The notes under the pieces: generated by a model
The model's input: only the letters and a program-made list of their open reading frames with translations
The model's database searches: none
Told to the model about the DNA's origin: nothing
Translations under genes and position numbers: made by a program
Source of the DNA: Hylemonella sp. UBA6679
GTDB taxonomy: Bacteria > Pseudomonadota > Gammaproteobacteria > Burkholderiales > Burkholderiaceae_C
Direction: 5' to 3'
Assembly (NCBI GenBank): GCA_002454975.1
Contig: DKJZ01000109.1
Coordinates: forward strand, 11,685 to 75,684
Length of the DNA stretch: 64,000 nt
Part shown: piece after piece, positions 1 to 64,000 of the stretch
Position numbering within the stretch: the first letter of the stretch is position 1
How the letters are laid out: each line of letters starts with the position of its first letter

Positions 1-10
1 CGCCCAGGCC

Positions 11-2179
11 TTGCTGAGCTCAGATGCTGCCCATGTGTCGTCTGTGTCTGTGCTTGATTCCAGTGCATCTATTGCAAGCAACCTTGATGAATTGCAAGCC
101 ATGGGCTCCAAGTTGAGCGCCATTACACAAGATGGCACGGCTGCCACTATGACTATCACGCGCTCGCAGATGCTTCTTGACGCTGCAGCTTTGGGCAAAG
201 TCACTAACGACTACACCATCAACTTGACTGATGCGACCGCTGCGCAAGCCCTGTCCTTGGCAACCGACTCCAAAGTGGTGAATGTTGCTGTAGTCGACAC
301 CGCAGCCAATATCTCTAAAAACTGGAGGGCCCTGTCGCAGCTGGGTACCAAGCTTGTCAGCGTGGACGTGAGCGATGATGACAATGCCCTCAACATCACT
401 GAGTCACAAATTGATGTGAGCGGTGCTGTCGTCTTGTTGATGCCTGACAACACCGTGTTTGTGAACAATGCATTGTCTGAACATGCCAGTGCCATTGCTG
501 AAAAATATCCAAATGCACGCATCAACGTAGTTGATACCGCATTGAGCATTGCTCAAAACTTTGGAACTTTGGCAGAGTTGAATGCCAATTCTGGCGTAGA
601 GAAACTCAACTCTATTCGAATTGGTGATGGTCAAACATTGGCACTGACAGCTGAACAATGGAGCCTGGGGGCTAAGGCTGTCGAGAAATTGGCTGGCAGC
701 TACAGTATCAGTGTGAGCGATGTTGCGGCTGCAGATGCCCAAGACGTGGCTGCTGCGGCCCATGTGTCAAGCCTGACTGTGAAAGACAGCAGTGCCAATG
801 TCTTCAGTCAACTGGCACAGCTTGAAAACCTGGCGGCCACAGGCAAGCTCACCAACATCGTTCTTGAAGACGATGATGTCATGCATCTGACCCAAGCCGA
901 ATACAACCAATATGCACACGCTTTGGGTCGTATCAAAGCCAACTTGAATCTCGATGTGACAGATGTTGCCGCAGCTGATGCCGATGACGTTGCTTCGAAC
1001 ACCGCCGTGGTGAGCCTGGCCGTCAAGGACACAGCGCAAAACATCACGGACAACCTCTTCGAGTTGCATGCGCTCGTAACCACCTTGAACAGCGTGGAAG
1101 TGACGGATAGCCAAGAAGTTCAAATGAGCTACGAGCAATACTTGGCCCGTGCAGACCTGATAGAAAAGATCACCGGTGGCACATTTGCTTTGACAGAAGC
1201 GCTTGTTAGCAGCTTGACGGCGCTTACCAGCGATGTAAAAGTCACACACTTCACTATCAATGGCAGCAGCAGTGACTTGGCGGGGCGTTGGGATGATTTG
1301 TTGGCAGCAGGTACGCAGCTCACAGCACTTACCCAGACTGGATTGCTAGCCACGATGTTCATCACCGCAGGTCAATATGCTGACAGTGTTGATTTGCTTG
1401 CTAAATTCACCGACACCTACAGCTTGTCTGTGAGTGGTGTTTTGGCTGGTGACGCAAAATCGCTGACAAATGCTGATGCCTTTGTTTCATCTGTGGCAGT
1501 CATTGGCACAGCACAACAAATCAGCACAAACCTGAACGATTTGTTAGACCTTGAAGACAAGCTGTTGAGTATCAGCCAAACTGGTTCGGCAGATGTTGCC
1601 GTGACAGCTTTGCAATATCAGGTTAATCCGCAGTTGTTGGGCCTCTTCAACACCCCAGTCAGCTTTGCAGTCAGCGATTTGTTGGCTAATGATGCCGTTT
1701 TGATCGGTAAGCAAACTGATGTGGCTCACTTCACGGTGTCTGACACGGCAGATAATGTTGCGCAGCAGCTCAATGATTTGCAGGGCATGGTTGACAAAGT
1801 GACGGGCATCACATTCACCGACGCTTCCCCAGTGTTGGTTGTTGATGCCTCCGATTGGTCGGCTGATGCCAATGTCGTTGCAAAAATTCAGTCGAATTAC
1901 GCTTTGAACTTGACGGGTGTCTTCGCTGGAGACGCCACTACCCTTGCTGGTCTATCTCTCCCCGCTAAAGCAACTGGTATTCAGTTGACGGTGTCAGACA
2001 GTGAACAAAATATCCTCAATAACCTGGCTGATCTGAACACCTTGGAATTGGCCGGTAAGCTGTCAGAAATTTCTGCGTCTGATACCCATGTGCTCAATGT
2101 CACAGCCCAAGAGGCTGCTGACTACAGTGCCGTCCTGGCCCGTCTGTCATCGCAAGACACCTACGAAATCACCGCTTAA
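11..2179 (+). CDS. C-terminal part of a large tandem-repeat protein (at least 9 divergent ~80-aa repeats); 5' end lies outside the window
   Basis: The reading frame stays open to the window edge. The signature V.S..V.D(S/T)..N(I/V)...L..L......L..I...D....(T/S)..Q recurs about every 80 aa. TAA at 2177-2179 is followed by a hairpin terminator. Confidence 0.75.
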   Translation: MLSSDAAHVSSVSVLDSSASIASNLDELQAMGSKLSAITQDGTAATMTITRSQMLLDAAALGKVTNDYTINLTDATAAQALSLATDSKVVNVAVVDTAANISKNWRALSQLGTKLVSVDVSDDDNALNITESQIDVSGAVVLLMPDNTVFVNNALSEHASAIAEKYPNARINVVDTALSIAQNFGTLAELNANSGVEKLNSIRIGDGQTLALTAEQWSLGAKAVEKLAGSYSISVSDVAAADAQDVAAAAHVSSLTVKDSSANVFSQLAQLENLAATGKLTNIVLEDDDVMHLTQAEYNQYAHALGRIKANLNLDVTDVAAADADDVASNTAVVSLAVKDTAQNITDNLFELHALVTTLNSVEVTDSQEVQMSYEQYLARADLIEKITGGTFALTEALVSSLTALTSDVKVTHFTINGSSSDLAGRWDDLLAAGTQLTALTQTGLLATMFITAGQYADSVDLLAKFTDTYSLSVSGVLAGDAKSLTNADAFVSSVAVIGTAQQISTNLNDLLDLEDKLLSISQTGSADVAVTALQYQVNPQLLGLFNTPVSFAVSDLLANDAVLIGKQTDVAHFTVSDTADNVAQQLNDLQGMVDKVTGITFTDASPVLVVDASDWSADANVVAKIQSNYALNLTGVFAGDATTLAGLSLPAKATGIQLTVSDSEQNILNNLADLNTLELAGKLSEISASDTHVLNVTAQEAADYSAVLARLSSQDTYEITA

Positions 2180-2218
2180 TCTGTTTGCTACTTGATTTCT
2201 ATCGTCTTTTGCCAGACC

Positions 2219-2247
2219 AAAAAAAACGGCCTTGAAGGCCGTTTTTT
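2219..2247. terminator. Bidirectional rho-independent terminator shared by two convergent repeat-protein genes
   Basis: AAAAAAAACGGCC-TTGAA-GGCCGTTTTTT: a perfect stem with an A-tract on one side and a T-tract on the other, between the stops at 2179 (+) and 2263 (-). Confidence 0.85.
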
Positions 2248-2262
2248 ACTGGCTGATTGGGA

Positions 2263-5200
2263 TCAGCTGGTCTTTGAGAAATCTGCTTTGAAGTAAACAG
2301 CACTGCCACTGTCAGTGACTTTATAGACCGAGTCAGCTGGCGCCGGCGAGTTCTGATCGTCCTTCATTGCTTGAGTCACCATCTCTAAAGACAAACCGGC
2401 AGCATCGCTTGGCACCCAAGTACTGCCACCATCGGTCAACGCTTTGCTGCTGTCCAATGGCTTGAGGCTGGTGCCCGATGCCAAATCTTTACCCACCAGG
2501 TAGTAGGTGTTGTTATCAATCTTGGCTTCGTACAAGCCGGCACTTGTGCTGCTTGAGGCAGTGATGGTGCTGCTGATGCTCAAACCAACGGTTCCGTCGC
2601 CATTCAGGTCGCGTTTTGCGGTTACTTCATCCACCAGCAAATCGGCACTGTCTTTGGATGCGGTGCTATCCAAACTCCATTGAGCGTTTGCGTTCTTAAA
2701 AAGATACGCTGTCGTCAAGATGGCGTTGTTATTTTCCGTATCCACTTTTTGTGCGTATACGGTGACTTCGTTTCCTGTCAGTGCTTCAACAATCGATTTA
2801 ACACTGTAATCAGCATCAGGTTTCCAGTAGCCGTTGGTGGCATTGCTGTCAAGCAGGGCAGCAGAGTTGGCGAGGTTATTACCCATTGTTCCCTTCGCGC
2901 TGAGGTTTTTGCCAACAATATAAATCTTGCTGTTTTCTGCATCACTTTCAACGCTTGCGTCTCCCAAGGCCCAACCGTTAGAGGCTTGTGTTGCAATGGA
3001 AGCGTTGCCCACTTTGAAGCCAATGCTGCTGTCGCCATTGAGGTCTTTTTTCGCATCAGCTTCGCGCGTAGCTAAATTGATGCCTGTGATGACGGCGTAA
3101 TCTGTGATGTTTCCATCTGGCGCAAGTTTTAAGGTGCCATCAGCTGCTGCAGAAAACTTGTAACGAACAATGTCTGTTCCAGCGCCATTTGACTTGGTGC
3201 CGAACACCTCAAAATCCTGTCCGGCAGGCTGGTAGGTGCCCTTGATTGTCACATCACTATCAACTGCCCATGGCCCTGTGCCGTCTGCATTCATCAACGC
3301 TTTGCTCAAGTCGATAGGCTTGTCAGTCAGGCTGCGCACCACCAAATAATCCTTGCCCAAAGCGCTGACGTTGATCAAACCTGTTGAACGGCTTGAATCT
3401 AGCAATTCAGAGGCTGCCACAAAACCTACCTTGGTATCTCCGTTCAGATCCTTTTTAGAGGCTTTTTCTGCAGTTGCTAGTTCAACAGCACTCACCAATT
3501 CACTGTTGCCGCCGTTACCGACTTTGCTGGTCGCCTTGTCAAAGGTGTATTTGAAAACATCGTTGCCATTCACTGTGTAAACAAACCGATCATTGCCGTT
3601 GGTCAGCACGGCTTTGATGGTTTCTCCAACGTTGGGGTTCCATGGGCCTGTTCCATCATCGTTGAGCAAGGCGTTACTCAATGAAAGTGGGGTGCCCTTG
3701 GTACCTGGCTGCAGGTTGTCGCCTACAAGCCAGTATTTTGTATTGCCAATCACTTTGGCTTCGGACACACCTTGGTAGGTGGCAGCGCCTTTAGCCAGTG
3801 CGTTGAAACCAATCGCGCCATCATTGTTGAAGTCACGACGTTGTGTGGCTTCTAAGCCCACCAACTCAACGGGATCTACCTCAACGGACTCTTGGAATTT
3901 GTGGTCGCTGTCAAATGTTGTTTTCAATACTGAGGTTTTCGCAGCGTTATAGCTAAAGACCATGAAGTCCGTACCACTTTTCACCATACCGGCAATCGTG
4001 TGGCCAGTTTCTGGTTTCCACGCTGTGGTGTCATCGTACATGAACGCCTTGTCCAGGCTCACGCCCGCGCTACCTGCTTTGCCAGATTTTAAATTCTGGC
4101 CTTCTACATAATAAGTTTGGCCCAACACACTGGCTTTGAACAAGCCCGTGACTCTGTCTGTGGTTTCATCAATTTTTGCACCGACAGCTGCATCGCCATC
4201 GACGTCTTTTTTCAGCAAATTCTCAACAGCGACCAGCTCTTCACTGCTGAGTTTTTCGACGTCTGAAGGTTCATAAACGCGATCGCTAGAAAACTTGTAG
4301 CGCATGACGTCGTTACCGGCTTTGGTGTAAACCTCAAAGCCCGTTCCGCCATCAGATTTCAGAACGCCTTTGAGTGTTTCAGTGGTTGACCAGGGGGTAG
4401 ATCCATCCTCTCCTAGCAAAGCTTTGTCACCTAACTTGGTGCCTTTGAGGGTGATGCTTTCTGCAACCAGAACCACGTTGTCGCTGCCAATAGAAGCTGT
4501 GTACAGGCCGGGTGTTCCCACAGCGCCTTTGGTGATGGTGGCTGTAACGTTAGCGCCTTTGAGCTTATCGCCGTTGATGTCACGACTGATGTCAACTTCA
4601 GCGTCTGCCAGTTCAACAGCGGTCAAGATTTTTCCGTTTGGATCTTCATCGGTATTTTCAAAAGAGGCATTGAAGGTGTTTTTGACATAAGTACCACCTG
4701 TCATACTGCTGTACACCTCATAGCCTCCACCTTGCATTTTGAACATGACCATCTTGTCGGTGGCCTTGTCAAAACCTTCTGGTCCTGTCCAAAATGTTCC
4801 GTCTGATAAACGCAAAGCTTGAGACAAATCCTTGGCACCTGTGAGTTTGTCGCTCACAACCAGATAGTCATCGCCCAGGGCTGTACCCCGATACAGTTTT
4901 CCAACCTTATCCACCTCCACCACATTCTTGAGGCCGATAGTGGTGTCACCATTCAAGTCTCTTTTCAGGGTCACCTCTGCCGCAGCCAAGGTTGCAGCAT
5001 CCAGGCTACCCGATTCATCGTCAATCAGCAGGTTGGTGGTTTTGTCAAATGTGTATTGCTTGACATCATTGGCATCTGTTTTGTTGACGGTGATGATCTT
5101 AAGCTTGTCGTTATCGTTCTTATCGATGTATGAAGCCTTGATGTCGTTAGCAGCATCAAGCGCCCAATAACCAGTGTCTGTTTTGAGTGCTTTGCTAAGG

Positions 5201-6591
5201 TCCACTGCCTTTTTGGCATCCTTACTGTCGAGGGTTAGTTTGATGTCGGAGCGCAGGAAGACTGGGTCTCCGCTATCAACTTTGGCGGTGTAAAGCACAT
5301 TACTTTTAGCATCCAAATTGCCTGTGATTCGTGCACCTATATAACCGTCGCCGGTGAGGTCGCGTCCTGCATCCTTCTCGGCGGTGGCCATTTCCTCTTT
5401 GGACATTTCTGTGCGGTCGGCTGTGAGCTTGTAATCCGCATCGAATTGGTACTTAGCAAAAACACCGTCAGTTTCTTTGGCGTAGATGTCAAATCCATTG
5501 ACGCCAGACACAACGCGCATCTGTTTGACGCCAGCAACCTCCGCAACAGACTCTGGTTGCCAAGCTTCGGTGCCATCTTCTGTTAAAAATGCCTGACCTA
5601 GACTTAAAGGCTTACTGGCAGAAGAAGTGAGACTTTTACCAGCAACAAAGTAAGTTGCTCCCAAAACTTCTGTTTGGTAAAGGCCACCATGCGCATCCAG
5701 AGCCTTGTTGACCTTGGCGCCAAAGTTACTGTCGTTGTTCAGGTCGCGCTTGTTGGTCGCCTCAATCAAGGCAAATTCTTTATGCGTGAGCGTTTTTGTG
5801 CCGTTGTTACCCAATTCCCAAGGCTCATTCAACGATGCTCGACTGAAGGTGTATTCGGTCACATCGCTGCTGGTAGATGTGCTGGCATAAATGCGCCAGT
5901 GATCGTCACCGTCGCTCGGGCCGATGGCCCTTAGGGTGGCGTTAGATTCATCAGGCGCCCAAAATGTACCGTCTGAATTGGTGAGTGCAGCAGCGGAGAT
6001 GTCAAAGGACTTGGCTGTAGCAAAGCTTGTGCTTACTGCATACACGTCTTGATCAGCCACAGACATGTGGAATAAGCCGTTTTCTGTATCGGTGTCGTTG
6101 CCATCTGCTTGCACTGACGCGCCAATTTTTGTGTTGCCATCAATGTCTCTGCCGGTGCTGACTTCACTTTTGGACAGTTCAAGCGTGTTAACGCTGATAG
6201 CAGTGTCAGACGTTGCAACCAAAGATTTGTTGTCGGCACTTGCAGCAAACGAATATTTTTCGGCTGTCTTCGCTCCCGTGTCATACACGTAAAGTGAAAA
6301 GCTCCCTGGTGCGCTGTTCGCCACCAAATTCAGACGTGTACTGCTGGGGTCGATAAAAAAGTTGGTTTCTCCGTCGCTCGCTTTTAAAAACATCACGCCC
6401 GACGTGGGGACCAAGCTGTTGCTCGAGAGTGATTTTTTTGAATAAAGCAGGGCGCCAGCTGTAGGTGTTGCGCCTTGCTCTTCATCAGGCAAAGTCGTAG
6501 CGTACAAGTAATCAGCTTTTGCGGTAGGCTGAATTTTGCTGATGACCCTGGGTGCAACAACCCATGCTGAACTCGATACGGCAGCGACCAT
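2263..6591 (-). CDS. 1442-aa repeat protein with about 10 modules, each carrying an EF-hand/dockerin-like (R/K)D(L/I/V)(N/D)GD..(I/V)G loop; no recognisable Sec signal, lipobox or RTX repeats
   Basis: Uninterrupted 4.3-kb ORF. AGGAG lies 6 nt before the ATG at 6591. Loops such as KRDLNGDGTVG, KKDLNGDSSIG, KRDLNGDTTIG, RRDFNNDGAIG and GRDLTGDGYIG recur about every 130 aa, with conserved W/Y positions (DGT.W.P, GLY.A...G..Y.V). Confidence 0.85.
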   Translation of the reverse strand: MVAAVSSSAWVVAPRVISKIQPTAKADYLYATTLPDEEQGATPTAGALLYSKKSLSSNSLVPTSGVMFLKASDGETNFFIDPSSTRLNLVANSAPGSFSLYVYDTGAKTAEKYSFAASADNKSLVATSDTAISVNTLELSKSEVSTGRDIDGNTKIGASVQADGNDTDTENGLFHMSVADQDVYAVSTSFATAKSFDISAAALTNSDGTFWAPDESNATLRAIGPSDGDDHWRIYASTSTSSDVTEYTFSRASLNEPWELGNNGTKTLTHKEFALIEATNKRDLNNDSNFGAKVNKALDAHGGLYQTEVLGATYFVAGKSLTSSASKPLSLGQAFLTEDGTEAWQPESVAEVAGVKQMRVVSGVNGFDIYAKETDGVFAKYQFDADYKLTADRTEMSKEEMATAEKDAGRDLTGDGYIGARITGNLDAKSNVLYTAKVDSGDPVFLRSDIKLTLDSKDAKKAVDLSKALKTDTGYWALDAANDIKASYIDKNDNDKLKIITVNKTDANDVKQYTFDKTTNLLIDDESGSLDAATLAAAEVTLKRDLNGDTTIGLKNVVEVDKVGKLYRGTALGDDYLVVSDKLTGAKDLSQALRLSDGTFWTGPEGFDKATDKMVMFKMQGGGYEVYSSMTGGTYVKNTFNASFENTDEDPNGKILTAVELADAEVDISRDINGDKLKGANVTATITKGAVGTPGLYTASIGSDNVVLVAESITLKGTKLGDKALLGEDGSTPWSTTETLKGVLKSDGGTGFEVYTKAGNDVMRYKFSSDRVYEPSDVEKLSSEELVAVENLLKKDVDGDAAVGAKIDETTDRVTGLFKASVLGQTYYVEGQNLKSGKAGSAGVSLDKAFMYDDTTAWKPETGHTIAGMVKSGTDFMVFSYNAAKTSVLKTTFDSDHKFQESVEVDPVELVGLEATQRRDFNNDGAIGFNALAKGAATYQGVSEAKVIGNTKYWLVGDNLQPGTKGTPLSLSNALLNDDGTGPWNPNVGETIKAVLTNGNDRFVYTVNGNDVFKYTFDKATSKVGNGGNSELVSAVELATAEKASKKDLNGDTKVGFVAASELLDSSRSTGLINVSALGKDYLVVRSLTDKPIDLSKALMNADGTGPWAVDSDVTIKGTYQPAGQDFEVFGTKSNGAGTDIVRYKFSAAADGTLKLAPDGNITDYAVITGINLATREADAKKDLNGDSSIGFKVGNASIATQASNGWALGDASVESDAENSKIYIVGKNLSAKGTMGNNLANSAALLDSNATNGYWKPDADYSVKSIVEALTGNEVTVYAQKVDTENNNAILTTAYLFKNANAQWSLDSTASKDSADLLVDEVTAKRDLNGDGTVGLSISSTITASSSTSAGLYEAKIDNNTYYLVGKDLASGTSLKPLDSSKALTDGGSTWVPSDAAGLSLEMVTQAMKDDQNSPAPADSVYKVTDSGSAVYFKADFSKTS

Positions 6592-6649
6592 GTCCTACTC
6601 CTAATCTTGGTGCACCCCGCCCAAGGCAGGGTTTTCACGTGCTCACCAT

Positions 6650-6676
6650 GATTCGGCTTGACCTTGAAATACTTGA
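6650..6676 (-). promoter_or_regulatory. FliA (sigma-28)-type promoter upstream of the 1442-aa repeat protein gene
   Basis: The minus strand reads TCAAGTAT-N11-GCCGAATC. The -10 element ends 59 nt upstream of the ATG at 6591. The same bipartite motif and spacing occur at five other sites in this window. Confidence 0.65.
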
Positions 6677-6959
6677 ACCGCGTTGACCGCTTTTCGTTAA
6701 TCGACTTCCACGCCGCAGTCTTTTGCCGTGAGACTGACTCTGGGCTTATGCGAACCAACACCACCAGCCCGTACACACACCGGTGGTGTATTGGATGGCC
6801 AGGTCAATCAGCGTGCCCAGTGCGAGCAAGGGCAGACCCAGGTAAACCAAGGCCCACACCACGGCCATGAGGGTAGGGCGCGGCTCAGGAATGCGTCGCC
6901 CCATGACGGTTTGAACCGGTGCTCGTTGAAGAAATTTCCAAGACATAGGGCGGCTGGCT

Positions 6960-7913
6960 GTGACTTTGTTTTCGACTATTCTATGGTCCATGCGCACGCT
7001 CTGGAACCCTGATCAAGCCAGCACTTGGGATGCCGCCCACACCCAGGCAGGAGCCTCGCTGCAGCAAGACTGGGCCTACGGCGCCACCATGAAAATGCTG
7101 GGCGTGGGGGTGCAACGTGTCGTGGTTGAGCAAGACGGTACCCCTGTGGCCCTGGCACAGTTCATCCTGCGATGCTGGGGAGGGTTTGCTGCGGTGGTGT
7201 TGTGCTCTCGCGGCCCGGTGTGGCTGACAGACCTTGACGCCGCTGACAAGCGGCGCTGTTACCGTGCCATCAAACAAAGCCTGCCTTTGAGGGGGCTCAA
7301 GCTTCATGTGGTCACACCAGGTGAGCAGTACGGCTCCTCTTTGGGTTTGTCGCCCTTGCGCCGTGTGGTCACCGGGGCATCTACAGTCATGCTTGACCTT
7401 CAGCTTCCTGAAGGCGAACTGCGCGCTAACCTCGAAGGCAATTGGCGTAACCAGTTGCAAGCCGCAGAAAACGCCGAGTTGAAGGTTGTCAAAATGGCGT
7501 CCAACCCTGGGGCCTATCGTTGGTTGTTAGACGCTGAACTCAAGCAGCGTGTGTCGCGCGGTTTAGACGGCTTGCCACCGCAGTTCTTCGATGTTTATTT
7601 GCACGCCCGCAAGAACCCGGCTGCCACCACCTTGGGCTTACGGGTCGACTTGGGTAAAACGCCAGCTGCAGGCATGGTCTTTTTGATCCATGGCAGCGTG
7701 GCGACTTACCAAGTGGGTTGGAGCAATGACGAGGGCCGTAAGACACGCGCCAACAACTTGCTGTTGTGGCGTGCCCTACAAGAACTCAAGGCCCGTGGCA
7801 TTGCGTGGCTCGACCTGGGTGGCATCAATACCCAGCGCAGTGCTGGCCTGGCCCGTTTCAAGATGGGCACCGGTGGCCAAGTTCAAACCCTGGCCGGTAC
7901 TTACCTGCTTTGA
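6960..7913 (+). CDS. FemAB-like / GNAT (Acetyltransf_6-like) family protein
   Basis: 317-aa ORF with a GTG start at 6960 (alternative ATG at 6990). The C-terminal region YQVGWSNDEGRKTRANNLLLWRALQELKARGIAWLDLGG resembles FemAB-type peptidyl/acyl transferases, recalled from family knowledge. Confidence 0.55.
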   Translation: MTLFSTILWSMRTLWNPDQASTWDAAHTQAGASLQQDWAYGATMKMLGVGVQRVVVEQDGTPVALAQFILRCWGGFAAVVLCSRGPVWLTDLDAADKRRCYRAIKQSLPLRGLKLHVVTPGEQYGSSLGLSPLRRVVTGASTVMLDLQLPEGELRANLEGNWRNQLQAAENAELKVVKMASNPGAYRWLLDAELKQRVSRGLDGLPPQFFDVYLHARKNPAATTLGLRVDLGKTPAAGMVFLIHGSVATYQVGWSNDEGRKTRANNLLLWRALQELKARGIAWLDLGGINTQRSAGLARFKMGTGGQVQTLAGTYLL

Positions 7914-7934
7914 CGCTGAGTGGGTTAGAACCTC

Positions 7935-9197
7935 TCAGTTGGCCATGATTTGGCGATCATTGAGAGGTTGCAGTGGTCGCGCGTTCATTTTGAAGGGGAA
8001 GGCGCTGACTTGCTCGCGTGAGATGTTCACCAAAGAGCGCAAGATATAGAACTTGACTTTTTCTGTGCAGGGTGGGGTGGTGAGCGAGCCATCGTAGTGG
8101 TAGAACTCCAGCTCACGCGGCAGCAGGTTGGCAGGGTTGAAAGCCACACTCTCAGGTTGCACCTCAGGGCCTTCTTTTTGTGGCGCATGCTCCCACAAGG
8201 TTCTGATGCCTGGGTTTTCATTGCCAATCTGTAACAACACGCCCAACACAGCCAGTTCGCCTGCGTCGTTCTTGTGCACAAAGTGAATCACCATGGCTTG
8301 GCGCTTGCCATTCAACGCCTCTTCGCTGGGCCGATGAAAGTGATATTGCAGCAACTCATAAGCGACCCCGTCGATGCGCAATTTACTCCCCGGATTCACA
8401 TTGACCTGAATGGTGTGGCCGTTGTTGATGATGCGTAAGGGTCCCACCTTGTAATCAGGTGCAATGCTGAACCGCACTTTTTGAAACGGGCCCTTGATGT
8501 CCAGAGGCGATTGCTCTTTGCCACGGCCACATTTAGGAAATTCTTTGCCCCAGTTTTCTGGGCCCATCAGGCCTTCATAGTCCCAGTGGACCGCATGCTT
8601 ATCGCCTTTTTTGTCGCCCTTCTTTTCACCATGCTCATCCTTCTTGCTACCAGGGCTGTCTTTGGGCAGTGCTTCTTGGCCGTCGGGTTTAACCGGTGCT
8701 GTTGGCATGGCACATTCAGACAGCGGTTTGACAGGTTTACCGGCTGCTGCCAACGCATATTGGGCAGCGCAAATCACCTTTTGCTGGCGCGACCAGTCGG
8801 TCATCTCAAGTGCTTTTTCAAAAGCGCTCACCGTGCTGGGATCTTGCCCTCCTTTGGTCAGAAGACGCACGCCAGCCAGGCCCAGCACGCGCTCTGCCGA
8901 CAATTTTTTGTCCTTGGCGTAAGCGGCCTCCAGGTCTTCCAAGGTGACGCCGCTGCTCAGCGCAGCTTTGACCGCTTCCATCTGCTGGGCGGTGACCTGC
9001 AAGGGGGCTAGCTTTTCTTTGGTCTCAGTCAGTTCTTTCTCAGCAGCCTCTTGTTTTTTCTCGGTGGCGGAGACTTTGGCTGAGAGTTCAGAGATTTCCG
9101 CCTTGGCGCCAGCACCGGCCTTCCACTGCATGAACGCAAAGCCGCCAGCGCCCAGGGCAGCCAGCAGAAGAACAACAATGGCTATGGTTTTTTTCAT
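7935..9197 (-). CDS. Alpha-class carbonic anhydrase with a ~200-aa N-terminal membrane anchor, coiled coil and lysine-rich linker
   Basis: The C-terminal half carries alpha-CA hallmarks: HWDYEG..GPENWG, SPLDI, NNGHTIQV, QYHFHRPSEE, VIHFVH, YDGSLTTPPCTE. The N-terminus is MKKTIAIVVLLLAALGAGGFAF, followed by a heptad-like E/K-rich stretch. Confidence 0.85.
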   Translation of the reverse strand: MKKTIAIVVLLLAALGAGGFAFMQWKAGAGAKAEISELSAKVSATEKKQEAAEKELTETKEKLAPLQVTAQQMEAVKAALSSGVTLEDLEAAYAKDKKLSAERVLGLAGVRLLTKGGQDPSTVSAFEKALEMTDWSRQQKVICAAQYALAAAGKPVKPLSECAMPTAPVKPDGQEALPKDSPGSKKDEHGEKKGDKKGDKHAVHWDYEGLMGPENWGKEFPKCGRGKEQSPLDIKGPFQKVRFSIAPDYKVGPLRIINNGHTIQVNVNPGSKLRIDGVAYELLQYHFHRPSEEALNGKRQAMVIHFVHKNDAGELAVLGVLLQIGNENPGIRTLWEHAPQKEGPEVQPESVAFNPANLLPRELEFYHYDGSLTTPPCTEKVKFYILRSLVNISREQVSAFPFKMNARPLQPLNDRQIMAN

Positions 9198-9251
9198 GGT
9201 GAGTGACTTGTAATTAGCTCAGTAATAGGCTCGACACGAGTTCTGAAAACT

Positions 9252-10067
9252 TTATTGGAAGCTTGTACTTTTGAAAGAAAACCCTTGACCTTTTTTGGGG
9301 CCGCTGGTTTTGATGGCCAAAAAATAAAGCGTTTTAGGTGAGCTGGTTATGACTGCAATACCAGTCATCGTGAAAGTGAACACATCAGGATTGGCTTCAG
9401 AGAATTGGCATCCACCTAGCGCAGCTAATTGCAAACTCACGTTGAAAACGTTGATTTGAGACGATGGCGTGAAGGTGACGTTCGAAATTGCACATGAAGT
9501 GAAATTAAAGTCTGCCGCAGAACCTGAGTTGCCATTGATGCTAAAGACAATATCTTTATTGGGAATTACAGCAATGTTCCCATGGGAAATTTCACCAGTC
9601 CAAGTACCTTGTAAATCAGCCAATTGTGATGTGGTGGTGAGCGCATTGAGTGAGGCGCTGACATTTTTCCCTGGATCAGCGCCTGACTGCAAAATATTGA
9701 CGTTTGTTGAAATGCTGGTTGAGGTGGGTGCGCTCATGCTGCCTGAGCCGCTGTGTAGAGGTTTTGCGTTTGACGGAAAATAAACCAACTCGCCAGTTGC
9801 TGCTGACGGTGCAGAAGACCCCACGCCACTGAACTTGCCGCTGTAGAGGTCTGCGTTATTTGTTGGGTAGTGCAGCGAATACCAGTTGGTCGCAACGGTG
9901 TCCGGCAGAAGCACGGTCAGCCATTGCCCTCCATCCACAGTTCCGCTGTAAACCCCCGGGCTCACATTCAAAGGCGTGCTGCTTGAGCTGCCGCCCCCGC
10001 CACAACCAGCCAGTCCCAATGTCAGTGCCAGCAAGCAGCTGGTGATCAGTGTCTGTAAGCACGGCAT
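9252..10067 (-). CDS. Hypothetical lipoprotein
   Basis: The lipobox LGLAGC follows a hydrophobic N-terminus (MPCLQTLITSCLLALTLGLAGCGGGG). I trimmed the track ORF (ends 10115) to this Met. Ser/Thr/Asn-rich, and visibly lower G+C than its neighbours. Confidence 0.6.
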   Translation of the reverse strand: MPCLQTLITSCLLALTLGLAGCGGGGSSSSTPLNVSPGVYSGTVDGGQWLTVLLPDTVATNWYSLHYPTNNADLYSGKFSGVGSSAPSAATGELVYFPSNAKPLHSGSGSMSAPTSTSISTNVNILQSGADPGKNVSASLNALTTTSQLADLQGTWTGEISHGNIAVIPNKDIVFSINGNSGSAADFNFTSCAISNVTFTPSSQINVFNVSLQLAALGGCQFSEANPDVFTFTMTGIAVITSSPKTLYFLAIKTSGPKKGQGFSFKSTSFQ

Positions 10068-10102
10068 GTTGCTAATCCTGGTTTTTAATTTATATTGCGT
10101 GC

Positions 10103-10504
10103 ATGAAACGCACACGCCAAATCGCCATTCTGACCGCTCTTGCGGGGCTCACTGTCACGCATGCGCCGCTCGCTGTTGCCGACGTGAAAGCCATTGGCTC
10201 GAGTGACAACGCCGTTTACTACGTCGATACCGACACCCTCAAACGTACCGGAGACGTCCGCACGTTTTGGTCGATCATGGACTACAAAAAAACCCAAACC
10301 ACCTCGCGTGGGGCATCTTATTTGTCCACCCGTACCAACATGGAAATCAACTGCAAAGACCAGACGGTGCTGATGCGGCAGTTCAGCATGCACAGCGGCG
10401 CGATGGCTAAAGGCGATGTGCTCGACACGCAAGGTATTTTGCGTGACGCGCAAGCCATACCACCCGGTACCCCGTTGTTCAACATCATGCGGGCGGTTTG
10501 CTAA
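10103..10504 (+). CDS. Small secreted protein, possibly surface-adhesin-E-like
   Basis: Signal peptide MKRTRQIAILTALAGLTVTHAPLAVA. The body (YYVDTDTLKRTGDVRTFWSIMDY...EINCKDQT) resembles the protein-E-like family from memory; the function is uncertain. Confidence 0.5.
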   Translation: MKRTRQIAILTALAGLTVTHAPLAVADVKAIGSSDNAVYYVDTDTLKRTGDVRTFWSIMDYKKTQTTSRGASYLSTRTNMEINCKDQTVLMRQFSMHSGAMAKGDVLDTQGILRDAQAIPPGTPLFNIMRAVC

Positions 10505-10506
10505 TT

Positions 10507-10965
10507 TCATGACAAGCGGCGCTGGTTGAACTGCATCACGCCCAGCTCGTCCATCCGTCTCTGCTCTTGCAGGTTGTTTTGTCGTCGCATGTCGCGTTCA
10601 TTTTGTTCAGCCAGTGACTGCATTTTGATGCGCTCTTTTTCAACCACCAACAGCCGCTCGCGGTAGCCATCCAACAAGTTGCTGGTATGCAAGATGTCTT
10701 TCGAGACGCGCTCAAGCAACGTGAGCAGCTGCGCCATGAACTGGCGCTGGCTCATCGCCTCACGCATACCTTGTGAGCTGCTGCCTGGTCGGTTGAGCTG
10801 CTCGCAATATTCCTGGTACATCTGCTGGACCCGGTCGCGGCTGGCTTGCAGCTTGGCCAAGCGGTGTCGGGTTTGTGTCATTTCTTGATGGATCAAGTCC
10901 AGTTCGTCTTGCGCCTTGTGCGCCAGCAAGTTCCAGCAAGGGCGTGCGACCACTGGTGTGTTCAT
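10507..10965 (-). CDS. fliJ: Flagellar export chaperone-like protein FliJ
   Basis: 152-aa coiled-coil protein immediately downstream of fliI, overlapping it by 4 nt. Typical size, position and composition. Confidence 0.75.
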   Translation of the reverse strand: MNTPVVARPCWNLLAHKAQDELDLIHQEMTQTRHRLAKLQASRDRVQQMYQEYCEQLNRPGSSSQGMREAMSQRQFMAQLLTLLERVSKDILHTSNLLDGYRERLLVVEKERIKMQSLAEQNERDMRRQNNLQEQRRMDELGVMQFNQRRLS

Positions 10966-12293
10966 GACAGCATCTCTCGCAAATGTGCACGGGTACTTTG
11001 CTCGTCTTCACATGCATGCATGTCTTGACGTAAAAACACCTCAAGGCTCTCTCGCAGGCGTATGGCCTCGTCAAGTTGTGGGTTGCTGCCGGCTTCGTAG
11101 GCACCCACCTGAATCAAGTCTTGGTTTTGTTGGTAGAGCGACCACAAGCGCCGGCATTTATTGGCCAGCTTCAGGTCTTCGGGGGGCAGCAGGTTTTGCA
11201 TAACCCGTGAGATCGAGCCGTTCAAATCGATGGCAGGGTAATGGGCGGCATCGGCGAGTTTGCGCGAGAGCATCACTTGGCCGTCTAGCGATGCACGGGC
11301 AATGTCCACAATTGGATCGTTGGCGTCGTCGCCTTCTGCCAGCACAGTGTAAATCGCGGTGATGGAGCCGTGGCCATGCCGTCCAACCCCTGCTCGCTCA
11401 ATCAAGCTGGGCAACAGCGCAAACACCGATGGCGGATAGCCTTTGGCGGTGGGCGGTTCGCCAATCGCCAAGCCAATTTCTCGTTGGGCATGGGCCACAC
11501 GCGTGAGGCTGTCCACCAGCATCAGCACATTCAAGCCTTGATCGCGGAAATACTCAGCCACCAAGTGCGTCATGTGGGCCGACTTCAAACGCAGCACGGG
11601 CGATACATTGGCCGGTGCGGCAATCACCACCGACTTGGCCAGGCCCTCAGGGCCTAAAGATTCTTGAATGAAGGCTTGCACCTCGCGGCCGCGTTCGCCA
11701 ATCAGGCCAATCACCACCACATCGGCCTTGGTAAAGCGGGCCATCATGCCCAGCAACACACTTTTTCCCACGCCAGAGCCAGCGACCAAGCCAACGCGTT
11801 GGCCACGACCCAGGGTCATCATGCCGTTGATGGCTTTCACGCCCACGTCCAGCACCCGGTCTATCGGACCGCGCTCCATGGGGTTCAAAGGCAAACCCAG
11901 CAAACTCAGACGTGTGTCGCACTGGGGCTTGGGCAAACCGTCCAGCGGCTCGCCACGGCCATCCAACACGCGGCCCAAAAGTTCAGGGCCTAGGCACACA
12001 CTGCCCATGTCTTTGATCACCCGAACGGTGGCGCCAGGGGCCACACCTACCGGGTCGGTCAGGGGCATGAGGTACAGGGTTTTGTCATTGAAGCCCACCA
12101 CCTCGGCTTCGATGGTCTGGCCGTCTTGGGTGCTGATGTCGCAGCATGACCCAATCGGTGCCATGATGCCGCGCGCCTCTAAACGCAAACCCACCAGCCG
12201 CACCAAGGTGCCACAGCGCTCGGGCCGGGGGGCGTTGAGTTGTGGCAACTGCCGCGCCACCTCCATGGCAAAGTCAGTCTGCATGGTCCTCAC
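10962..12293 (-). CDS. fliI: Flagellum-specific ATPase FliI
   Basis: Walker A motif GSGVGKSVLLGMM and F1/T3SS-ATPase-like sequence throughout. GTG start at 12293, or ATG at 12284. Confidence 0.95.
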   Translation of the reverse strand: MRTMQTDFAMEVARQLPQLNAPRPERCGTLVRLVGLRLEARGIMAPIGSCCDISTQDGQTIEAEVVGFNDKTLYLMPLTDPVGVAPGATVRVIKDMGSVCLGPELLGRVLDGRGEPLDGLPKPQCDTRLSLLGLPLNPMERGPIDRVLDVGVKAINGMMTLGRGQRVGLVAGSGVGKSVLLGMMARFTKADVVVIGLIGERGREVQAFIQESLGPEGLAKSVVIAAPANVSPVLRLKSAHMTHLVAEYFRDQGLNVLMLVDSLTRVAHAQREIGLAIGEPPTAKGYPPSVFALLPSLIERAGVGRHGHGSITAIYTVLAEGDDANDPIVDIARASLDGQVMLSRKLADAAHYPAIDLNGSISRVMQNLLPPEDLKLANKCRRLWSLYQQNQDLIQVGAYEAGSNPQLDEAIRLRESLEVFLRQDMHACEDEQSTRAHLREMLS

Positions 12294-13344
12294 CCGTCGA
12301 CTCAGGTGGTGGCTCTGATCGATCCGAGGCTTCCAAGTCTTCTGCGCTGGCCATGGGTTCTTCTATGGAACCTGTAGCAGTAATGCCTTCTGTATCAAGG
12401 GTTCCAGGCCTAATTCCAGGTATGCCAACAGCGACAAATGTCGGTTTGGGCATGGCGTCTTGCACCGCTGCCGCTTGGCTACGCGCTTGCAAACGTTGCG
12501 GTTCAAACAGACTTTGGGCTTGCCAGCGTTGGGGCTCAAGCAGTAGCGTGGTAGCCATGGCCGACAAACGATGTTCGACCAAGTCGCTCACCACGGCATC
12601 ATCGGCCGTGACCCTGACGCTGCCAGGCAGCAGGTCGACATGGGCTTGCAGGCGCCAAGAACTTGGCATCTCTTGCCCAAGTCGACTTTGCAACAAGGCC
12701 AAATCATCGGGGTTGAGGTCTACCACCACTTGGCTCGAAGCTGGCACATCCAGTGTTTCAAGGCAACGTTCAATCAAGCGCTGAGTGCCCGTAGGGTCAA
12801 TGGTGAGTTCGGTGAGCACCAGTTGCTCTGCCAAGTGCACAGCCAAACGTTTCAGTGGCTCGTAGCGCAGGGCAGGGTGTTCGTGCAGCCCTTCAATGCT
12901 GGCCTGAATTTTTTCAAGCAAGGTGTGTGTGTGCTGGGCCAGTTGTGCCTCTGAGTCCGCTTGACGAAGCGCCTGGTCTTCAGCTTGTTGCGCCAGTTGC
13001 AACTCACGCCCTTCGGCCAAGCCGCGCTCATAGGCCAGTTGTCGGATCGCTTCGATTTCATCGTCATGCAAGCCTGCATGGACGGGTGCGCTGCCACTGT
13101 TCTCGTCTGACCTGTCATGTCCTGGGTGGAGGTTGTCCTGTGCTGCAGCGATGGGAGCAAGCGCGCTGAGACTTTTGTAAGTTGAGCGCGTGAAGTGAGA
13201 AGTTTGCCCTGTACCGTCTTGCACCCGAACAAAGCCTTTGTTTTCCAACACTTTGAGAGACGGCAGAGGCTGCCAGATGGCCGTCTCTTTGGGGCCGTGT
13301 TGATGGGCTGGCGCCATCAGAGTCTTAGACAAAGTCTGCTCCAC
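12274..13344 (-). CDS. fliH: Flagellar assembly protein FliH (long form)
   Basis: Lies between fliG and fliI. Central charged/coiled-coil region and a C-terminal FliH-like domain. Start is GTG at 13344 or ATG at 13317. Confidence 0.75.
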   Translation of the reverse strand: MEQTLSKTLMAPAHQHGPKETAIWQPLPSLKVLENKGFVRVQDGTGQTSHFTRSTYKSLSALAPIAAAQDNLHPGHDRSDENSGSAPVHAGLHDDEIEAIRQLAYERGLAEGRELQLAQQAEDQALRQADSEAQLAQHTHTLLEKIQASIEGLHEHPALRYEPLKRLAVHLAEQLVLTELTIDPTGTQRLIERCLETLDVPASSQVVVDLNPDDLALLQSRLGQEMPSSWRLQAHVDLLPGSVRVTADDAVVSDLVEHRLSAMATTLLLEPQRWQAQSLFEPQRLQARSQAAAVQDAMPKPTFVAVGIPGIRPGTLDTEGITATGSIEEPMASAEDLEASDRSEPPPESTGEDHAD

Positions 13345-14377
13345 CGCCTAAGACCAGCTCGCCGGAATCCGATAACTTGCGAGCAATACGCATGACCTTT
13401 TTCTGCGCTTCTTCCACATCGGCAAGACGCATGAGGCCCTTGGCTTCCATGTCGTCGCGAAACATACCGCGCGCGCGTTCGGACATGTTGTCAAAGAAGC
13501 GATTCTTCGCCTCTTCGCTGGCGCCTTTCATGGCGATCATCAACAGATCAGGTTCCACATTGCGCATGAGTACCTGGATGCCCTTGTTGTCCACGCTCAC
13601 CAAATTCTCAAAGGTGAACATGTTGTCCTGAATGCGTTGCATCAGGTCGGCATCGATTTTTTCCAGGCCCGTCATGATCGAGGCTTCGAGCTCAGTCTTG
13701 GTGGCGTTCAAGATTTGCGCAGCTGCTTTGATGCCACCAAAACTGGAAGACTGTGCGTTGGAGTTGTTGGAGAACTGTTTCTTCATGATGGCTTCAAGCT
13801 CATCCATGGCCGAAGGCTGCACAGTTTCAAGCGAGGCCACCCGTTGAATCACCTCAGGTCGCACCATCGCAGGCAAGAAGTTCAGCACATCAGCTGCCAC
13901 TTGGTACTCCAGCACTGACAAAATGATGGCGATCACCTGCGGGTGCTCGGTTTTGATCATGTCGGCAATCGCACGTGCATCCATCCACTGCAAAATCTCC
14001 AAGCCTTTGGTGCCTGAGCCCGGCATGATGCGACCCAACACCGAGGCGGCTTTGTCCTCACCCAGAGCACGGCGAAAAACCTTCTCCACGTACTCGGAGT
14101 TGCCCAATCCCAAGCTGGATTGCTTCTTGATGGTGGCCACAAAGTCGTCCAAGATCACGTTCACCGCTTCTTGCGAGACATCCGACACAGACACCATGGC
14201 GCCGCCGAGTGACTGCACCTCTTTGGGATCCAGGTACTTGATGATTTCACTGGCCTGTTGCTCACCCAGTAAAAGCATGAGCACTGCCGCGCGTTGCGAG
14301 CCGGTCATGTATTCGAGCTCGACACGCAGGGCGTCGGTCATTGCGGGTTCCAGGTCCAACACTTCTTTGTCTGCCAT
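13325..14377 (-). CDS. fliG: Flagellar motor switch protein FliG
   Basis: 350 aa. Contains GSQRAAVLMLLLGEQQASEIIKYL, MFTFENL and a conserved charged C-terminal helix region. Confidence 0.95.
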   Translation of the reverse strand: MADKEVLDLEPAMTDALRVELEYMTGSQRAAVLMLLLGEQQASEIIKYLDPKEVQSLGGAMVSVSDVSQEAVNVILDDFVATIKKQSSLGLGNSEYVEKVFRRALGEDKAASVLGRIMPGSGTKGLEILQWMDARAIADMIKTEHPQVIAIILSVLEYQVAADVLNFLPAMVRPEVIQRVASLETVQPSAMDELEAIMKKQFSNNSNAQSSSFGGIKAAAQILNATKTELEASIMTGLEKIDADLMQRIQDNMFTFENLVSVDNKGIQVLMRNVEPDLLMIAMKGASEEAKNRFFDNMSERARGMFRDDMEAKGLMRLADVEEAQKKVMRIARKLSDSGELVLGGGADFV

Positions 14378-14387
14378 GGTCTATCCT

Positions 14388-16232
14388 TCAAAGCGATGAC
14401 TTGATCATGCCCTTGAGCACGCTTGCCACTCGGTTGGTGTCCTCTGCCACGATCATCCGCACCAGTGCCACCTTGTCGTCGTAGGTGTTGGCGGTGTCCA
14501 GCATTTCCAGGGAAATACTTGATTTCTTGGGCTTGAGCTTGGCCTTGATTTGCTCCAAGGTTTCACCTTCGCCCAACTGGATTGAGTTCATGTCTTCAGC
14601 GGTCAGCTCGCCATCAGGCAAGACCACCGGCAGCTTGGCGATGCGCTCAGCTTCGAGTTCATCAGGTGTTTTCATCAAGCCCATCATGCGCATGACCACG
14701 GGGCGCACCACCATGAACAAGAAGGCCAGGAACATCACCCCCACAATGCCGCTCTTGATGCTGCTCACCACGGATTCTTCTTTGTACCAGGGTTGGCTCA
14801 GGTCGTACACCTTCTCGGGTTCAAACTTGGCTTGCACCACGGTCACCAGGTCGCCGCGGTCCTCTTTGAAGCCCACCACGCCACGAATCAGGCTTTGCAT
14901 GCGCGTCAGTTCTTCATCGGTGTAGGGGTTCGGTTTATCAGGTCCCACTTCACCCTTGGCGTTTTTCTCGCCTGGCATCGGGGGGCGCTCATTCACCACC
15001 ACGGCCACGCTCACGCGCTCAATGGTGCCAGTGGCTGATTTCACGTGCTTGACCGAGCGGTCCAGCTCATAGTTTCTGGTGGCGCGTTGTGTGGCCGAGT
15101 TGATGCTTTCCTTAGGGCCTGTGGTGCCCGCAGGACCGGTGGTAGGCGCAGCAGAGGGCGCAGCCGGTGGTGTGTTGGACAACGTGCCAGGCACGCCTTC
15201 CGACGGTACTTTGCTCGAGTTCTTGTCTTCACTCACCGCTTCAGAACGGGTTTTCGGTCCCTTTTCACGGGTGTCGAAGTCCTCGGTGGTCATCTCGGTT
15301 TGTGTGAAATCGAGAGACAGGTTGACCTGTGAGGTGATGTTGGCTGAACCCACGAACGGGCTCAATATTTCCGTGATGCGTTGCCGGTACAGCTCTTCGA
15401 GCTTTTGCTTGTGCTGCGCTTGGGCAGCGTTCAAGCCCATCGAGGCTTCGCCCAAGCCGTTGGTGTAGAGCTTGCCTTGGTTATCAAGCACTGCAACATT
15501 TTCAGTGGCCATCAAGGGCACACTGGAGGCCACCAAATTTACCAAGGCTTGCACTTGCGAAGCTGTGATGCTGCGGCCCGGGTAGGGCGTGACCACCACC
15601 GATGCTTTGGGAGGCGTGCGGTCGCGCATGAACACCGACTGCTTGGGCATGGCCAAGTGCACACGTGCTGATTGAATGGTGTCGATGGCCGTGATGCTTC
15701 GTGCCAACTCTTGTTCCATGGCCGTGGTGTAACGCACCTGTTCCATGAATTGGCTGGTGGTCATGGCCGACTGGTCTTTGAGCGAATCCATGCCCGTGCT
15801 TCCCGCCTTGGGTAAGCCTTTGGACGCCAGAAAAATACGTGCCTCATGGTAGCGGTTGGCTGGCACCGTTATTTGGCCCGTTGACGTGTCGAGTTGCGGT
15901 TTGAACTCGGCTTGGCGTAAAGCTTCGAGGGCAGCTTGCTGGTCTGACTCACTCATGCTGGTTGCCAGCGGGCGGTAGGCCGGTTGGTTCACCCACACAT
16001 AAGCCAGCACAAACATGGCCATGGCCAACGCAATCAGTGCTAATGGCACATATTTTTTGACATCGGGTTGGTTGAAAAAGCTTTTGATGGGCGAGAGCGG
16101 ACTGGCGACGGCCAGCGCACCTCCCGAGCTGGTGGTTGTGACCGCACTGCTGCCAGTGGCCATCAAGGCTGTGTTTTTTGAAGCGTCAGCGGTGGCTAAA
16201 CCGGGCTGAAATGGCGCTGTGGTGGTTGCCAT
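14388..16232 (-). CDS. fliF: Flagellar MS-ring protein FliF
   Basis: 614 aa with two TM segments flanking a large periplasmic region. Typical FliF sequence and position upstream of fliG. Confidence 0.95.
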   Translation of the reverse strand: MATTTAPFQPGLATADASKNTALMATGSSAVTTTSSGGALAVASPLSPIKSFFNQPDVKKYVPLALIALAMAMFVLAYVWVNQPAYRPLATSMSESDQQAALEALRQAEFKPQLDTSTGQITVPANRYHEARIFLASKGLPKAGSTGMDSLKDQSAMTTSQFMEQVRYTTAMEQELARSITAIDTIQSARVHLAMPKQSVFMRDRTPPKASVVVTPYPGRSITASQVQALVNLVASSVPLMATENVAVLDNQGKLYTNGLGEASMGLNAAQAQHKQKLEELYRQRITEILSPFVGSANITSQVNLSLDFTQTEMTTEDFDTREKGPKTRSEAVSEDKNSSKVPSEGVPGTLSNTPPAAPSAAPTTGPAGTTGPKESINSATQRATRNYELDRSVKHVKSATGTIERVSVAVVVNERPPMPGEKNAKGEVGPDKPNPYTDEELTRMQSLIRGVVGFKEDRGDLVTVVQAKFEPEKVYDLSQPWYKEESVVSSIKSGIVGVMFLAFLFMVVRPVVMRMMGLMKTPDELEAERIAKLPVVLPDGELTAEDMNSIQLGEGETLEQIKAKLKPKKSSISLEMLDTANTYDDKVALVRMIVAEDTNRVASVLKGMIKSSL

Positions 16233-16261
16233 AGGATGGGTCTTTCTTGTTGTTGGTCAGC

Positions 16262-16606
16262 TCACACCGGCATATTCAAAATATCTTCGTAGGCCTTGAG
16301 CACCTTGTTGCGCACCTGCAAGGTGGCTTCAAAGGCAATCGAGGATTTCTGCATGTTGAGCACCACATCGGTCAGCGGTACGCCCTCACCACGCTCGTAG
16401 GCGTTGATGGTTTGCGCAGATTTGTTTTGCAACTCATTGACACTCTTTAAGCTACTTTTGATGGCATCACTGAAACTGTTGGTACTCTGAACTTGTCCGT
16501 CCAGGCTCGCACCCATGTCCCCCATGCCTTGGCTGGCCGTCGCTTGGTAGGCGCGGATGGTTTGCAACATGGACTGGATGTTGATTTGCGAATTGATGCG
16601 TTCCAT
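16262..16606 (-). CDS. fliE: Flagellar hook-basal body complex protein FliE
   Basis: 114 aa; the C-terminus LQVRNKVLKAYEDILNMPV is typical of FliE. Confidence 0.9.
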   Translation of the reverse strand: MERINSQINIQSMLQTIRAYQATASQGMGDMGASLDGQVQSTNSFSDAIKSSLKSVNELQNKSAQTINAYERGEGVPLTDVVLNMQKSSIAFEATLQVRNKVLKAYEDILNMPV

Positions 16607-16620
16607 GGAGGGTCTCCTGA

Positions 16621-18168
16621 TCAGGTGGCCATGGCGAATGAGCTTGCCTGTGCGCTGGCTTGGGCTGGCTCGCCTTTGAGCTTGGCCAGCTTGTAGCGCA
16701 GGGTGCGTGGGCTGATGCCAAGTTTTTTGGCCGCTTCCATGCGGCTGTCTGTGCTTTGAATGGCTGCAAGAATGAGCTGGTGTTCGTTGGATTTCACCGC
16801 AGCTTGCAAATTGGCAGCCACCTGCTGTGGCACAAACGTCTGGGGCTCACCCGGGGCTGAATCAGGCAGGTGGATGTCAAAGGGCTCGCGCAACACCGTA
16901 GGGGAGGGTGGCAGGTTGGGCGCAGCGCACGTTGCCACACCTTGTGTGGGTGCAAGGTCATCAAACATCAGGTGCTGCGCTTCAATGCACGGGCCGTTGC
17001 ACAACACCACTGCGCGTTGCACCACGTTTTCCAACTCACGCACATTGCCTGGCCAGCCATAAGCGAGGAGTTGGGTTTGTGCCTCGGCACTCACCGAGAA
17101 CTGCCTGCCTTCGCCGCCATGGCGAATCAACAAAGCTGCCACCAAGGGAAGAATGTCGCCTGGCCGCTCGCGCAGCGGCGGCACACGCAACTTGAAGGTG
17201 CTGATGCGAAAGTAAAGGTCTTCGCGAAACTCGCGCGCGGCCATGGCGGTGCGCAGGTCTTTGTTGGTGGCGGCAACCACGCGCACATCGACAAGCACCG
17301 TGCGTTCAGCACCCAGTCGGGTGAGTTGTCGCTCTTGCAGTACGCGCAGCAACTTGGCTTGCAGGTGCAGGGGCATCTCACCAATTTCATCGAGGAACAG
17401 CGTGCCGCCTTGGGCTTGTTCAAACAGGCCTTTGAAGTCTTTTTGCGCGCCAGTGAAAGCGCCTTTTTCGTGGCCAAACAACATGTCGTCAATCAACTGC
17501 TCGGGCAGGGCCGCGCAGTTCAAGCCGACAAACGGGCCATTGGCACGGGCTGATGATTCGTGCAACACACGCGCCAAAATTTCTTTACCCGCACCTGTGG
17601 GGCCTTCAATCAAAGCCGTCACATTGGCTTGGGCCACACGCTGTGCCAAGGCCAGCAGGTGGCGGCTGATGGGGTCCACATACACCAGCTTGCGTTGGAT
17701 GGGCTCGGCTGTCGCGGGCTGTGATGGTGCGCGTTGCGCTTTGTAAGACGGCACCACCGAGTTGATCGCCTTGAGGGCTTGCTCTTTGACCTGGGCATGG
17801 GCCGCTTCGGCGGCTGTTTGCCAGCTGGCAGCCGACCAGTCGTCAGTGGCCAGCGCAAAAGCTGCACCTTGGCGCATGGCATCTACTGCCAGGTTCATTT
17901 GGCGACGGTCCACGCGGCAAATCAGGGGTAGGCTGTCACCTACGGTCCTGAACAGCTCTTTAGCGCTTTCAAGCAGGCTGTAGGTGGGGTCATGCCGGAT
18001 GGCCAAACACTGCGCTTGCTGGTTTTGCAAGGCGGTTTGTAAGTCATCCAAGGTGTGAATGCAGTGGATGGCCAAGCCCGCAGCCGTAAGCTGGGCGTGC
18101 TCGGACACCCCAAGTGGCTCGAGGGGATCGAGCCAGAGGATCGTGGGCGCATTGTTCGGAGAACTCAT
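16621..18168 (-). CDS. Sigma-54-dependent enhancer-binding protein, FleQ-like, with a degenerate receiver-like N-domain
   Basis: AAA+ core (GPTGAGKEILARVLH, GAFTGA, ELENVV) and a C-terminal Fis-type HTH (AAKKLGISPRTLRYKLAKLK). The N-domain lacks the DD / phospho-Asp / Lys receiver pattern (ILWLDPLEP, CLAIRHDP). Confidence 0.9.
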   Translation of the reverse strand: MSSPNNAPTILWLDPLEPLGVSEHAQLTAAGLAIHCIHTLDDLQTALQNQQAQCLAIRHDPTYSLLESAKELFRTVGDSLPLICRVDRRQMNLAVDAMRQGAAFALATDDWSAASWQTAAEAAHAQVKEQALKAINSVVPSYKAQRAPSQPATAEPIQRKLVYVDPISRHLLALAQRVAQANVTALIEGPTGAGKEILARVLHESSARANGPFVGLNCAALPEQLIDDMLFGHEKGAFTGAQKDFKGLFEQAQGGTLFLDEIGEMPLHLQAKLLRVLQERQLTRLGAERTVLVDVRVVAATNKDLRTAMAAREFREDLYFRISTFKLRVPPLRERPGDILPLVAALLIRHGGEGRQFSVSAEAQTQLLAYGWPGNVRELENVVQRAVVLCNGPCIEAQHLMFDDLAPTQGVATCAAPNLPPSPTVLREPFDIHLPDSAPGEPQTFVPQQVAANLQAAVKSNEHQLILAAIQSTDSRMEAAKKLGISPRTLRYKLAKLKGEPAQASAQASSFAMAT

Positions 18169-18209
18169 GTCGGGCCTTGCCTTGTCTGCATGTCAATGCA
18201 TGACGATGT

Positions 18210-18224
18210 GCAAAACCCGTGCCA
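18210..18224 (-). promoter_or_regulatory. Sigma-54 promoter of the FleQ-like gene
   Basis: The minus strand reads TGGCAC-GGGTT-TTGC. Predicted TSS is about 18198, 30 nt before the ATG at 18168. Confidence 0.7.
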
Positions 18225-18228
18225 AGCG

Positions 18229-18255
18229 AAAAAAGCCCTAAATAAGGGCTTTTTC
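18229..18255 (-). terminator. Rho-independent terminator after the large flagellin gene
   Basis: AGCCCT-AAATA-AGGGCT hairpin flanked by an A-run and a T-run, 42 nt downstream of the flagellin stop (18297). Confidence 0.7.
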
Positions 18256-18264
18256 CACCGTTTT

Positions 18265-18280
18265 TGTCAATTTATTGACA
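18265..18280. promoter_or_regulatory. 16-bp palindrome TGTCAATTTATTGACA, candidate enhancer (UAS) site
   Basis: Inverted repeat GTCAAT-TT-ATTGAC centred about 74 bp upstream of the predicted TSS of the 18210-18224 sigma-54 promoter. It resembles the P. aeruginosa FleQ box GTCaNTAAAtTGAC as I recall it. Confidence 0.4.
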
Positions 18281-18296
18281 CCCCCGGCTGGGGTCA

Positions 18297-20234
18297 TCAA
18301 CCCTGTAAGAGCTTCAGAACCGTCTGCTGGCTGGTGTTGGCCTGGGCCAAAACCGCCGTGGCTGCCTGCTGCATGATCTGCGTGCGGGCCAGCTCGGTCG
18401 AAGCCTTGGCGTAGTCCGCGTCTTCAATTTGGCTGCGCGAGGCTTCAGCGTTCATGGACACAGTGTTGAGGTTGTCAATCACGTGCTCCAGGCGATTCAT
18501 CACCGCACCCATGGTGGAGCGTTGAGAGTTCACGTTGTCCATGGCGCGGGCCACTTTGTCAATCACCGCGTTGGCATTCGCCACATCCTTGATGTTGACG
18601 CTTGGCTGCGTGCTGTCCACATCTGCCGTGACCTCCCCAGTGATGGAGCCGTTCTTGCCAAAGTCTTGCAGATCAAAGGTGATGAGCTGGTTGGCAGCCG
18701 GACCCACTTGGAAGGACATGCGGCCTGCTGTTTGTGAGACTTTTTGACCCGATTGATCGGTGTTACCTAGTGTCACGGCTGCACCGTTTGCCCCGCTGGT
18801 GCCTGTCGATGCAGCGGTGACAATGATGGGCTTGGTATCAGAGCGCAGTGTGACCGTACCGTAAATGGTGTCTGCGCTTGTAGATGAGGCTGTTGCCCCG
18901 TCAATCGGTGTAACTCCCGCAGTACCAGCTGGAATAAATTTGATCGTCGGTGTAAACGTGCCGTTAGCCAGACCCGTCAGGGTTAATTTGTTGGTGGTGC
19001 CCGTTGTGCTTGTGGTCGTAATTTTCGCTGGCGTCACGTTACCAGTGAAGTCTGGGTTGCTGTTCAATGCAGCTGCTACATGAGGCAAAAGTTTGGCGTA
19101 ATCCACCACGCCATTGGTTAAATCTGACGAGGTGACCACATAACCCACGGTGTTCGCAGCTGCTGTGATGGAGATGGTCTCACCGAGCGCAGGCTTGGCA
19201 GAAAACGTGATGTCAGTGGTCTGAATGGTCGAAGCGATCACTGCAGTTCCAACAGTTGCTGCACCACTCGCAGTGGAAGTCGTACCTAAACCAAACGACG
19301 CTGAGCTTAAACCTGTACCAGTCGGGTTGAACCAAGCGGAGATATTGCGCCCGTCTTTGGTCGTCAAACTCACACCACCCCTGCCGCTGTCGCTGGCGGT
19401 CACGCCATGGGTTGCAATGGTGTTGTTGATTGCGGCAATCACCTTGGCACGGCGAGCGTCGGGTGCATCGGCTGAACCAGACAGCCCGGTTCCCATGTCA
19501 ATGGGGACTGCAATGCCGTTGAGGTAAAGGTATTGGTTACCGCTTTCAGTACCAATGGTGGTGACGTTGCCAGACGTTGTCGGGCCTGTGGCAATGGCGC
19601 GAACACCAGTGGTACCTTGAGAAGCATTGATGGCTGCTGCAATGGCAATCGCGCTTTGCGTCTTCACGCTCGAGCCAGCTGTTGTGTCGCTGAAAGGATC
19701 GTCAGAATCCAAGGGTGCGCGAATGGGCGTGCCGTTGATGGTCATCTCACCTGCGGTCAACGTTCGGGTGGGGCTGGTCACGGTCACCGCGGCAGGACCA
19801 ATCGGATCACCAGCCGTGCCATTCATGATCTTGAAGCCATTCCATTCGTGCGTGTTGGAAATACGCACAATCTCTTGCTTGAGTTGTTGGAACTCCAGGT
19901 CCAAGAAGCCGCGCTGCTCACCAGAGTAGGTGGCGTTGGCTGCTTGCACGGCCAACTCACTCATGCGTTGCAGCATGCTGGTGATCTCAGAGGTTGCACC
20001 GTCTACCGTTTGCACAAAGGAGATCGCATCGCCTGCATTACGAGAGGCTTGGTTCAAGCCTTTGATTTGCTGCGTCATACGAGCGGAAATGGCCAGCCCA
20101 GCGGCATCGTCCCGAGCGGAGTTGATGCGCTTGCCGGTGGCCAGCTGCTGCATGGCGACTTTGCCATCACGCTCCGAGAGCTTGAGGGCTGCCTGTGTGT
20201 AAAGCGATTTGATGTTGGTGTTGATCACTGTCAT
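18297..20234 (-). CDS. fliC: Flagellin, large form (645 aa) with a ~400-aa Thr/Ser/Gly/Ala-rich variable domain
   Basis: Conserved N-terminus (INTNIKSLYTQ...GKRINSARDDAAGLAISARM) and C-terminus (QQAATAVLAQANTSQQTVLKLLQG). Confidence 0.95.
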   Translation of the reverse strand: MTVINTNIKSLYTQAALKLSERDGKVAMQQLATGKRINSARDDAAGLAISARMTQQIKGLNQASRNAGDAISFVQTVDGATSEITSMLQRMSELAVQAANATYSGEQRGFLDLEFQQLKQEIVRISNTHEWNGFKIMNGTAGDPIGPAAVTVTSPTRTLTAGEMTINGTPIRAPLDSDDPFSDTTAGSSVKTQSAIAIAAAINASQGTTGVRAIATGPTTSGNVTTIGTESGNQYLYLNGIAVPIDMGTGLSGSADAPDARRAKVIAAINNTIATHGVTASDSGRGGVSLTTKDGRNISAWFNPTGTGLSSASFGLGTTSTASGAATVGTAVIASTIQTTDITFSAKPALGETISITAAANTVGYVVTSSDLTNGVVDYAKLLPHVAAALNSNPDFTGNVTPAKITTTSTTGTTNKLTLTGLANGTFTPTIKFIPAGTAGVTPIDGATASSTSADTIYGTVTLRSDTKPIIVTAASTGTSGANGAAVTLGNTDQSGQKVSQTAGRMSFQVGPAANQLITFDLQDFGKNGSITGEVTADVDSTQPSVNIKDVANANAVIDKVARAMDNVNSQRSTMGAVMNRLEHVIDNLNTVSMNAEASRSQIEDADYAKASTELARTQIMQQAATAVLAQANTSQQTVLKLLQG

Positions 20235-20299
20235 GTCAGATCTCCTGAGTGCGCCAGAAGCGCAAAAGTTAAAGCCTCTGGCTTATGGGCACTGTTGGT

Positions 20300-20767
20300 T
20301 CAGTTGTGCATGCTCGGCGCAGGCATCACATCCTGCACACCCAACATGGCGTGTTTTTCTTGAAGCAACGTGTCGTCAAACGGCCAGATGCGCAGGGCCT
20401 GATCCAGCACCTCACGGGCTTGCGCCAAGTCAAGGTTGCAAGCCAAGGCGCGCGCCAACATCACGCAGGTGGTGGGTTGCACCTCGTCTTGCTGTAGGGT
20501 CACAAGGTCTTGCAGAAGTTCAATGGCCAGGGGCCAGTCTTGGCGCGTCATGGCCAAGAGGCTGGCAATCGCCAGGATGTCCTCGCTCTGCGGGTACAGG
20601 GCCAAGCCCGCGTCTGCCAGGGCTTGTGCCATGTCTTCCTGGTCATTGATCACCAACCACTGAACACCTTCGCGGAACTCAGCTGGGCTAAAGCGCGAGG
20701 CTTCGCGCAAGTTGAAAGACTGTTGGCTGACCCATTGGTTCAACGCCTGCTCAAACTCGATGTGCAT
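20300..20767 (-). CDS. 155-aa all-helical, TPR-like protein of unknown function, encoded just upstream of the large flagellin
   Basis: ORF with AGGAG before the ATG at 20767 and its own sigma-54 promoter. Repeated A/L-rich helix pairs (ALADAGLALYPQSEDILAIASLLAMTRQDWPLAIELL...LARALACNLDLAQAREVLDQAL). Confidence 0.6.
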   Translation of the reverse strand: MHIEFEQALNQWVSQQSFNLREASRFSPAEFREGVQWLVINDQEDMAQALADAGLALYPQSEDILAIASLLAMTRQDWPLAIELLQDLVTLQQDEVQPTTCVMLARALACNLDLAQAREVLDQALRIWPFDDTLLQEKHAMLGVQDVMPAPSMHN

Positions 20768-20816
20768 GTGGTGCTCCTGCGTGTTGCATAAAAAAACATC
20801 AGATGCAACTGAATTA

Positions 20817-20831
20817 GCAAAAGCAATGCCA
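20817..20831 (-). promoter_or_regulatory. Sigma-54 promoter for the TPR-like gene, and probably for the large flagellin downstream
   Basis: The minus strand reads TGGCAT-TGCTT-TTGC. Predicted TSS is about 20805, 38 nt before the ATG at 20767. Confidence 0.7.
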
Positions 20832-20956
20832 ACTTGTTTGCAAGCCTTTTTAGGCGCTTAGCGGCAAAAAAATGACAACACGAACCCATGTACGCATGCA
20901 GGAACGGCAAGTTTTGGGGGGGAGTGGCAAGTGTTGTGCGAACGTCAGGTCTTAAA

Positions 20957-20974
20957 GCGGCAATGATTTGCCAA
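20957..20974. promoter_or_regulatory. Palindrome GCGGCAA-TGAT-TTGCCAA between divergent sigma-54 promoters (candidate UAS)
   Basis: Centred about 160 bp upstream of the minus-strand TSS and about 139 bp upstream of the plus-strand TSS. Same architecture as the palindromes at 23964-23981 and 37662-37679. Extra CGGCAA half-sites lie near 20861 and 20904. Confidence 0.4.
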
Positions 20975-21077
20975 CATGGGCTGTACGAGTCCTTGCTCCC
21001 ACTTGTAACGGAGCATGACCATACAAATCGACTCTTTTGTTACAAGGTTTTCAGATCATCCATCCATGCGCGGTCAT

Positions 21078-21092
21078 TGGCATGCATGTTGC
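21078..21092 (+). promoter_or_regulatory. Sigma-54 promoter of fliB
   Basis: TGGCAT-GCATG-TTGC. Predicted TSS is about 21104, 44 nt before the ATG at 21148, which is preceded by AAGGA. Confidence 0.7.
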
Positions 21093-21147
21093 TGATCAAG
21101 TGGTACGGATCTAGCGACCAGAAAATTGACACATAAGGATTTATAAG

Positions 21148-22386
21148 ATGAGTGTTTTGCATCCGACCAAAAAAATTGAAGCCATCTCACCGATTTACGC
21201 TCAAAAATTCGCGTGTGTTGGCTCTAGTTGTGAAGATACATGCTGTGCTGGTTGGGGAGTGGCCATTGATAAGAAAACCTACAACGCCTATCAAAAAGTA
21301 ACAAGCCCTACTTTGAAGGAACGTCTGACGCAAGACATAGGCCGAGTTCGCAGTCAAGCAACCGATCAAAACTATGCGCGCGTGAAGATGTCCAAGGTCA
21401 ATCAAGCATGCCCCATGCTTGAAGACAGTCTGTGCGCCATTCAGAAAGAACTGGGCGAGGATAAGCTCTCTCACACCTGCAGCACCTTCCCAAGGCTTAG
21501 CTATAAGACGGGTGATTTTTACCAACAGTCATTGACGCTTTCTTGCCCGGAGGCCGCTCGATTGGCTTTACTTGTGGACAATGCGTTCGAGTTTTCAAAA
21601 ACAGATATTCACGTGCGCATCGACACCGTGACGGATTTCAAGCCGAAATTCGGCATGCGCATGGATGAGATGAATGAAGTTCGTTTTTTCTGCATCAAGA
21701 TCATCAAGGCGCAAGGCTTGCCGCTGTGGCAGAAAATGGTTTTTTTAGGTCTGGTGTGCGAGTCTTTAGCCGCTGACAACAAGCAAGCGTCTAAGCAAAG
21801 TGCCGTTGAGAAAATACAAGGCCTGTTCCAATTGCTGGAAGCTGGCGAGTTGGGTGAGTTGTTTGAAAATATCAACGCCAACCATGAATTACAAGCTGAG
21901 ATTTTTGTAAAGTTATGGGCTTTCAAAACCGGCAATCAGTATTCAAAAAATCAACAACTTGTTGATGAAAGTATCTCCAGTCATTTTGAAAAGTCTGATG
22001 AGGCTGTTTTGGTTTCAAAGACGATGCTGACCGAGCAGTACAAGCGTGGCCTAGTGGGGCTTGCGGTTGTTCTTCGTGAGCATCCCACCTTCTTTGAAAA
22101 CTACATCATCAACGAAATGTTCAGGGAGTGCTTTCCATTTGGCGCCACCTCACCGCTTGAACATTATTTAAAAATGATCGTGCGGTTTGGCTTGCTTCGT
22201 TTCATGACAGCTATTCAATGTGCTGATGACCGCAGCTTGCCAGATGCTGATGCCATGGTTCGCACGGTTCAAGTGGTTTGCCGTCGCTACCAGCATGACA
22301 GTAAGTTTGCAGCCACGATCAATGGATGTTTCAATAATTCTGGTTGGAATGACTTGAATAAGATCTTCAGAATTTTAAAAGCTTGA
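21148..22386 (+). CDS. fliB: Flagellin lysine-N-methylase FliB
   Basis: The N-terminal Cys cluster FACVGSSCEDTCCAGWGVAIDKKTY and a second CPML..SLCAIQ motif match the FliB family (Salmonella FliB has the analogous FSCSGSAC..HCC.GW). Confidence 0.8.
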   Translation: MSVLHPTKKIEAISPIYAQKFACVGSSCEDTCCAGWGVAIDKKTYNAYQKVTSPTLKERLTQDIGRVRSQATDQNYARVKMSKVNQACPMLEDSLCAIQKELGEDKLSHTCSTFPRLSYKTGDFYQQSLTLSCPEAARLALLVDNAFEFSKTDIHVRIDTVTDFKPKFGMRMDEMNEVRFFCIKIIKAQGLPLWQKMVFLGLVCESLAADNKQASKQSAVEKIQGLFQLLEAGELGELFENINANHELQAEIFVKLWAFKTGNQYSKNQQLVDESISSHFEKSDEAVLVSKTMLTEQYKRGLVGLAVVLREHPTFFENYIINEMFRECFPFGATSPLEHYLKMIVRFGLLRFMTAIQCADDRSLPDADAMVRTVQVVCRRYQHDSKFAATINGCFNNSGWNDLNKIFRILKA

Positions 22387-22432
22387 TGGGCTCTTAACCG
22401 ACAAATGCAAACGTAGAGATGGCAGCGCAGTC

Positions 22433-22459
22433 AAAAAAACAGCCACCCAGAGGTGGCTG
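22433..22459 (-). terminator. Rho-independent terminator after the short flagellin gene
   Basis: CAGCCACC-CAGA-GGTGGCTG hairpin. On the minus strand it is followed by a T7 run (A7 at 22433-22439 on plus). It may also stop fliB transcription coming from the other side. Confidence 0.8.
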
Positions 22460-22500
22460 TTATGAGCTGGCTGGTTACTCTTCAGCCAGGTAACTGAAAG

Positions 22501-23322
22501 TTACTTCAGCAGGGCCAGCACAGACTGCGAAGACTGGTTGGCCTGGGCCAACATGGCGGTGGCTGCCTGCTGGATGATCTGCGACTTAGCCAGGTTGGTG
22601 GTTTCCTTGGCGTAGTCGGTGTCCAGAATTCGGCTGCGCGAAGCCATCAAATTCATGGACGTGTTTTCCAGGTTGGAAATAGCAGCGTTCAAGCGGTTTT
22701 GATAGGCACCCATGCTGGCACGGGCATCGGTCACCGTAATCAAAGCCTTGTCGATGGAATCCAAGTTAGCTGCCGACTTGGTCGAATCAGTGAGGTCCAA
22801 CTTGTCAACTTCAAGCTTGTCTGAAGTCATGGCTTTCAGATCGATCTTAATCACATCGTCAGCGTTAGCACCTGGGCCGACTTGCAATGAGAAGGTGCCA
22901 TCCGCTGCCAACAGGTCGATACCATTGAATTTGGCATTGTTAGCCACACGATCGATTTCTTCAACGAGTTGCTTGGCTTCGTTGTCCAGAGTGGTTCGGT
23001 CTGTACCTTGATTGGTGTCGTTGGCAGCTTGCACAGCCAATTCACGAATACGCTGCAGGTTGTCTTGAATCGAGGCCATGCTGCCCTCAGCGGTCTGCGT
23101 CATCGAAATACCGTCGTTGGCATTGCGAATGGCAGAGGCAATGCCGCGGATGTTGGCGGTCATGCGGGTGCTGATGGCCAAGCCAGCAGCGTCGTCTTTG
23201 GCGTTGTTGATCTTGATGCCAGAAGACAAACGTTCCATAGCCTGAGTTTGGTTCAAGCCAGACAAACGCAAAGAGTTTTGAGCAGCAACTGCGCTCAGAT
23301 TCGTATTGATAACCGATGACAT
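22501..23322 (-). CDS. Flagellin, short form (273 aa) with essentially no outer variable domain
   Basis: N-terminus INTNLSAVAAQNSL...GIKINNAKDDAAGLAISTRM and C-terminus IIQQAATAMLAQANQSSQSVLALLK. GAAGGAG precedes the ATG. Confidence 0.95.
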   Translation of the reverse strand: MSSVINTNLSAVAAQNSLRLSGLNQTQAMERLSSGIKINNAKDDAAGLAISTRMTANIRGIASAIRNANDGISMTQTAEGSMASIQDNLQRIRELAVQAANDTNQGTDRTTLDNEAKQLVEEIDRVANNAKFNGIDLLAADGTFSLQVGPGANADDVIKIDLKAMTSDKLEVDKLDLTDSTKSAANLDSIDKALITVTDARASMGAYQNRLNAAISNLENTSMNLMASRSRILDTDYAKETTNLAKSQIIQQAATAMLAQANQSSQSVLALLK

Positions 23323-23377
23323 GAAAATTCTCCTTCAGAGGTGGTTCGATGAACAAGAAGAAGTCTTGTTAGAAGAT

Positions 23378-23404
23378 GATTCGGAACAGACTTTGTTTAC
23401 TTAA
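23378..23404 (-). promoter_or_regulatory. FliA (sigma-28)-type promoter of the short flagellin gene
   Basis: The minus strand reads TTAAGTAA-N11-TCCGAATC, 56 nt upstream of the ATG at 23322. Confidence 0.6.
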
Positions 23405-23448
23405 CAAAATTCAAGAAAAATATTTGCTACTGAATTGGTAGTGGCACA

Positions 23449-23838
23449 TCAAGACTTGGCGCTGAATAGCAAGCCCTTCATGTGATCGATGCTGTGAGCC
23501 AAGTTCACAACCACTTCATTGGGGATCTGGCGAACCACTTCCCCGGTTTCTGCGCTGCGTACGGTCACCACTGGGCCACCCACTGATTCGTCCATGTGAA
23601 ACCCTAGGCCGCGATTTTTGGCGCTCATTTGCTGGTTCAACAGACGAACAGCATCCTGGACGTTTTGCCGGGCCTCCGAGGGGTCAAAGTGAATCGCCAC
23701 CTGTTTGGGGGCCATAACTTTGGGTGTTTCTGGTACGTGAACAGCGCTGGAGGCTGTATGCGTTGGCGTTGAATGGGCAGACCGCAGGGCCGCCAACCCC
23801 GCGCCCGGTGGTGCAATGTTGTTGATTTCGGATCCCAT
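23449..23838 (-). CDS. flaG: Flagellar protein FlaG
   Basis: C-terminal FlaG signature LGFHMDESVGGPVVTVRSAETGEVVRQIPNEVVV. I trimmed the track ORF (23877) to the Met of MGSEINN. Confidence 0.8.
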   Translation of the reverse strand: MGSEINNIAPPGAGLAALRSAHSTPTHTASSAVHVPETPKVMAPKQVAIHFDPSEARQNVQDAVRLLNQQMSAKNRGLGFHMDESVGGPVVTVRSAETGEVVRQIPNEVVVNLAHSIDHMKGLLFSAKS

Positions 23839-23944
23839 GGTTCTTCGTCCTTTGTAAAAGCATGCTGAGCTTTCCAACAGCTCGGTCTTCCATCAACTTT
23901 TGTTGAATAAAAGAAGCTCAGTGATCGATGACTCGACTCAGGAC

Positions 23945-23981
23945 GAAAAAACTTGAGAGAAAAGCGGCAATTCGTTGCCGC
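23945..23981 (-). terminator. Rho-independent terminator after fliD; the hairpin is also a copy of the GCGGCAA-N4-TTGCCGC palindrome
   Basis: GCGGCAA-TTCG-TTGCCGC (23964-23981), followed on the minus strand by TTTTCTCTCAAGTTTTTT, 20 nt after the fliD stop. Confidence 0.75.
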
Positions 23982-24000
23982 ACAAGCCTGAAAGGGCGGT

Positions 24001-25491
24001 TTATTTGTTGGTGTAAGAGGCCATCATGCCGTCAAACGAGCTCTTCAAGCCGGTCTGCGTGCTCTTAATTTGGCCCACCAGGCTGTTCATGGCGGAAAAT
24101 TGTTCGGTGTAGCGCTTGAGCAGTATCGCCATACGTGCTTCCAAAGCATCCAATTGCTTTTGGTAGCTGGTGATTTTTTGGCTTTGGTTGTCGCTTAAAG
24201 TTTTCAGCGTGCCCCCAACCGGGTCGAGTAATGAGCCCAAATTTTTATATGCCTCGCCAGCGATGCCCCTTGGCGCGTCACTGAATTTTGTTTGATCTTG
24301 TTGGTTGTTCGAGAACATCTTGACCACATCGTCAAAATTGTTCTGCAAGGCAGTATCAAGTTTGGCGCCATCAATCATCAGCTTGCCAGTTTTGTCGATG
24401 CTGACCCCAATATCACGAAGAGCGCTGATGCTTCCACTGGCAAATTCGGCACTGACCACCATGCCACGCACCTGAGACCGGATGGCACTGACCGTGCTGT
24501 TACCCACCAAGGTGGCGCCATAGCCTTCGACCGTAGATTTGGGGTCGGACACGACACCAAGCATGCTCATGGTGTCGTTGTATGCGGTCACCAGGGCTTG
24601 GATTTTGGTTTTCACGCCACTGGTGTCTCGGTTCATGTCCACCAAAGCGCCTTCAGTGCCTATGGTTGTGCTGAACAAGTCCAGGGTCACGCCACCAATG
24701 GCGTTCTTGATTTGGTTGCTGGTAGAGGTGATGGCAACGCCGTCCACCACCAGGTTGGCATTGCTAGCGGTTTGTTTGGTGGTGAAGCTCAAGCCGGGCA
24801 CGGGATGTCCAGTGCCATCGTTGCTCTCAATCGTGAAATCGTTCACTTCACCGGTTGGCCCGGTCACCATGATTCTGTTAGGTGCGGCTGGGTCACCGGT
24901 GTTGATGATTTGTGCTTTCAAGCCTGAAGTCGAGTTGTTGATGGCAGTCACCACGTCAGCAGGCTTGGTGAGCACCTGAGGAAGGGATATGGTGTAGGGC
25001 TTGCCATGCACACTCACGTTTAAGGTAAAGCCATTGCCGTTGTTGAGCTTGTCTGTCAAATTAGCCAAGCCATCGCTCACGCTGCGTTGGGCCTTTGCCA
25101 AACTGTTCACCACCACACTGTGGCTGCCTGGCAAAACATTTCCGCCAGCGGTCACATTGAAGGCGGATGGCTGAGAGTTGCTGGGGGCAATGCTGCTGTA
25201 GTCGCTCAGATCTTTCAGGTCTGCAAAAGCCGTTTGCAAGTTACCCAGTACAAAATTGATAGCGCCAAACCCAGAGATGACAGCGTTAGATTTGTCGATC
25301 TTGCCTTGAATCGCTGCTTTTTGTGGCGACCGCTCAGCCTCCACCAGGTTGTTAGCCAGGCTGTTGGTGTCTACGCCAGAACCTGAACCAAGTGATGAGA
25401 TAAGGGACTGAGCTGCTGCCTTGGCAGCAGCTTGGGCACTTGTCGCCGTGGTCGCCGTGCTTGTGGTTGACGAAGAAACGCTGGTGACCAT
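24001..25491 (-). CDS. fliD: Flagellar filament cap protein FliD (HAP2)
   Basis: 496 aa. N-terminal GSGSGVDTNSLANNLVEAERSPQ and C-terminal coiled coil (RYTEQFSAMNSLVGQIKSTQ) are typical of FliD. Confidence 0.9.
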   Translation of the reverse strand: MVTSVSSSTTSTATTATSAQAAAKAAAQSLISSLGSGSGVDTNSLANNLVEAERSPQKAAIQGKIDKSNAVISGFGAINFVLGNLQTAFADLKDLSDYSSIAPSNSQPSAFNVTAGGNVLPGSHSVVVNSLAKAQRSVSDGLANLTDKLNNGNGFTLNVSVHGKPYTISLPQVLTKPADVVTAINNSTSGLKAQIINTGDPAAPNRIMVTGPTGEVNDFTIESNDGTGHPVPGLSFTTKQTASNANLVVDGVAITSTSNQIKNAIGGVTLDLFSTTIGTEGALVDMNRDTSGVKTKIQALVTAYNDTMSMLGVVSDPKSTVEGYGATLVGNSTVSAIRSQVRGMVVSAEFASGSISALRDIGVSIDKTGKLMIDGAKLDTALQNNFDDVVKMFSNNQQDQTKFSDAPRGIAGEAYKNLGSLLDPVGGTLKTLSDNQSQKITSYQKQLDALEARMAILLKRYTEQFSAMNSLVGQIKSTQTGLKSSFDGMMASYTNK

Positions 25492-25554
25492 GGTGTGAGC
25501 GGCTGATGGGATGGATTACGAAAGTGTGGTTCGCTTGCAGCAGACCGGCGTGCT

Positions 25555-26478
25555 TTACTTGATGAAGTTGAACAAGTTGAGCTGAGAAATTCTGGCAAAG
25601 CTGCTTTGCGCGGCCTCAAGGCTCAGCATTTGCTGGTTCATGGTGGTTACCGCGCTGGCGTAGTCTAGGTCTTGCACACTCGAGAGGGTTGTTTTCAAGT
25701 TCAAGGTGGTGGCTTCAATCACTGCGGTTTGTTGCTCCAAGGTGGCTTGGTCGCTACCCACAGCCGCTTGGGCCATGCTGATGCCTTGCAGCAGTTTGTC
25801 CATCTCGCCGATGCCTCGCTGCATGGCTGACTGCTGAGAACTTTTGATGCCAGCAATGAGCTGGTCGATGGATTGAAAAAACCCCACGCCTTGCGTGTTG
25901 CCTTGTGCATCGGTGCGAGCCACGCTCACAAATGCGTCGGTGCCAGTGCGGTTCACGGCAATCGAGCGCTGGTCGCCAATGCTGACTTGCATGCGGGTTT
26001 GGTCCCCCTGGTAAGTGGGGTAGCCGCTGGCATCCACTGCAAAAGCAGCTTGGGTCACCTTGCTGCCGGCAAACAGGTAGTTGCCGTTGCTGTCGCGGGT
26101 GTTGGCCAGGCTCAGCAGCTGGTCACGCAAGGCTTGCATCTCCGTGGCGAGGGCTTGGCGGTTTTGCGGGCCTAAGGTGTCGTTGGCGGCCTGCACAGAA
26201 ATTTCTTTGACTCGAATGATCAGGTCGGTGGCGCTGTTGAGCGCTGTCTCCTCGCCATCAAGCCGGGTTTTCACATTGCCCAGTGAGGTTTGGTAGCTGG
26301 CCTGACGGCTCAGCACACTGTTCAAGCGCTGTATTGTTGCGGCTTTGTCGGGTGCGTCGCTGGGGTTGATGATTTGCTTGCCTTGCGCCAGCTGCGCCTG
26401 CGACTTGGCTAATTTGGTTTGCACCGAGCTCATTTGCTCGGCACCACGGTCAAACAAAAGTTGGTTCGAGATTTTCAT
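25555..26478 (-). CDS. flgL: Hook-filament junction protein FlgL (HAP3)
   Basis: 307 aa, flagellin-like N- and C-termini, positioned after flgK. Confidence 0.9.
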   Translation of the reverse strand: MKISNQLLFDRGAEQMSSVQTKLAKSQAQLAQGKQIINPSDAPDKAATIQRLNSVLSRQASYQTSLGNVKTRLDGEETALNSATDLIIRVKEISVQAANDTLGPQNRQALATEMQALRDQLLSLANTRDSNGNYLFAGSKVTQAAFAVDASGYPTYQGDQTRMQVSIGDQRSIAVNRTGTDAFVSVARTDAQGNTQGVGFFQSIDQLIAGIKSSQQSAMQRGIGEMDKLLQGISMAQAAVGSDQATLEQQTAVIEATTLNLKTTLSSVQDLDYASAVTTMNQQMLSLEAAQSSFARISQLNLFNFIK

Positions 26479-26487
26479 GGCTTACCT

Positions 26488-29232
26488 TTAGCGAACCTGA
26501 AGGATCGAATCGAAGATCTGACTGGCCACTTGCAGCACCTTCGCAGACGCTTGGTAGGCCTGCTGAAAGCGAATCAAGTCGGCGGCTTCTTGGTCCATGC
26601 TCACGCCAGACACCTGGTCGCGCGCGCTCACGGCTTGGTCGTTGACAACTTTGAGGGCTGCTTGTGCAATGCTGGCTTGGCGTGCCACATTGCCCATGTC
26701 GTTGACTTGGTCGATGTAGGCTTCGCTGAAGGTCTTACCGCTGCCCATCACTGGGGCTTTTTGCAGGTCCACCAGGTCCAGCATGTTTTGGTTGTTGCCC
26801 GTGCCATCGCGGTTGCCGTCGATGGTGAACACATCACCCGTCTTTGGGGGTGATGTGAACGACACCTGTAAACCCTGATAGCTGATGCCGTCGATGAGTT
26901 TGCTGGCATCAAATTTTTGCGAGGCCACCACGGTGTTGGTGGCGGTGTCCACAATCGTGTAGTGGTCCGCAGCATCAAATTTGATTTGCAAAGGCTGCTT
27001 GCGCAAGGCTTGTCGAGGGTCGACAGGGCTGCCGCTGTAAGTGGCGCTGAGCTTGGCTTCGCCAGCGCCTGTTACAAACACCAGCAGGTCTTCATTGGGT
27101 TGGCCTTGAATGTAGGCGCCTGTGCGCAGGCCGAGTTTGCTCAGGTCATCAGGCGTGCCGTTGCTGCCCAAGCCCAGCTCAATGGGCGTATCCGCACCGG
27201 CAATCAGGTCGCGGGTGATGGCCACCTTGCCAGTGTAGATGCCATTGGCCAGGCCCAATGCATTCGGGATGCTCCCGGTGACCTTGATGTCCTGGCCTTC
27301 GTAGCCAGGGCTGTTGGTGATGAGCAAGTTGCCGTCGGCGTCTATGGCGGCATTAAGCTGGATTCCCGCGGTGTTGTTGATGGCTGCTGCAAACTCGCTC
27401 ATGGTGCTCACACCGCTCAAATCGATCAATTGACCATTGAGAGTCAGTGGCTTGCTCAAGTTGATTTGTGAGGGCGAGAACTTCAGCACATTGCTGGCGG
27501 TGGCTCGTAGACCCGTGATGTTGGCCTGATTGATCCAATTGCTCACATCAGAGGCTTGCAAGGTGTTGCCTGAGGCTACCGACAGCGCGCCTAGGCTGGT
27601 GCCATTGAGCACCAGCGCGCCAGCTGCCACCGCCGTACCTGTCAGACCGGTGGGAATGGCCGAGCCTTCCAACAAGGCGGGCATGGGTGTAGGGGCCAGG
27701 GCAGTTTGTTTTTCAACATCTGCTTCTTGCATGTCCCACTGGGCTTGCAGACGAACAGGGGCACGCGCACCATAAAAAACCTTGAGGTCTTTGTAACCTT
27801 CAGAACCCGACACGTTCAGGTAATGAGCGCTGTACGTGGCCCCAGATGCAAAGCCGTTGTCGGTGTTGACCAGAAGCCCCACCTGGGCTGTATCTAGGGC
27901 GCTGCCAACCAGCTGTCGGCCATCACGGGTGAACACCTGTAGGTTCTGGCCCGCTGCGCCGTTCATCAGCAGGTTGATGTTTTGTGTTCCGTTGGGAACG
28001 GTGGCTACCGGCGTGATTGGACGACCTGGGGTGACGGTGAACTTCACGCTGGCCGCCGCGTTGTTGGTCAGCACCTGCGTCAACGCGGCTGGTCCACCAA
28101 GACTTGGCATCACAAATCCAACGGTGGCTTGAGAACCGCTGGTGTTGTTGGCTGCCTCAGCAATACGGAATTGCGCCGCAGCAGCAATCCGCATGGGGTC
28201 GTCAAAAACCACCTGCAAACTGCCTGCTACGCTGACCGCGTTGGCATCGAATTTGAACAGGTCTGCGCCTGTGTTGCCATAGGCATCAATGCCAGCGTTT
28301 TGGATCTGGTTGACCTGGTTGACGAACGACTTGGCCAGGGTGTCTAACGCAGCGCGGCTGCTGCCCAAAACCTGCTCCCGAAATGAGAGCAAACCTGCCA
28401 ACTTCCCGCTGGTGATGGAGGTCAGCGGTTCGGCTTTGCCGTAGGGGTCTGTCACCAGGCTGACCTTCTCGGGCGCGGCCGAGTTGTAGTTGCTGCCAAT
28501 GTTGAGCGCTTGACTGCCTTGCACGACCACATCACGCACAAACGACGGACCTAAGCTCACGGTGACTGCGCCGTTCTCTGCAAAGCGGGTGTTGACATGC
28601 GTGAAGTCCGACAGGCTTTTGAGCAAGTTATCGCGTTGGTCCAGCAGGTCAGCTGGTTGGGCGCTCAAGGACTTTTGCTTGGTCAGCTGGCCATTGACCT
28701 GGGCCAAGGCCGAGGTGATGGTGTTCATCTGGTCCAAGTAACTGTTCACCGCCTGGGTGGTTTCCTCTTGCACCAAATCGAGCTGGCTGGAGATTTCGCC
28801 GAAACGGGAAGTCAAGCTTTTGGCATCCCCCATGAAGCTGCCACGCAGAGCACTGGAGGCGGGGTCGGTTGACAGGTTGCGGGCAGCGTTGAAAAACTGA
28901 TCCAGGGCGCTGCTCAAGCCCATGTTGTCGCTGCCCAAAACATCTACGATTCGGTTGGTGTAATTCACCATGGGCTCTTGGCTGAGCAAGTCACTGTTGC
29001 TGTTGCGGTAATTGGCCTCAACAAAGCTGTCATATTGACGCTTGACACCCTCTACCGACACCCCGGTGCCCATGTAGACATTGCCAACTTTGGAGACTGG
29101 GTTGGCCGCCAACGTGACCTCTTGGCGCGAGTAGCCCGGTGTTGCCGCATTGGCAATGTTGTTGCTGATCGTCCCCAGCGTACGCTGGTAGGCCGATACG
29201 GCATCGCTGGCAATGCTGGCAATGTCACTCAT
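26488..29232 (-). CDS. flgK: Hook-filament junction protein FlgK (HAP1), enlarged (914 aa)
   Basis: N-terminus AVSAYQRTLGTISNNIANAATPGYSRQEV and C-terminus MDQEAADLIRFQQAYQASAKVLQVASQIFDSILQVR. Confidence 0.95.
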   Translation of the reverse strand: MSDIASIASDAVSAYQRTLGTISNNIANAATPGYSRQEVTLAANPVSKVGNVYMGTGVSVEGVKRQYDSFVEANYRNSNSDLLSQEPMVNYTNRIVDVLGSDNMGLSSALDQFFNAARNLSTDPASSALRGSFMGDAKSLTSRFGEISSQLDLVQEETTQAVNSYLDQMNTITSALAQVNGQLTKQKSLSAQPADLLDQRDNLLKSLSDFTHVNTRFAENGAVTVSLGPSFVRDVVVQGSQALNIGSNYNSAAPEKVSLVTDPYGKAEPLTSITSGKLAGLLSFREQVLGSSRAALDTLAKSFVNQVNQIQNAGIDAYGNTGADLFKFDANAVSVAGSLQVVFDDPMRIAAAAQFRIAEAANNTSGSQATVGFVMPSLGGPAALTQVLTNNAAASVKFTVTPGRPITPVATVPNGTQNINLLMNGAAGQNLQVFTRDGRQLVGSALDTAQVGLLVNTDNGFASGATYSAHYLNVSGSEGYKDLKVFYGARAPVRLQAQWDMQEADVEKQTALAPTPMPALLEGSAIPTGLTGTAVAAGALVLNGTSLGALSVASGNTLQASDVSNWINQANITGLRATASNVLKFSPSQINLSKPLTLNGQLIDLSGVSTMSEFAAAINNTAGIQLNAAIDADGNLLITNSPGYEGQDIKVTGSIPNALGLANGIYTGKVAITRDLIAGADTPIELGLGSNGTPDDLSKLGLRTGAYIQGQPNEDLLVFVTGAGEAKLSATYSGSPVDPRQALRKQPLQIKFDAADHYTIVDTATNTVVASQKFDASKLIDGISYQGLQVSFTSPPKTGDVFTIDGNRDGTGNNQNMLDLVDLQKAPVMGSGKTFSEAYIDQVNDMGNVARQASIAQAALKVVNDQAVSARDQVSGVSMDQEAADLIRFQQAYQASAKVLQVASQIFDSILQVR

Positions 29233-29726
29233 CAGTCACCTCCCAGGGGTTTGGGGGGCAGGTTCAAAGGCAAGGCGCCTGGTTCGCGCAGGGGCATGGC
29301 TTTGACGGGGGCATCCAGCATCGGCAAGCCCATAACCTTGGGGTTGAGCGCAAAGGCTTTTGCCGTCGTGGCTTGCTGCGCCATGCCTTGCAGCACCTTG
29401 GCGTTGTCTTGCAAATGGGCTTGTTGGGTTTCCATGCTTTTGACCAGCATATCGGCCAGACCCGTACCACCTCGCTTGGCCATCTTGAGTGCCACCTCTT
29501 TGTCGAACATGTTCTCAAAGGTCTCAACATGGCTGGACGCACTGATGTCGCTTTTATCGACGGTGGCGCGCATGCTCTTCATCATCTGCTGCAAGAACAA
29601 CGCTTCAAACTGTTGCGCCGTTTCGCGCATGGCCGATTTGGCGTCTTGGCGTGCCTGTCCCTTGAGCTGTCCCAGCCCATCAAAATCCAGGTAGCTCCTG
29701 GCGGTGTTGAGGGAAGCGTTGTCCAT
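29232..29726 (-). CDS. flgJ: FlgJ-like rod-binding (scaffold) protein without a peptidoglycan hydrolase domain
   Basis: 164 aa. The rod-binding motif ETAQQFEALFLQQMMKSMR is present. The protein ends in a Pro-rich tail, with no glucosaminidase or other hydrolase region. Confidence 0.85.
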   Translation of the reverse strand: MDNASLNTARSYLDFDGLGQLKGQARQDAKSAMRETAQQFEALFLQQMMKSMRATVDKSDISASSHVETFENMFDKEVALKMAKRGGTGLADMLVKSMETQQAHLQDNAKVLQGMAQQATTAKAFALNPKVMGLPMLDAPVKAMPLREPGALPLNLPPKPLGGD

Positions 29727-29730
29727 GGTT

Positions 29731-30855
29731 TTAGATGATCACCAATTCAGCGCGCAAACTCCCAGAGCTCTTGAGCGCTTCCAGGATGGCAATGAGGGAA
29801 GAGGGCGATGCACCCACTTGGTTGACCGCATCCACAATTTGGCGCAGGTCAATGCCAGGCTGGAACAAGAACATGGGTTTGTTGGGCTCGCTCACCTCGA
29901 TGCGTGAGTTCTGAACAGCTGCGGTCTGGCCTTGTGACAGCGGACCAGGTTGCGATATTTCGTTGGTGCTGGCGATCGACACAGAGATGGTGCCGTGTGT
30001 GACGGCCGCAGCTGACACACGCACATTGCGGCTGATGACCACGGTGCCAGTTTTGGCATTCACCACCACGCGAGCAGGTGGCTCACCTGGTTGCACGTCC
30101 ATGTTCTCAATCATGGACATGAAGGCCACCCGCTGGGTGAGATCTTGCGGTGCTTGCAGACTGATGGCCACACCGTCCAAGGCTCGCGCCACGTCGTTGC
30201 CAAAGCGGCTATTGATGGCACTCACAATTGAGTTGGTGGTGGTGAAGTCGGCCTCTCGCACGTTGAGCATCACACGCTCGGCTTTGTCAAACGGGTTGCT
30301 CACCATGCGCTCAACGGTGGCACCAGCTGGAATGCGTGAGGAGGTGGGCACACCAATGGCCACCTTGGAGCCTGCAGAGCTGCTGTCGATGCCAGTGGCG
30401 TTGAGCGAGCCTTGGGCCAGCGCGTAAATCTCACCATCCACACCACGCAGGTTGCTGAGCAACAACACCCCACCGCGCAAACTGGAGGCCTTGCCGATGG
30501 CCGCCACGTTCACATCTATTTTTTGACCAGGTTTGGCAAAGCCGGGCAGCTCGGCGGTCACCATCACGGCGGCCACGTTTTTCACATCAATCTTGCCGGT
30601 GCTCGCTGCCGTCTCAAAATCAGACAGCGGGCCTTCCACCACCACGCCCAGCCTGTAGAGCAGGGTTTTCATACTTTGCGCGGTGAAGTTCACGTCCACA
30701 CCGTCACCCGTACCTTGCAGGCCCACCACCAGGCCGTAACCAATCAGCTGGTTGCTGCGCATGGCGGCCACCGTGGTCAGGTCTTTGATGCGGTCAGCCA
30801 TGGCGTTGCTACACAGCAGCGCCAAACCAAGCAAAAAGAAGCGTAAGCGTTTCAT
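29731..30855 (-). CDS. flgI: Flagellar P-ring protein FlgI
   Basis: Signal peptide followed by RIKDLTTVAAMRSNQLIGYGLVVGLQGTGD; 374 aa. Confidence 0.95.
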   Translation of the reverse strand: MKRLRFFLLGLALLCSNAMADRIKDLTTVAAMRSNQLIGYGLVVGLQGTGDGVDVNFTAQSMKTLLYRLGVVVEGPLSDFETAASTGKIDVKNVAAVMVTAELPGFAKPGQKIDVNVAAIGKASSLRGGVLLLSNLRGVDGEIYALAQGSLNATGIDSSSAGSKVAIGVPTSSRIPAGATVERMVSNPFDKAERVMLNVREADFTTTNSIVSAINSRFGNDVARALDGVAISLQAPQDLTQRVAFMSMIENMDVQPGEPPARVVVNAKTGTVVISRNVRVSAAAVTHGTISVSIASTNEISQPGPLSQGQTAAVQNSRIEVSEPNKPMFLFQPGIDLRQIVDAVNQVGASPSSLIAILEALKSSGSLRAELVII

Positions 30856-30865
30856 GGATCAGACC

Positions 30866-31567
30866 TCAAAAGGGCCAGAGCTTGAGCAGGGCGCTGGTGC
30901 CCCAGCCCGCCTTGGTGGCGTTGGCTAAATCTCCGCTGCCGCGGTACACAATTTGTGCATTGGCCAAGCGGCGCGACTGCACAGTGTTGTTGGGTGCAAT
31001 GTCATCGGGGCGGATGATGCCGCTGACCTGAATCACTTCAGCGCCCTCGGTCAGGGCGAGTTGTTTTTCGCCACGCAGCACGAGGTTGCCGTTGCTCATC
31101 ACATCGATCACGGCCACCGCAACTGAGGTGACCAAGCTGGCTTGTTGGTCTGCTGCGCCGGTGCCCTTGTTGCTGATTTTTCCACCTAGCACAGGGGCCC
31201 CTTTAAGCCAGCCACCTGCATTGGCCGCAATGTCTTGTGTGCCCTGCGGGACCACGTTGTTGGATGATTCGCGGCTCAGGTCGTTGTTGAGTGTGCGCGA
31301 GGCTTGCGACGACTCATTGACCAGCACGGTGATCACGTCACCGACCTGGTAATTGCGCCCCTTGCCAAACCAGCTTTCGCTTTGGCGACCGTTGTAGATG
31401 GCCCCTGTGGGCACGATCATGCTGGTGTCCACACGGGGATACACCGGCTCGAACGTGGCCGAGTGCTTGAGCGGCTCGGGCGGCAACACTGTGCCGCAGC
31501 CCGTCAAGACGGTTGCCACGAGCACCAAAGCGGGCAGGGTACAGCGCAATGTCATGGTGACCTTCAA
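30866..31567 (-). CDS. flgH: Flagellar L-ring lipoprotein FlgH
   Basis: Lipobox VLTGCG; typical FlgH core; 233 aa. Confidence 0.95.
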   Translation of the reverse strand: MKVTMTLRCTLPALVLVATVLTGCGTVLPPEPLKHSATFEPVYPRVDTSMIVPTGAIYNGRQSESWFGKGRNYQVGDVITVLVNESSQASRTLNNDLSRESSNNVVPQGTQDIAANAGGWLKGAPVLGGKISNKGTGAADQQASLVTSVAVAVIDVMSNGNLVLRGEKQLALTEGAEVIQVSGIIRPDDIAPNNTVQSRRLANAQIVYRGSGDLANATKAGWGTSALLKLWPF

Positions 31568-32350
31568 TTACAGGTTGTTGTTCATGAACTTGAGCATGCC
31601 GTCCACCGCCGATATGGCTTTGGAGTTGATCTCATAGGCGCGTTGGGTCTCGATCATGTTGACCATTTCTTCCACCACGTTCACGTTCGAGGCTTCCAGA
31701 GTGCCCTGCATCAAGGTGCCAGCACCCGTCACACCAGGTTGCAGCACCAACGGTGTACCACTCGAGGGTGTTTCTTTCATCAGGTTCTGGCCTTTGGACT
31801 CCAAGCCGCCCGGGTTCACAAAGCGGGCAATCTGGATGGTGCCCAGCACTTGGGCCTGGCCGGTCGACAGTTCAGCCGACACCGTACCGTCACGGCCGAA
31901 GGTCACGGTCATGGCGTTGGCTGGAATGGTGATGGCAGGCTGCAACAGCGAACCATTGGCAGTGACGATCTGGCGCGTCGCTGACAACTTGAAGTTGCCA
32001 TCTCGTGTGTAAGCCAAGGTGCCGTCAGGTTGGGCGATTTGGAAAAAGCCTTCACCCACAATCGCCAAGTCCAGCGGGTTCTGGGTGTTGACCATATTGC
32101 CTTGCGCATGGAGCTTTTCTGTGGCCACCACACGCACACCTGTGCCGAGCATCAAGCCTGTTGGGGCCTGGGTGGTGGCACCGGTCTGACCGCCAGCCTG
32201 GCGTATGTTTTGATACAGCAAGTCTTCAAACACAGCGCGGTCGCGCTTGAAGCCGGTGGTGTTCACGTTGGCCAAGTTGTTCGAGATCACGTTCATGCGC
32301 GTTTGCTGCGCATCGAGACCTGTTTTGGCAACCCACATGGATGCATCCAT
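31568..32350 (-). CDS. flgG: Distal rod protein FlgG
   Basis: N-terminus [33 protein letters not shown]; the C-terminus is conserved. Confidence 0.95.
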
Positions 32351-32386
32351 GGCTCTCTCCTTTTAAATCAGTTGGTGTGAAGTCGA

Positions 32387-33151
32387 TCAGGTCGGCTTCA
32401 TCATGGTGGCGCCGGATTCATCGGCGTCTTTGGTCTGTTTGATCACGTTGATGGCCTGCTCGAAACTGCGGCTCTGGTCCATCAGTTTGATCATCACTTC
32501 CATCACGTTGACGTTGCTGCCTTCTAATGTTTTTGGGGTCACCGTCAACAAGCTGGTGCTGGCTGGAATGTCTGTACCTGGCTCTTTGCTTGCCACCTGG
32601 AAGAGACCATCTTCACGACGCTCAAGCTGTGTTCCGTTGGCATCGCGCAGCATCAGGCGATCAATCAGCACGGGCGCAGCAACCCCGGCTTGGGCAGGGT
32701 TGGTGGCATACACCGTTCCATCGTCGTTGATAGCAACCCGAAACCCCGGAGGAATGGTGATCGGGCCACCACTTTGCCCACGCACCAGAGCCCCTGTGCC
32801 TGTTTCCATGACGCCTGTGGCATTGATGTGCAGGTCACCACGGCGTGTGAATGCCAACTTGCCGTCACCAGCGGTCACACCCAACACGGCTTGGCCGTTC
32901 ATGGCGATGTCCAGATCACGGCCAGTCAGCATCATCGTGCCTGGTGTCATCTTGATGTAATCGGTGTTGAACGCCTGAGGTTGCATGCGGGACTCAAAGC
33001 CCGAACCTTCGGCTTTGACGGTACGCAAAGACCCCTCAAAACTGCGCTTGAAGCCCGGCGTGGACACGTTGGACAACTCGTTCATGGTCATCTGACGTGA
33101 CACACGGCCTTCGTTGATGAAGGCAGCAGCATTGAAGGCTAAACGGTCCAT
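32387..33151 (-). CDS. flgF: Proximal rod protein FlgF
   Basis: 254 aa, rod-family N- and C-termini, positioned between flgE and flgG. Confidence 0.9.
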   Translation of the reverse strand: MDRLAFNAAAFINEGRVSRQMTMNELSNVSTPGFKRSFEGSLRTVKAEGSGFESRMQPQAFNTDYIKMTPGTMMLTGRDLDIAMNGQAVLGVTAGDGKLAFTRRGDLHINATGVMETGTGALVRGQSGGPITIPPGFRVAINDDGTVYATNPAQAGVAAPVLIDRLMLRDANGTQLERREDGLFQVASKEPGTDIPASTSLLTVTPKTLEGSNVNVMEVMIKLMDQSRSFEQAINVIKQTKDADESGATMMKPT

Positions 33152-33180
33152 GGTGGGTTCTTAGTCAGGTGTTGGGCAAA

Positions 33181-35910
33181 TCAAGAACGCAGGTTGATGA
33201 TCGCGGAGGTCATCGTGCTGGAGGTTTCAATCGCTTTGGCATTGGCCTGGAAGTTACGCTGTGAGGTGATCAAGTCCACCAGCTCATTGGTCAGGTCCAC
33301 GTTGGAACGCTCGGTGGCACCAGCGCGCAACGTGCCAAAACCAGCAGAACCGGCGTTGCCCAAAATGGGTTCACCTGAAGCCGCCGAAGCCAAAAAGGAC
33401 GAGTCACCAATTTGGCGCAACCCGGAGGGACTGGAGAAGTTGGTCAGCAGAATTTTTGCCAGCGACTTTTGTGTGCCGTTTGAGAACGACGCACTCACCA
33501 AACCATCGTTACCAATCGTCACACCCACCAGGTCACCCTCAGGGGCGCCGTCTTGTGACTGCGACAACACGGCAAACGATGACTGGTACTGGGTCGAACC
33601 CGAGTAGTTCACATTGATGGTCAAGGCACCCTTACCACCGGCCAGGTACACCGTGTCCAACTGCGTGCCAGCCAGTGGGGACACCAACTTACCGCCGGTG
33701 TCGAACGTCAACTGTCCTTTTTGCAAATAAACCGGCGACCATGGGGGCAGGGTGGTGAAGCCGTCACCGCTGGTGGTTTCCACGCCAGCGCTGTCGATGT
33801 ATTTGGGCTGCAAAGTGCCGCCCACCAACTCTTTGTGCTGGGTGGGGTTGATCCAAGTGGAGGCAGAACCACGCCCAGCCTCAACGTTTTCCAGTCCCCA
33901 GTTGGCACTGCCCGAAATTTTGATGAAAGAGTCGGCGCCCGTTGTGCCAGAGGTGAATATGAACTGGTTTTTGACAGCGTCAAAACTCACCTTCACGCCA
34001 TTGACGGTGGCGGGTGTGCCGTTGCCATCGGTCGCAGCCATGGCATTGATGCCGTTTTGAAGTTTGGAGATGAAAGTTGACAGCGAGTAGTTGGCATCGG
34101 TGGGCATGACCACCGTGCCTTTGATGCCGTCGACCGTGACCACAAATTTGTTGTTGGTGTCGTCCACTGCAAAGTTGTTGGACATGTTCACCGTGGGCGT
34201 GGTGCCATAGGCCACCGCAGGGCTGGAAGCAATACCGCGAGTCGCCGTGGCCGATGTTTTGATTTCCTGAGAGGTCAAACCGAGCAGGTCTATCGCTTTG
34301 GAGCCACTGGGCACCGTCAGGTTCAGGCTGGATTTGTCTCCCGTGGTGCCTGATTTGATGGCGAAGGTGCGGTTCACCGAGTCGTAACTCACGGTCATGC
34401 CAAACCGTTGCACTGCTGATGCGCGTGAGCTCGAGCCATTGGGGATGACCTTGGTACCGCTCAAGCCAGAGTCGTTGAGTGTGATGGGGGTGACCGGCAT
34501 ACCCAACACATCGTTACGCACGGTGCTGCCAGAACTCAATTTGATGACCGAGTTGGTCGCGCCTGTGTCTTCAAATTTCAAGCCCTGAGCGTCATAGTCA
34601 TAGCTGACCTTCAGGCGGGGCGAGCCACCCGTTGGGTTCAAGGTGGTGTTGGCATCGAGCTTGGCTTGAATGGCAGCGACCAACTGATCAACGTTGCCCG
34701 AGGTGAAGCCCGAGTCCAGAACAATTGGGATGGGTGTGGTCAGCGAGGCCGCCACACGTGAATTGGAGATGGCAAAGGTACGGCTGGCCGAATCTGGGAA
34801 GCTGAATATCGCCTCGTCGCCAAACTTTTTCCGCAACACATTGGTCATTTCCGTGGCCAGCTGTGTACCCGTGAACGTGGCGTTGACGCCCTTGAGGTGG
34901 CTCAAGTCCATGGTCACTGGGGTGCCGCTGCCATCCACATCTAAGCTGAACAAGTTGGCCAAGTTGCTTGTATCGAAATCCGAAGCGGTTGAAAAGTTAA
35001 TGCCGTTGGTCAGGTCATAGCTGGCACCTGCGGCCGAGCCACCGACTGTGGCTGGTAGGGAGGTGCGCTTATCGGTCAGTTCATCCAAGGAAAACAGCTG
35101 GGTTTTGGCAGTGGTGATCTCGTCTTTGACTTTGCTGTACGGCTGCAGCTGGCCATACTGGTTCACATACAGCTCCTCGCCGTTCGAGTCAGTGGCTTGT
35201 TGCAGCGAGGCACCCACCTCGTCTTCGCCCACAAACACATAGGTTTGCCATTTGTTGAACGGGCTGCTCTGGCTGGCGTTTTGGGTTTTGACGTAATAAA
35301 TTGTGGCCAGGTAACCGTTGCCACCGGCGTCATACACGGTCAGCGCGGTACTCTTGTTGTAAGTGGCAGGGTTGTTGCGGTTGAAGCTTTCGGTGATGAC
35401 CGAGGCGTCTGAGGGGAAGTTCAATCCCAGGTTCACCTGCGAGGTTTGCTTGGCTTCGCCCGATGTTTTTTGTGGGATGTTGAGCACCACGCGTTCGTTC
35501 ACGTTGGCAGAACCGGTCGAGTCCACCGTCGCTGCCATCAGTCGCTGACCCGCTGAGTTCACCACATTGAACTGTTCGTCCAACATGAACGAGCCGTTAC
35601 GCGTGTACACCTGTTGCAAGCCGTCGGCCGATCGCATGGGGAAGAAGCCGTCACCAGTGATTGCCAAGTCCAGGGCGTTTGATGAGAACGAGATATTGCC
35701 CTGGTTGAATTCCTGCGTGACCTGCTTCAAGGACACACCCTGACCCACGGTTGATGAGGACTTTTGCAGAGGCGAGGTCGCAAAAATGTCACCGAAGTCA
35801 GCGCGTGAACGCTTGAAACCTGTGGTGCCCACGTTGGCGATGTTGTTGCTGGTCACGCCCAGCTGGGCCGTGGCGGCGTTCAAGCCGGTGAGCGAGGTGT
35901 AGAAGGACAT
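33181..35910 (-). CDS. flgE: Flagellar hook protein FlgE, strongly enlarged (909 aa)
   Basis: N-terminus MSFYTSLTGLNAATAQLGVTSNNIANVGTTGFKRSR and C-terminus NVDLTNELVDLITSQRNFQANAKAIETSSTMTSAIINLRS, with a very long central insertion. Confidence 0.95.
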   Translation of the reverse strand: MSFYTSLTGLNAATAQLGVTSNNIANVGTTGFKRSRADFGDIFATSPLQKSSSTVGQGVSLKQVTQEFNQGNISFSSNALDLAITGDGFFPMRSADGLQQVYTRNGSFMLDEQFNVVNSAGQRLMAATVDSTGSANVNERVVLNIPQKTSGEAKQTSQVNLGLNFPSDASVITESFNRNNPATYNKSTALTVYDAGGNGYLATIYYVKTQNASQSSPFNKWQTYVFVGEDEVGASLQQATDSNGEELYVNQYGQLQPYSKVKDEITTAKTQLFSLDELTDKRTSLPATVGGSAAGASYDLTNGINFSTASDFDTSNLANLFSLDVDGSGTPVTMDLSHLKGVNATFTGTQLATEMTNVLRKKFGDEAIFSFPDSASRTFAISNSRVAASLTTPIPIVLDSGFTSGNVDQLVAAIQAKLDANTTLNPTGGSPRLKVSYDYDAQGLKFEDTGATNSVIKLSSGSTVRNDVLGMPVTPITLNDSGLSGTKVIPNGSSSRASAVQRFGMTVSYDSVNRTFAIKSGTTGDKSSLNLTVPSGSKAIDLLGLTSQEIKTSATATRGIASSPAVAYGTTPTVNMSNNFAVDDTNNKFVVTVDGIKGTVVMPTDANYSLSTFISKLQNGINAMAATDGNGTPATVNGVKVSFDAVKNQFIFTSGTTGADSFIKISGSANWGLENVEAGRGSASTWINPTQHKELVGGTLQPKYIDSAGVETTSGDGFTTLPPWSPVYLQKGQLTFDTGGKLVSPLAGTQLDTVYLAGGKGALTINVNYSGSTQYQSSFAVLSQSQDGAPEGDLVGVTIGNDGLVSASFSNGTQKSLAKILLTNFSSPSGLRQIGDSSFLASAASGEPILGNAGSAGFGTLRAGATERSNVDLTNELVDLITSQRNFQANAKAIETSSTMTSAIINLRS

Positions 35911-35937
35911 GGTTTAACTCCTGCTGGGTGTTCTGTT

Positions 35938-36684
35938 TCAGCCGCCGATGCGCTGGATGTCTGTGAGCTTGATGGACTTGCCACCTGCGACGTTGAGCAA
36001 AATAGATTTGTCGCTGGCCTGGTTCACGCTGTTGACGGTTGAGTAAACGCTCACAGGTGTGACGCTGTCTTTGCCTTTGTTGGTCACGGTGGCTTTGAAG
36101 CTGTAGTTGCCATTGGGCATTTGGTTGCCCGCGCTGTCGTAGCCACCCCAATTGAAGGGCACATCGCCAATGGGTAAGCTGCCGTAGGTTTGACTTGCCA
36201 CGGTGTTACCTTGCGCATCGAACACCTCGAGCTTGACACCGTCGGCACCCAGCGGCAGGTTGAATGAACCTTGAACAGGCGATGTGCCATTCCAAACACC
36301 CGGGGCACCTGGCACCAGCACTTGCTTGCCGATCATGGCTGCACTGTTGAGCATTTGTTGGCCGTCCATGCTTGCGACGTAGGACTTGAGCGTGTCCGAC
36401 ATGGTGGTTGTGGCCTGCAGCTGGGAGAACTGTGCGAGCTGCGCCACGAACGCTTCGTTTTTCACTGGATCCAGCGGGTCTTGGTTCTTGAGCTGTGTGG
36501 TGAACAGGGTCAGAAAATCTTTCTCACCCATGCTGCCAGCTGTGCCCTTGTCAGAGGTCAGCTGTGCCATGGCGTTTTGCGCCGTGGTTTTGACGCCTGC
36601 CAACACGCTGCTGGTATTTTTTCCCGCTGAATTGGCGATGGCTGCGGCGTTATCCAGGCTGTTGTTGTTGAGTAAGGTGAGCAT
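35938..36684 (-). CDS. flgD: Hook capping/assembly protein FlgD
   Basis: FLTLFTTQLKNQDPLDP motif; 248 aa. Confidence 0.95.
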   Translation of the reverse strand: MLTLLNNNSLDNAAAIANSAGKNTSSVLAGVKTTAQNAMAQLTSDKGTAGSMGEKDFLTLFTTQLKNQDPLDPVKNEAFVAQLAQFSQLQATTTMSDTLKSYVASMDGQQMLNSAAMIGKQVLVPGAPGVWNGTSPVQGSFNLPLGADGVKLEVFDAQGNTVASQTYGSLPIGDVPFNWGGYDSAGNQMPNGNYSFKATVTNKGKDSVTPVSVYSTVNSVNQASDKSILLNVAGGKSIKLTDIQRIGG

Positions 36685-36703
36685 GTCGGTGTGTTCCTAG
36701 GCC

Positions 36704-37129
36704 TTAGCTTTTGAGGATGTCGATGGTTCTGGACATCAACATGCGAGCTGTATTGACGACCTCGACGTTGTTTTGGTAGGAGCGCGAAGCAGCCATCATC
36801 TCCACCATCTCAGTCATTTCATTGACGTTGGACATGTACACAAAACCATCTTTGTCGGCCAGTGGATTGCCAGGGTCGACCATGCGACGAATGGGCGCTG
36901 GATCGTTGAGCAGGCTGGACACTTTGACCCCACCAGCGTATGGACCTTCTTGGCCTTTGATTTGGTCTTCCATCACGGTTTGAAACTTGGTGCGCTTGGC
37001 GCGGTAAGCCTCTTTGTCTGCGCTGGCCACCGTGCTGGCGTTGGCCAGATTGGAGGCGGTGGTGTTCATGCGCACCGTCTGTGAATTCAATGCAGAGCCA
37101 GCGATGTTGAAGATGCGGTCCAGTGACAT
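36704..37129 (-). CDS. flgC: Proximal rod protein FlgC
   Basis: 141 aa; SALNSQTVRMNTTASNLANAST and a conserved C-terminus. Confidence 0.95.
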   Translation of the reverse strand: MSLDRIFNIAGSALNSQTVRMNTTASNLANASTVASADKEAYRAKRTKFQTVMEDQIKGQEGPYAGGVKVSSLLNDPAPIRRMVDPGNPLADKDGFVYMSNVNEMTEMVEMMAASRSYQNNVEVVNTARMLMSRTIDILKS

Positions 37130-37131
37130 GG

Positions 37132-37515
37132 TTAATCTCCTCGCAAAGCGCGTTTGAGGCCGTTGATTCGGTTCTCGAGAATGCTCAGCGTGGCTTGGTA
37201 TTCACCTGCCGCTTGACCGTACTGGGCTTGCTCGATGTTGAGTTCGACGGTATTGCCGTCAAATGAGTTGTTGAAAGGGATGCGGTACATCATCCCGGGG
37301 TTTTCGTTGGCATCTGCCAGCGCGATGTGCGAGCTGCTGGTGGTTTTCAACGAGCTGTCTGCCAACTCCGCCAAGACCTTGCTGAATTTGATGTCCCGAG
37401 CTTTGTATTGCGGTGTATCCGCGTTGGCGATGTTTTGTGACAAGACCTCCATGCGCCGACTGCGCGATGCAAGCGCTTTGGCGCTGATGCCCACCACGTC
37501 GTCGATCGATTTCAT
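37132..37515 (-). CDS. flgB: Proximal rod protein FlgB
   Basis: 127 aa; RRMEVLSQNIANADTPQYKARDI. Confidence 0.95.
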   Translation of the reverse strand: MKSIDDVVGISAKALASRSRRMEVLSQNIANADTPQYKARDIKFSKVLAELADSSLKTTSSSHIALADANENPGMMYRIPFNNSFDGNTVELNIEQAQYGQAAGEYQATLSILENRINGLKRALRGD

Positions 37516-37587
37516 GTGTCTGTCCTTGAAAGCTTGGTTGGAAATAATGTGTCGAACAGATTCAAGTTCGACTCACAGCGTTCGATT

Positions 37588-37602
37588 GCAAAAGACGTGC
37601 CA
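37588..37602 (-). promoter_or_regulatory. Sigma-54 promoter of the flgB operon
   Basis: The minus strand reads TGGCAC-GTCTT-TTGC. Predicted TSS is about 37576, 61 nt before the ATG at 37515 (AAGGA RBS). Confidence 0.8.
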
Positions 37603-37661
37603 TGGATTTATTGCCGTTTTTGTCGTGTTTTCTGACAGTTGCCGTCTTCCTGGGCGTTGGA

Positions 37662-37679
37662 GCGGCAAGCCTTTGCCGC
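37662..37679. promoter_or_regulatory. Perfect palindrome GCGGCAA-GCCT-TTGCCGC upstream of the flgB sigma-54 promoter (candidate UAS)
   Basis: Centred about 94 bp upstream of the predicted flgB TSS. No T-tract follows on the minus strand, so it is a poor terminator. Further TTGCCG half-sites lie near 37611, 37639 and 37684. Confidence 0.45.
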
Positions 37680-37701
37680 CACGTTGCCGCTTTGGTGAGG
37701 T

Positions 37702-38736
37702 TCATCGCTGCACGTTGTCGACGTTGTCAACCGCGCGGTATTCCGCCGAGCGTTGCGCTTGCAAGCGGTTGGGCAGGGCGTTGCTCAGGTTCTGACCGAA
37801 GTTGCCCAAGCGGTCCATGGTGTTTTGAACCAGGCCTTGCAAGATGGAGTTGCGGGTGATGGACGACTGCGGATTGCGCCCTTCATACAAGGCATGCGCC
37901 TGGTTGCCGGGTATACCCAAAGGCGCCTCGGGTCGCGTCTCGGCACGGGCTGCAGGTTGCAGCACCGCCAAATAAAGTTCATCCAGTGGCACTTGACCTT
38001 GCTTGTTCAGACCCACCTTATCGAAATAGGTGTCGACCAAATGCAACTGCTGGTAAACACTCAGGCTTTGGATGGCGCGAGGCGCATGGCCAAAGCCTAC
38101 GCTGGCAGCGCCGCGGGCTGGGCCATCGCAAAACTGGATGATCCCGTGGCATCGCTGGTTGGTGGCTTGCGGGTTCATGCCGTCGCTCTCCATGAGTGTG
38201 AGCTGCGCAAAATCGTCGGGTGAAAACTTGTGCTTGCCTGCCACTTGCAAGATTTTGTTGTAGACGTCTTGCTTTTCATTGGGAGGAATGAAGCCGCGTG
38301 CCACAGCTCTGTCCAGCGTTTGTCGCAGCACCGGGTGTGCTGGTGCTGCCGATGCAGTTTTAGCTGTCAACACAGCCTGGGTGCTAGGCGCAGGGGGCTG
38401 AACTGTGTTCGTTGCCAGGCCCGATGTGTTGGTTTTTTGAGCCATGACCTCACCAGCAGGGTCGGCCCAGCGGGCATGAAGACTGGCTATGTTGAGCTGC
38501 TGGCCAATGAAGATTCGGTTGGGGTTGGCAATGCCGTGGTCTTTGGCCAGGGCCATGACCGAGCGAAATTCCTGGGCATTGTTGAGTTGCACCCCGCGGC
38601 TTTGCGCCTCTTGCCGAACGATATGGCTCAGGGTGTCGCCATTTTTGACCGTGCGAAGGGCCACAGCGCCATGTGGCTCTTGCGGCTTGCTGGGTCTGCT
38701 TAAACCGGGGCTTTGGGAGGTGTCATTAATTCGCAT
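37702..38736 (-). CDS. LysM-domain protein with a lytic-transglycosylase-like C-terminal domain; no signal peptide
   Basis: N-terminal LysM (RTVKNGDTLSHIV...NPNRIFIGQQLNI). The C-terminal TLMESDGMNPQATNQRCHGIIQF resembles the SLT E-S...NP...G(L/I)(M/I)Q motif. The N-terminus MRINDTSQSPGLSRPSKPQEPHG is hydrophilic. Confidence 0.65.
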   Translation of the reverse strand: MRINDTSQSPGLSRPSKPQEPHGAVALRTVKNGDTLSHIVRQEAQSRGVQLNNAQEFRSVMALAKDHGIANPNRIFIGQQLNIASLHARWADPAGEVMAQKTNTSGLATNTVQPPAPSTQAVLTAKTASAAPAHPVLRQTLDRAVARGFIPPNEKQDVYNKILQVAGKHKFSPDDFAQLTLMESDGMNPQATNQRCHGIIQFCDGPARGAASVGFGHAPRAIQSLSVYQQLHLVDTYFDKVGLNKQGQVPLDELYLAVLQPAARAETRPEAPLGIPGNQAHALYEGRNPQSSITRNSILQGLVQNTMDRLGNFGQNLSNALPNRLQAQRSAEYRAVDNVDNVQR

Positions 38737-38750
38737 GGCATCTTTATTGC
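38736..38750 (+). promoter_or_regulatory. Sigma-54 promoter of flgA, overlapping the first codons of the divergent LysM gene
   Basis: TGGCAT-CTTTA-TTGC. The ATG at 38763 lies 12 nt after the TTGC, so the predicted TSS (about 38762) abuts the start codon. Confidence 0.6.
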
Positions 38751-38762
38751 AAGGGTTGGGTC

Positions 38763-39512
38763 ATGTCAAACAACAGTGTCAAAACTTCAACACCCATGCA
38801 CAGACTTGTGCAAATCTTGTGCCTGACGTTTTTTTGTCTGTTTTTGAGCGGCTTGCCCGCCCACGCTCAGGTCAACACGCCAGCCCAAGACATGGCGCTT
38901 CAGGTACGCCAGTGGCTGGCCAAAGCCCATGGCGTGGAGAGCTCGTCGGTGGACATTGCCCCTTTGGACACCCGATTGAAGGTGCAAACCTGTGCTCAAA
39001 GTTTGACGGTGGACCACCCCTTTGCCTCCCGCGACACAGTGCGGGTGCGTTGTGCTCAGCCGGTGTGGCAGCTCTATTTGCAGGTGAGTTTTGCTGCGCC
39101 GACCACCTCCCAGGCCAAGGCTGGCCCTGTAAAAACCATGGTCGTTCCCAAGCGTTTGCTACCTCGCGGCACCTTGCTTGAGCCCGAGATGCTCGAGGAA
39201 GTCGCCATGAACACCCAGGGCGCCGACACTTCTTTGTTGAGCACCATCAAAGACGTTGAACACGCTGAGTTGGTTCGCGACATGACCGCAGGCTCGCCCA
39301 TTCGCAGCTCAGACCTCCGACGTGCCACCATGGTCAAGCAAGGCCAGCAGGTGATGATGGTGATTGGCGAAAAGTCAGCTTTTCAGGTGATCATCAGGGC
39401 TGAGGCGATGCAAGATGGTCGCATGGGTGAGCAGGTTAAGCTCAAAAATACCGAGTCTGGGCGCCAGATTTCGGGGGTGGTGATCGGGCCTAACCAGGTT
39501 CGGGGGCTTTAA
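38763..39512 (+). CDS. flgA: P-ring assembly chaperone FlgA
   Basis: Signal-like N-terminus. The C-terminal SAF-type region GEQVKLKNTESGRQISGVVIGPNQVRG is typical of FlgA. Alternative start at 38796 (MHRLVQILCLTFF...). Confidence 0.85.
   Translation: MSNNSVKTSTPMHRLVQILCLTFFCLFLSGLPAHAQVNTPAQDMALQVRQWLAKAHGVESSSVDIAPLDTRLKVQTCAQSLTVDHPFASRDTVRVRCAQPVWQLYLQVSFAAPTTSQAKAGPVKTMVVPKRLLPRGTLLEPEMLEEVAMNTQGADTSLLSTIKDVEHAELVRDMTAGSPIRSSDLRRATMVKQGQQVMMVIGEKSAFQVIIRAEAMQDGRMGEQVKLKNTESGRQISGVVIGPNQVRGL
38810..38824 (-). promoter_or_regulatory. Sigma-54-type promoter for the LysM/SLT-like gene, located inside the flgA 5' coding region
   Basis: The minus strand reads AGGCAC-AAGAT-TTGC (GG and GC correctly spaced). 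Predicted TSS is about 38798, 62 nt before the ATG at 38736. Confidence 0.5.
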
Positions 39513-39526
39513 ATGCAAATAGCTGC

Positions 39527-39553
39527 TCAAGTTTTAGAATCTGAGTCCGAATC
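39527..39553 (+). promoter_or_regulatory. FliA (sigma-28)-type promoter of flgMN
   Basis: TCAAGTTT-N11-TCCGAATC, 53 nt upstream of the flgM ATG. A class III promoter before flgM is the canonical arrangement. Confidence 0.8.
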
Positions 39554-39605
39554 ATCACATGCCAAACCCCCATTCTGGGTTTGAGAACCGGAAAGAGAGC
39601 TTGTC

Positions 39606-39926
39606 ATGACCGATCCCATCTACAACAAACCACTGCGAGGTCCATCCGACCCCTTGCAACGTGCGGTCTTGGACAAAACAGAAAAAAAAGCGCCTGCAGC
39701 TACGGCGAGCAGCTCGGAAAACACCGCGCCAACCCGCTCCACCCGTGCCCCCGGACCCGACGAGTTGTTGTTGAGCAACGTGGCAGCACGTGCCCAGGCT
39801 GAGCCTGCGTATGACAAAGCCAAGGTTGAGTCCATCAAGCAAGCCATTCAAGATGGTCAGTACCCGCTTGATCCACGTCGTATAGCCGAGAGCTTTCACG
39901 CTTTGGAGCGCATGATCCGTGACTGA
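39606..39926 (+). CDS. flgM: Anti-sigma-28 factor FlgM
   Basis: 106 aa. The C-terminal KVESIKQAIQDGQYPLDPRRIAESF is typical of FlgM. Confidence 0.9.
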   Translation: MTDPIYNKPLRGPSDPLQRAVLDKTEKKAPAATASSSENTAPTRSTRAPGPDELLLSNVAARAQAEPAYDKAKVESIKQAIQDGQYPLDPRRIAESFHALERMIRD

Positions 39927-40299
39927 TACCGTGCTGGCCCAAGCGGCCGAACTCACCCGTTTGCTGCACCTGGAGTTTGAGGCGCTCAAAAACCAGGACC
40001 TGGACTTGTTTGAGTCCTTGCAGCCGGGTAAGTCCGAGCTGTTGGGTAGCCTTGGAGAGTCATGCCCGCCCGCGCAAGCCCTGCAAAACGACGCTGCCAT
40101 GCAGCCCTTGCGAGATCTGTTGCTGCAATGCCGTGATTTGCATCGGCGTAATGCCATGCTGATTGAGCGTAAGCTCGACACGATTCGCGGTGCCCTGCAC
40201 AGCTTGCGTACTGGTGAGAACGCCAGCCCACTGGAGGTTTACGATCGCTTGGGACAGGTGGCACGTTTTAACCGTGGCCGGGGTTACCAAGAAGCCTGA
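39919..40299 (+). CDS. flgN: Flagellar chaperone FlgN
   Basis: 126-aa helical protein with a GTG start overlapping the flgM stop. FlgN-like N-terminus (LLHLEFEALKNQDLDLFESL). Confidence 0.8.
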   Translation: MTDTVLAQAAELTRLLHLEFEALKNQDLDLFESLQPGKSELLGSLGESCPPAQALQNDAAMQPLRDLLLQCRDLHRRNAMLIERKLDTIRGALHSLRTGENASPLEVYDRLGQVARFNRGRGYQEA

Positions 40300-40302
40300 G
40301 CG

Positions 40303-40620
40303 TCAAGGCGTCGCTTGAGGCGACGTCGGTGGTGTTGATGGTGTTTGTGTTGCCTTTTCATCCCCCGGACGCATGCCCTTGAGCCAATACACCCACGACA
40401 AGACCACCGCAACAACGGTGTAGAGCTCCTGAGGAATTTCCTCGTCCACCTTCAAGCGGCTCAGCAGTGCCAGCAGTTGTGGGTCTTCGGTGATGAACAC
40501 GCCTTGGCGCTTTGCTTCTTCAATCATGCGCCAAGCCACATCCTCCTCGCCCTTGGCCGTGACCAAAGGGACAGGGTTGCGGCCGTAGGCCAGCGCGATG
40601 GCTTGGCGCTTGTGGCTCAT
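40303..40620 (-). CDS. Free-standing FlhB C-terminal-domain paralog (FhlB/YlqH-like)
   Basis: 105 aa. AIALAYGRNPVPLVTAKGEEDVAWRMIEEAKRQGVFITEDPQLLALLSRLKVDEEIPQELYTVVAVVLSWVY aligns with the post-NPTH part of FlhB/YscU C-domains. No TM domain. Confidence 0.8.
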   Translation of the reverse strand: MSHKRQAIALAYGRNPVPLVTAKGEEDVAWRMIEEAKRQGVFITEDPQLLALLSRLKVDEEIPQELYTVVAVVLSWVYWLKGMRPGDEKATQTPSTPPTSPQATP

Positions 40621-41702
40621 GCGCGTATGTCCACCACCAGCCCGCGACCCGAAGGTGTCCAGTCAGCATCTTGGGCAGGGCGTACGCCATGCACAACCTT
40701 GAAAGCTTGAAGGTTCAGACCAGCCTGGTTCAGCTCGCTGGCCAAGGCCGCTTGTTGCGTGCGTGCTTGTTGGGCCACATCAGCCATTTCGGCCCACATC
40801 GTGAGCTCGACCGTGCTGGTGCCGATGAGTTTGGTCTGTAGCCACACGGGCCCCAAGGTGTCGCTTTTCGAATGCACGTTGACGGTGATGATCGGCTCTG
40901 TACTGTCGCTGCGCGCAGGACGACGAAAGGTGAGTTCGATTGGTTGACCGTCAACAAAGGGCAGCGTCATGCTGAACATGATTTCGTTCTGTGCCTGGGC
41001 TTGTACCGCTTGAACTTGGTGCGCTTCGAGCTGGTCGATGGCGCGCTGTACGTTGTGGGCGCTGGGACTGTCCTCACCCTGGATCAGATCGTCTTGTTGC
41101 AAGGCGTCGAGCAAACCCCGCAGGAACTGCTTGGGGTCTTGACCTGGCATGTTTCGGCCGCGAGCCAGCCATACCTCAGAACCCATGGCCCCCATGAGCG
41201 CGAGCCTCAAGGCCTGTGGGTTCATGCCAGCGAGCGACAGTTGCAGGTTCTGCCACTGCGCCTGAAGGTCGGGGCGGGCCAAGCCTTCGAGCAGCCGGGC
41301 CATCTGTCGACCCTCCAACACCTGGCTCAGGTCGGTCATGCCACTGGGTCGATAGAGCAAATTGGCAATGCGTGACACCAAAGGGGGGGCCAAAGTCATT
41401 GGGACATTGGTCTGCCCAGATGACAGAGGTAGCAAACCCCACTGACCGTCGGCGCGTTCTTGCACCCGCAGCCAGATGGATTGGCCAGCCAGTGCGGTCT
41501 GAATATTGGGTGCCTCGATCATCTTGCCTTTGAGCAACAGCGATGTCTCACCTCCAATGAGCCGTACCGCTGCTTGAACCACCTGTGCGTCTTGCAGTTT
41601 GAGTTCAGCCGCGGTGCTGGCTTGCAGCGACACGAGCCGCCCCTCCAGGTAAATGGTGGGTACGCGGTTGGTAACGGGCAGCGCCTCGGCCGTTTGGATC
41701 AT
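40617..41702 (-). CDS. Second FliK-like protein (C-terminal Flg_hook-type domain)
   Basis: 361 aa. The C-terminal region MTLPFVDGQPIELTFRR...VNVHSKSDTLGPVWLQTKL...ELTMWAE..DVAQQARTQQAALASELNQAGL resembles the FliK substrate-specificity-switch domain. 4-nt overlaps with both neighbours. Confidence 0.6.
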   Translation of the reverse strand: MIQTAEALPVTNRVPTIYLEGRLVSLQASTAAELKLQDAQVVQAAVRLIGGETSLLLKGKMIEAPNIQTALAGQSIWLRVQERADGQWGLLPLSSGQTNVPMTLAPPLVSRIANLLYRPSGMTDLSQVLEGRQMARLLEGLARPDLQAQWQNLQLSLAGMNPQALRLALMGAMGSEVWLARGRNMPGQDPKQFLRGLLDALQQDDLIQGEDSPSAHNVQRAIDQLEAHQVQAVQAQAQNEIMFSMTLPFVDGQPIELTFRRPARSDSTEPIITVNVHSKSDTLGPVWLQTKLIGTSTVELTMWAEMADVAQQARTQQAALASELNQAGLNLQAFKVVHGVRPAQDADWTPSGRGLVVDIRA

Positions 41703-42178
41703 GGGTAGCGCACCCAGTCACGCCTTGCGGTGGGGTCAGGGGCGGGCGCAGGAGACAGGCTGGCCAAAGCCGGCTCGGACACCAAAGGTATGAGTGTACC
41801 CATCGCGATGTGGCCGTGATCAGGCATCGTCAGGGTAGAACCAGGCTTGAGGCGCACGCTTTTGCCATGACCTAAAGCAGGGTTGGCCGCCAGCACCGCG
41901 CTGCGCAGCACTTCTGTTTTGAGGGGGCTGGCTTTGTAGTGGCTGGCCAGCAGCTTGTCCAGGGTGTCGCTTTTTTTCACCAGGTAGGGCGTGCCTGGTC
42001 CAGGCAAGGCTGGGCTGTTGCTGGTTGGGCTGGCAGCGTTGGTGGTTGTGGGCTTGCTGTGACTTGGTTCAGCCGCCCGCGAGGGGAGGGTATTCAAAGC
42101 AGCGATGCAAACGAACAGCAATGCCGACATCGCCGTGGCATGTGTCTTGGAGGCGAGGTGTTGAGCATCAGCTTGCAT
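41699..42178 (-). CDS. Secreted LysM-like (FimV-type) protein
   Basis: I trimmed the ORF to Met 42178, giving the signal peptide MSALLFVCIAALNTLPSRAAEP. YLVKKSDTLDKLLASHY...ANPAL...RLKPGSTLTMP resembles a peptidoglycan-binding LysM motif. Confidence 0.5.
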   Translation of the reverse strand: MQADAQHLASKTHATAMSALLFVCIAALNTLPSRAAEPSHSKPTTTNAASPTSNSPALPGPGTPYLVKKSDTLDKLLASHYKASPLKTEVLRSAVLAANPALGHGKSVRLKPGSTLTMPDHGHIAMGTLIPLVSEPALASLSPAPAPDPTARRDWVRYP

Positions 42179-42192
42179 GACAAGGCCTTTGT

Positions 42193-43569
42193 TTATCGTG
42201 GGGCGGCGCCTAACGCCAGGTTGGAGCGAGATTTGGGCAAAGCCGTGACTGGCAAGCTCACCGGGGTGTCTTGGCGCAAAGTCTGTGTGGGCCAGGCCCG
42301 CCAATTAGGTTGAACCGCCTGGGTGGGGCCTGCCAACACCGTCAGCATGGCCTCGTGCGCCGAGACGGCGTCCACCCGCGCCAAAAGGGTTTGTGGCGCT
42401 CCGTCTTTGGCCGCCAGGTGTTGTGGGAAACGGGCTGGGTCGGCAATCAACCATTCCTCGCCGGGCTGTACCCCTGCCAAGGCACCGGCATTGATGATGA
42501 GCTGTTGTTGCCTAGCCGCTGTCACTGCGGGTTGCACCACCTCGCACATGAGCCACTGGTTGAGGGTCTGGTGCCAGGCCATGAGTTGGTTGCTTAATGC
42601 GCGCTGGCTACTGGCAGTCAGGGTGGGTCGGCGCCACTCGGGCAGGTCCATCTCCAGGGTCAGGCTGGTCTGAACGTGCTGGCTTGCCCTGTGCCGGTCG
42701 GTGGGGCTGAGGGAGAGCGTCATGCTCAGGTCAACTTCACGCGGTGTGCTGGGACCCAACCAAGACACACCCGAGCTCATGGCAGGGCGGGCCGTGACTT
42801 TCAGTGTGGCTTGCCATGGCATTTCAGGCGGCAGTGTGCTGAGCAACAAGCGTTCGTAGGCGCTGACCTCACGCGCCAACAGAGGCCGTGACAGGTCGGA
42901 CACAAAACGCCACGCCTGGGTGCTGGGCTGGGCTTGGGGGCCTAGCCATTGTTCTTGCAGCAGGGCAGGCAAGCCTTGCGCGACTAGGGGGTGGGTGTCA
43001 CTGGGCATCTCCAACGCAAACTTCACCACATGGCGCAGGTGGTCGGCAGTACTTTTGCTTGGGCAGCTGGCGTCGTTTTTTTCAATGCTTGCCTGAGCAA
43101 CTTTAGCTTCTTTTTTGATAGCAGGTTTACCAGTTGTAGCGCTGCTTTCAGCTATATTCAACCAAGCTTTGGGTGCGCCTTGCTCGTCCCGCTCAAAGCC
43201 CATCACACGCACGCCTTGTACCTGCAGGCCGTTTTTGAAACTGCTGGCCTCATGCATCACACCGCGGTGGTCCATCCAGGTTGTGCTTTGCACCTTGGTG
43301 GGCGTTTGCAAAGAGGCTTCCACCAGGCTCAGGCGGATGGCATCTAAGCGCTCTTGCGGGCTGAGCGCGCTCGTGTTTGTGCTCGGTTTGGGCGCGGTCG
43401 CTGAGGTTTGCGCCTGCGCTGCGGGTAAACCTAGGCCCATGCCCAAAGCCAGTAACAAACCGGCAAGCAGCTGGGGCTGGGGCAACAACAAAGCCAAGGG
43501 CAACGCCCAAGGCTTGGGCCAACGCTCAGGAGATTGGCTGCTGGGCAACATCACATGCTTGGGTATCAA
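42193..43569 (-). CDS. Secreted 458-aa protein of unknown function, possibly FlgT-like
   Basis: Signal peptide ending AAQAQ. The C-terminal LIINAGALAGVQPGEEWLIADP....LARVDAVSAHEAMLTVLAG resembles the small beta-barrel signature of FlgT-C/LPP20-type domains (from memory). 4-nt overlap with the flgP-like gene. Alternative ATG at 43551. Confidence 0.45.
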   Translation of the reverse strand: MIPKHVMLPSSQSPERWPKPWALPLALLLPQPQLLAGLLLALGMGLGLPAAQAQTSATAPKPSTNTSALSPQERLDAIRLSLVEASLQTPTKVQSTTWMDHRGVMHEASSFKNGLQVQGVRVMGFERDEQGAPKAWLNIAESSATTGKPAIKKEAKVAQASIEKNDASCPSKSTADHLRHVVKFALEMPSDTHPLVAQGLPALLQEQWLGPQAQPSTQAWRFVSDLSRPLLAREVSAYERLLLSTLPPEMPWQATLKVTARPAMSSGVSWLGPSTPREVDLSMTLSLSPTDRHRASQHVQTSLTLEMDLPEWRRPTLTASSQRALSNQLMAWHQTLNQWLMCEVVQPAVTAARQQQLIINAGALAGVQPGEEWLIADPARFPQHLAAKDGAPQTLLARVDAVSAHEAMLTVLAGPTQAVQPNWRAWPTQTLRQDTPVSLPVTALPKSRSNLALGAAPR

Positions 43570-44066
43570 CGCGCGCTCACGGTCACTTGACCAATGAACA
43601 CGCGGCGCAGCTCGTGCACCACATCGCGGTCCAGTGACAGGGTGGTTTCATACGTGTCGTCACCCACCGGGGTGATGCTGACAAGCCGAGCGCCATAAAT
43701 CACGCCTTCAACTTTGGTGCGAAAGGTGTCGTTGGTCACCATCATGTCTGCCACGGTGGAGTTGGCATCGAGCTGCTGGCCGTAGACCTGTTCGGTCAGG
43801 GTGCGGTAGGCGTCTAATTTAGAGGCACGGATGGCCATCAAGCGCTGCTGGGCGGGATTTTTGCTCTGTTGCACGCTGATGACTGCATAGCCCGTGGCCG
43901 TGATGGTTTCGCGTTTTTGAACAATGGGACCGCTGGGTTGGACCGCTTCGGCCACAGGGGGCGCCAGGTCTATGGTGGTGCATCCTGCCAGGCCAGACAC
44001 AGCCAAAGCCAGGGCCAGGGCCAGACTTGTGGGGTGGGCGCTGGCAGATAGTCGGGTGCTTTTCAT
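43566..44066 (-). CDS. flgP: FlgP-like (LPP20 family) flagellar outer-membrane-associated lipoprotein
   Basis: Lipobox GLAGCTT. The core ATGYAVISVQQSKNPAQQRLMAIRASKLDAYRTLTEQVYGQQL..NSTV......DTFRTKVEGVIYGARLVSITP..DDTYETTLSL matches the FlgP/LPP20 pattern. Confidence 0.75.
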   Translation of the reverse strand: MKSTRLSASAHPTSLALALALAVSGLAGCTTIDLAPPVAEAVQPSGPIVQKRETITATGYAVISVQQSKNPAQQRLMAIRASKLDAYRTLTEQVYGQQLDANSTVADMMVTNDTFRTKVEGVIYGARLVSITPVGDDTYETTLSLDRDVVHELRRVFIGQVTVSAR

Positions 44067-44132
44067 GAGGGGTCCTTGTGGTCAGTGAGCGTTTCAAGCC
44101 TCGGTAGGAGGTGATGATCCGGGACACACTTT

Positions 44133-44159
44133 GATTCGACAGCAGGTCTGAAAGCTTGA
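44133..44159 (-). promoter_or_regulatory. FliA (sigma-28)-type promoter of the flgP-like operon
   Basis: The minus strand reads TCAAGCTT-N11-GTCGAATC, 67 nt upstream of the ATG at 44066 (AAGGA RBS). Confidence 0.6.
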
Positions 44160-44194
44160 GTGATAGAAAAATCCAGCTTGCCTGCGCACAAACT

Positions 44195-44224
44195 TTGATA
44201 TTTAATAAAAACGTTAAATATATT
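44195..44224 (+). promoter_or_regulatory. Candidate sigma-70 promoter in an AT-rich island upstream of the receiver-less EBP gene
   Basis: TTGATA-N18-TATATT within a strikingly AT-rich stretch (about 44186-44268) in an otherwise GC-rich locus. Confidence 0.3.
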
Positions 44225-44268
44225 GTTTACGTTTATTTCTCTTTATTGGCTTTTTTCGAATCAATCAA

Positions 44269-45465
44269 TTGGCTACTTCGTCGATCCTCCCCACCTTTTT
44301 GGGCACCAGCCCGAGCGCGGTGGCCATTCGTCATTTGATTGAACGCGTGGCGCCATCCAGCGCGACTGTGCTCATCACTGGGGAGAGCGGAACTGGCAAG
44401 GAGCTGGTTGCCCGTGCCTTGCACGAGCAGTCCGAGCGCCGCGGGGCCCATTTTGTGCCGATCAACTGTGGTGCCATTCCCAAAGAACTGCTCGAGAGTG
44501 AGCTGTTTGGTCACCGCAAAGGCGCATTCACCGGAGCCATGGCCGACCGCGTGGGTCGCTTTGAGCTGGCGCATGGCGGTACGATTTTTCTGGACGAAAT
44601 TGGTGATATGCCACTGGACATGCAGGTTAAGTTGCTGCGCGTCTTGCAGGAGCGCACTGTAGAGCCTGTAGGCGGTTCGCGTCCGATCCCTGTCGATGTG
44701 CGCGTGGTGGCGGCTACCCACCGTGACCTGGAGGCGGAGATTGCCGCAGGACGCTTCCGTGAGGACTTGTATTACCGTCTCAATGTTTTGCCTATGAATA
44801 CCCCCGCCCTGCGCGAGCGTGGTCAGGACATTCCCGAGTTACTTCGCTTTTTCGCCCATAAATTTGCGGGCCAGGGCCAGGTGCCCATCAGCTTTGCACC
44901 CGACTTTATGGGGGTGTTGCAAACCTACGCTTGGCCAGGCAATGTTCGGGAGCTTTCGAACCTGGTTGACCGTTTCAACGCTTTGTTCAGCGGTCAACAG
45001 CTCAGCCTGGCGATGGTGCCACCGTCTTTTTTACCTAAGGGTTTGCGTGATTTGCAGGCTGAGCTGGCAGTCGGCACGGTGGCCGATACCCTTGCGCTGA
45101 GTCCTTACGCCTCCAACGAGCAAAACCGGTTTGACATTCCGCATGAGCTTGACTTGGTCGGAGCGACCCCAACACCGCATAACGATGTTGAAGACATCAT
45201 CATGCTGGCTCAGGGTTTGCCATGCCTGCCACCTGAAGGCTTGTCCTTGAAAGACTGTTTGGCTGGTATCGAGCGGGATTTGATTTTGCAGGCCCTCAAC
45301 CGGGCGGGGGGAAATGTTTCTCAGACAGCGCGTTTGTTGAACTTGCAGCGCACCACCCTCATCGTCAAGCTGGACAAATACGAACTGCGCGGTCTCGATG
45401 GTCAAGCTGACAGCGCTGATCACATGACTGAGTGCGCCGACAGCAACGGCGCAGCCGCTGCCTGA
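44269..45465 (+). CDS. Sigma-54-dependent enhancer-binding protein with only an AAA+ core and HTH (no N-terminal regulatory domain)
   Basis: The ORF cannot extend upstream; its TTG start is the first possible start in frame. The AAA+ domain begins within about 15 aa ([25 protein letters not shown]). C-terminal [27 protein letters not shown]. Confidence 0.9.
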
Positions 45466-45466
45466 T

Positions 45467-46384
45467 TCAAGGTTTTGTGCTGAGCACACCTGCTCCGGGG
45501 GTGGGGCTGGCATCTGAACCCGTGCGTGGGTACTGCACCATGAGCTCGCGTTTGCGCAGTGCTGCCGCACTCGCCGCCTCTGCTGCGGCTTTGGCCTGGC
45601 TGGCTTGCGCTTGGGCATTGGCTTCTGCCGTTTGTCGTTCGCGTTGCTGGCGTGCCAGCACTTCCATCTCGCGCTTCAAGCCTCCGGTTTCACCCAAGGC
45701 AGAACGCAGACCTTGCATCTGACCCGTCAGTGCATTGAGCGCAGAGGCCTGTGACTGCAAACGACCTTCCAAGTTTTGCACCTGTTTGGCCAATACCTGG
45801 CCTTTGGCATCGACTTGTTTGGCGGTTTGTTCCGGCACGCTTTGCGTGCTTTCCATCATCTCGTTGATACGTACCTCGAGTTTGGTCTGGGCCGAGGCGA
45901 TGTTGGCTTGCTTGGCCACCATCTCTTGAAGACCCTCGTTGACTGAGCCCACCACTTCAAGCGCATCGTTGAGTTCGCCCACGCGCTTGCTCATGGCGCT
46001 CAGCATCTGGTCAAGCTGGTTCAAGCGCGCTTTGAGGGTAAAGGTCATGGTGCCAAACACCAGCGCGCCAAACACCAACAAAGCGCCAGTGATGCCAAAC
46101 AGTAACAACGTTTTCTTGTTCTGCGATTTCAGCGTGGTGTTAATTTCCTTGGTGGCCTCCTTCAGACTTGCGCCTGCGTTGGTGGCCATGTGGGCTGATC
46201 GGTTAGCCAATTCGGCCGACTCCAGCACCACCACCCGCATGTCGATCAGCTCCTGGTCTTGCCCTTGTTCATCAGGGGTAGCTGGCGTATCGGCGGCCTG
46301 TGGCGAGGTCGCTGCTTGTGACTCGGCCACGACAACGCCCTTCTCATCAGGGGTGGGTTCGTTGGTTTTGGTGTCCGTGCTCAT
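45467..46384 (-). CDS. Single-pass membrane protein with a ~190-aa coiled-coil C-terminal region; unknown function
   Basis: 305 aa with one TM segment (TLLLFGITGALLVFGALVFGTMTF). Q/A/L/E-rich heptad-like sequence follows. The start overlaps the upstream stop (TGATG). Confidence 0.6.
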   Translation of the reverse strand: MSTDTKTNEPTPDEKGVVVAESQAATSPQAADTPATPDEQGQDQELIDMRVVVLESAELANRSAHMATNAGASLKEATKEINTTLKSQNKKTLLLFGITGALLVFGALVFGTMTFTLKARLNQLDQMLSAMSKRVGELNDALEVVGSVNEGLQEMVAKQANIASAQTKLEVRINEMMESTQSVPEQTAKQVDAKGQVLAKQVQNLEGRLQSQASALNALTGQMQGLRSALGETGGLKREMEVLARQQRERQTAEANAQAQASQAKAAAEAASAAALRKRELMVQYPRTGSDASPTPGAGVLSTKP

Positions 46385-46926
46385 CAGGTGTCCTTGTCTA
46401 ATTCGTCCAAGCGCTTTTGAAGTAACTCGTTTTCAATGCGCAAATGCACGATGCGCGCCGGAAAATCCATCTCAGGCATGGCCGGGAAGGATGGGGCTGT
46501 CGCAGTCGCTTTGGGTAAAACACGGTCTTCACCAAAGGATTCGGATGCAGGCCCCGAAGCTTGAGCCCCAGGCGATGTCGGGGTGGCCTCGTCTCGGCTC
46601 GGTGGGGCAGCTGCCGTGTGCGTCCCCATACTTGAAGGGGCGGGCACAGACACCTGGGATGTTGCTGCGGCATCTACCAAACCTTGGGTCTTGGCAGGCT
46701 TGTCAGCGCTGATGTTGTTGTCTGGGCGACTTTGCAGGGCTGGCGTGGTGTCGCTCACAAACTTGTCTGGCAGGATGTGCTCGATGATCTCGCCACCGCC
46801 TTCATTGAGCACCTTACGCACGGATGGCTCTTGCTGCGCCGCGGTCTTGGCCAAGGCTTTGTTCGACCCTTCGGGAATGGTGACCTCATGTTGCCGGTCG
46901 GAGCGGATGATGTCAGGTTCACTCAT
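46384..46926 (-). CDS. 180-aa low-complexity (P/A/S/T-rich) protein with a short C-terminal coiled coil; unknown function
   Basis: The ORF shows host-like third-position G/C bias and is translationally coupled to the next gene. I recognise no domain. Confidence 0.45.
   Translation of the reverse strand: MSEPDIIRSDRQHEVTIPEGSNKALAKTAAQQEPSVRKVLNEGGGEIIEHILPDKFVSDTTPALQSRPDNNISADKPAKTQGLVDAAATSQVSVPAPSSMGTHTAAAPPSRDEATPTSPGAQASGPASESFGEDRVLPKATATAPSFPAMPEMDFPARIVHLRIENELLQKRLDELDKDT
46538..46564 (-). promoter_or_regulatory. Intragenic FliA (sigma-28)-type promoter upstream of the coiled-coil membrane protein gene
   Basis: The minus strand reads TCAAGCTT-N11-TCCGAATC, inside the 180-aa ORF and about 150 nt upstream of the ATG at 46384. 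Confidence 0.55.
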
Positions 46927-46950
46927 GGTGGGATGGCGCTCGGAAAGGTA

Positions 46951-48330
46951 CTAGGGTTGGGTAACGTCGGCGGCAGATGAGAACAGCCGCTTTTGCATGG
47001 CCCGGCTGGAGCGAACCCAGCTTTCTTTGGGCATGTTCTGCGTTTGTAAAAATTCATCGGCCAATTCCTTGGTGGCAAAAGGTCCAGACACCAGTGCGTA
47101 GCGCGCCTGACTTTGCCCCGCTTCAAACTGTGGCACCACTTTGGCTTGACTCAAATTAGGGAAACGCTTTTGACGATCGCGGGCTTTGGCATAGGTTTCT
47201 GAATTGGTGTGTTGCACCACAAAAGTACCTCGGGCAAAAGCCTTCATCCAAGCTTGACCATCCGATGCAGCGCCAGGCAGCTCTGTTTGGACTTGGGTCT
47301 GTTTGATTGCGTCTTGGGGTGGCACGGTCTCGACAACCTGAGCGGTTGAGGTGTTGGCCAGGGGGGCTGCCGCGTTGATGTCGGCTACAGGTGTCTCAGG
47401 CCCAGGTGCAGCGGTGCCTTTGAAAACTTCAGCCTCAGAGCTTGCGTTGTTTTGGGTGGGTTGTGTCACAACAGCCTCAGCCACTTGGGGCTGGACCTCG
47501 GCTAGGGTGGCATTCGTCTGGCCCACCAAAGCACGAAACGCTTGCGGGTTGAGCCACGCCGCCACACCCGCAGAGAACATCAACAGGGCTGCCACAACAG
47601 CAGCCGCTTTGAGACGCATGGCCATGGTGGATGTGGTTGCAGGCTTGAGAGCGCTGGACTTACCTCCAGGCTTGGTGATGTCTGCAGGCCCAGCCGGGGC
47701 AGGGGGCACGGCGGCAGCCTGCCGTGCAGGGTCTGATTTTGCAGCCGAAGCTGTCGGGGCCATACGCGCAATCAGCGCGCGAACTTCAGTGGCTTGCGCA
47801 TCATGGCTCACACGTCCCAGACTTTCTTTGATTTGATCCAGACTGGGTCGCGCAATGGTCCAGCGCATGAGCGATTTGTTGAAGCTGGCGAGTCCTTCTG
47901 GCTCTGACTCTGCACCGGCAAAGACCAACAAGGCGCGCACATGTGCGCCAGGAAACTTTTCCAGCAGGTCGAGCATCATCATCACCTCGCCAGCGGGCAG
48001 GGCAGCTGCGTCATGCACCACCCACAATTGCATGGGCCGGTCCTGGGTCGGGGCTGCCATGGCCTGGGTCAAGGGTAAGTCGGCGACCACTTGGTTGAAG
48101 CTGCTGACAATCGCATCGGTGTCAGCCGGGAAAAACGGCTTGATCAGGACATGCGGTACGTCGATGTTCAAACGTTCGATGAGCATGTCTTTGTAATGCT
48201 CAGCTAAGGCATGAACCGCAGAGATGATGGCCAGGCTTTTGCCATCCTTGCTGATTGCGGCGACCGCAGCCTCGTAGCGAATCCGGTCGATCAGTTGAAA
48301 GAAGTGGGGTTCCATGACGTGATCGTTCAA
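46951..48330 (-). CDS. SPOR-domain membrane protein with a degenerate ExeA-like (P-loop-less) N-domain
   Basis: The C-terminal FVVQHTNSETYAKARDRQKRF....ARYALVSGPFATKELADEFL looks like a SPOR fold signature. Central TM segment AAVVAALLMFSAGVAAWL. The N-domain has LWVVHDAAAL (DEAQ-like) but no GxxGxGK. TTG at 48330 overlaps the flhB stop; alternative ATG at 48315. Confidence 0.6.
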   Translation of the reverse strand: MNDHVMEPHFFQLIDRIRYEAAVAAISKDGKSLAIISAVHALAEHYKDMLIERLNIDVPHVLIKPFFPADTDAIVSSFNQVVADLPLTQAMAAPTQDRPMQLWVVHDAAALPAGEVMMMLDLLEKFPGAHVRALLVFAGAESEPEGLASFNKSLMRWTIARPSLDQIKESLGRVSHDAQATEVRALIARMAPTASAAKSDPARQAAAVPPAPAGPADITKPGGKSSALKPATTSTMAMRLKAAAVVAALLMFSAGVAAWLNPQAFRALVGQTNATLAEVQPQVAEAVVTQPTQNNASSEAEVFKGTAAPGPETPVADINAAAPLANTSTAQVVETVPPQDAIKQTQVQTELPGAASDGQAWMKAFARGTFVVQHTNSETYAKARDRQKRFPNLSQAKVVPQFEAGQSQARYALVSGPFATKELADEFLQTQNMPKESWVRSSRAMQKRLFSSAADVTQP

Positions 48331-49481
48331 GAGCTGCGATTGTCAGCCAATTTACCGTCGGGATCGAACAGCATCGAGGCAGGGACTTTAGGGTTGGGGC
48401 GAGGCATGGGCTCGACGCCTGGCTTGATATCAGCCAGGCTAAAGACATAGGCAATCACCTGGGCCACAGCCAAGTACAGCGACTCGGGGATGGGCTGGTC
48501 TTCCTGGGTGGTGAAGTACAAGGCGCGCGCCAAGGGGGGCGCTGCAAACATCTCAACGCCGTGCTTGGCCGCTTCCTCACGGATGCGAGCAGCCATGTGG
48601 TCAGCGCCCTTGGCCAGCAAAATCGGGGCGCCGTCTCCGGTAGGGTCGTATGACAGGGCTACCGCAAAGTGTTCAGGGTTGGTGATGACAACGTCTGCAT
48701 CCTTGACCTTTTGGATCATGCGGGCGTTGGCCATTTCACGCTGACGCTGACGGATCGCTGCCTTGATTTCAGGACGACCTTCCATGTCTTTCATTTCATC
48801 CTTGACCTGCTGCTTGGTCATCATCATGCGTTTGTTGAAGGAGAAGCGCTGGTAAGGTGCATCGATGAATGCAATGATGAGCAGGCTCAACGACAGCCAC
48901 ATGGCCGACTCGCCGATCATGGCACCTGCGGCCCCCAGCGCGGGCTCCAGGCTCATTTGACCCAAGGCCATGAGCGCATCCATCTGACGGCTCACCAAAA
49001 CCCAAAGCACCACGGTGACCAGTGAAAACTTCAGCACCGATTTGCCCAGTTCAACCAGCGCATGTGTACCAAACATGCGGGTCAAACCTTTGAGTGGGTT
49101 GATTTTTTCAAATTTTGGGGTCGCGCTTTTCATGGTAAACAAAAAGCCGCCGGTGGCACCACTGGCCAGCACAGCCAGCACCAGGGTGAAAAGCAGAACA
49201 GGCAGGATCAGCAGAAAACTCTCCCCCATGTGGTGCATGAAGGTGGTGGCCATCAGGTCAGGGTTGTCCAGCGTTTTGCGGTCAAAGCTGAACCCCTTAG
49301 CAAACGATGTGCTTAGCCGTTGAATCCAGGCACTGCCTATCATGTAGAGCAGCACGATCGCCCCAATCGTGACTGCAGCAGCGGGTAGCTCCGTCGAGCG
49401 AGCGACCTGACCGTCTTCACGCGCTTTGCGCAGGTGTCGCGAGGTGGGTTGTTCGGTTTTTTCTGCGCTGCTCTCAGACAT
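48327..49481 (-). CDS. flhB: Flagellar export gate protein FlhB
   Basis: N-terminus EKTEQPTSRHLRKAREDGQVARS, four TM segments, and an NPEH autocleavage-type site (ITNPEHFAVAL). Confidence 0.95.
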   Translation of the reverse strand: MSESSAEKTEQPTSRHLRKAREDGQVARSTELPAAAVTIGAIVLLYMIGSAWIQRLSTSFAKGFSFDRKTLDNPDLMATTFMHHMGESFLLILPVLLFTLVLAVLASGATGGFLFTMKSATPKFEKINPLKGLTRMFGTHALVELGKSVLKFSLVTVVLWVLVSRQMDALMALGQMSLEPALGAAGAMIGESAMWLSLSLLIIAFIDAPYQRFSFNKRMMMTKQQVKDEMKDMEGRPEIKAAIRQRQREMANARMIQKVKDADVVITNPEHFAVALSYDPTGDGAPILLAKGADHMAARIREEAAKHGVEMFAAPPLARALYFTTQEDQPIPESLYLAVAQVIAYVFSLADIKPGVEPMPRPNPKVPASMLFDPDGKLADNRSS

Positions 49482-49493
49482 GCTTTGCCTCTC

Positions 49494-50264
49494 TCATGTC
49501 AAACCCACCAGGGTGCGCACTTGCAAAAACCCCTGCATCCAGAGCCACTGGATGCGAGCGCCAATGCTGGGAAGAGCCAGCACCAACACGCCAAAGCCAG
49601 CAAAAATCATGGCGGGAAATCCCACCGAAAAAATATTCAGGCTTGGTGCTGCACGCGTCGCCACACCTAAGCCAATGTTGATGAACAAAAGCGCCACCAT
49701 CACGGGTAAGGCGGTGAGGACGGCGCCTAAAAACAGCATGGAGCTCCAGGCGATGAGTTGTCGCCAGGCCACATCGGCCACCAGACTTTTGCCGATGGGC
49801 AGCGTGGTAAAGCTCTCCACCACCAAGTTCAGCAACAAGGCGTGTCCGCCTAAACCGACGAAAATCAAGGTGGCCATGACCAGCAAAAATTGGCTCAGCA
49901 CTGGCACATTGCCCATGTTGGGGTCGATCATGGTGGCCATGGACAGGCCGATGGCATTGGCTATGGACTGACCAGCCACCACAATGGCTGAGGTCACAAC
50001 CTGCAAGATCAAACCCATGAGCAAGCCAATCATGAGTTGGTTGCCCACCTCGAGCAAGCCGTCACCGCTGAGGGGGTCGATTTGTGGCCAAGTGTGCAAG
50101 GGGTAAACCAACCAGGTGAGGGACAGGGCCAGCAAAATGCGCACACGCAGGTTGAGCGCTCGGAGTGAAAAAATCGGGGCTGCCACCAACAATGCCGAGA
50201 TGCGCAGCATGGGCCACAACAACGCATTGAAATGCGCCATCAAATCGGGGATGGTGAAGTCCAT
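49494..50264 (-). CDS. fliR: Flagellar export gate protein FliR
   Basis: 256-aa polytopic membrane protein between fliQ and flhB. Confidence 0.9.
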   Translation of the reverse strand: MDFTIPDLMAHFNALLWPMLRISALLVAAPIFSLRALNLRVRILLALSLTWLVYPLHTWPQIDPLSGDGLLEVGNQLMIGLLMGLILQVVTSAIVVAGQSIANAIGLSMATMIDPNMGNVPVLSQFLLVMATLIFVGLGGHALLLNLVVESFTTLPIGKSLVADVAWRQLIAWSSMLFLGAVLTALPVMVALLFINIGLGVATRAAPSLNIFSVGFPAMIFAGFGVLVLALPSIGARIQWLWMQGFLQVRTLVGLT

Positions 50265-50269
50265 GAGTG

Positions 50270-50539
50270 TCAGGTGAACAGGCCCGGAATCCGCTGGAAG
50301 ATGGCACGTGTGTAATCCACCATGGTGGTGAGCTGCCAGCCCCCAGCAATTGCCAGTGTGATGGCCAGTGCAGCAAGTTTAGGAATGAAGCTCAGCGTGG
50401 CTTCATTGATAGAGGTGGCCGCTTGAAGCACACCAATGACCAAGCCCACAAAAAGGGCCACGCCCAGCAAGGGCGCCGAAATCAGCACCGTCATCCACAA
50501 GGCCTGTCGGCCTAAATCCACAACAGCAGCGGTGTCCAT
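50270..50539 (-). CDS. fliQ: Flagellar export gate protein FliQ
   Basis: 89 aa after trimming to MDTAAVVDLGRQALW; two TM segments; typical FliQ. Confidence 0.9.
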   Translation of the reverse strand: MDTAAVVDLGRQALWMTVLISAPLLGVALFVGLVIGVLQAATSINEATLSFIPKLAALAITLAIAGGWQLTTMVDYTRAIFQRIPGLFT

Positions 50540-50561
50540 GGTGTCCTTTGTTTGGGTGAAT

Positions 50562-51308
50562 TCAAACCACAAAGCTCGCGGCGAGAGATCCGAGAATCAG
50601 ACTCCAACCATCGACCAGCACAAAGAGCATGAGCTTGAAGGGCATAGAGATCATCATGGGCGAGAGCATCATCATGCCCATTGACATCAACACGCTCGAG
50701 ACAATCAGATCAATCACCACAAATGGGATGTAGATCAGAAAGCCAATGGTGAATGCGCTCTTGAGTTCAGAGGTGATGAAAGCCGGTACCAGGGTCGCAA
50801 ACGGTACTTCAGCCGCGCTGGCGACATCGGGGCGGCGCGCCATTTGCATGAACAGCGCGATGTCATCTTCCCGGGTTTGTTTGAGCATGAAGCCGCGCAG
50901 CGGCTCTTCGGCAGCCGCCAGGGCTTTGTCAAAAGCCATGGTGTTGTTCATGTATGGAGCAATTGCCCCAACATAAAGGTCTTGCAAGACCGGCGACATG
51001 ATGAACAGTGTGAGAAACAAGGCCAGACCCACCAGCACAGTGTTGGGCGGGGTTTGGCCGGTGCCCAAGGCTTGACGCAAGATGGACAGCACGATGATGA
51101 TGCGCACGAACGAGGTCATCATGAGCAAAAAAGACGGCAGCAGTGTGAGCGAAGTCATCAGCGCCAGAACCTGCAAGGTCAGGCTGTACTGCGTACCCTT
51201 GGCGCCACCACTCACATTCACCATGGGAATGCCCTGGGCCTGAGCCAAGAAGGGTAAGCCCATGAGGGCCATGCTGGCCAACAGGACCAAGCAAGATTTA
51301 AGCTTCAT
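50562..51308 (-). CDS. fliP: Flagellar export gate protein FliP
   Basis: Signal peptide (trimmed start MKLKSCLVLL). Conserved FliP core (SFVRIIIVLSILRQALG, GFLIYIPFVVIDLIVSSVLMSMGMMM). Confidence 0.95.
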   Translation of the reverse strand: MKLKSCLVLLASMALMGLPFLAQAQGIPMVNVSGGAKGTQYSLTLQVLALMTSLTLLPSFLLMMTSFVRIIIVLSILRQALGTGQTPPNTVLVGLALFLTLFIMSPVLQDLYVGAIAPYMNNTMAFDKALAAAEEPLRGFMLKQTREDDIALFMQMARRPDVASAAEVPFATLVPAFITSELKSAFTIGFLIYIPFVVIDLIVSSVLMSMGMMMLSPMMISMPFKLMLFVLVDGWSLILGSLAASFVV

Positions 51309-51636
51309 GAGTGGCACCCACGCGATCTTGCAAATCAACAAGGGCCTGGTGATCAGGCGTCACCGTTTGACCGTCGGACCACTGCGCCAGTGCTGTGATG
51401 TGTGTCGGGCTCACACCTACCAACACCTCATGTCCACCCACCCTCACCAGGGCGAGTTTGTGGCGGGTATTGAGGCTCAAACTTTCCACCACCTGCAAGC
51501 GACGCGCGCCAACTTGGCTCACCATCTTGGCCTGCATGCGTTTGAGGACCCACAACAAAACTGCCATCACGATGAGGACCAGCGCCATGCTGCCGATCAT
51601 GCGGAACAAGTCCGCGCCTGAAAAACCTGGAGGCAT
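51298..51636 (-). CDS. fliO: Flagellar protein FliO
   Basis: 112 aa with a single TM segment, positioned between fliN and fliP. Confidence 0.8.
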   Translation of the reverse strand: MPPGFSGADLFRMIGSMALVLIVMAVLLWVLKRMQAKMVSQVGARRLQVVESLSLNTRHKLALVRVGGHEVLVGVSPTHITALAQWSDGQTVTPDHQALVDLQDRVGATHEA

Positions 51637-51644
51637 GTTGTTAC

Positions 51645-51950
51645 TCAGAGATTTTTCATGCGCTCGGAAGCAGGCGCCACGCGGGTCAGGCGGACGCCGT
51701 AACGGTCATTGACCAGCACGATTTCACCCTGCGCCACCACGGTGTTGTTGACCAGCAGGTCCAGCGGTTCGCCGGCAATGCGATCGAGCTCCACCACACT
51801 GCCTTGGGTCAGTCGCATGAGGTCGCGGATTTTGATCATGGCGCGTCCCACCTCGATGGACAAAGTCACCGAAATGTTTTGCAAGACCTCGGGGTTGATC
51901 TGGCGCTGGTTGTTGGCCGATTCGGCCTGGTCGATGGATGTGTCAGTCAT
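51645..51950 (-). CDS. fliN: Flagellar motor switch protein FliN
   Basis: SpoA-type C-terminus (LTQGSVVELDRIAGEPLDLLVNNTVVAQGEIVLVNDRYGVRLT). Trimmed to the Met at 51950, just after the fliM stop. Confidence 0.9.
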   Translation of the reverse strand: MTDTSIDQAESANNQRQINPEVLQNISVTLSIEVGRAMIKIRDLMRLTQGSVVELDRIAGEPLDLLVNNTVVAQGEIVLVNDRYGVRLTRVAPASERMKNL

Positions 51951-51963
51951 GATGTTGTGTGGG

Positions 51964-52953
51964 TTATTGCAAGTCAGGAATACAAGCGCGTTCAATTTGT
52001 ACAGCGGTCTGGGCACCTAAGCTGCCCACTTGCACATCAAACGCAGGCAAGCCATTGACCATGAGGCGCGCCAGTTCGGGTTTTTTGAAGAACAGGACAT
52101 CACCTTCCTGCATGGCTTCAATCTGGCCAATCGAGCTGTCGATCGCACCCAGGATCACACGCAGCTCCAGGCTAGCGCTGTCAACAGCAACGGAAAGCTC
52201 CTCGGACCATTGCTTGTCGGACTCTTCGTTGCCATCGCCCGTCTGTACGCGACTTCGCAACAGCTCACGGATAGGTTTGAGCGATGCGTAAGGGTGGACC
52301 AGGTCAATGAAGCCCCGGGCATCCATATTGCCCTCTGCATCAAAGCGGCTCAGGATGACCAGGTCGTTCTCATCAGCGATTTGGGCGAACTGCGGGTTGA
52401 TTTCCGAGCTCACGAGCTCGAAGTCCACAGGCATCACAGGCGACCACGCGTCTTTGAGACAACGGAAGAACACATCCAAAATCATGTTGATGATGCGTGT
52501 CTCTGTGGGTGTGAAAAGACGCCCAGGTGGCAACTGTCCAACGCCTTTGCCAAAGCCACCAAAAAAGCTGTCGAGCGAGCTGAACACCACCGTGGGGTCG
52601 AGCACGACGATGGAGTAGCCCCGCAGTGGGTTCATGCGCACCACATTGACTGACATGGGCGCTTGCAGACCCTTGAGGTAGTCGCCAAACCGTACGATTT
52701 GCACCTGGAGCGGATTGACTTTAGGGCTGCTGCGCAGCATTTCCACCAAACCCAGACGAAACATCCGGATGAAGCGCTCGTTGATCATGTCTAGCGCTGT
52801 GACATTGACGCCTAAGCTGCTGTCTTCGCTGGCCAGGTCATGTTTCTTGACCCGCACCGCGGTGTTGAACCCAGTGTCAACCGGGATGGGGCCGTCCTGC
52901 ACGCCTTCGGCCAAAGCCGTGAGCTCGTCAGGGGTGAGTAGGTTGTTGGCCAT
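51964..52953 (-). CDS. fliM: Flagellar motor switch protein FliM
   Basis: The N-terminal LLTPDELTALAEG is a CheY-P-binding-type motif; 329 aa. Confidence 0.95.
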   Translation of the reverse strand: MANNLLTPDELTALAEGVQDGPIPVDTGFNTAVRVKKHDLASEDSSLGVNVTALDMINERFIRMFRLGLVEMLRSSPKVNPLQVQIVRFGDYLKGLQAPMSVNVVRMNPLRGYSIVVLDPTVVFSSLDSFFGGFGKGVGQLPPGRLFTPTETRIINMILDVFFRCLKDAWSPVMPVDFELVSSEINPQFAQIADENDLVILSRFDAEGNMDARGFIDLVHPYASLKPIRELLRSRVQTGDGNEESDKQWSEELSVAVDSASLELRVILGAIDSSIGQIEAMQEGDVLFFKKPELARLMVNGLPAFDVQVGSLGAQTAVQIERACIPDLQ

Positions 52954-52979
52954 GGACGCTGAGGAATGGAACGTACGGC

Positions 52980-53591
52980 TTACTGGATCACGAAGTTGGT
53001 GTAAAGCACCTCTTCAATGCCTCCAAAGTCTTCGTACTTTTCAAGCAAGGTGTTCATGGCGTCGCGAATCTTGCGGGACAGCTCAACGCGGAACTCTGGC
53101 TTGTTCACTTCAGACTCTGGCACTTGCCGCAGGATGTCCAAGATGGCCGAGCGCAAGGCAAAGTCGTGTTTTTTAACGTTGGCAAACACACGCTCGTCGT
53201 AGTGCGTCATGACCGCCAGCGAGATGGACATGACTTTCTTGGAGTTCATGATGTTGACCAAAAAGTCCTTCTCGATTTGCATGTAGTTGTACTCAAAGCG
53301 CGTGCTCTCAGGACTCTTCTTGGCCAGCTTGGCAGGCTTGGCGCTCTTGCCATCTTTACCGTCTTTCTTGCCTTGACCCGCATGTCCGTCAGCCGCTTCA
53401 GCGGCATCAGGATCGACCGGCGGCTTGGGATTGAAATAGCCCGAGAAAAACAAAGTGCCAAAGACCGTGCCGACCAGCATCACGATCACGCCCACCACAC
53501 CAAGAATGATCTTGACGATGGGTTTTTTTGGCTTGGCCTCAACTTCACCACCTTCTTCGGCGGCGGGTGCTGCTGCAGGAGCTTTTGCCAT
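52980..53591 (-). CDS. fliL: Flagellar basal-body-associated protein FliL
   Basis: Single TM segment plus the FliL periplasmic domain. Start chosen at 53591, which follows AAAGAGG. Confidence 0.9.
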   Translation of the reverse strand: MAKAPAAAPAAEEGGEVEAKPKKPIVKIILGVVGVIVMLVGTVFGTLFFSGYFNPKPPVDPDAAEAADGHAGQGKKDGKDGKSAKPAKLAKKSPESTRFEYNYMQIEKDFLVNIMNSKKVMSISLAVMTHYDERVFANVKKHDFALRSAILDILRQVPESEVNKPEFRVELSRKIRDAMNTLLEKYEDFGGIEEVLYTNFVIQ

Positions 53592-53630
53592 ATTTACCTC
53601 TTTCAATGCGTTGCGTTGGTGGACGGTGCT

Positions 53631-55142
53631 TTAAACCAGCTCGTCCCATCCACCCATGGATTTTGCTCTTGGTGTCTGAACTTTCACTTCAGCGTGGTGA
53701 TTCAACACAGAACCAGTGCTGGGGACGTCCTGGGGCATTTGCCGGGGTGTCGGATTTCCGCCAGTTTGTTGCTGACCATCGCTGTTCACCCAGACATTAG
53801 CAACTGCCATGCCTGCTTGTGCCAGGCTGTCACGTAATTTGGGTGCACTTTGGGCAATCAGTTCGCGGGTCAAGGGGTTCTCGCTCTTGAACAGGGCGTC
53901 CAAGCCACTGGCGTTCATGTCGAGTTCGACCGAGATTTTGCCCAGATGACCTGGTTTAAGACGTAACTCCAGCTTCCACTGACCTTGAGCCATTTGGTCT
54001 TGGAGCCGCTCGCTGAGGGCTTTGCCCAGTTTGTCGGCCAGTTGGCTGATCTGGTCAGCGCGCTCGCCAGTGCTCGGTCCTGTGGTTGTCTGACCCATTT
54101 CCCCCAAGGTCAGCGCTGGCCGGTTGCTCGCAGCACTGCTTTGTTGTGCGCTGTTGTCATTGTTGAATGTGGCTGACACTGTGCCCACGCCGTTGCCGGT
54201 GTCGGTGAGCGCGCCGATCGATGTGTCGCCCAGATCAATGTCCATGGCGGTTACGCCTGATGCCTGGCTATCGAGCAGGTCGTTGGCAAAAGAGGCCCAA
54301 GAAAAAGACACGTCGCTGCCTGTGACCTTGGCAAGGCTGCGCGTCATGCTTTCCCAGGCTGGTATGAGTCGCATGCGGATGGCATCGAGCGGACCCGGTT
54401 CGGGCGGCAGCGCCAGGCCCTGGGTAGGTGCTAGCTCGGCTGCAGGTGTGTTGATCACCTGGCCTAAGCGAGCCAAAGTGGCCGAGGCGCCCGAGTTGAC
54501 CAAGAGTTGTTCGAGCGTCTCAGCGTTGGTGGCAGGGTGACTTGAGGGCAACACGCTCTGGCTCGAGCTGATCGGGGCCAGGCTGGGTGTACCAGGCTGG
54601 GTGGCATTGATAAACCAGCTCGGAGGTGGGCTGCCAGCAAGCTGACGGTCTACAGGGCTGTTGGTGAGCCAAGCCATGGGGTCTGGGGTGGTGGTGACGG
54701 TCAGAGGGGGCTGCGTCACCCCCAAGCCAAGAGCTGGTAGCTGCTCCAGATCGCCAAACAAAGCCTGGACCGCTCGGTCATCCAGGCCCTGGGCTTTGGC
54801 AAAGGCGGCCAAGCTGTTGGCATCTGGTTGCGGTGCGTCGGCGGTGATGACGGAAAACTGTGTACCCAAGGCCATGGTTTGCAAGCCGCCATGGCTTGCC
54901 GCCAAGTCCGCAGCGGCAAGATCTTGCCGCTCGCTGTCGGGCAGCAGCCCCCGCATCAGGTTGGCAAATTCTTTGCCCAACATCGACTGCCCAGTAGCGG
55001 GTGCTGCCCGGCCGATGGGTGTTTTTTCCCCTATTTGCAGGGCATTGGGGACCGAGGCGTTTACAAAGTTCAGGTTCGCGTCCATGCTCATTCCAGTCAT
55101 TTGGCTTGGTTCGTACCGGCGCATGTCTGGCCGGCTCACCAA
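53631..55142 (-). CDS. fliK: Hook-length control protein FliK
   Basis: The C-terminal LRLKPGHLGKISVELDMNASGLDALFKSENPLTRELIAQSAPKLRDSLAQAGM is the Flg_hook domain. TTG at 55142, or ATG at 55124. Confidence 0.85.
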   Translation of the reverse strand: MVSRPDMRRYEPSQMTGMSMDANLNFVNASVPNALQIGEKTPIGRAAPATGQSMLGKEFANLMRGLLPDSERQDLAAADLAASHGGLQTMALGTQFSVITADAPQPDANSLAAFAKAQGLDDRAVQALFGDLEQLPALGLGVTQPPLTVTTTPDPMAWLTNSPVDRQLAGSPPPSWFINATQPGTPSLAPISSSQSVLPSSHPATNAETLEQLLVNSGASATLARLGQVINTPAAELAPTQGLALPPEPGPLDAIRMRLIPAWESMTRSLAKVTGSDVSFSWASFANDLLDSQASGVTAMDIDLGDTSIGALTDTGNGVGTVSATFNNDNSAQQSSAASNRPALTLGEMGQTTTGPSTGERADQISQLADKLGKALSERLQDQMAQGQWKLELRLKPGHLGKISVELDMNASGLDALFKSENPLTRELIAQSAPKLRDSLAQAGMAVANVWVNSDGQQQTGGNPTPRQMPQDVPSTGSVLNHHAEVKVQTPRAKSMGGWDELV

Positions 55143-55209
55143 GAGTTAGCAAAAATCGTGACCGGACAAGGCTTGCCACTTTGACTGGGCTGGACTGTCG
55201 TAATTTTGG

Positions 55210-55224
55210 TGGCATGGACCTTGC
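55210..55224 (+). promoter_or_regulatory. Sigma-54 promoter of flhA-flhF-flhG-fliA, abutting the flhA start codon
   Basis: TGGCAT-GGACC-TTGC. Only 13 nt separate the TTGC from the ATG at 55238, and no Shine-Dalgarno sequence is visible between them. Confidence 0.6.
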
Positions 55225-55237
55225 TCACTAACCCGCC

Positions 55238-57334
55238 ATGAGCACGCTGACCCTGTCAACGGTTCGACAGAACCTTAACAAATTTGATTACACCGGCCTG
55301 GGTCTTCCTGCGCTGGTGTTGCTGATCATGGCCATGCTGGTTGTGCCCCTGCCTGCGCTGCTGCTGGATGTGATGTTCACATTCAACATCGCTTGCAGTT
55401 TGGTGATCATCATGATCGCCATCGGTACCCGAAAGCCACTGGAGTTTTCGTCGTTTCCTTCGGTGCTGTTGTTGGCCACCATGCTTCGACTGGGTCTGAA
55501 TGTGGCGTCGACGCGGGTGATTTTGGTCAACGGGCATGAAGGACACGAGGCGGCTGGCAAGGTGGTCGCTGCCTTTGGTGAGTTTGTGATCGGTGGCAAC
55601 TATGTGGTGGGTTTCATCATCTTTGCCATCTTGATGATCATCAATTTCATTGTGGTGACCAAAGGTGCGGGTCGTGTGTCGGAGGTGAACGCGCGCTTCA
55701 CCCTGGATGCCATGCCTGGCAAACAGATGTCCATCGACGCAGACTTGAATGCCGGCGTGATTGACCAAGACACCGCCAAGAAGCGTCGCGAAGAGTTGGC
55801 ACAAGAATCTGATTTCTTCGGCTCCATGGATGGCGCTTCGAAGTTTGTCAGCGGCGACGCGGTGGCGGGCTTGCTGATTTTGATCATTAACCTGATTGGC
55901 GGCTTGGCCATTGGCGTGGGACAACACAACCTCTCACTGGCCGAGGCAGGTCGTATTTACACACTGCTGACCATCGGTGATGGGTTGGTGGCACAAATTC
56001 CCTCCCTGTTCTTGTCATTGGCAACGGCCATCATCGTGACGCGTGTGACCACCTCAGAATCCATGACCGAGCAGGCCACCACGCAACTGGCTAACCCCAC
56101 GGCTTTGTACATGTCGGGTGGGATTTTGGCCGTGTTGGGCGTGGTACCAGGCATGCCACACATGGTGTTTTTGACGTTGGCAGCTGTTTCGGCGGCGTTG
56201 GCTTGGCGCATCAACCAACGCAATGCCACGCCTGTGGTCACGCCCGAGCAACAGGCGGCGGCCTCTGCCTTGGAAGAGCCCAAAGAGTTGGACTGGGACG
56301 ATGTGGACCAGGTCGACCTCATTGGTCTGGAAATCGGTTATGGCTTGATCCCTTTGGTCAACCCGGAGACAGGCGGTCAGTTGATGAACCGCGTCAAGGG
56401 GGTGCGTAAAAAACTCTCCGCCGAGTTGGGCTTTTTGGTTCAACCGGTGCGTATCCGTGATGCCCTGAGCATCGACCCTGACAGCTACCACATCGTGCTC
56501 AAAGGTGTGGTGCGCGGCAAAGGTCAGGTGCGTGTGGGCAAGGAGCTAGCGATCAATCCTGGACAAGTTTATGGCTCCCTCGAAGGCGAAGTCACCAAAG
56601 AGCCAGCCTTTGGTCTGGATGCGGTGTGGGTCGAGGCTTCTCAACGCGATTACGCCCGTACGCTGGGCTACACAGTGGTCGATGCCAGCACGGCCGTGGC
56701 AACGCACCTCAACAAGGTGCTGCGCGACAGTGCTGCGGATTTACTCAGCCACGACGAAGTTCAACAATTGCTCGACAAATTGGCTGCCAAGTCGCCCAAG
56801 CTGGTCGAAGATCTGGTGCCAGGCAAGTTGTCCTTGGGCGTTTTGACCCGAACATTACAAAATCTCTTGAGCGAGTCGGTTTCGATCCGCGACATGCGCT
56901 CGATCGCTGAAGCACTGTCGGAAGCGGCAGGCCGCACCCAGGAGCCAGACCAACTCACGGCCATGGTGCGTCCCAAGCTGGGTCGCATGATTGTGCAAAG
57001 CTTGGTCGACGAGAGCAACAGCTTGGCTGTCATGACCTTGGATCCTGGCCTTGAGCAGCTGTTGCACAACGTGTTGCAACAAAGTGGGCCTGGTCAAAAC
57101 CTCACCATCGAGCCCGGTTTGGCCGAGCGCTTGTTCGCGGCATTGCGCGAAGGCGCACGCCAGGTGGAGGAGCAAGGACACCCGGCAGTTTTGGTGGTGT
57201 CACCAGCCATCCGCCCTTGGCTGTCCAAGGCCGTGCGCTACCGTGTGACCGACTTGACCATCTTGTCCTACAGCGAAATTCCAGACGACCAAAGCGTCAA
57301 GGTTATTCATAACGTCCACGCTGCAGTGCAGTGA
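55238..57334 (+). CDS. flhA: Flagellar export gate protein FlhA
   Basis: 698 aa. The conserved N-terminal TM region (FPSVLLLATMLRLGLNVASTRVILV) aligns with enterobacterial FlhA from the first Met. FHIPEP-type core. Confidence 0.95.
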   Translation: MSTLTLSTVRQNLNKFDYTGLGLPALVLLIMAMLVVPLPALLLDVMFTFNIACSLVIIMIAIGTRKPLEFSSFPSVLLLATMLRLGLNVASTRVILVNGHEGHEAAGKVVAAFGEFVIGGNYVVGFIIFAILMIINFIVVTKGAGRVSEVNARFTLDAMPGKQMSIDADLNAGVIDQDTAKKRREELAQESDFFGSMDGASKFVSGDAVAGLLILIINLIGGLAIGVGQHNLSLAEAGRIYTLLTIGDGLVAQIPSLFLSLATAIIVTRVTTSESMTEQATTQLANPTALYMSGGILAVLGVVPGMPHMVFLTLAAVSAALAWRINQRNATPVVTPEQQAAASALEEPKELDWDDVDQVDLIGLEIGYGLIPLVNPETGGQLMNRVKGVRKKLSAELGFLVQPVRIRDALSIDPDSYHIVLKGVVRGKGQVRVGKELAINPGQVYGSLEGEVTKEPAFGLDAVWVEASQRDYARTLGYTVVDASTAVATHLNKVLRDSAADLLSHDEVQQLLDKLAAKSPKLVEDLVPGKLSLGVLTRTLQNLLSESVSIRDMRSIAEALSEAAGRTQEPDQLTAMVRPKLGRMIVQSLVDESNSLAVMTLDPGLEQLLHNVLQQSGPGQNLTIEPGLAERLFAALREGARQVEEQGHPAVLVVSPAIRPWLSKAVRYRVTDLTILSYSEIPDDQSVKVIHNVHAAVQ

Positions 57335-57373
57335 GTCTGACCCAATCCAAGAATCTGACCGAGCCTAACCACC

Positions 57374-58675
57374 ATGGAACTTCAACGTATCCTCGCCCGT
57401 GACACCCGTAGCGCCACCGAGCAGGCCTTGTCGCGGTTTGGCCCGAATGTTTTGGTGATTTCCAACCACCGGGTGGCTGGTCAAACCGAGTTGGTTGTGG
57501 CTGTGGACGTGCAAGCCTCCAGCCAGCACGACGATGCTGTTTGGGCCGCGCCCGACCCGGCTCCTGCACAAACCCCACCAGAATCCGCTGCTGCCACCAG
57601 TTTTGAGGCCAAGTTGCATGCTGTCATGGCTCACACGTCCTCAGCTGTCGAGACACCGGCAGACGCACAAATTGCTTCAAAAAGCGTAGCAAAGAACGTT
57701 ACAGATACTGGGCTTGACCGGGATTGGATCCGCAGCCGTGAAATTGTTGCTACGGTGCGCGAAGAAATTGCCGCCTTGCGCCAGGAGTTTCGCTTGAGCC
57801 AACAGACGGTGATGTGGCAAGCCCAGCACAACTGGCCTCAAGCTCTGGCGCCTTTGGTTCAGGGCCTGAGCGAGGCCGCCGTGCCCGCCAGCTTACGGGC
57901 CTTGCTGCTGGATGGCTTGCGCACAGAAACCCACTTGGCCTCAGCCATGGAGAACATCACGCGCCAGCTTATTTGCAACATGTCTGAGCATCGTGCCCAA
58001 GCGCCATTGCGAGGCGTGCATGCGCTTGCTGGTCCATCCGGGGGGGGCAAATCCCTCATGGTGGCGCGACTCACCCGTGAATTCTTAAAGCAGGGCACAC
58101 CCGAGCTAGTCGCCGTGATCGCCTTCAATGACGCCCGCGCCGGTGCTTGGCCACAGACGCAGATGTTGTGTGCCCAGGTGGGGGTTGATGCTTATCGTGC
58201 CAAAACGCCAGAGGTCCTGCGCTTGTTGTTGGACGAACTCAGCGACCGCTCCTTGGTCTTGATCGACACCCCCGGCGTTGAGTTGCATGACAACCTGGCT
58301 CAAATCATGTCGATCTGTCCTGCTGCTCAAAGCCATGCTGTGGTCCCCACCGATGCCTCCAGTGTGACTTTGCAGCGGGTGCTCAACCACGGCCAAACCG
58401 CTTGGTCGAGCCTGATGTTGACCAAGCTCGACGAATCCAGTGCACCTTGGCCGCTGCTGCAACACCTGATGAACAACCCAGGCTGCCCCAGCCTCTCGGT
58501 AGGTTCTGGCTCCAACGCACTGCGTGACGGCGTGCTCGAAATCACCCCCGCTATGCTGGCAGACCTTGCTGTTGCACAATGGATGCCTGAAGCCAATGTT
58601 GTCGCTGCTCCCGCTGACCGCTTGGCTGCAAAAGTTTCCAACCGACTCATGGAGCTGCAGGCTGTTCATGGATAA
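57374..58675 (+). CDS. flhF: Flagellar placement GTPase FlhF (SRP-type)
   Basis: G-domain motifs LAGPSGGGKS, LIDTPG and TKLDES. Confidence 0.9.
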   Translation: MELQRILARDTRSATEQALSRFGPNVLVISNHRVAGQTELVVAVDVQASSQHDDAVWAAPDPAPAQTPPESAAATSFEAKLHAVMAHTSSAVETPADAQIASKSVAKNVTDTGLDRDWIRSREIVATVREEIAALRQEFRLSQQTVMWQAQHNWPQALAPLVQGLSEAAVPASLRALLLDGLRTETHLASAMENITRQLICNMSEHRAQAPLRGVHALAGPSGGGKSLMVARLTREFLKQGTPELVAVIAFNDARAGAWPQTQMLCAQVGVDAYRAKTPEVLRLLLDELSDRSLVLIDTPGVELHDNLAQIMSICPAAQSHAVVPTDASSVTLQRVLNHGQTAWSSLMLTKLDESSAPWPLLQHLMNNPGCPSLSVGSGSNALRDGVLEITPAMLADLAVAQWMPEANVVAAPADRLAAKVSNRLMELQAVHG

Positions 58676-59483
58676 AAAATACTGTCAGGTCATAGGTATT
58701 GCCAGCGGCAAAGGCGGCGTGGGCAAAACCACAGTGTCTGTCAACCTGGCCGTGGCCTTGCAAGATGCTGGACACCAAGTGATGTTGTTTGATGCTGACT
58801 TGTCGCTTGCCAACGCGCAGATCGCGCTGGGCTGCCGATCGCCTTACAACATGAGCCACTTCATGAGCGGTGAAAAATCCCTCGAGGACATCGTGGTCAC
58901 GACCCGCCAAGGGGTCAAGCTCGTGCCGGGTGCCTCAGGGTTACAAGACATGGCGGCTTTGAGCGAATTGCAAGCCGCACGCATTGTGCAGGCATTCAGT
59001 TCCCTCGAAGCCGACCTTGATTTCCTCATTGTGGATATGGCCGCTGGGATTGCCCCAGTGGTGATGGCCTTCATGGCGGCTTGCAGCCGCCGTTTTGTGG
59101 TGGTGCGTGATGATCCATCGTCGATTGCCGACGCCTACGGCACCATCAAGGTTCTGATTCAAGACCACCATCTCGATGAAATCTACCTGGTGCCCAATGC
59201 GGTGAATTCTGAGCGAGAAGGGTTCGAGCTCTACCAACGCATCAACCAGGTTTGTGCACGTTTCCTCAACCAACCCGTCAAGTACCTGGGGTCGATTGAA
59301 AACGATGAGCTGATTTTGCAGGCACTCAAAAAATACAAATCTGTCATGGAGTTCGCCCCTGGAAGCGCGGGTGCCCGTGACTTTCGTCGTTTGGCCGCCA
59401 CCACAGAGCACCTGCCGCCGCTGGCGCAAGCTGCGGGTGGGTTGCAATTTTTCGTGGAGAGGCTGGTGCAAGCGCCAGCCTGA
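58668..59483 (+). CDS. flhG: MinD-type flagellar number regulator FlhG/FleN
   Basis: Deviant Walker A IASGKGGVGKTT. C-terminal amphipathic helix GGLQFFVERLV. The ATG at 58668 overlaps the flhF stop; the track ORF was trimmed. Confidence 0.9.
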   Translation: MDKKYCQVIGIASGKGGVGKTTVSVNLAVALQDAGHQVMLFDADLSLANAQIALGCRSPYNMSHFMSGEKSLEDIVVTTRQGVKLVPGASGLQDMAALSELQAARIVQAFSSLEADLDFLIVDMAAGIAPVVMAFMAACSRRFVVVRDDPSSIADAYGTIKVLIQDHHLDEIYLVPNAVNSEREGFELYQRINQVCARFLNQPVKYLGSIENDELILQALKKYKSVMEFAPGSAGARDFRRLAATTEHLPPLAQAAGGLQFFVERLVQAPA

Positions 59484-60235
59484 TGCCCATGCCAAAAATC
59501 AGCATGTACGACGAGGTCCAAAACAACAGCGAAGCGCTGGTGATGGCGCATCTGGGCATGGTCAAACGTGTGGCCCTGCACCTCAAGGTGCGTTTGCCGC
59601 CTTTCATGGAGCTCGACGAGTTGATCCAGGTCGGCATGATTGGTTTGCTCGAAGCTGCCCGCGCCTACAACCCTGGTAAGGGCATCGAGTTCGAACATTT
59701 TGCGCACAGCCGTGTGCGCGGTGCCATCCTCGATGAGGTGCGCCGCCTGTCGTTTTTGCCGCGTTCGGCGGTGGCCATCAACAAGTCCCACAGCGATGCC
59801 AACCATGAGCTCGCTGTGCAGTTGGGTCGCACCCCGACCCAGGCTGAGCTGGCTGACCACATGGGCAAGGACATTGAGCAGTTCCACAAGGAGCGTACCC
59901 AGGCCAGGCGTTTTGAGACCTATTCCCTGGAGGTGGTCACCGAGGAGGTGATGAACCTTTCCACCGATGCCTCACAACAACCCGAAGCCATTGTGGAACA
60001 CCAGCAGTTTATGGGTGCCCTGGCCGCCGCCATCGGTGAGCTGCCTGAGCGCGATCAACTGGTCATGAAGTTGTATTACGTTGAAGAGCTCAACCTCAAA
60101 GAAATTGGCGATGTGCTGGATGTGACCGAATCTCGTGTCAGCCAAATGCTCAGCGCGGTGGTGAAGAAATTACGTGGTACGTTGCAAATTGAACCGCTCA
60201 GCAAAGGTAAAGCAAGGGCCTCCAAGGTGGCTTGA
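59483..60235 (+). CDS. fliA: Flagellar sigma factor FliA (sigma-28)
   Basis: Sigma-70-family regions 2-4 (LIQVGMIGLLEAARAYN, LNLKEIGDVLDVTESRVSQM), positioned after flhG. Confidence 0.9.
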   Translation: MPMPKISMYDEVQNNSEALVMAHLGMVKRVALHLKVRLPPFMELDELIQVGMIGLLEAARAYNPGKGIEFEHFAHSRVRGAILDEVRRLSFLPRSAVAINKSHSDANHELAVQLGRTPTQAELADHMGKDIEQFHKERTQARRFETYSLEVVTEEVMNLSTDASQQPEAIVEHQQFMGALAAAIGELPERDQLVMKLYYVEELNLKEIGDVLDVTESRVSQMLSAVVKKLRGTLQIEPLSKGKARASKVA

Positions 60236-60257
60236 TGGTGTGATGGGCTTGTGGTGC

Positions 60258-60284
60258 TCAAGTTTTCTGTGCTGCCTCCGAATC
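60258..60284 (+). promoter_or_regulatory. FliA (sigma-28)-type promoter of fliS (and probably motAB)
   Basis: TCAAGTTT-N11-TCCGAATC, with both boxes identical to the flgM promoter, 33 nt upstream of the ATG at 60317. Confidence 0.8.
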
Positions 60285-60316
60285 CTGTGGTATCAGGATC
60301 AAAGGAGTCACGAAAC

Positions 60317-60751
60317 ATGCGAGTCAATTTCAAAGCCATGGAAGATTACGGTCACGGTACACGGACCTCACAAGCCATGGTGGCGGACAAAGTCGAGCTC
60401 ATTCAGATGCTGTTTGACGGTCTGATCGAAAGCATGGTGACTGCACGCGGTCACATTGAACGAGGTTCGATTGAGGACAAAAATAAAAGTCTGGCACGCG
60501 CTGGGCGCATTGTGATTGGTTTGCAAACTGGTTTGGATTTGGACAAAGGCGGTGACTTGGCCCGTAATCTGCATGAGCTTTACAGCTATGTGACCCGTCG
60601 TTTGGTGCATGTCAACGCTTACAACGACCTGGTTGCACTTGAAGAGATCGTGTCGTTGATGGGAGACATCAGCCAAGCATGGCGTGATGTACCTAAGTTG
60701 TTACCAGGTGCCTCACCGGTGGCAGCTGCGGCAATGTCCACCATGCACTGA
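60317..60751 (+). CDS. fliS: Flagellin chaperone FliS
   Basis: Trimmed to the ATG that follows AAAGGAG. VELIQMLFDGLIESM...KNKSLARAGRIVIGLQTGLDLDKGGDLARNLHELYSYVTRRL fits the FliS four-helix pattern. Confidence 0.85.
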   Translation: MRVNFKAMEDYGHGTRTSQAMVADKVELIQMLFDGLIESMVTARGHIERGSIEDKNKSLARAGRIVIGLQTGLDLDKGGDLARNLHELYSYVTRRLVHVNAYNDLVALEEIVSLMGDISQAWRDVPKLLPGASPVAAAAMSTMH

Positions 60752-60844
60752 GCGGGGTGTGAGGCCGCATCGCTCAACAGAGTTCGAGGTCACAGGTGAT
60801 GTCGGGAGCCTCCCGGCGACTTGTTGGCCTTTGAGGAGATATGA

Positions 60845-61708
60845 ATGATTGCGATAGTCGGTCTGGTTGTTTTGTTTATTTGCGTCTTTGGTGGTTACAT
60901 CATGGCTGGCGGCTCCATGGCGCCCATCATCAAGGCAGCACCTATTGAGACCTTCATCATTGCAGGTGCTGGCGTTGCCGGCATGATGGTGGGCAATGGC
61001 ATGGATGTCATCAAGGGCGTGGGCAAGGGCATGGGCAAGGTGTTCAAAGGCCCAGCCTACAAAAAAGACGATTACCTCAGCACCATCTTTGTGGTGGCCA
61101 AGATCATGAAAACCCTCAAGACTGAGGGGGCGGTGGCGCTTGAAGCCCATATCGAGAACCCCGAAGCCAGTGCGATCTTTGGCGAACATCCCAAAATGTT
61201 GCACGACCACGCCTTGCTGCACCTGGTCACCGATACCGTTCGCTTGATGGTGGTGTCGTCCAGCAACCTGAGCCCTTACGCGGTCGAGGAGGTGATGGAC
61301 CAATCCATCAAAACCCACCACCATGGTGAGCTCAAAGTGGTTGATGCCATTGCCACCCTGGCAGGTGCACTGCCAGCACTGGGCATTGTGGCGTGTGTGT
61401 TGGGTGTGGTTAAAACCATGGGCCAAATTGACCAGCCACCCGCCGTGTTGGGCGCCTTGATTGGTAGCGCGTTGGTGGGAACGTTTTTGGGGGTGTTCAT
61501 CGCTTACGGTCTGGTCGAGCCCATGGCCAAGCGCTTGGCGCAGATCGTCGAAGAGGAAAGCGAGATCTACAAAGTGGTCAAGCAAATCATCATCGGCACC
61601 ATGCACGGCCACCCGATGCCGCTGATCATCGAGGCTGCCCGCGTGAGCATCAGCCACCACAACCAGCCCAGTTTTGCCGAAGTGTTTGACGGCATGCGAG
61701 GTAACTAA
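60845..61708 (+). CDS. motA: Flagellar stator protein MotA
   Basis: N-terminus MIAIVGLVVLFICVFGGYIMAGGS..., four TM segments, 287 aa. Confidence 0.9.
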   Translation: MIAIVGLVVLFICVFGGYIMAGGSMAPIIKAAPIETFIIAGAGVAGMMVGNGMDVIKGVGKGMGKVFKGPAYKKDDYLSTIFVVAKIMKTLKTEGAVALEAHIENPEASAIFGEHPKMLHDHALLHLVTDTVRLMVVSSSNLSPYAVEEVMDQSIKTHHHGELKVVDAIATLAGALPALGIVACVLGVVKTMGQIDQPPAVLGALIGSALVGTFLGVFIAYGLVEPMAKRLAQIVEEESEIYKVVKQIIIGTMHGHPMPLIIEAARVSISHHNQPSFAEVFDGMRGN

Positions 61709-61710
61709 GC

Positions 61711-62757
61711 ATGGCCCAAGCCGAAGCTGTGGCGGACGTCACGACAGACGCACAGGACGAGGCACGTGCAGCCATCGCGGCGGCACAAGCCGCTGCGGAG
61801 ACTTCGGCAGAAGCACCGCAAGCCAAGCCACTGATTCCCGAGGAGGCCGCACCTGATGCGCCTGTCACGGTCGCCCCCACCATCATCATCAAAAAAGTGA
61901 TGGGCGATGGCCATGGTGGTGCCCATGGTGGCGCCTGGAAGATTGCCTTGGCCGACATGATGACGGCCATGATGGCCTTTTTTTTGCTCATGTGGCTGCT
62001 CGGTGCCTCCAACGAAGACCAGCGTAAAAGCGTTGCTGATTATTTCCAGCCCAGCTCCCAAAGCAACCTGACCATCGGCAAATTGGCTGGTTCAGATGGC
62101 ATGTTGGGCGGCTCCTCCATCATTGATCCTGATGGCTTGCCTTTCGCTGCCAAGCAAACCAACATGCTCAATATCGTCACCCCGCGTTCTCAGGGGGGGC
62201 CCACAGAAAACGACCCGTCCCCTAAAGGCGCTGACAGCAAAGAGTCTGGCCAGGTGGATGAGGAGTCACTCAAAAAAGCCCAAACCGACAAAGCCAACTT
62301 TGAAAAGCTTGAGAAAGACATCAAAGAAAGTTTAGAAAATAACCCCAACCTCAAGAGCCTCAAAGACCAAGTTCAGGTCGTCCGCGACAAGGACGGACTG
62401 CGCATCGAAATCATCGATAAAGCTGACTTCGCCATGTTTGGGTTGGGCACCACCTCGATGACGGGGCGTGCCCAAGGCTTGCTTATCGAAGTGGGTAAGC
62501 TGCTTAAAACTTTACCCAACAAAGTGGCCCTGCGCGGCCACACCGACAGCATCGCGTTTGCAAATACCAACGACCGCAACAACTGGTCTTTGTCGGCTGA
62601 GCGGGCGGAGGAAACACGAAAAAATCTTGAGCGTCAAGGCCTCAAAAGCGATCGCTTCGCCCGTATCGAGGGTGTGGCCGACACAGCCCCTTACAATCCC
62701 AACGACCCTAAGGACCCGCGCAACCGGCGCATCAGCATCACGGTGCTCAACCAGTAA
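61711..62757 (+). CDS. motB: Flagellar stator protein MotB (OmpA-like C-domain) with an Ala/Glu-rich N-terminal extension
   Basis: TM segment with the conserved Asp (WKIALADMMTAMMAFFLLMWLL). C-terminal OmpA-type domain (LRGHTDSIAF...NWSLSAERAE...NRRISI). Confidence 0.9.
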   Translation: MAQAEAVADVTTDAQDEARAAIAAAQAAAETSAEAPQAKPLIPEEAAPDAPVTVAPTIIIKKVMGDGHGGAHGGAWKIALADMMTAMMAFFLLMWLLGASNEDQRKSVADYFQPSSQSNLTIGKLAGSDGMLGGSSIIDPDGLPFAAKQTNMLNIVTPRSQGGPTENDPSPKGADSKESGQVDEESLKKAQTDKANFEKLEKDIKESLENNPNLKSLKDQVQVVRDKDGLRIEIIDKADFAMFGLGTTSMTGRAQGLLIEVGKLLKTLPNKVALRGHTDSIAFANTNDRNNWSLSAERAEETRKNLERQGLKSDRFARIEGVADTAPYNPNDPKDPRNRRISITVLNQ

Positions 62758-62796
62758 CCCTGCCCATCTTTTGTGTGCAGGCCCCAGCAAGGGCGC

Positions 62797-63993
62797 CTAA
62801 GATTTTGGCGCTGCTGCGTCGTTGTGGATGCACCGCCACAACGCGATTTCCTCTTGGGTCAGCCGGTTTTTATGCTGCGCAACCACCTCAAATTTTTCCT
62901 TGTCTGTCATGATGGCTAGCATGCGCATTTGACTTAACACCAATTTGAAATGCTCGACAGCATGCTCTGGGTTAGCGGCAATTTTGTGCAAAGGTAAAAC
63001 CGAGACGTCTTCTTTGAGTTCTCGTTCACGTTTGGCTTGAATGATCAAGCGTTGCACCTCTTCCTTGCTCAAATGCAAGCGTTTGGCTTCCCGATTCAGG
63101 TTGACCTTTTCTTCCTCAGACAAGGTGCCATCAGAGAGCATTTCATAGAGCTGGTTTTTGAGGGATTCGCGCTCAATGCGTAGCTGGTCGCTGAAGGCCG
63201 AAGACAGCAAGGCCGCTGGAATGGCAAAAATGCCAATCCCCAACAAGGCCAAAATGATGGTGATGATCCGTCCCATCGGTGTGATGGGTGAAATGTCTCC
63301 GTACCCCACTGACGCCAGCGTGATGACAGCCCAGTAAATGGACTGAGGAATATTTTCAAATTTTTCCGGTTGTGCGTCATGTTCGAACAAATACCCCAAG
63401 CTGGCAGTCATCACCACCAGCAGAAGCATCACAAAGGCAGAGGCCGCAAGCACTGGCCACTCGCGCACCACAACTTTCATGAGCGTGTTTGTTGCTCCTG
63501 TGTAGCGTGTGAGTTTGAGCAAACGCAGCAAGCGAAAAACGCGCAAGAAACGAAGGTCAAAGAGGTGGTGCAAAAACACCTCGAGGAAGAAGGGCAGGAT
63601 GGCCATCAAGTCAATCAAGGCGGAGGTTGATCGTGCTTGTTTCAGCCGCCCAACCACGGGTCTGGTGTAGCCAGGGGTTTCCACACACGCATAAAGCCTT
63701 AGTCCATATTCCAGGGTAAAAACGCTCACAGCAATGGCATCGAGCACAATGAACTCGATGTTCAAAACATAGTGGATGCTTTGTACCGACTCAAGGATGA
63801 CGGCGATCACTGAAATAATCACCCAAAAGACAATGAAGTGATCAAACAGTTGGTGTAGGCTTCCGCCAAATTCGCCCGGAAACACCAAGGCATGTACTTT
63901 TTGCCGGAATGTGCGGCCCTGGTTGGCTTGTTTGAACTCAGACCAGGCTGGAATCAACACGCGAAACAGCTTGAGCAGACGCAGCAGCCGCAC
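62797..63993 (-). CDS. Voltage-gated-type (6TM) potassium channel; N-terminus may lie beyond the window
   Basis: Selectivity filter TLASVGYGD and S4-like FLRVFRLLRLLKLTRY. The frame remains open to the window edge, and the first residues (RLLRLLKLFRV) are themselves S4-like. Confidence 0.8.
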   Translation of the reverse strand: MRLLRLLKLFRVLIPAWSEFKQANQGRTFRQKVHALVFPGEFGGSLHQLFDHFIVFWVIISVIAVILESVQSIHYVLNIEFIVLDAIAVSVFTLEYGLRLYACVETPGYTRPVVGRLKQARSTSALIDLMAILPFFLEVFLHHLFDLRFLRVFRLLRLLKLTRYTGATNTLMKVVVREWPVLAASAFVMLLLVVMTASLGYLFEHDAQPEKFENIPQSIYWAVITLASVGYGDISPITPMGRIITIILALLGIGIFAIPAALLSSAFSDQLRIERESLKNQLYEMLSDGTLSEEEKVNLNREAKRLHLSKEEVQRLIIQAKRERELKEDVSVLPLHKIAANPEHAVEHFKLVLSQMRMLAIMTDKEKFEVVAQHKNRLTQEEIALWRCIHNDAAAPKS

Positions 63994-64000
63994 AAACCGC

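Follow-up and report, generated by a model that had tools for sequence, protein, structure and literature searches.

A freshwater member of the Comamonadaceae encodes, in the window (the whole 64-kb stretch of DNA analysed), a protein of 1442 aa (giant A) that probably represents a novel component associated with the flagellum, secreted or exposed at the surface, since its family is uncharacterised (all public annotations read 'hypothetical protein') and is nearly always encoded in flagellin loci, downstream of a conserved sigma-28 promoter. Sequence comparison gives good support for the membership of its gene in the FliA regulon.

The minus strand at 6676-6650 reads TCAAGTAT-TTCAAGGTCAA-GCCGAATC, i.e. 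a −35-like element (TCAAGTAT, 6676-6669) and a −10-like element (GCCGAATC, 6657-6650) separated by an 11-nt spacer. The motif ends 59 nt (6650 to 6591) from the start codon, and an AGGAG ribosome-binding site (6602-6598) is placed 6 nt 5′ of the ATG. The motif, its distance and the ribosome-binding site had been proposed in an earlier, sequence-only reading of this DNA, and all were confirmed in the window sequence. Transcription is predicted to start at about 6643-6641. The hairpin predicted in the putative 5′ leader did not exceed shuffled sequence in folding (z −0.57), and no sigma-70-like site was found in the intergenic region 5′ of the gene. The core of the motif, TCAAG-N16-CGAATC, has five exact matches in the whole window, and nine matches were observed with up to one mismatch (1.13 expected in 64 kb), a count reached in none of 100 shuffles. 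The sister sites claimed for flgM, fliS, the flgP-like operon and the short flagellin were all recovered, the last of these with one mismatch (Table 1).

Table 1. Features of the giant A region and FliA-type sites elsewhere in the window
Feature	Position	Strand	Remarks
Giant B, C-terminal 722 aa	11..2179	+	Convergent with giant A
Bidirectional intrinsic terminator	2220..2247		AAAAAAACGGCC-TTGAA-GGCCGTTTTTT; between two convergent giant genes
ORF of giant A, 1442 aa	2263..6591	-	Start ATG 6591
Ten tandem modules, ~125-145 aa each	2266..6222	-	HMM: 10 full modules
Modules 1-5	aa 124-256, 257-384, 385-518, 519-644, 645-769		
Modules 6-10	aa 770-893, 894-1021, 1022-1156, 1157-1301, 1302-1442		
N-terminal region, aa 1-123	6223..6591	-	HMM, AF2 model
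Region between −10 element and ATG	6592..6649	-	~50 nt of it a putative 5′ leader
Sigma-28 (FliA)-type promoter (predicted)	6650..6676	-	Window sequence, sister sites, conservation in 13/13 loci
66-aa hydrophobic ORF	6746..6946	-	Directly upstream of promoter
FemAB/Acetyltransf_6 family gene	6960..7913	+	Divergent
Site before 273-aa flagellin	23378-23404	-	One mismatch; gene by Pfam
Site before flaG	23930-23956	-	One mismatch; gene by Pfam
Site before flgM-flgN	39527-39553	+	Exact; gene by Pfam
Site before LPP20/flgP-like operon	44133-44159	-	Exact; gene by Pfam
fliA	59483-60235		In window
Site before fliS	60258-60284	+	Exact; gene by Pfam

Giant A and its homologues, the latter all from metagenomes or metagenome-assembled genomes (MAGs), span 1442-2695 aa. 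A sigma-28-type motif was present upstream of the gene in all 13 homologous loci examined, from 92% down to ~29% protein identity, and it is retained while its spacer and flanks diverge. In the window and 11 loci (L001, L008, L009, L012, L013, L014, L016, L018, L020, L021, L022; the motif of L020 was read by eye and its −10 element has one deviation), its 5′ end lies 72-97 nt ahead of the start codon; in L007 it is at −54 from the annotated start, i.e. −84 from Met11. The pattern has a background density of 8.4e-5 per nt-strand, a figure that counts in the true sites, and its chance occurrence in the 26-nt span is thus about 0.002 per locus.

Analysis of the gene context revealed that 10/13 loci carry flagellin, flaG, fliS, fliD, FliB or flagellin-glycosylation genes. 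Flagellin genes flank the homologue in L014/L015, L016 and L022; it lies directly 3′ of a flagellin gene and terminator in L009 and L012, and adjoins flagellin-flaG-fliS-fliS in L020, FliB_C in L008, and TPR/GT41, methyltransferase and ATP-grasp genes in L009, L016 and L018. Together with the conserved motif, this context gives strong in silico support to the wiring into the late FliA regulon that had been claimed, and FliA dependence in vivo is to be expected. In the window itself, five non-flagellar genes separate the giant A gene from fliJ.

The terminator that follows the gene has a folding z of −4.5 (none of 200 shuffles folded as well) and, since it is bidirectional and lies between convergent giants, the giant A gene is monocistronic. 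The convergent giant B consists of ~80-aa repeats (full length about 2121 aa in L001) and has no signal peptide and no Pfam match. It partners a giant A family gene in 6/13 loci, and in L001, L007 and L008 it is preceded by sigma-28-like motifs.

Giant A is acidic (pI 4.63), contains no cysteine, is composed of Ser and Thr to 18.7%, and has no sequence match in Pfam, NCBIfam or PDB. A short Ser-rich (Ser/Thr-rich) leader, of which aa 1-7 are disordered in the AF2 model, is followed by an all-beta N-domain lacking a Ca loop and conserved across the family; this domain matches the module HMM weakly, over its second half only and in homologues only. The AF2 model of the N-terminal region (me76e52706050) reached a pLDDT of 88.2 and a pTM of 0.83. 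The remainder agrees with the proposed array of about ten ~130-aa Ca-loop modules: it contains 10 loops (aa 149, 282, 410, 544, 670, 795, 919, 1047, 1182, 1327), and the HMM delimits 10 full modules. In each module a helix is followed by a (R/K)D(L/I/V)(N/D)GD..(I/V)G loop, which may bind calcium, and then by beta strands that carry an invariant Trp; module 7 was modelled by AF2 with a pLDDT of 91.9. As to the conserved Trp/Tyr positions that had been noted, a single Trp is nearly invariant, and so are several positions with aromatic or aliphatic residues.

A profile of the family modules retrieved bona fide W_rich_C (PF07483) proteins (E 1e-37 to 1e-18), and the module is thus, by profile comparison, a remote W_rich_C relative below the Pfam threshold. 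The Pfam W_rich_C HMM matched neither giant A nor any of 81 modules, and P0002 has only a 'faint' precomputed match. The suggested link to a Trp-rich family reflects real homology, albeit remote and under the Pfam threshold; the structural side of the search gave no convincing match in PDB. Both kinds of module have a DLNGDG-type loop and then a beta region with a conserved Trp, whereas the period is about 130 aa in giant A and 105 aa in W_rich_C. In W_rich_C relatives the repeats occur in fusion with RTX, serralysin, Big_5 and beta-helix domains, and no flagellar link has been reported for W_rich_C proteins. The assignment of a dockerin or EF-hand domain, also suggested earlier, found no support beyond the DxDxDG-type loop.

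The start codon is the first after an in-frame stop, so there is no upstream extension that could hide a signal peptide. Judged on sequence features only, giant A has no recognisable Sec signal: its start lacks a basic n-region and its hydrophobic stretch is weak and interrupted by Ser. A lipobox is impossible because the protein has no cysteine, the GGxGxD nonapeptide is absent, and no autotransporter domain was detected, since there is no Pfam or NCBIfam match whatever; none of the four was recognised, in agreement with the sequence-only reading. Recognisable signal peptides are lacking in all of about 27 family representatives, which have 0-1 Cys, a pI of 4.2-4.9, Ser+Thr of 15-22%, and 0-1 GGxGxD each, consistent with chance; most homologues have no hydrophobic N-terminus. 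At the N-terminus the family is conserved, and many members start with M-x-[IV]-S-x-[LIF]-N-T-[ST], which resembles the MxxVINTN of flagellins. Giant A itself begins MVAAVSSSAWVV..., without the NT[ST] signature, and is modelled as beta strands from residue 10, with no D0-like helix. The C-terminus varies, being replaced in P0011-P0013 by He_PIG extensions, Ig-like domains that are characteristic of surface proteins. Neither the scanned ORFs of the 64-kb window nor the 13 loci, of which the largest span 24-28 kb, contained an ABC, HlyD, MFP or TolC gene.

We infer that giant A is extracellular, as the domains fused to its W_rich_C relatives and the He_PIG extensions within the family suggest, that it leaves the cell by the flagellar type III or a type I route, and that it serves as a filament coat, sheath or adhesin. 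The reading we prefer, with a probability of about 0.45, combines a late FliA-dependent gene, Sec-independent export and a Ca-folded fibre acting on the filament. The gene would be a monocistronic class III unit dependent on FliA/sigma-28 and activated with flagellin, FlaG, FliS and FlgM after completion of the hook-basal body. In the low-calcium cytoplasm giant A would stay unfolded or loosely folded, and its Sec-independent exit would most probably proceed through the flagellar type III export gate, with giant A as a late substrate. Calcium binding outside the cell would then fold it into a long multi-domain fibre acting at or with the filament as a coat, a sheath component or a flagellum-deployed adhesin. 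Neighbouring genes for glycosylation or acyl-transfer enzymes may provide for its modification, and it may cooperate with the co-conserved giant B. The size of the family proteins, the missing NT[ST] of giant A and its beta rather than D0-like N-terminus speak against type III export, and the five genes intervening before fliJ also speak against the preferred reading. We know of no flagellar type III substrate as large as these proteins of 1442-2695 aa.

The earlier statement that no such flagellar component has been described holds for the giant A family, but analogues exist in FrhA and the sheath glycoprotein of MO-1. Giant or enzymatic flagellins (such as the Bermanella giant flagellin and flagellinolysin) have large extra domains delivered with the filament, as giant A would be, a place in the flagellin locus and sigma-28 control; they possess the D0/D1 helices of Flagellin_N and Flagellin_C, whereas giant A has neither and is predicted to begin with beta structure instead of a helix. 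The known non-flagellar substrates of the flagellar type III system (Cia proteins, FlaC and FedA-D/FspA of C. jejuni, YplA of Yersinia) are small to medium-sized (under 100 kDa) and have no calcium-loop repeat arrays, whereas the export of giant A is putative. Such substrates are described as having an N-terminal export determinant, no Sec signal and co-expression with late flagellar genes (PMC2764114). The frhA gene of V. cholerae is a class 4 gene with decreased expression in flrA, flrBC and fliA mutants (PMC6890996), and its product is reported to be exported by type I secretion and to combine RTX and Ig-like/cadherin-type repeats with ligand-binding domains (PMC10865825, PMC10523503). Giant A resembles this RTX adhesin (flagellar-regulated hemagglutinin A) in being giant, repetitive, free of a Sec signal and linked to the flagellar hierarchy; FrhA is Ca-dependent and extracellular, as giant A would be. 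The giant A family differs in having no RTX repeats, a W_rich_C-like module and a location between flagellin genes; frhA is not encoded in a flagellin locus. The flagellar sheath of Magnetococcus massalia MO-1 is composed of a >350-kDa glycoprotein, Sap, with calcium-dependent assembly (PMC7175107), and the Sap gene has been noted (PMC5088516). Compared by description only, Sap is similarly very large, linked to the flagellar apparatus and set in a glycosylation context; the MO-1 sheath encloses a bundle of seven flagella.

The type I route is a serious alternative because the W_rich_C superfamily is shared with RTX/serralysin proteins and a metalloprotease with an RTX-like motif is encoded in L022, and we regard it as less likely than the preferred reading. 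Giant A would in this case be an FrhA-like adhesin transcribed by sigma-28 and exported through a C-terminal signal by an ABC/MFP/TolC system encoded elsewhere, and would remain, calcium-stabilised, at the cell surface or in the surrounding medium without being physically attached to the filament. Type I substrates are usually giant, acidic and free of Cys and have Ca-binding repeats but no signal peptide, and giant A shows this profile, with putative Ca-binding repeats. Its module, moreover, is a remote homologue of W_rich_C repeats, and these are found together with HemolysinCabind, Peptidase_M10_C and Peptidase_M10 or M8 domains; in L022 the next gene downstream codes for a zinc metalloprotease that lacks a signal peptide and has an RTX-like GGAGSD close to its C-terminus, and frhA is a precedent within the V. 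cholerae flagellar hierarchy (PMC6890996). However, GGxGxD stays at chance level, exporter genes are absent from the scanned regions, it is the N-terminus and not the C-terminus that is conserved, and tight embedding between flagellin genes would be unexpected for a merely co-regulated adhesin.

A proteinaceous sheath or coat subunit, exported by any route and assembling around the filament in dependence on calcium, either alone or with giant B, overlaps the functional part of the preferred reading; as a separate explanation it seems improbable. The MO-1 glycoprotein offers a precedent (PMC7175107), and one Ca loop per module, the Ser+Thr content of 15-22%, the position inside flagellin loci, the glycosyltransferase and methyltransferase neighbours and the second giant partner are consistent with it, although the likeness to Sap is one of description, not of sequence comparison. 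We consider it very improbable that the promoter-like motif is fortuitous or non-functional and that an ordinary surface protein gene lies near the flagellar cluster by chance. The distance of five genes from fliJ, the carbonic anhydrase, Adhesin_E-like and FemAB-like neighbours in the window, and a GC content that is lower in the giant genes (0.49-0.51) than in the flagellar genes (0.54-0.59) would fit this explanation; the exact matches, the shuffle result and retention of the motif in 13/13 loci argue against it.

The 66-aa hydrophobic ORF has called counterparts in L001-L003 but none in L007, and its membership of the giant A system is uncertain. The FemAB/Acetyltransf_6 neighbour is conserved in the window, in L001-L006 and in L007, and its product is possibly a modification enzyme.

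The gene for giant A, a 1442-aa protein built of modules with calcium-type loops, very probably belongs to the late flagellar regulon governed by FliA (sigma-28), judging from its promoter region and those of its homologues. The sequence-only reading had proposed this link on the basis of a sigma-28-like motif with a downstream AGGAG ribosome binding site, and had placed the same motif before flgM, fliS, the short flagellin gene and the flgP-like operon. Our analysis confirmed the promoter, with 59 nt between the end of the -10-like element and the ATG codon, and retrieved all of the shared sites, that of the flagellin gene with one mismatch (see the table below). The E. coli sigma-28 consensus is TAAAGTTT-N11-GCCGATAA; the promoter fits the corresponding T(A/C)AAG...-N11-GCCGA(T/A)A type and is plausibly spaced from the start codon. 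The core of the motif (TCAAG-N16-CGAATC) has five exact matches in the 64-kb window and, with up to one mismatch, nine matches versus 1.13 expected, a number reached by none of 100 shuffled sequences. The identities of the genes behind the motif sites were confirmed with Pfam, and fliA is also present in the window. One exact site, located within another ORF, may be an internal late promoter; it lies upstream of a 305-aa coiled-coil-like ORF (45467-46384) of unassigned function.

No sigma-70-like promoter was found in the intergenic region upstream of giant A, and a strong bidirectional terminator closes the gene, which makes this a monocistronic unit consisting of the promoter, a leader of ~50 nt, the ORF and the terminator. 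A longer N-terminus is impossible, since the ORF already uses the first start codon that follows an in-frame stop. The 5' leader folds no better than shuffled sequence, and a regulatory hairpin there was rejected. The GC content of both giant genes of the window, i.e. giant A and the convergent giant B, is 0.49-0.51, versus 0.54-0.59 in the adjacent flagellar genes (positions 1-7000 and 7000-16000, respectively), which could reflect amino-acid composition or horizontal acquisition of the two genes as a pair.

A sigma-28-type motif was detected in all 13 homologous loci (the window counted), with its 5' end at -72 to -97 from the start codon; in L007 the motif at -54 from the annotated start is at -84 from Met11, which was used as the start. 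The two boxes and their distance from the start are kept across the loci, while the spacers and flanks diverge. The density of the motif pattern in nine scanned loci was 8.4e-5 per nt-strand, true sites included, so a chance hit within a 26-nt span is expected in ~0.2% of loci. The assignment to the FliA regulon is strongly supported in silico by the motif shared within the window and by its presence in every locus, and appears to extend to the whole family.

Features of the window and of the homologous loci (L001-L022); identity is that of the encoded giant A homologue to the window protein
Locus	Feature	Position	Strand	Sequence or remark	Identity
Window	giant A ORF	6591-2263	-	1442 aa; ATG at 6591
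Window	sigma-28-type promoter of giant A	6676-6650	-	TCAAGTAT-TTCAAGGTCAA-GCCGAATC (= TCAAGTAT-N11-GCCGAATC)	100%
Window	RBS of giant A	6602-6598	-	AGGAG
Window	strong bidirectional terminator	2220-2247		closes giant A gene
Window	exact core site	39527-39553	+	before flgM-flgN
Window	exact core site	60258-60284	+	before fliS
Window	exact core site	44133-44159	-	before LPP20/flgP-like operon
Window	exact core site	46538-46564	-	within ORF 46384-46926 (-)
Window	one-mismatch core site	23378-23404	-	before 273-aa flagellin
Window	one-mismatch core site	23930-23956	-	before flaG
Window	fliA	59483-60235
Window	giant B	11-2179	+	C-terminal 722 aa
L001	giant B	14394-20759	-	full length
L007	giant B	5779-12123	-	full length
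L008	giant B	184-4446		full length
L012	giant B	13733-15193		cut
L013	giant B	5760-9305		full length
L001	giant A promoter			TCAAGTAT-N11-GCCGAATC	92%
L007	giant A promoter			TCAAGTAT-N11-ACCGAATC	57%
L008	giant A promoter			TCAAGCTT-N11-GTCGATTC; second site further upstream	40%
L009	giant A promoter			TCAAGTTA-N11-GTCGATCT	29%
L012	giant A promoter			TCAAGATA-N11-GACGAATC	33%
L013	giant A promoter			TAAAGTTT-N11-ACCGAATC	34%
L014/L015	giant A promoter			TAAAGTTT-N11-GTCGATTC	32%
L016	giant A promoter			TCAAGTTC-N11-GCCGATTC
L018	giant A promoter			TCAAGTTA-N11-GACGATGC
L020	giant A promoter			TCAAGTCC-N11-GCCGACTA; read by eye, one deviation in -10 element
L021	giant A promoter			TCAAGTTT-N11-GCCGATAT
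L022	giant A promoter			TAAAGTTG-N11-GCCGATTC

Of the 13 loci, ten have a flagellar neighbourhood. Directly upstream of giant A there is a flagellin gene with a terminator in L009, L012, L014/L015, L016 and L022, and a flagellin gene lies downstream in L014, L016 and L022. A flagellin-flaG-fliS-fliS cluster is divergent to giant A in L020, FliB_C is encoded downstream in L008, and the fliE-fliJ operon is five genes away in both the window and L001. Loci L009, L016 and L018 contain TPR/GT41, GT1/GT2, methyltransferase, ATP-grasp and LicD genes such as occur in flagellin-glycosylation islands. The gene order in a Limnohabitans MAG (L022) is flgF...flgL-fliD-flaG-flagellin-GIANT-891 aa-flagellin-TPR-flagellin-fleQ-fliE-fliF, and the flagellar backbone of the window is the same without the giant insert; the giant gene occupies a different position in these otherwise similar clusters.

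Several other neighbours were recorded. The two FliS paralogues of L020 (111-533 and 645-1238, both minus strand; 140 and 197 aa) adjoin flaG, flagellin and the giant gene, and the extra copy could be a dedicated chaperone of the giant protein. A FemAB/Acetyltransf_6 gene is a conserved divergent neighbour (window 6960-7913, plus strand; L001-L006; L007 298-1212, minus strand), whose product may be an enzyme that modifies the giant protein or flagellin. Between this gene and the sigma-28 promoter of the window lies an ORF for a hydrophobic 66-aa polypeptide with Cys and Trp (6746-6946, minus strand), which is called as a gene in L001-L003, is missing in L007 and has no family match. An alpha (eukaryotic-type) carbonic anhydrase is also encoded near the giant gene (window 7935-9197, minus strand), with an N-terminal extension of ~200 aa in the window clade, and immediately upstream of it in the 34%-identity lineage (L013 2-664), and is thus a recurrent neighbour.

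The sequence-only reading had described about ten modules of ~130 aa with a calcium-type loop and conserved Trp residues, and the detailed analysis agrees with this description. There are ten loops fitting [RK]D[LIVF][NDT][GN]D..[IV]G, at aa 149, 282, 410, 544, 670, 795, 919, 1047, 1182 and 1327, and they delimit ten modules in tandem, each of 125-145 aa. Residues ~1-123 comprise a short Ser-rich leader and a loop-less domain that resembles the second half of the module alone. AlphaFold2 modelling of module 7 from an 81-module alignment (pLDDT 91.9, pTM 0.82) predicted a helix, the loop and then five beta strands, and a Foldseek search of the PDB with this model revealed no analogue (best E 0.089, top-ranked TM 0.26). 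The model of residues 1-265 (pLDDT 88.2, pTM 0.83) is disordered at 1-7 only and has an all-beta N-domain; its weak, low-TM (0.25) matches to beta-propeller enzymes (paraoxonase, GH43) are read as local blade-like beta-meander similarity and not as a fold assignment. The EF-hand/dockerin likeness noted earlier holds for the DxDxDG-type loop and for the helix that precedes it in the model, but not at the domain level: the best EF-hand evidence was EF-hand_5 at E 0.25 in one of 81 modules, and membership of these families was rejected because the loop alone matches, with no paired EF-hand or duplicated F-hand.

Searches with the whole protein against Pfam and NCBIfam, and sequence searches of the PDB (phmmer and profile), returned no matches. 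Thirteen relatives (100% to 29% identity, 1436-2510 aa) were identified among 5.8 billion proteins by a word-indexed search, and an exhaustive search with the module profile detected 445 proteins at E<=1e-3, 39 of them at E<=1e-30. The full-length family members number about 27 among the cluster representatives, with 10-19 modules each, 0-1 Cys per 1400-2700 residues and a pI of 4.2-4.9; judging from sequence features, they have no RTX block (0-1 GGxGxD each) and no recognisable signal peptide. The nearest genome is that of a Comamonadaceae MAG encoding the 92% relative (the sole match in a scan of genome contigs), and one cluster comes from Limnohabitans sp. (WP_414012959.1). The family is named only 'hypothetical protein' in public records, and literature searches on W_rich_C/PF07483, on Limnohabitans flagellar proteins and on flagellin-island giants yielded no description of it.

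The suggestion of a Trp-rich domain was borne out in part, as remote W_rich_C homology at the profile level, but giant A is below the Pfam threshold (gathering threshold of PF07483, 26.2 bits), and neither the whole protein nor any of the 81 modules searched separately gave a match at E<=1. The family-module (A1) profile matched, at E 1e-37 to 1e-18, the proteins P0060, P0072, P0080, P0085 and P0087, which are W_rich_C proteins by Pfam, with 4-9 repeats. Since this profile matches W_rich_C proteins and the Pfam HMM misses the target, the module belongs to the W_rich_C superfamily as a divergent branch outside the reach of the Pfam model. The W_rich_C proteins among the weaker hits are often fused to RTX, serralysin-type/M8 peptidases, Big_5 or beta-helix domains.

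Sequence features and Pfam revealed no Sec signal, lipobox Cys or C-terminal beta-barrel in giant A. There is a weak, Ser-interrupted hydrophobic stretch at residues 2-20 and no other (maximum 19-residue hydropathy 1.2), and the first 8 residues contain no Lys or Arg, i.e. the basic n-region is absent. The protein (pI 4.63, Ser+Thr 18.7%) has no Cys, no GGxGxD and no autotransporter match in Pfam, and the earlier statement that it lacks a Sec signal, lipobox, RTX repeats and an autotransporter end still stands. We rejected its classification as (i) a lipoprotein (no Cys), (ii) an autotransporter (no beta-domain match), (iii) an RTX adhesin of the LapA, FrhA or MpIBP type (no GGxGxDxUx nonapeptides and no HemolysinCabind match) and (iv) a giant flagellin (no Flagellin_N/C domains and a beta N-terminus). 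Axial-protein domains (Flagellin_N/C, Flg_bb_rod/Flg_bbr_C) gave no Pfam match.

An extracellular location of giant A is suggested by the Cys-free acidic composition and the DxDxDG-type loop of each module, as well as by the He_PIG extensions of some members and the secreted-protein partners of W_rich_C. According to the reading that we prefer, to which we assign a probability of roughly 0.45, giant A would be expressed late in a FliA-dependent manner, would leave the cell independently of Sec, most likely through the flagellar gate, would fold with calcium outside the cell, and would form a coat, a sheath or an adhesive fibre at the filament. Export by the flagellar type III route is favoured by the consistent placement of the gene among late substrates and their chaperones, by the absence of RTX repeats and of type I genes in any locus, and by a conserved N-terminus whose first residues, in many members, are like those of flagellin or hook-associated proteins, combined with a variable C-terminus. 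The Ser/Thr-rich N-terminus is kept across the family, and 11 of 23 representatives (the window protein lacks this signature) carry the tripeptide N[TI][STN] within their first 14 residues, as part of an M-x-[IV]-S-x-[LIF]-N-T-[ST] start like the flagellin MxxVINTN. The C-terminus of giant A is the end of its last module, where He_PIG domains stand in the family members P0011-P0013.

This route is disfavoured by the unprecedented size of the protein, by the type I features of the superfamily and by the RTX-like tail of a metalloprotease encoded next to giant A in L022; the last two would fit type I secretion of the FrhA kind (FrhA is a flagellar-regulated adhesin of V. cholerae). Type I secretion signals have no reliable sequence signature. 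Giant A has no RTX block, and ABC/MFP/TolC genes were absent from the scanned ORFs of the 64-kb window and of all 13 loci, which is a weak argument, as such genes may be unlinked. Type I export is a serious alternative, somewhat less probable than the flagellar route.

Three known systems are functional analogues of giant A: (i) FrhA, a giant adhesin whose expression is subject to the flagellar hierarchy (PMC6890996), (ii) Sap, the >350-kDa calcium-dependent sheath glycoprotein of Magnetococcus massalia MO-1 (PMC7175107; PMC5088516), and (iii) the non-flagellar proteins of C. jejuni exported by the flagellum (PMC2764114). Giant A differs from RTX adhesins, flagellins, EF-hand/dockerin proteins and Pfam-defined W_rich_C in the features tested, and is a remote relative of the last of these. 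As a giant, probably extracellular protein linked to the flagellar regulon it is of a known kind; its module family, the logic of its flagellin loci and its conserved partner are new.

This partner, giant B, adjoins giant A in six loci (the window, L001, L007, L008, L012 and L013). It has 1181-2121 aa, is rich in Ala, Ser, Leu and Thr, and has no signal peptide and no Pfam match; its repeats of ~80 aa are of the type V.V.D[ST]..N[ILV]...L..L...I..I...D...L.L[TS]..Q. Giant B is not a diverged copy of giant A, as the module HMM fails to match it, and it has its own upstream sigma-28-like motifs in L001, L007 and L008. In L022, 39 nt past giant A, lies a gene (16222-18897, plus strand) for a signal-less, Cys-free protein of 891 aa. 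It carries a repeat of the giant-B type at its N-terminus, a zinc metalloprotease domain (Peptidase_M10, 25.4 bits) and, close to its C-terminus, an RTX-like GGAGSD. Since the giant-B head also heads this metalloprotease, it looks like a portable module on varied cargo. A third type of signal-less repeat protein, with [ST]..Q[IL]..L repeats and a FliD-like N-terminus (MTTISSLGS), is encoded in the same flagellin/glycosylation islands (L009 10728-12686, 652 aa; L016 21824-24181, 785 aa; both plus strand), with sigma-28-like motifs ~115-120 nt upstream of both genes.

Tentatively, these signal-less, cysteine-free giants of freshwater, Limnohabitans-like Comamonadaceae, a dedicated set that their flagellin loci may encode and that would comprise giant A, giant B, the giant-B-head metalloprotease and the ST..Q-repeat proteins, could be late type III substrates that form a calcium-assembled filament sheath, hairs or adhesive fibres. 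If so, they would constitute a previously unrecognised class of non-axial structural cargo of the flagellum and would far exceed all known type III substrates in size. Late flagellar regulons are generally regarded as almost completely catalogued (flagellin, cap, chaperones, FlgM, motor and chemotaxis proteins). A conserved family of 150-280-kDa calcium-loop proteins, encoded amid flagellin genes behind a sigma-28 promoter of its own in every lineage examined, suggests that the flagellum of abundant freshwater bacteria has an accessory layer that has gone unrecognised. Passage of giant A through the flagellar channel would raise the known size limit of type III export and offer a natural model of how secretion is coupled to calcium-driven folding. 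A filament coat would bear on protein sheaths, adhesion by flagella, susceptibility to flagellotropic phages and the resistance of planktonic bacteria to grazing. The orphan W_rich_C superfamily would gain its first biological context, with a module structure that is predicted confidently and has no PDB match.

The flagellar cluster of the window has several further features. It contains two sigma-54 activators (16621-18168, minus strand; 44269-45465, plus strand), of which one is FleQ-like (515 aa) and the other (398 aa) has no receiver-domain Pfam match, as well as two FliK-like (Flg_hook) proteins (40617-41702 and 53631-55142, both minus strand). FlgK (26488-29232; 914 aa) and FlgE (33181-35910; 909 aa), both encoded on the minus strand, are unusually large. 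The two flagellins (18297-20234 and 22501-23322, both minus strand) are very different, with 645 and 273 aa, and a 155-aa TPR protein is encoded between them, as is also the case in L016 and L022.

Follow-up and report, generated by a model that had tools for sequence, protein, structure and literature searches.

A flagellar operon encoding FlgP and a remote FlgT homologue in a Limnohabitans-like betaproteobacterium points to a variant of the H-ring system

When a flagellar cluster carries flgP beside genes with no annotated role, do the products build a new kind of motor decoration or a variant of one already known? We asked this of a 64-kb stretch of DNA (the window), in which a complete polar-type flagellar gene cluster surrounds the genes at 41699-44159. 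The host of the cluster is a Limnohabitans-like Comamonadaceae bacterium, a freshwater betaproteobacterium, and fliA, motAB, FlhF and sigma-54 regulators are all encoded in the cluster. The preliminary description had read this interval as an accessory operon for an FlgP lipoprotein, a possible FlgT-like protein of 458 aa and a LysM-like protein. The ORF list places all three ORFs there on the minus strand, and the three genes and their promoter stand as one unit, but the unit runs on through overlapping genes at 40617-41702 and 40303-40620. The interval thus covers the part nearest the promoter of an operon of five minus-strand genes, with the order flgP, divergent flgT, LysM-fold gene, fliK2 and flhX. 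This order is kept in 39 Limnohabitans/Comamonadaceae species and also in distant members with identity of ~23%. Convergent with the operon are flgA-flgM-flgN (38763-40299, plus strand), assigned from window ORFs and synteny; their orthologues at a related locus match the Pfam models ChapFlgA, FlgM and FlgN. The synteny with flgA-flgM-flgN given earlier for Vibrio agrees with the V. cholerae locus numbers (flgOP VC2207-06 and flgT VC2208, close to flgBCDE VC2200-2197; PMC3439928). Divergent from the operon lies the gene of a sigma-54 activator without a receiver domain (44269-45465, plus strand; Pfam Sigma54_activat E 5.3e-74 from residue 11, plus HTH_8), which is kept beside flgP in related loci.

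The first gene (43566-44066, minus strand) encodes a 166-aa protein that is firmly identified, from its sequence, as FlgP, an outer-membrane lipoprotein of the LPP20/FlgP family, as had been suggested from its core. The lipobox L-A-G-C with Cys29 (context ...LAVSGLAGC(29)TT) was read by eye, Pfam LPP20 (PF02169) matches with a score of 32.8 bits (cut-off 25.9; E 9.6e-8), and the matching PDB chains are FlgP ring subunits (9yec_Fa, 4.7e-17; Vibrio FlgP 8z5n_2, 1.6e-15; 9hmf_C, 5.4e-7). FlgP identity is 67-86% across 39 loci, and its C-terminal tail comprises 12 residues.

The second gene (42193-43569, minus strand) has a product of 458 aa if it begins at a TTG that overlaps the flgP stop codon (TTGA). 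An ATG at 43551, 18 nt downstream of the TTG, could serve equally well as the start codon; the two genes either overlap or are separated by ~15 nt. Its family is annotated "hypothetical protein" in all sources. A signal peptide (...LLAGLLLALGMGLGLPAAQA/QT) with a hydrophobic N-terminus and an AQA/Q site kept in the alignment was recognized by eye, and three ordered domains follow (about 67-142, 167-341 and 348-437), with Cys169 and Cys342 invariant. The AlphaFold model has a pLDDT of 72.6, mostly >85 in the M and C domains. Foldseek against the PDB matched this model to 8z5n_0 of the LPHT ring (E 3e-12, 407 columns) and to FlgT 3w1e (E 2.6e-11, 344 columns), ~10^7-10^8 times better than the best non-FlgT fold (E 5.6e-4). 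Identity to Vibrio FlgT in the Foldseek alignment is 11-13%, and global TM-scores reach only 0.32-0.42, since ~110 residues are disordered and the domains are arranged differently. FlgT chains were the sole PDB matches of a narrow family profile (E 1.2e-3); a broad profile of 77 sequences gave an FlgT match (E 1.7e-6) that runs from residue 61 to 334 of FlgT, covers the M and C domains, and aligns the invariant Cys169 and Cys342 with the FlgT cysteines.

Among Pfam models, FlgT_C (PF16538) scores 15.2 bits on the window protein (E 0.029), below the Pfam cut-off of 27. It matches 36 of 41 close relatives and 20 of 77 distant ones (best E 1.5e-5 to 1.7e-5) and is the only recurrent Pfam match across these two sets, in which FlgT_N and FlgT_M have zero matches. 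Neither the profile-versus-PDB nor the Pfam searches of relatives returned a competing family. The gene always lies between flgP and other flagellar genes, in the 39 species and in the distant relatives. The 458-aa protein is, we conclude, a remote, full-length FlgT homologue, very divergent and so far unannotated. This upgrades the earlier "possible FlgT-like" assignment, which had found the protein unrecognizable beyond its C-terminus: the structure model matches FlgT over its whole length, and the profile match extends beyond the C domain.

For the third gene, the ORF list gives 201 aa (41699-42304), and homologues put the real start at the ATG at 42178. The resulting 159-aa protein (41699-42178, minus strand) has a signal peptide and a predicted AF2 core at residues 62-119 of the form beta-alpha-alpha-beta (E62-66, H73-80, H88-98, E115-119; pLDDT ~90). 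The top 19 Foldseek matches are nearly all LysM domains, yet with E of 0.2-5. A C-terminal motif, RRxW[VI][RQ][FY]P, is invariant, and it is conserved in distant members of the family. The 201-aa translation has zero Pfam matches at E<=0.1; the 159-aa form matches just Phage_tail_X, weakly and below cut-off (E 0.077). Weak Pfam matches also occur in 16 orthologues (Phage_tail_X in 3, best 0.0064; LysM in 2, 0.092), and three database homologues bear a precomputed PF05489 match. The scores of the LysM assignment are weak. The structure model and Foldseek support a LysM-like protein at the level of the fold only. The "FimV-type" label given to it earlier is left unconfirmed, since the window protein has zero Pfam matches and zero NCBIfam matches, the FimV model included, at E<=0.1.

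What could these three products build? Taking the solved Vibrio LPHT ring and Rhodobacter sphaeroides Fla1 as models, we think it likely that FlgP, the FlgT homologue and the LysM-fold protein form an H-ring-like collar round the L/P bearing; the operon is a variant of the known FlgP-FlgT system rather than a new kind. The FlgT homologue, exported by Sec, would assemble into a collar encircling the FlgH/FlgI (L/P) bushing, and lipidated FlgP would form a ring beneath the outer membrane and dock on that collar, with its short C-terminal tail as the likely contact, as in Vibrio. The LysM-fold protein may tie the collar to peptidoglycan or recruit a partner via its invariant C-terminal RRxWVRYP motif. 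The outcome would be an H-ring-like brace that stabilizes the bearing and may also offer MotAB stators a platform. Because the promoter is of the FliA type and shared with fliK2-flhX, the decoration probably joins the motor late, once the hook-basal body is complete.

In Vibrio, the LP ring is encircled by 26 copies each of FlgT and FlgP, and a groove of FlgT receives the C-tail of FlgP (bioRxiv 10.64898/2025.12.04.692373). The window system resembles this H ring (FlgT, FlgP and FlgO; LPHT ring, 3w1e, 8z5n) in its FlgP sequence match (E 1e-15 to 5e-17), its three-domain FlgT fold with the same conserved cysteine pair, the position of its genes next to flgA-flgM-flgN in a polar-type cluster with FlhF and sigma-54 regulators, and the length of the FlgP tail, which is 12 residues here and 11 (Q133-F143) in Vibrio. 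It differs in several respects. FlgT identity is just 11-13%, with Pfam FlgT_N and FlgT_M unmatched; FlgO, MotX and MotY were not found among the window ORFs scanned; the promoter is FliA-type here and sigma-54 type in Vibrio; and an extra LysM-fold gene shares one operon with fliK2-flhX. The stator here is MotAB-like and gave no PomA match at E<1e-3. In the window FlgH, the conserved core begins 8 residues past the lipobox Cys, compared with about 40 in Vibrio FlgH, and the ~30-residue N-terminal loop (L_N) that clamps FlgT-M in Vibrio is absent, so the docking mode cannot be that of Vibrio.

A possible though, in our view, unlikely alternative overlaps with the collar explanation and assigns a different main role: the FlgT homologue and the LysM-fold protein would mainly form a peptidoglycan-anchored stator scaffold that replaces the MotX/MotY T ring and recruits or activates MotAB, rather than bracing the L/P bushing. 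R. sphaeroides has a distant FlgT and FlgP, a proton channel and no MotX/MotY; its FlgT binds MotB, FliL and MotF, and loss of FlgT leaves flagella paralyzed (PMC7277832). By description, the Rhodobacter (Cereibacter) sphaeroides Fla1 system is like that of the window, with a distant FlgT and FlgP outside Vibrio/Aeromonas, a MotAB stator and no MotX/MotY, and it sets a precedent for an H ring doubling in stator recruitment. The window fits to the extent that motAB lie in the cluster, MotX/MotY were not found among the window ORFs scanned and a peptidoglycan-binding-type fold is encoded beside the FlgT homologue. On the other hand, MotX/MotY could be encoded beyond the 64-kb window, and any contact of either protein with MotB is hypothetical. 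Fla1 also differs, in that it belongs to another bacterial class, was acquired from a gammaproteobacterium, is not described with a LysM-fold partner or fliK2-flhX linkage, and needs FlgP before hook assembly, at odds with late FliA-type expression.

In the betaproteobacterium Hylemonella gracilis, cryo-tomography revealed a periplasmic ring with a static set of 13 stators, "composed of unknown proteins". We raise only tentatively, and with considerable doubt, the idea that the components of that ring are FlgP, the divergent FlgT and the LysM-fold protein, whose RRxWVRYP tail is invariant. If they were, the ring would not be convergent: it would be an FlgT-based scaffold with the LysM protein in place of MotX/MotY, added late under FliA control on a MotAB-type motor. 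Against a stator scaffold, the Hylemonella label attaches to one homologue only, from a metagenome bin, and zero cultured H. gracilis proteins were recovered.

It is improbable, by our estimate, that FlgP and the FlgT homologue act mainly in assembly or to keep the envelope intact instead of forming a permanent load-bearing ring. They might act in penetration of the outer membrane or at the rod-to-hook transition, or they might seal the outer membrane while the flagellum rotates or once it has been lost. Both assembly and penetration of the outer membrane are affected when Vibrio loses FlgT, and R. sphaeroides needs FlgP for, or ahead of, hook assembly (PMC7277832); in Helicobacter, a lipoprotein whose gene shares an operon with flgP keeps up the outer-membrane barrier during rotation (PMC11756786). 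However, FlgP and FlgT are stoichiometric ring subunits in every solved case (bioRxiv 10.64898/2025.12.04.692373), and a FliA-type promoter implies expression after completion of the hook-basal body, which fits an early assembly role poorly and would clash with an R. sphaeroides-like role of FlgP before hook assembly. The FlgP basal disk of Campylobacter/Helicobacter uses a lipoprotein of the same LPP20 family, which matches less well (9hmf_C, E 5.4e-7), but Epsilonproteobacteria are without FlgT (PMC5758724), and the partners of the disk, FlgQ and PflA/PflB, were not seen in the window.

The late timing in the collar explanation depends on the promoter. A sigma-28 (FliA)-type motif, TCAAGCTT-N11-GTCGAA (44135-44159, minus strand; pattern match with 1 mismatch, and conservation), includes TCAAG-N14-TCGAA and lies ~70-95 nt ahead of the start codon of flgP. 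The pattern TCAAG-N14-[GTA][CT]CGA[AT] precedes flgP in 35/35 orthologous loci, well above the chance level given by a background rate of 0.14 per kb per strand; the motif is nearly invariant, and the rest of the intergenic alignment is poorly conserved. The same motif also precedes flgM (39527), a flagellin gene (23380), flaG (23932) and fliS (60258) in the window. Phylogenetic footprinting and the motif shared with classical FliA targets support a predicted FliA-type promoter for the operon, in line with the FliA-driven expression first proposed. We give little credence to the reading in which the operon is not FliA-dependent, the motif is a regulator site or a sigma-70 promoter, and expression goes with the basal-body genes. 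Its -10 element (GTCGAATC) does match the E. coli consensus GCCGATAA in only 4/8 positions, a sigma-54 activator gene is divergently adjacent, and V. cholerae flgOP and flgT are sigma-54 (RpoN) dependent (PMC3439928). Nevertheless, the flgP intergenic region has no sigma-54 GG-N10-GC site, the spacing of the motif is fixed across the 35 loci and the motif recurs at the four flagellar genes named above, fliA is encoded in the cluster, and the distal pair fliK2-flhX is FliA-dependent in P. putida.

The most doubtful reading, that the 458-aa protein shares only a small FlgT-like beta-barrel domain and is otherwise an unrelated, non-flagellar periplasmic protein, draws on a weak single-sequence Pfam match confined to FlgT_C and on the FlgT_N and FlgT_M models that never match, and it is largely refuted, and very improbable, given the structural match over the whole length, a profile alignment that reaches the M domain with both cysteines conserved, the constant flagellar neighborhood and the lack of competing families in the searches. 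The 458-aa protein therefore belongs to the known FlgT lineage, as a very divergent member, and is not the new ring component that had been suggested.

The two distal genes are counterparts of the Pseudomonas putida fliK2-flhX pair, whose FliA dependence is experimental (bioRxiv 10.1101/2021.08.29.457346). The fliK2-like gene (40617-41702, minus strand) starts with an ATG that overlaps the stop codon of the LysM-like gene (ATGA) and encodes 361 aa with a C-terminal Flg_hook domain (Pfam, 30.1 bits; cut-off 29.8). This makes two copies, the other being the canonical FliK at 53631-55142, which scores 7.2e-19. The ATG of the flhX-like gene (40303-40620, minus strand) overlaps the fliK2-like stop, and its 105-aa product is a stand-alone homologue of the C-terminal (post-cleavage) domain of FlhB: Pfam Bac_export_2 matches at E 9.2e-16 over profile positions 262-335 only, and TIGR00789 (flhB_rel) at E 2.4e-19 with 69.3 bits, below its cut-off of 117. 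Full-length FlhB is encoded separately at 48327-49481. P. putida and the window both have a protein with the FliK C-terminal domain followed by a stand-alone FlhB C-terminal domain under a FliA-type promoter, but the pair stands alone in P. putida, whereas here it is distal in an operon that begins with flgP and the flgT homologue.

As judged from profile comparison and a predicted structure, the 458-aa protein (42193–43569, minus strand) is a true homologue of FlgT over its full length, though a very divergent one. Taken alone it matches Pfam FlgT_C only below threshold (E 0.029), and of the 77 homologues from a database search none carries a functional name and one has a precomputed FlgT_C match; a cluster look-up likewise returned no informative names. 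In the alignment of homologues, three blocks are conserved and two cysteines invariant; its profile retrieves nothing but FlgT chains from the PDB (E 1.2e-3), and FlgT_C is matched individually by 36 of 41 family members. When 1.84 billion representative proteins were searched exhaustively with a profile, 346 FlgT-like clusters emerged at E<1e-3 (counted at 50% identity), all labelled hypothetical. A broader family alignment of 77 sequences, 18–37% identical to the window protein, again matched nothing in Pfam but FlgT_C, and against the PDB aligned with FlgT residues 61–334 (E 1.7e-6), with both invariant cysteines falling on FlgT cysteines.

The AlphaFold model is consistent with this assignment. 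Its mean pLDDT is 72.6, and low values occur only in the signal and linker regions, residues 143–166 and the C-terminal tail. Foldseek ranks first the Vibrio FlgT of the LPHT ring solved by cryo-EM (E 3e-12 over 407 aligned columns), followed by the FlgT crystal structure (E 2.6e-11) and, as the next fold, a match at 5.6e-4. Global TM-scores are modest (0.32–0.42), which fits differently arranged domains and long disordered inserts. Membership of a non-flagellar family was considered and rejected, since the ITPase, CsgG and LptE matches of the model are 10^7–10^8 times weaker and limited to a single domain. The protein lies outside the Pfam FlgT_N and FlgT_M families as now defined. The preliminary description had called it possibly FlgT-like on account of its C-terminus and had proposed comparison with FlgT by profile and structure; both comparisons place FlgT first. 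It had also found the rest of the protein unrecognisable and suggested a new ring component, neither of which holds: the profile alignment extends well beyond the C-terminal signature, and the protein is a divergent FlgT instead.

The two neighboring products can be assigned with differing confidence. The 166-aa protein (43566–44066, minus strand) is firmly identified from its sequence as FlgP, as had been proposed: it has a lipobox (LAGC), exceeds the cut-off of Pfam LPP20 and matches the FlgP subunits of solved flagellar motors in the PDB (E 4.7e-17 to 1.6e-15), and more distantly the lipoprotein chain 9hmf_C (5.4e-7). The 159-aa protein (41699–42178, minus strand) carries a signal peptide, its core is conserved, and its C-terminal motif, RRxW[VI][RQ][FY]P, is invariant and also kept in distant relatives. 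Sequence matches of this family are weak and all within the LysM clan (Phage_tail_X, LysM and the Kbp LysM domain), and its profile finds just one marginal PDB match, again the Kbp LysM domain (E 0.29). The confident core of its model is beta-alpha-alpha-beta, and nearly all top Foldseek matches are LysM domains, at E 0.2–5 as expected for a domain of only about 55 residues. It is thus reasonable to call the modelled protein LysM-like. The earlier label of FimV-type LysM-like stands at the level of the fold and loses its FimV-type part; NCBIfam gave no match for this protein, FlgP or the FlgT homologue.

Between 44066 and 40303, five minus-strand ORFs overlap or are closely spaced. The FlgT homologue begins at a TTG overlapping the preceding stop, although an ATG at 43551 is as plausible, and the LysM-fold gene is listed in a 201-aa form from an upstream TTG, whereas all homologues begin at the ATG position. 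Two further ORFs follow, of 361 aa (40617–41702) and 105 aa (40303–40620), each with an ATGA overlap with the gene before it; the pair (40303–41702) is translationally coupled to the LysM-fold gene. The 361-aa product barely exceeds the Pfam threshold for the FliK C-terminal (Flg_hook) domain, and the 105-aa product matches the FlhB family model in its C-terminal part only (profile positions 262–335), while canonical FliK and FlhB are encoded elsewhere within the window. This pair has its counterpart in the fliK2-flhX operon of Pseudomonas putida, which depends on FliA by experiment and has no known function (bioRxiv 10.1101/2021.08.29.457346). The operon in the window takes in fliK2-flhX, and the extent first assigned to it covered just the first three genes and the promoter. 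The linkage of the pair to the ring genes is kept in two distant related loci (L041 and L042), tying the ring proteins genetically to this enigmatic pair.

A FliA-type promoter before flgP, also put forward in the preliminary description, is well supported by sequence conservation. The exact E. coli-type sigma-28 pattern (TAAAG...GCCGATAA) is absent from the window, where the local variant is TCAAG-N14-(G/T)(C/T)CGAA. The motif upstream of flgP, TCAAGCTT-N11-GTCGAATC, lies at 44135–44159, and the pattern TCAAG-N14-[GTA][CT]CGA[AT] occurs at this place in all 35 related loci with enough upstream sequence, against a background of 0.14 per kb per strand. Besides the ribosome-binding site it is the sole strongly conserved block of the intergenic alignment, and closely similar motifs in the window precede flgM, a flagellin gene, flaG and fliS. 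A perfect local motif, TCAAG-N14-GCCGAA (6652–6676, minus strand), precedes a 1442-aa ORF, and a FliA-like motif is also present at 46540–46564. No sigma-54 promoter was found upstream of flgP in the window, with just poor matches elsewhere; a generic promoter/terminator scan gave sites no more numerous than in shuffled sequence. Divergent from flgP lies a 398-aa sigma-54 activator (44269–45465, plus strand) that has no receiver domain, begins directly at its AAA+ domain and is the neighbor of flgP in every related locus. Another activator, FleQ-like and 515 aa long, is encoded at 16621–18168.

The locus has all its nearest relatives in genomes or bins of Limnohabitans, Comamonadaceae or Burkholderiales, in which identity of the 458-aa product reaches 80%; two cultivable carriers are Limnohabitans sp. 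Rim11 and MMS-10A-178. In 39 species-level genomes the order is kept as flhB, three unknown genes, the sigma-54 activator (opposite strand), flgP, the flgT homologue, the LysM-fold gene, fliK2, flhX, flgN-flgM-flgA (opposite strand), a LysM/transglycosylase-like gene and flgB. The adjacency to flgN-flgM-flgA pointed out earlier is thus seen both across these genomes and in the window, where flgA-flgM-flgN (38763–40299, plus strand) is convergent with the operon. The core of five genes persists in metagenomic relatives with identities of about 23%, and in the loci examined the FlgT-like family is always paired with FlgP. The three genes between flhB and the activator (45467–48330, minus strand) encode conserved proteins of 459 aa (with a weak C-terminal SPOR match, E 0.049), 180 aa and 305 aa (coiled-coil); at least two of them recur in this place in nearly all related loci reaching far enough, and the 459-aa gene was detected in just about 9 of those.

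In Vibrio alginolyticus, the LP ring is surrounded by 26 FlgT and 26 FlgP subunits; the groove of the FlgT ring holds the FlgP C-terminal tail, the FlgT-M domain is clamped by a long N-terminal FlgH loop, and the T ring below consists of MotX/MotY. In R. sphaeroides the H ring is formed by a distant FlgT, which has FlgH, MotB, FliL and MotF as binding partners and functions alongside FlgP without MotX/MotY. Epsilonproteobacteria have FlgP and lack FlgT (PMC5758724). The window FlgH (30866–31567, minus strand) has a core closer to Vibrio-type FlgH (E 2e-30) than to that of Salmonella (7e-24). We argue that the window system would be a variant of the Vibrio/R. sphaeroides H ring and not a copy, because its FlgH is without the long clamping loop of Vibrio, no FlgO, MotX or MotY was found among the window ORFs scanned with Pfam, the LysM-fold gene and fliK2-flhX share the operon, unlike in Vibrio, and the promoter is FliA-type, whereas flgOP and flgT of V. 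cholerae are RpoN-dependent (PMC3439928).

By analogy, FlgP and the FlgT homologue probably make up a collar of the H-ring type on the L/P rings, which the LysM-fold protein would link to peptidoglycan; the late expression expected from a FliA-type promoter suggests that the collar would decorate a finished hook-basal body. A periplasmic ring "composed of unknown proteins" supports the stators in the betaproteobacterium Hylemonella gracilis (PMC5758724), and a metagenome bin labelled Hylemonella sp. encodes one homologue of the 458-aa protein. We consider a link between the window proteins and that ring a rather unlikely conjecture, because no orthologue from cultured H. gracilis was recovered; a search from the Hylemonella sp. 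homologue gave uncultured proteins only. Betaproteobacterial motors have a periplasmic ring that is still unexplained, for which the operon offers concrete candidate genes. In gammaproteobacteria, H-ring genes correlate with sodium-driven stators, and their products have been tied to such motors (PMC6375700). In the literature searched, accounts of H-ring proteins are limited to Gammaproteobacteria and to Rhodobacteraceae, among them R. sphaeroides, which acquired its Fla1 system laterally. The FlgP/FlgT module itself is already known; the present family takes it into a further bacterial class and into a cluster with a MotAB-like stator (matches to MotA chains are weak, 1e-9 to 1e-11, and assign no ion type). 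Undescribed in the literature searched are a large unannotated FlgT-like family in abundant freshwater Burkholderiales, its operon partnership and its regulation, and a practical annotation fix is possible for these genomes.

The window holds a complete polar-type flagellar cluster: fliE-F-G-H-I-J and the FleQ-like activator, two flagellin genes, flaG, fliD, flgL, flgK, flgJ, the flgB-to-flgI block, flhB, canonical fliK (503 aa), fliL, flhA, flhF, fliA, fliS and motA-motB (flgI, flgH, flgG, flgF, flgE and fliM-fliR, which lay outside the Pfam scan, are named by position only). FlgJ (164 aa; 29232–29726, minus strand) has the rod-binding domain alone, and a 344-aa protein encoded just upstream of flgB (37702–38736, minus strand) combines an N-terminal LysM domain (E 3.4e-4) with a C-terminal part resembling lytic transglycosylases by eye; together they suggest that the flagellar peptidoglycan hydrolase is a protein of its own, as in bacteria whose FlgJ has a single domain. 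The ORF at the flgE position, between flgD and flgF (33181–35910, minus strand), is unusually long at 909 aa; its L041 orthologue has 806 aa and FlgE Pfam domains. FlgK has 914 aa (26488–29232, minus strand). At the cluster edge, a carbonic anhydrase domain of the eukaryotic (alpha) type is carried by a 420-aa protein (7935–9197, minus strand), which is adjoined by two ORFs after fliJ (9252–10115 and 10085–10510) that have no Pfam match, as is also true of the 1442-aa ORF (2263–6591, minus strand), which lies in a lower-GC stretch (about 49%), and its 722-aa neighbor (11–2179). A voltage-gated-type ion channel gene (62797–63993, minus strand; Ion_trans E 4e-30) lies directly downstream of motA-motB on the opposite strand. 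The flagellin genes differ greatly in size, encoding 273 aa (22501–23322, minus strand) and 645 aa (18297–20234, minus strand); the larger product carries an insert of ~400 residues without a Pfam match, and a proteolytic flagellin has been described in the related Hylemonella gracilis (PMC7643111).

Follow-up and report, generated by a model that had tools for sequence, protein, structure and literature searches.

In hundreds of uncultured aquatic bacteria, the flagellar export-gate operon ends in three additional, uncharacterised genes, here named X, Y and Z. They form a conserved unit outside the curated families that is always fused to this operon and includes a domain of a type that binds the septal wall. 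We tentatively propose that the three products constitute an inner-membrane module dedicated to the flagellum, which would be tethered to peptidoglycan (PG) through the SPOR domain of X and act as a new-pole landmark or anchor. The choice of a pole by polar flagellates and the coupling of the basal body to the wall are only partly understood and differ with the lineage. It is plausible that the trio connects flagellum assembly with the new pole or with the wall of the cell. In this candidate role, it offers a specific case in which a coupling of flagellum assembly with either cell division or the wall can be put to the test. The module also enlarges the set of flagellar accessory proteins by three families, and X appears to contain an AAA+ fold that has become a non-catalytic module in a flagellar setting.

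Three genes are appended to flhB

The analysed stretch of DNA (the window) comprises 64,000 nucleotides from Hylemonella sp. UBA6679. It contains a fliK-L-M-N-O-P-Q-R-flhB run, in which flhB is the final canonical gene. Downstream of flhB, three minus-strand genes follow in the order X, Y, Z:

48327..49481, minus strand: flhB, export-gate switch protein (Pfam Bac_export_2, 1.5e-123; TIGR00328 flhB, 9.6e-113, above cut-off)
46951..48315, minus strand: gene X, 454 aa, bitopic inner-membrane protein (ORF, AlphaFold2 model, Foldseek)
46384..46926, minus strand: gene Y, 180 aa (ORF, alignment)
45467..46384, minus strand: gene Z, 305 aa, single-pass membrane protein (ORF)

The junctions between these genes are tight. 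The flhB stop codon (TGA, 48329-48327) is overlapped by a TTG at 48330, and an ATG lies at 48315. Both had been offered as starts of X in an earlier reading made from the sequence alone (the sequence-only reading). Since all homologues in the alignment begin with MEPHFF, the ATG at 48315 is the favoured start, which gives a protein of 454 aa and a gap of 11 nt to the flhB stop; initiation at the TTG is unlikely. The X ORF ends at 46951 and that of Y begins at 46926; the stop of Y and the start of Z share the TGATG overlap that the sequence-only reading had described. The stop codon of Z (45469-45467) is 1 nt from that of a convergent sigma-54 activator gene. The three ORFs claimed by the same reading are thus present at the given positions. 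A promoter and terminator scan found no convincing terminator in the interval from flhB to Z; its 12 terminator-like sites are not clearly above the shuffled expectation of 7.6 ± 2.8. FlhF and FlhG, which the sequence-only reading had assumed, are both encoded within the window.

The module and its linkage to flhB are conserved

An exhaustive HMMER profile search recovers 568 representatives related to X, nearly all of them from uncultured organisms. In less sensitive searches X seems very rare, with 17 matches in a word-indexed homologue search and 2 MAGs in a genome scan with two narrow peptide patterns. We reject this apparent rarity as a low-sensitivity artefact.

Among 80 metagenomic loci, flhB is located directly upstream of X on the same strand in 78. 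The remaining two have no upstream DNA, and the linkage is thereby found in 78 of the 78 loci that include it. The same holds for every context that was inspected individually; these include MAGs labelled Comamonadaceae, Burkholderiaceae and Hylemonella as well as one Cellvibrionales/Porticoccaceae genome. Within the sampled lineages the module is therefore present in Burkholderiales and in one Cellvibrionales (gammaproteobacterial) genome. Loss of the flhB linkage in relatives had been named in the sequence-only reading as a result that would refute it; the opposite is observed, as the linkage is retained at all informative metagenomic loci.

The gene order is equally stable. ORF chaining detects X, a Y without transmembrane (TM) segment and a Z with one TM segment in 42 of the 44 loci with enough downstream DNA, and tblastn finds matches to Z in both remaining loci and to Y in one of them. 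The 4-nt overlap between Y and Z is present in 41/44 loci. The spacing between flhB and X ranges from a few to about 20 nt, or is replaced by a 4-nt overlap.

Pfam and NCBIfam scans assign none of the three proteins to a family above threshold. X and Y match no curated flagellar family, and Z shows sub-threshold coiled-coil noise and no flagellar family. In a literature search covering SPOR together with flhB, FlhF, the basal body, ExeA or DamX, we found no account of the module. The view that the trio lies outside the canonical flagellar gene sets agrees with both results.

X has a predicted AAA+-like domain and a C-terminal SPOR domain

From N- to C-terminus, X comprises a cytoplasmic domain with a degenerate AAA+ fold, a single membrane-spanning helix, a Pro/Ala-rich disordered linker and the SPOR domain:

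47746..48315, minus strand: N-terminal domain, residues 1-190, cytoplasmic, alpha/beta, AAA+-like fold (AlphaFold2, Foldseek, motifs)
47551..47613, minus strand: TM helix, residues 235-255 (AlphaFold2 helix 230-267; invariant L244 and S248)
47287..47532, minus strand: periplasmic linker, residues 262-343, disordered, Pro/Ala-rich, acidic
46981..47283, minus strand: SPOR domain, residues 345-445 (VQH motif with Q368, SGPF motif; Foldseek and DamX profile match)

AlphaFold2 confidently models residues 8-185 as an alpha/beta domain, with pLDDT values mostly of 83-92 and a few blocks at 72-79. Foldseek matches this model to RFC, MuB, DnaA domain III, ORC and Hda (E-values of 6e-5 to 5e-3), with alignments of 165-215 columns and modest TM-scores. 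At the level of the predicted fold, the domain matches the AAA+ superfamily and, with an alpha/beta core and a helical lid, is clamp-loader/initiator-like. Inspection of motifs in 58 family members shows that the Walker A motif is absent from the beta1-alpha1 loop in all of them; only a partial Walker-B-like element, WVVHDA, is found. The motifs conserved among these members are DHY, FN, FPGA(H/N) and W152. The segment AISKDGKS (residues 20-27) loosely fits the Walker A pattern and was rejected as a chance match, because it is located before beta1 and is not conserved. Pfam AAA_22 is matched weakly, by 3 of the 58 members (best E=0.011). As the predicted AAA+ fold has no nucleotide-binding loop, the cytoplasmic domain is most likely an interaction platform rather than an ATPase.

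The TM helix is flanked on its cytoplasmic side by R234 and K236. In the linker that follows, the pLDDT is below 50 at residues 267-343. The linker has a pI of 4.05, and its length and sequence vary among homologues, as seen from gappy alignment columns. The sequence-only reading had described X as a protein with a lost P-loop, a single TM segment and a Pro/Ala linker, a description that the AlphaFold2 model, the Foldseek matches and the 58-member motif check support.

To our knowledge, the sole known activity of SPOR domains is the binding of wall material made at the division septum. The C-terminal domain of X (residues 345-445, pI 9.9) is modelled with a beta-alpha-beta-beta-alpha-beta topology at a pLDDT of about 90. 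Its Foldseek match is the SPOR domain of DamX (2lfv), with 27% identity, a probability of 1.0 and a target-normalised TM-score of 0.61, and the family profile of X matches the DamX SPOR domain with E=6.3e-8. The window protein itself scores below threshold against Pfam SPOR (PF05036; 14.4 bits with a cut-off of 21, E=0.049). Across the family, 25 of 58 members match this model at E<=0.01 (best 2.2e-8) and 38 of 58 at E<=5. The family-level evidence makes clear that this is a genuine SPOR domain, and the SPOR-like domain proposed earlier is upheld by the modelled fold and by both DamX matches.

The nearly invariant Q368 is aligned with the beta1 Gln of DamX in the profile alignment. By our own register through the DamX alignment, it occupies the position of FtsN Q251 and RlpA Q270, two residues that contact MurNAc (PMC6895207). 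The conserved glycan-contacting residues on the FtsN sheet are Q251, S254, W283, R285 and I313. In the same register, the positions of FtsN W283 and R285 are not conserved and correspond to R/K405 and A407 in X. The glycan specificity of X could therefore differ.

X thus resembles DamX, FtsN, DedD, RlpA and RgsS in its SPOR fold and motifs. Both the beta1 Gln and the GP(F) motif align with DamX, which X also resembles in being bitopic and in carrying a disordered linker ahead of the SPOR domain. DamX is the closest solved relative of the C-terminal domain, and some automatic annotations name members of the family DamX. X might accordingly be a general division protein of the DamX type that lies, together with two neighbours, behind flhB by chance and has no flagellar function. 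We regard this as very improbable. The resemblance to DamX does not extend beyond the SPOR domain, the cytoplasmic domain being unrelated to those of the SPOR division proteins. X is always found behind flhB rather than in a division or dam context, and this adjacency is invariant at the 78 informative loci, across two proteobacterial classes and at translational-coupling distances.

Y and Z are predicted to be a disordered protein and a coiled-coil membrane protein

Conserved features of the two downstream proteins are the following:

46393..46464, minus strand: C-terminal coiled-coil-type helix of Y, residues 155-178, FPARIVHLRIENELLQKRLDELDK, best-conserved part of Y
46112..46249, minus strand: conserved membrane-adjacent helix of Z, residues 46-91, VLESAELANRSA..., predicted to lie on the cytoplasmic side
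46040..46108, minus strand: TM segment of Z, residues 93-115 (hydrophobicity scan, flanks from sequence)
45536..46039, minus strand: C-terminal coiled-coil region of Z, residues 116-283, followed by a conserved VxYPR motif

Y is acidic (pI 4.9), of low complexity and devoid of a TM segment. It has 16 close homologues. In the family alignment, conservation is limited to an N-terminal motif and the C-terminal helix. The low-complexity sequence is presumably disordered, in line with the disordered 180-aa protein expected from the sequence-only reading. When compared with PDB sequences, the family profile matches only generic or designed coiled coils, and its C-terminal part resembles designed coiled-coil peptides (E=5e-5).

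Z has more than 317 homologues. When scanned for hydrophobicity, each Z homologue shows a single TM segment. The model contains three long helices (41-180, 186-230 and 236-283), consistent with the single-pass coiled-coil protein of 305 aa claimed for this gene. Residues 46-91, located within the first helix, form the most conserved block of the alignment. Charge analysis distinguishes an acidic N-terminal part from a basic, helical C-terminal part (pI 9.3). Because the N-side flank of the TM segment (KSQNKK) is more positive, and with no signal peptide present, Z is predicted to have an N-in, C-out topology. In the homologues, the C-terminal coiled-coil region carries a charged, K/E/A/R-rich insert of variable length. 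Foldseek returns no match for the Z model, and the family profile matches only generic coiled coils among PDB sequences.

A long, helical C-terminal part with a conserved terminal motif, probably located in the periplasm, could also belong to a scaffold of the mature motor. In high-torque polar motors, proteins of the MotY, FlgT and PflA/PflB type anchor rings or stators. X and Z might similarly be structural parts, in which the SPOR domain and the basic coiled coil of Z anchor extra periplasmic rings or stators to the wall. The basic character of both (pI 9.9 and 9.3) would suit such a function, and in Comamonadaceae loci the module adjoins LPP20/FlgP-like and weakly FlgT-like genes. However, the constant neighbour across lineages is flhB and not the disk genes, and tblastn does not detect LPP20-type genes beside the module in most loci (for example L013 and L097). 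The large, conserved cytoplasmic domain of X and a cytoplasmic disordered partner would be unexpected in a purely periplasmic scaffold. Pfam, NCBIfam, Foldseek and PDB profile searches show no similarity to known ring or stator-anchor proteins. We therefore consider a motor scaffold improbable.

Comparison with GspA/GspB and a possible role in wall penetration

The domain order of X, with an AAA+-type fold, a TM segment, a periplasmic linker and a PG-binding domain, is also that of GspA/ExeA (PMC9239104). As in the GspA/GspB pair, a bitopic partner is encoded nearby, and both sets of genes are appended to those of an envelope-spanning machine (PMC9239104). At the sequence level, no similarity is detected. 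hhalign of the X family profile with E. coli K-12 GspA gives a probability of 0.15% (E=0.38), a weak test given its single-sequence target. X has no Walker A motif in 58 members, while E. coli GspA matches AAA_22 at 1.5e-7. GspA contains a C39-like domain and PF01471, in place of which X has the disordered linker and the SPOR domain. The context of X is fliR-flhB at all loci, and not gspB or T2SS genes. The module differs from the GspA/GspB pair by including a third, disordered partner, Y, and the lack of any Pfam match for Z gives no sign of the GspB HR domain. A specific evolutionary link of X to ExeA/GspA is thus not supported. The label 'ExeA-like', given to X in the sequence-only reading, holds for fold and architecture only and does not reflect detectable sequence homology.

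The module might also act in the manner of GspA/GspB. X and Z would then be a PG-tethered membrane pair that lets the rod and periplasmic rings through the wall, either by positioning or recruiting a wall-cleaving enzyme or by recognising glycan processed at the hole; no pole marking would be involved. X has the layout of GspA and Z is bitopic like GspB. Polyampholyte sequences occur in some GspB proteins (PMC9239104) and likewise in Z homologues. X, Y and Z also sit with early export-gate genes. A further argument is provided by the FlgJ of the window:

29232-29726: FlgJ, 164 aa, rod-binding domain only

In most beta- and gammaproteobacteria, FlgJ consists of two domains and possesses hydrolase activity (PMC8517470). 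With the single-domain protein of the window, a separate lytic activity must be supplied and positioned. Yet the module has no hydrolase or lytic transglycosylase gene, and homology to GspA is not detectable by hhalign, with AAA_22 matched weakly in 3/58 members. GspA function depends on its ATP-binding motif, as indicated by an ExeAB study listed in PMC6617341, and this motif is absent in X. On balance, an adaptor for wall penetration appears unlikely.

Proposed role at the new pole

In the flagellum-dedicated module that we favour, X, Y and Z would be co-produced with the export-gate proteins, all of them encoded in the fliK...flhB operon. X would span the inner membrane, with its flexible linker of about 80 residues allowing the periplasmic SPOR domain to reach the PG. 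There the domain is expected to bind glycan strands that amidases have stripped of peptides. Y would be a cytoplasmic, acidic and apparently disordered protein with a C-terminal coiled-coil helix. Z would contribute an acidic part in the cytoplasm, a single TM segment and a basic coiled coil in the periplasm. The gene coupling suggests that Y and Z, which are translationally coupled, associate with X in a single complex of the inner membrane.

Since denuded glycans accumulate at the septum as it closes, the complex would be captured at this site and passed on to the new pole. There it may mark or stabilise the assembly site of the co-expressed export gate and the MS ring, and may tether the nascent basal body to the wall. 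Glycan binding, septal or polar capture and an effect on flagellar placement are what we infer for the module. The sequence-only reading had suggested either a landmark of the pole or new pole or an adaptor for PG remodelling, and our results would suit both roles alike. SPOR binding as such may be compatible with a landmark, with simple wall anchoring or with a role in wall penetration. FlhF and FlhG, both present, might be sufficient for flagellar placement without the module.

In its most specific form, the proposal describes the trio as a SPOR-based polar landmark, in which X reads septal wall processed by amidases and, together with Y and Z, hands the new pole over to flagellar assembly. 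The trio would then act upstream of or alongside FlhF. We consider this form rather doubtful. If true, it would provide one answer to how polar flagellates of the FlhF/FlhG type find the new pole, and would cover a large set of aquatic beta- and gammaproteobacteria, in which we know of no described HubP/FipA-type factor.

Precedents exist for the individual elements of such a landmark. In Sinorhizobium, the SPOR domain of RgsS and the amidase AmiC select the new pole (PMC7822825). Domains that bind septal PG also allow the type IV pilus machinery to be installed in advance at sites of later division (PMC5285504); through the AMIN domain of PilQ, a polar machine is thereby positioned where the new pole will form. 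Since the PilQ case involves another domain type and another machine, this likeness is purely conceptual.

The HubP/FimV landmarks (PMC12918733) unite a PG-binding domain in the periplasm with a TM segment and a cytoplasmic region that is acidic and rich in repeats; like the module, they are associated with FlhF/FlhG polar flagella. X, Y and Z differ from them by a SPOR domain in place of LysM, and by the distribution of the features over three proteins. When scanned with Pfam and NCBIfam, the three proteins show no match to LysM or to the FimV C-terminal domain. The acidic cytoplasmic part characteristic of HubP/FimV would be supplied here by Y and the N-terminus of Z, whose median pI values are 4.67 and 4.38, respectively.

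Three genes extend the flagellar export-gate operon

The minus strand of the window carries an unbroken run of flagellar genes from fliK to flhB, followed by a trio of genes, X, Y and Z. Within the run, the family-library scan covered flhB (Pfam Bac_export_2, 1.5e-123). The genes fliK to fliR are named from their order and ORF sizes and from Pfam calls made for syntenic homologues, and X, Y and Z are ORF calls.

Genes of the fliK-flhB run and the following trio
53631-55142, minus strand: fliK
52980-53606, minus strand: fliL
51964-52953, minus strand: fliM
51645-52016, minus strand: fliN
51298-51636, minus strand: fliO
50562-51341, minus strand: fliP
50270-50572, minus strand: fliQ
49494-50264, minus strand: fliR
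48327-49481, minus strand: flhB
46951-48330 (TTG start) or 46951-48315 (ATG start), minus strand: X, SPOR-domain protein
46384-46926, minus strand: Y, acidic low-complexity protein of 180 aa
45467-46384, minus strand: Z, single-pass helical protein of 305 aa

The junctions read as the sequence-only reading had described them: the flhB stop codon (TGA, 48329-48327) is overlapped by a TTG at 48330, an ATG lies at 48315, and the end of Y and the start of Z have the sequence TGATG in common. Since every X homologue in the alignment begins with MEPHFF, the ATG at 48315 is the true start, which makes X 454 aa long and leaves a gap of 11 nt after flhB. A terminator scan found no convincing terminator between flhB and Z, and the Z stop lies 1 nt from that of a convergent sigma-54 activator gene (44269-45465). 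The plus strand also encodes FlhA, FlhF, FlhG, FliA, FliS, MotA and MotB; the flagellar system is thus of the FlhF/FlhG type, as had been assumed.

A word-indexed search for X yielded 17 proteins, and a genome scan with two narrow peptide patterns yielded two MAGs, labelled Comamonadaceae and Burkholderiaceae. The idea that X is very rare was overturned by an exhaustive profile search, which returned 568 representatives (50%-identity clusters, most of them full length) at E ≤ 1e-3, 396 at E ≤ 1e-10 and 180 at E ≤ 1e-30. The few names among these relatives are Hylemonella sp., Limnohabitans sp., Burkholderiaceae and one Cellvibrionales/Porticoccaceae MAG, whose protein is annotated "SPOR domain-containing protein". 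The hosts are mostly uncultured.

In metagenomes, 327 relatives were confirmed by a scan that yielded 80 loci. Conserved linkage to flhB had been proposed as a test of the module, and a same-strand flhB lies directly upstream of X in 78 of these loci, the other two having no upstream DNA. In 44 loci the DNA downstream of X extends for at least 2.6 kb, and in 42 of them ORF chaining recovered X, then Y without a transmembrane (TM) segment, then Z with one; tblastn matched Z in both remaining loci and Y in one. The 4-nt Y/Z overlap is present in 41 of the 44. Individually inspected contexts agree, including the most distant (L004, the gammaproteobacterial L013, L015, L097 and L098). This linkage is about as strong as synteny gets, and the export-gate operon is extended by a trio that is both conserved and translationally coupled. 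Such synteny speaks against a non-flagellar role of the trio in cell division, which is therefore very unlikely.

The constant partner of the trio is flhB, while nearby LPP20/FlgP-like and weakly FlgT-like genes occur mainly in Comamonadaceae-type loci. In the window, three proteins are encoded at 41699-44066 (minus strand): a lipoprotein that is LPP20/FlgP-like (43566-44066), one of 458 aa that matches FlgT_C weakly (E = 0.029) and one of 201 aa without a family. All three are possible additional components of the periplasmic rings and are kept in Comamonadaceae loci; beside the trio in most other loci tblastn found none.

X combines an AAA+ fold with a SPOR domain

No curated family in Pfam or NCBIfam covers X, Y or Z, in line with the earlier remark that the trio lies outside known flagellar gene sets. 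For X alone no family reaches threshold, the sole hint being Pfam SPOR (E = 0.049, 14.4 bits against a cut-off of 21). The AlphaFold2 model of X, based on 14 homologues, contains a confident alpha/beta domain (residues 8-185), a TM helix (hydrophobic core 237-255, with R234 and K236 on its N-side), a disordered region (267-343) and a confident beta-alpha-beta-beta-alpha-beta domain (345-445).

The predicted C-terminal SPOR-like domain is borne out by several comparisons. In a Foldseek search of the PDB, the domain matches the NMR structure of the E. coli DamX SPOR domain (2lfv) with probability 1.0, 27% identity over 95 columns and a TM-score of 0.61, normalised to the target. Among 58 diverse family members, 25 match Pfam SPOR at E ≤ 0.01 (best 2.2e-8) and 38 at E ≤ 5, and the family profile matches the DamX SPOR sequence at E = 6.3e-8. 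Alignments show a well-conserved SGPF motif and a nearly invariant beta1 glutamine, Q368, which aligns with the beta1 glutamine of DamX and, in our own register, is equivalent to FtsN Q251 and RlpA Q270. The latter two contact MurNAc (PMC6895207). In the same register, the positions of FtsN W283 and R285 are occupied by R/K405 and A407. The domain thus keeps the fold and the key glutamine, and its ligand specificity may differ.

The N-terminal domain resembles clamp-loader and initiator AAA+ proteins (RFC subunits, MuB, DnaA domain III, ORC and Hda; best E = 6e-5, Foldseek, PDB). Its beta1-alpha1 loop, the expected Walker A site, is only 2-3 residues long (IISAVHALAEHY) and contains GK[ST] in none of the 58 members, in agreement with the P-loop loss noted from the sequence. 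AISKDGKS (residues 20-27) fits a permissive Walker A pattern; lying ahead of beta1 and not being conserved, it was dismissed as a chance match. The Walker-B-like WVVHDA is partially conserved; the conserved motifs are DHY, FN, FPGA(H/N) and W152. The domain is best regarded as a degenerate AAA+ fold that is probably non-catalytic.

The label "ExeA-like" given to X holds for its architecture and not for homology. E. coli GspA consists of AAA_22, a TM segment, a C39-like domain and PF01471 (PMC9239104). Alignment of the X family to GspA with hhalign gave a probability of 0.15%, a weak test given the single-sequence target, and AAA_22 is matched weakly by 3 of the 58 members; homology to ExeA/GspA is unsupported. 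X is a bitopic protein with the AAA+ fold inside and the SPOR domain outside.

Y and Z

Y has neither a TM segment nor a signal peptide. It is compositionally biased and has a pI of 4.9 (family median 4.67; below 5 in 34 of 46 homologues). Its length ranges from 56 to 545 aa across lineages, and conservation is confined to an N-terminal MSEExQIFR-like motif and a helix of some 30 residues at the C-terminus. The family profile in this helix region matches designed coiled-coil peptides (E = 5e-5). Y is thus acidic, of low complexity, and ends in a coiled coil.

Z is a bitopic helical protein with a single hydrophobic segment (residues 93-115), as in every homologue. The acidic N-terminal part (pI about 4.4) includes the best-conserved block of the family, a membrane-adjacent helix VL[DE][AS]AE[LV]ANRSA. 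The conserved segment QLDxMxLAVGKR directly follows the membrane; the protein also has a basic helical region (pI about 9.2), with a charged K/E/A/R-rich insert in many homologues, and ends in a VxYPR motif. Judged by the charges flanking the TM segment (KSQNKK before, KAR after) and the missing signal peptide, the topology is probably N-in, C-out. AlphaFold2 predicts three long helices with disordered ends, for which Foldseek and PDB sequence searches returned nothing specific.

Some Y homologues contain acidic repeats of the DAEGPSDxRAL type, which in L034, L039, L043 and L065 occur in tandem and expand the protein to 340-440 aa. Lineages with an expanded Y acquire the charged insert in Z, and the two changes seem to go together.

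Possible functions of the trio

SPOR domains bind amidase-denuded, peptide-stripped glycan strands, which are enriched at the septum (PMC6895207). Three precedents exist for such a signal serving polarity. In Sinorhizobium, the new pole is selected by the SPOR domain of RgsS together with AmiC (PMC7822825). Peptidoglycan-binding domains allow the type IV pilus machine to be installed in advance at division sites (PMC5285504), and HubP/FimV landmarks have an acidic cytoplasmic region along with a TM segment and a peptidoglycan-binding domain (PMC12918733). We tentatively favour a model in which X-Y-Z would be captured by the denuded septal wall and stay at the new pole. Its task at this pole would be to mark or stabilise the place of assembly of the co-expressed export gate and the MS ring, both of which it would also tether to the wall.

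The principal alternative is that the trio acts, like GspA/GspB, in the passage of the rod and rings across the wall. In its favour is FlgJ (29232-29726, minus strand; 164 aa), which consists of the rod-binding domain only and has no hydrolase domain, implying that rod penetration requires a distinct wall-lytic enzyme. Single-domain FlgJ is unusual among beta- and gammaproteobacteria (PMC8517470). We consider this role unlikely, and a structural one, as motor scaffold or stator anchor, more doubtful still.

In some gammaproteobacteria, AAA-type proteins with a TM segment and a SPOR domain are also encoded close to pilus or competence genes, and they are a possible evolutionary source of X. The parts of the trio are familiar (SPOR domain, AAA+ fold, coiled coils, peptidoglycan-tethered accessory pairs of envelope-spanning machines), and it is therefore not categorically new. 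Our literature search found no paper that connects a SPOR protein to flhB or reports on the X-Y-Z module, which offers a concrete, widespread and directly testable candidate to the field of flagellar placement and assembly.

Other features of the window

The sigma-54 activator converging on Z (plus strand) lacks a receiver or FleQ-type N-domain, its AAA+ domain starting at residue 11; homologues of 389-405 aa occupy the same place in relatives. A second activator (16621-18168, minus strand) has about 160 residues before its AAA+ domain.

A second FliK-like protein (40303-41702, minus strand; 361 aa, Flg_hook domain) precedes one of 105 aa consisting only of an FlhB C-terminal domain, a pair kept in related loci beside flgN and flgM. 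The gene at 37702-38736 (minus strand), divergent from flgA and heading the region upstream of flgD, encodes a 344-aa protein whose sole match is a borderline LysM (E = 3.4e-4); counterparts at the same place in related loci have no Pfam matches. Unusually long are the hook protein FlgE (909 aa, 33181-35910, minus strand), FlgK (914 aa, 26488-29232, minus strand), which begins immediately after flgJ, and one flagellin (645 aa, 18297-20234, minus strand); the second flagellin has 273 aa (22501-23322).

At the edge of the flagellar region (7935-9197, minus strand), a carbonic anhydrase of the eukaryotic type is encoded that carries 210 additional residues at its N-terminus, and in L098 a carbonic anhydrase gene (10822-11676) directly follows X-Y-Z, which may be a coincidence. 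The segment 11-6591 has a lower G+C content (about 49-50% against 55-60% elsewhere) and two large ORFs without Pfam matches (722 aa, plus strand; 1442 aa, minus strand). Directly after motB, a homologue of voltage-gated-type ion channels is encoded (62797-63993, minus strand; Ion_trans, Ion_trans_2).
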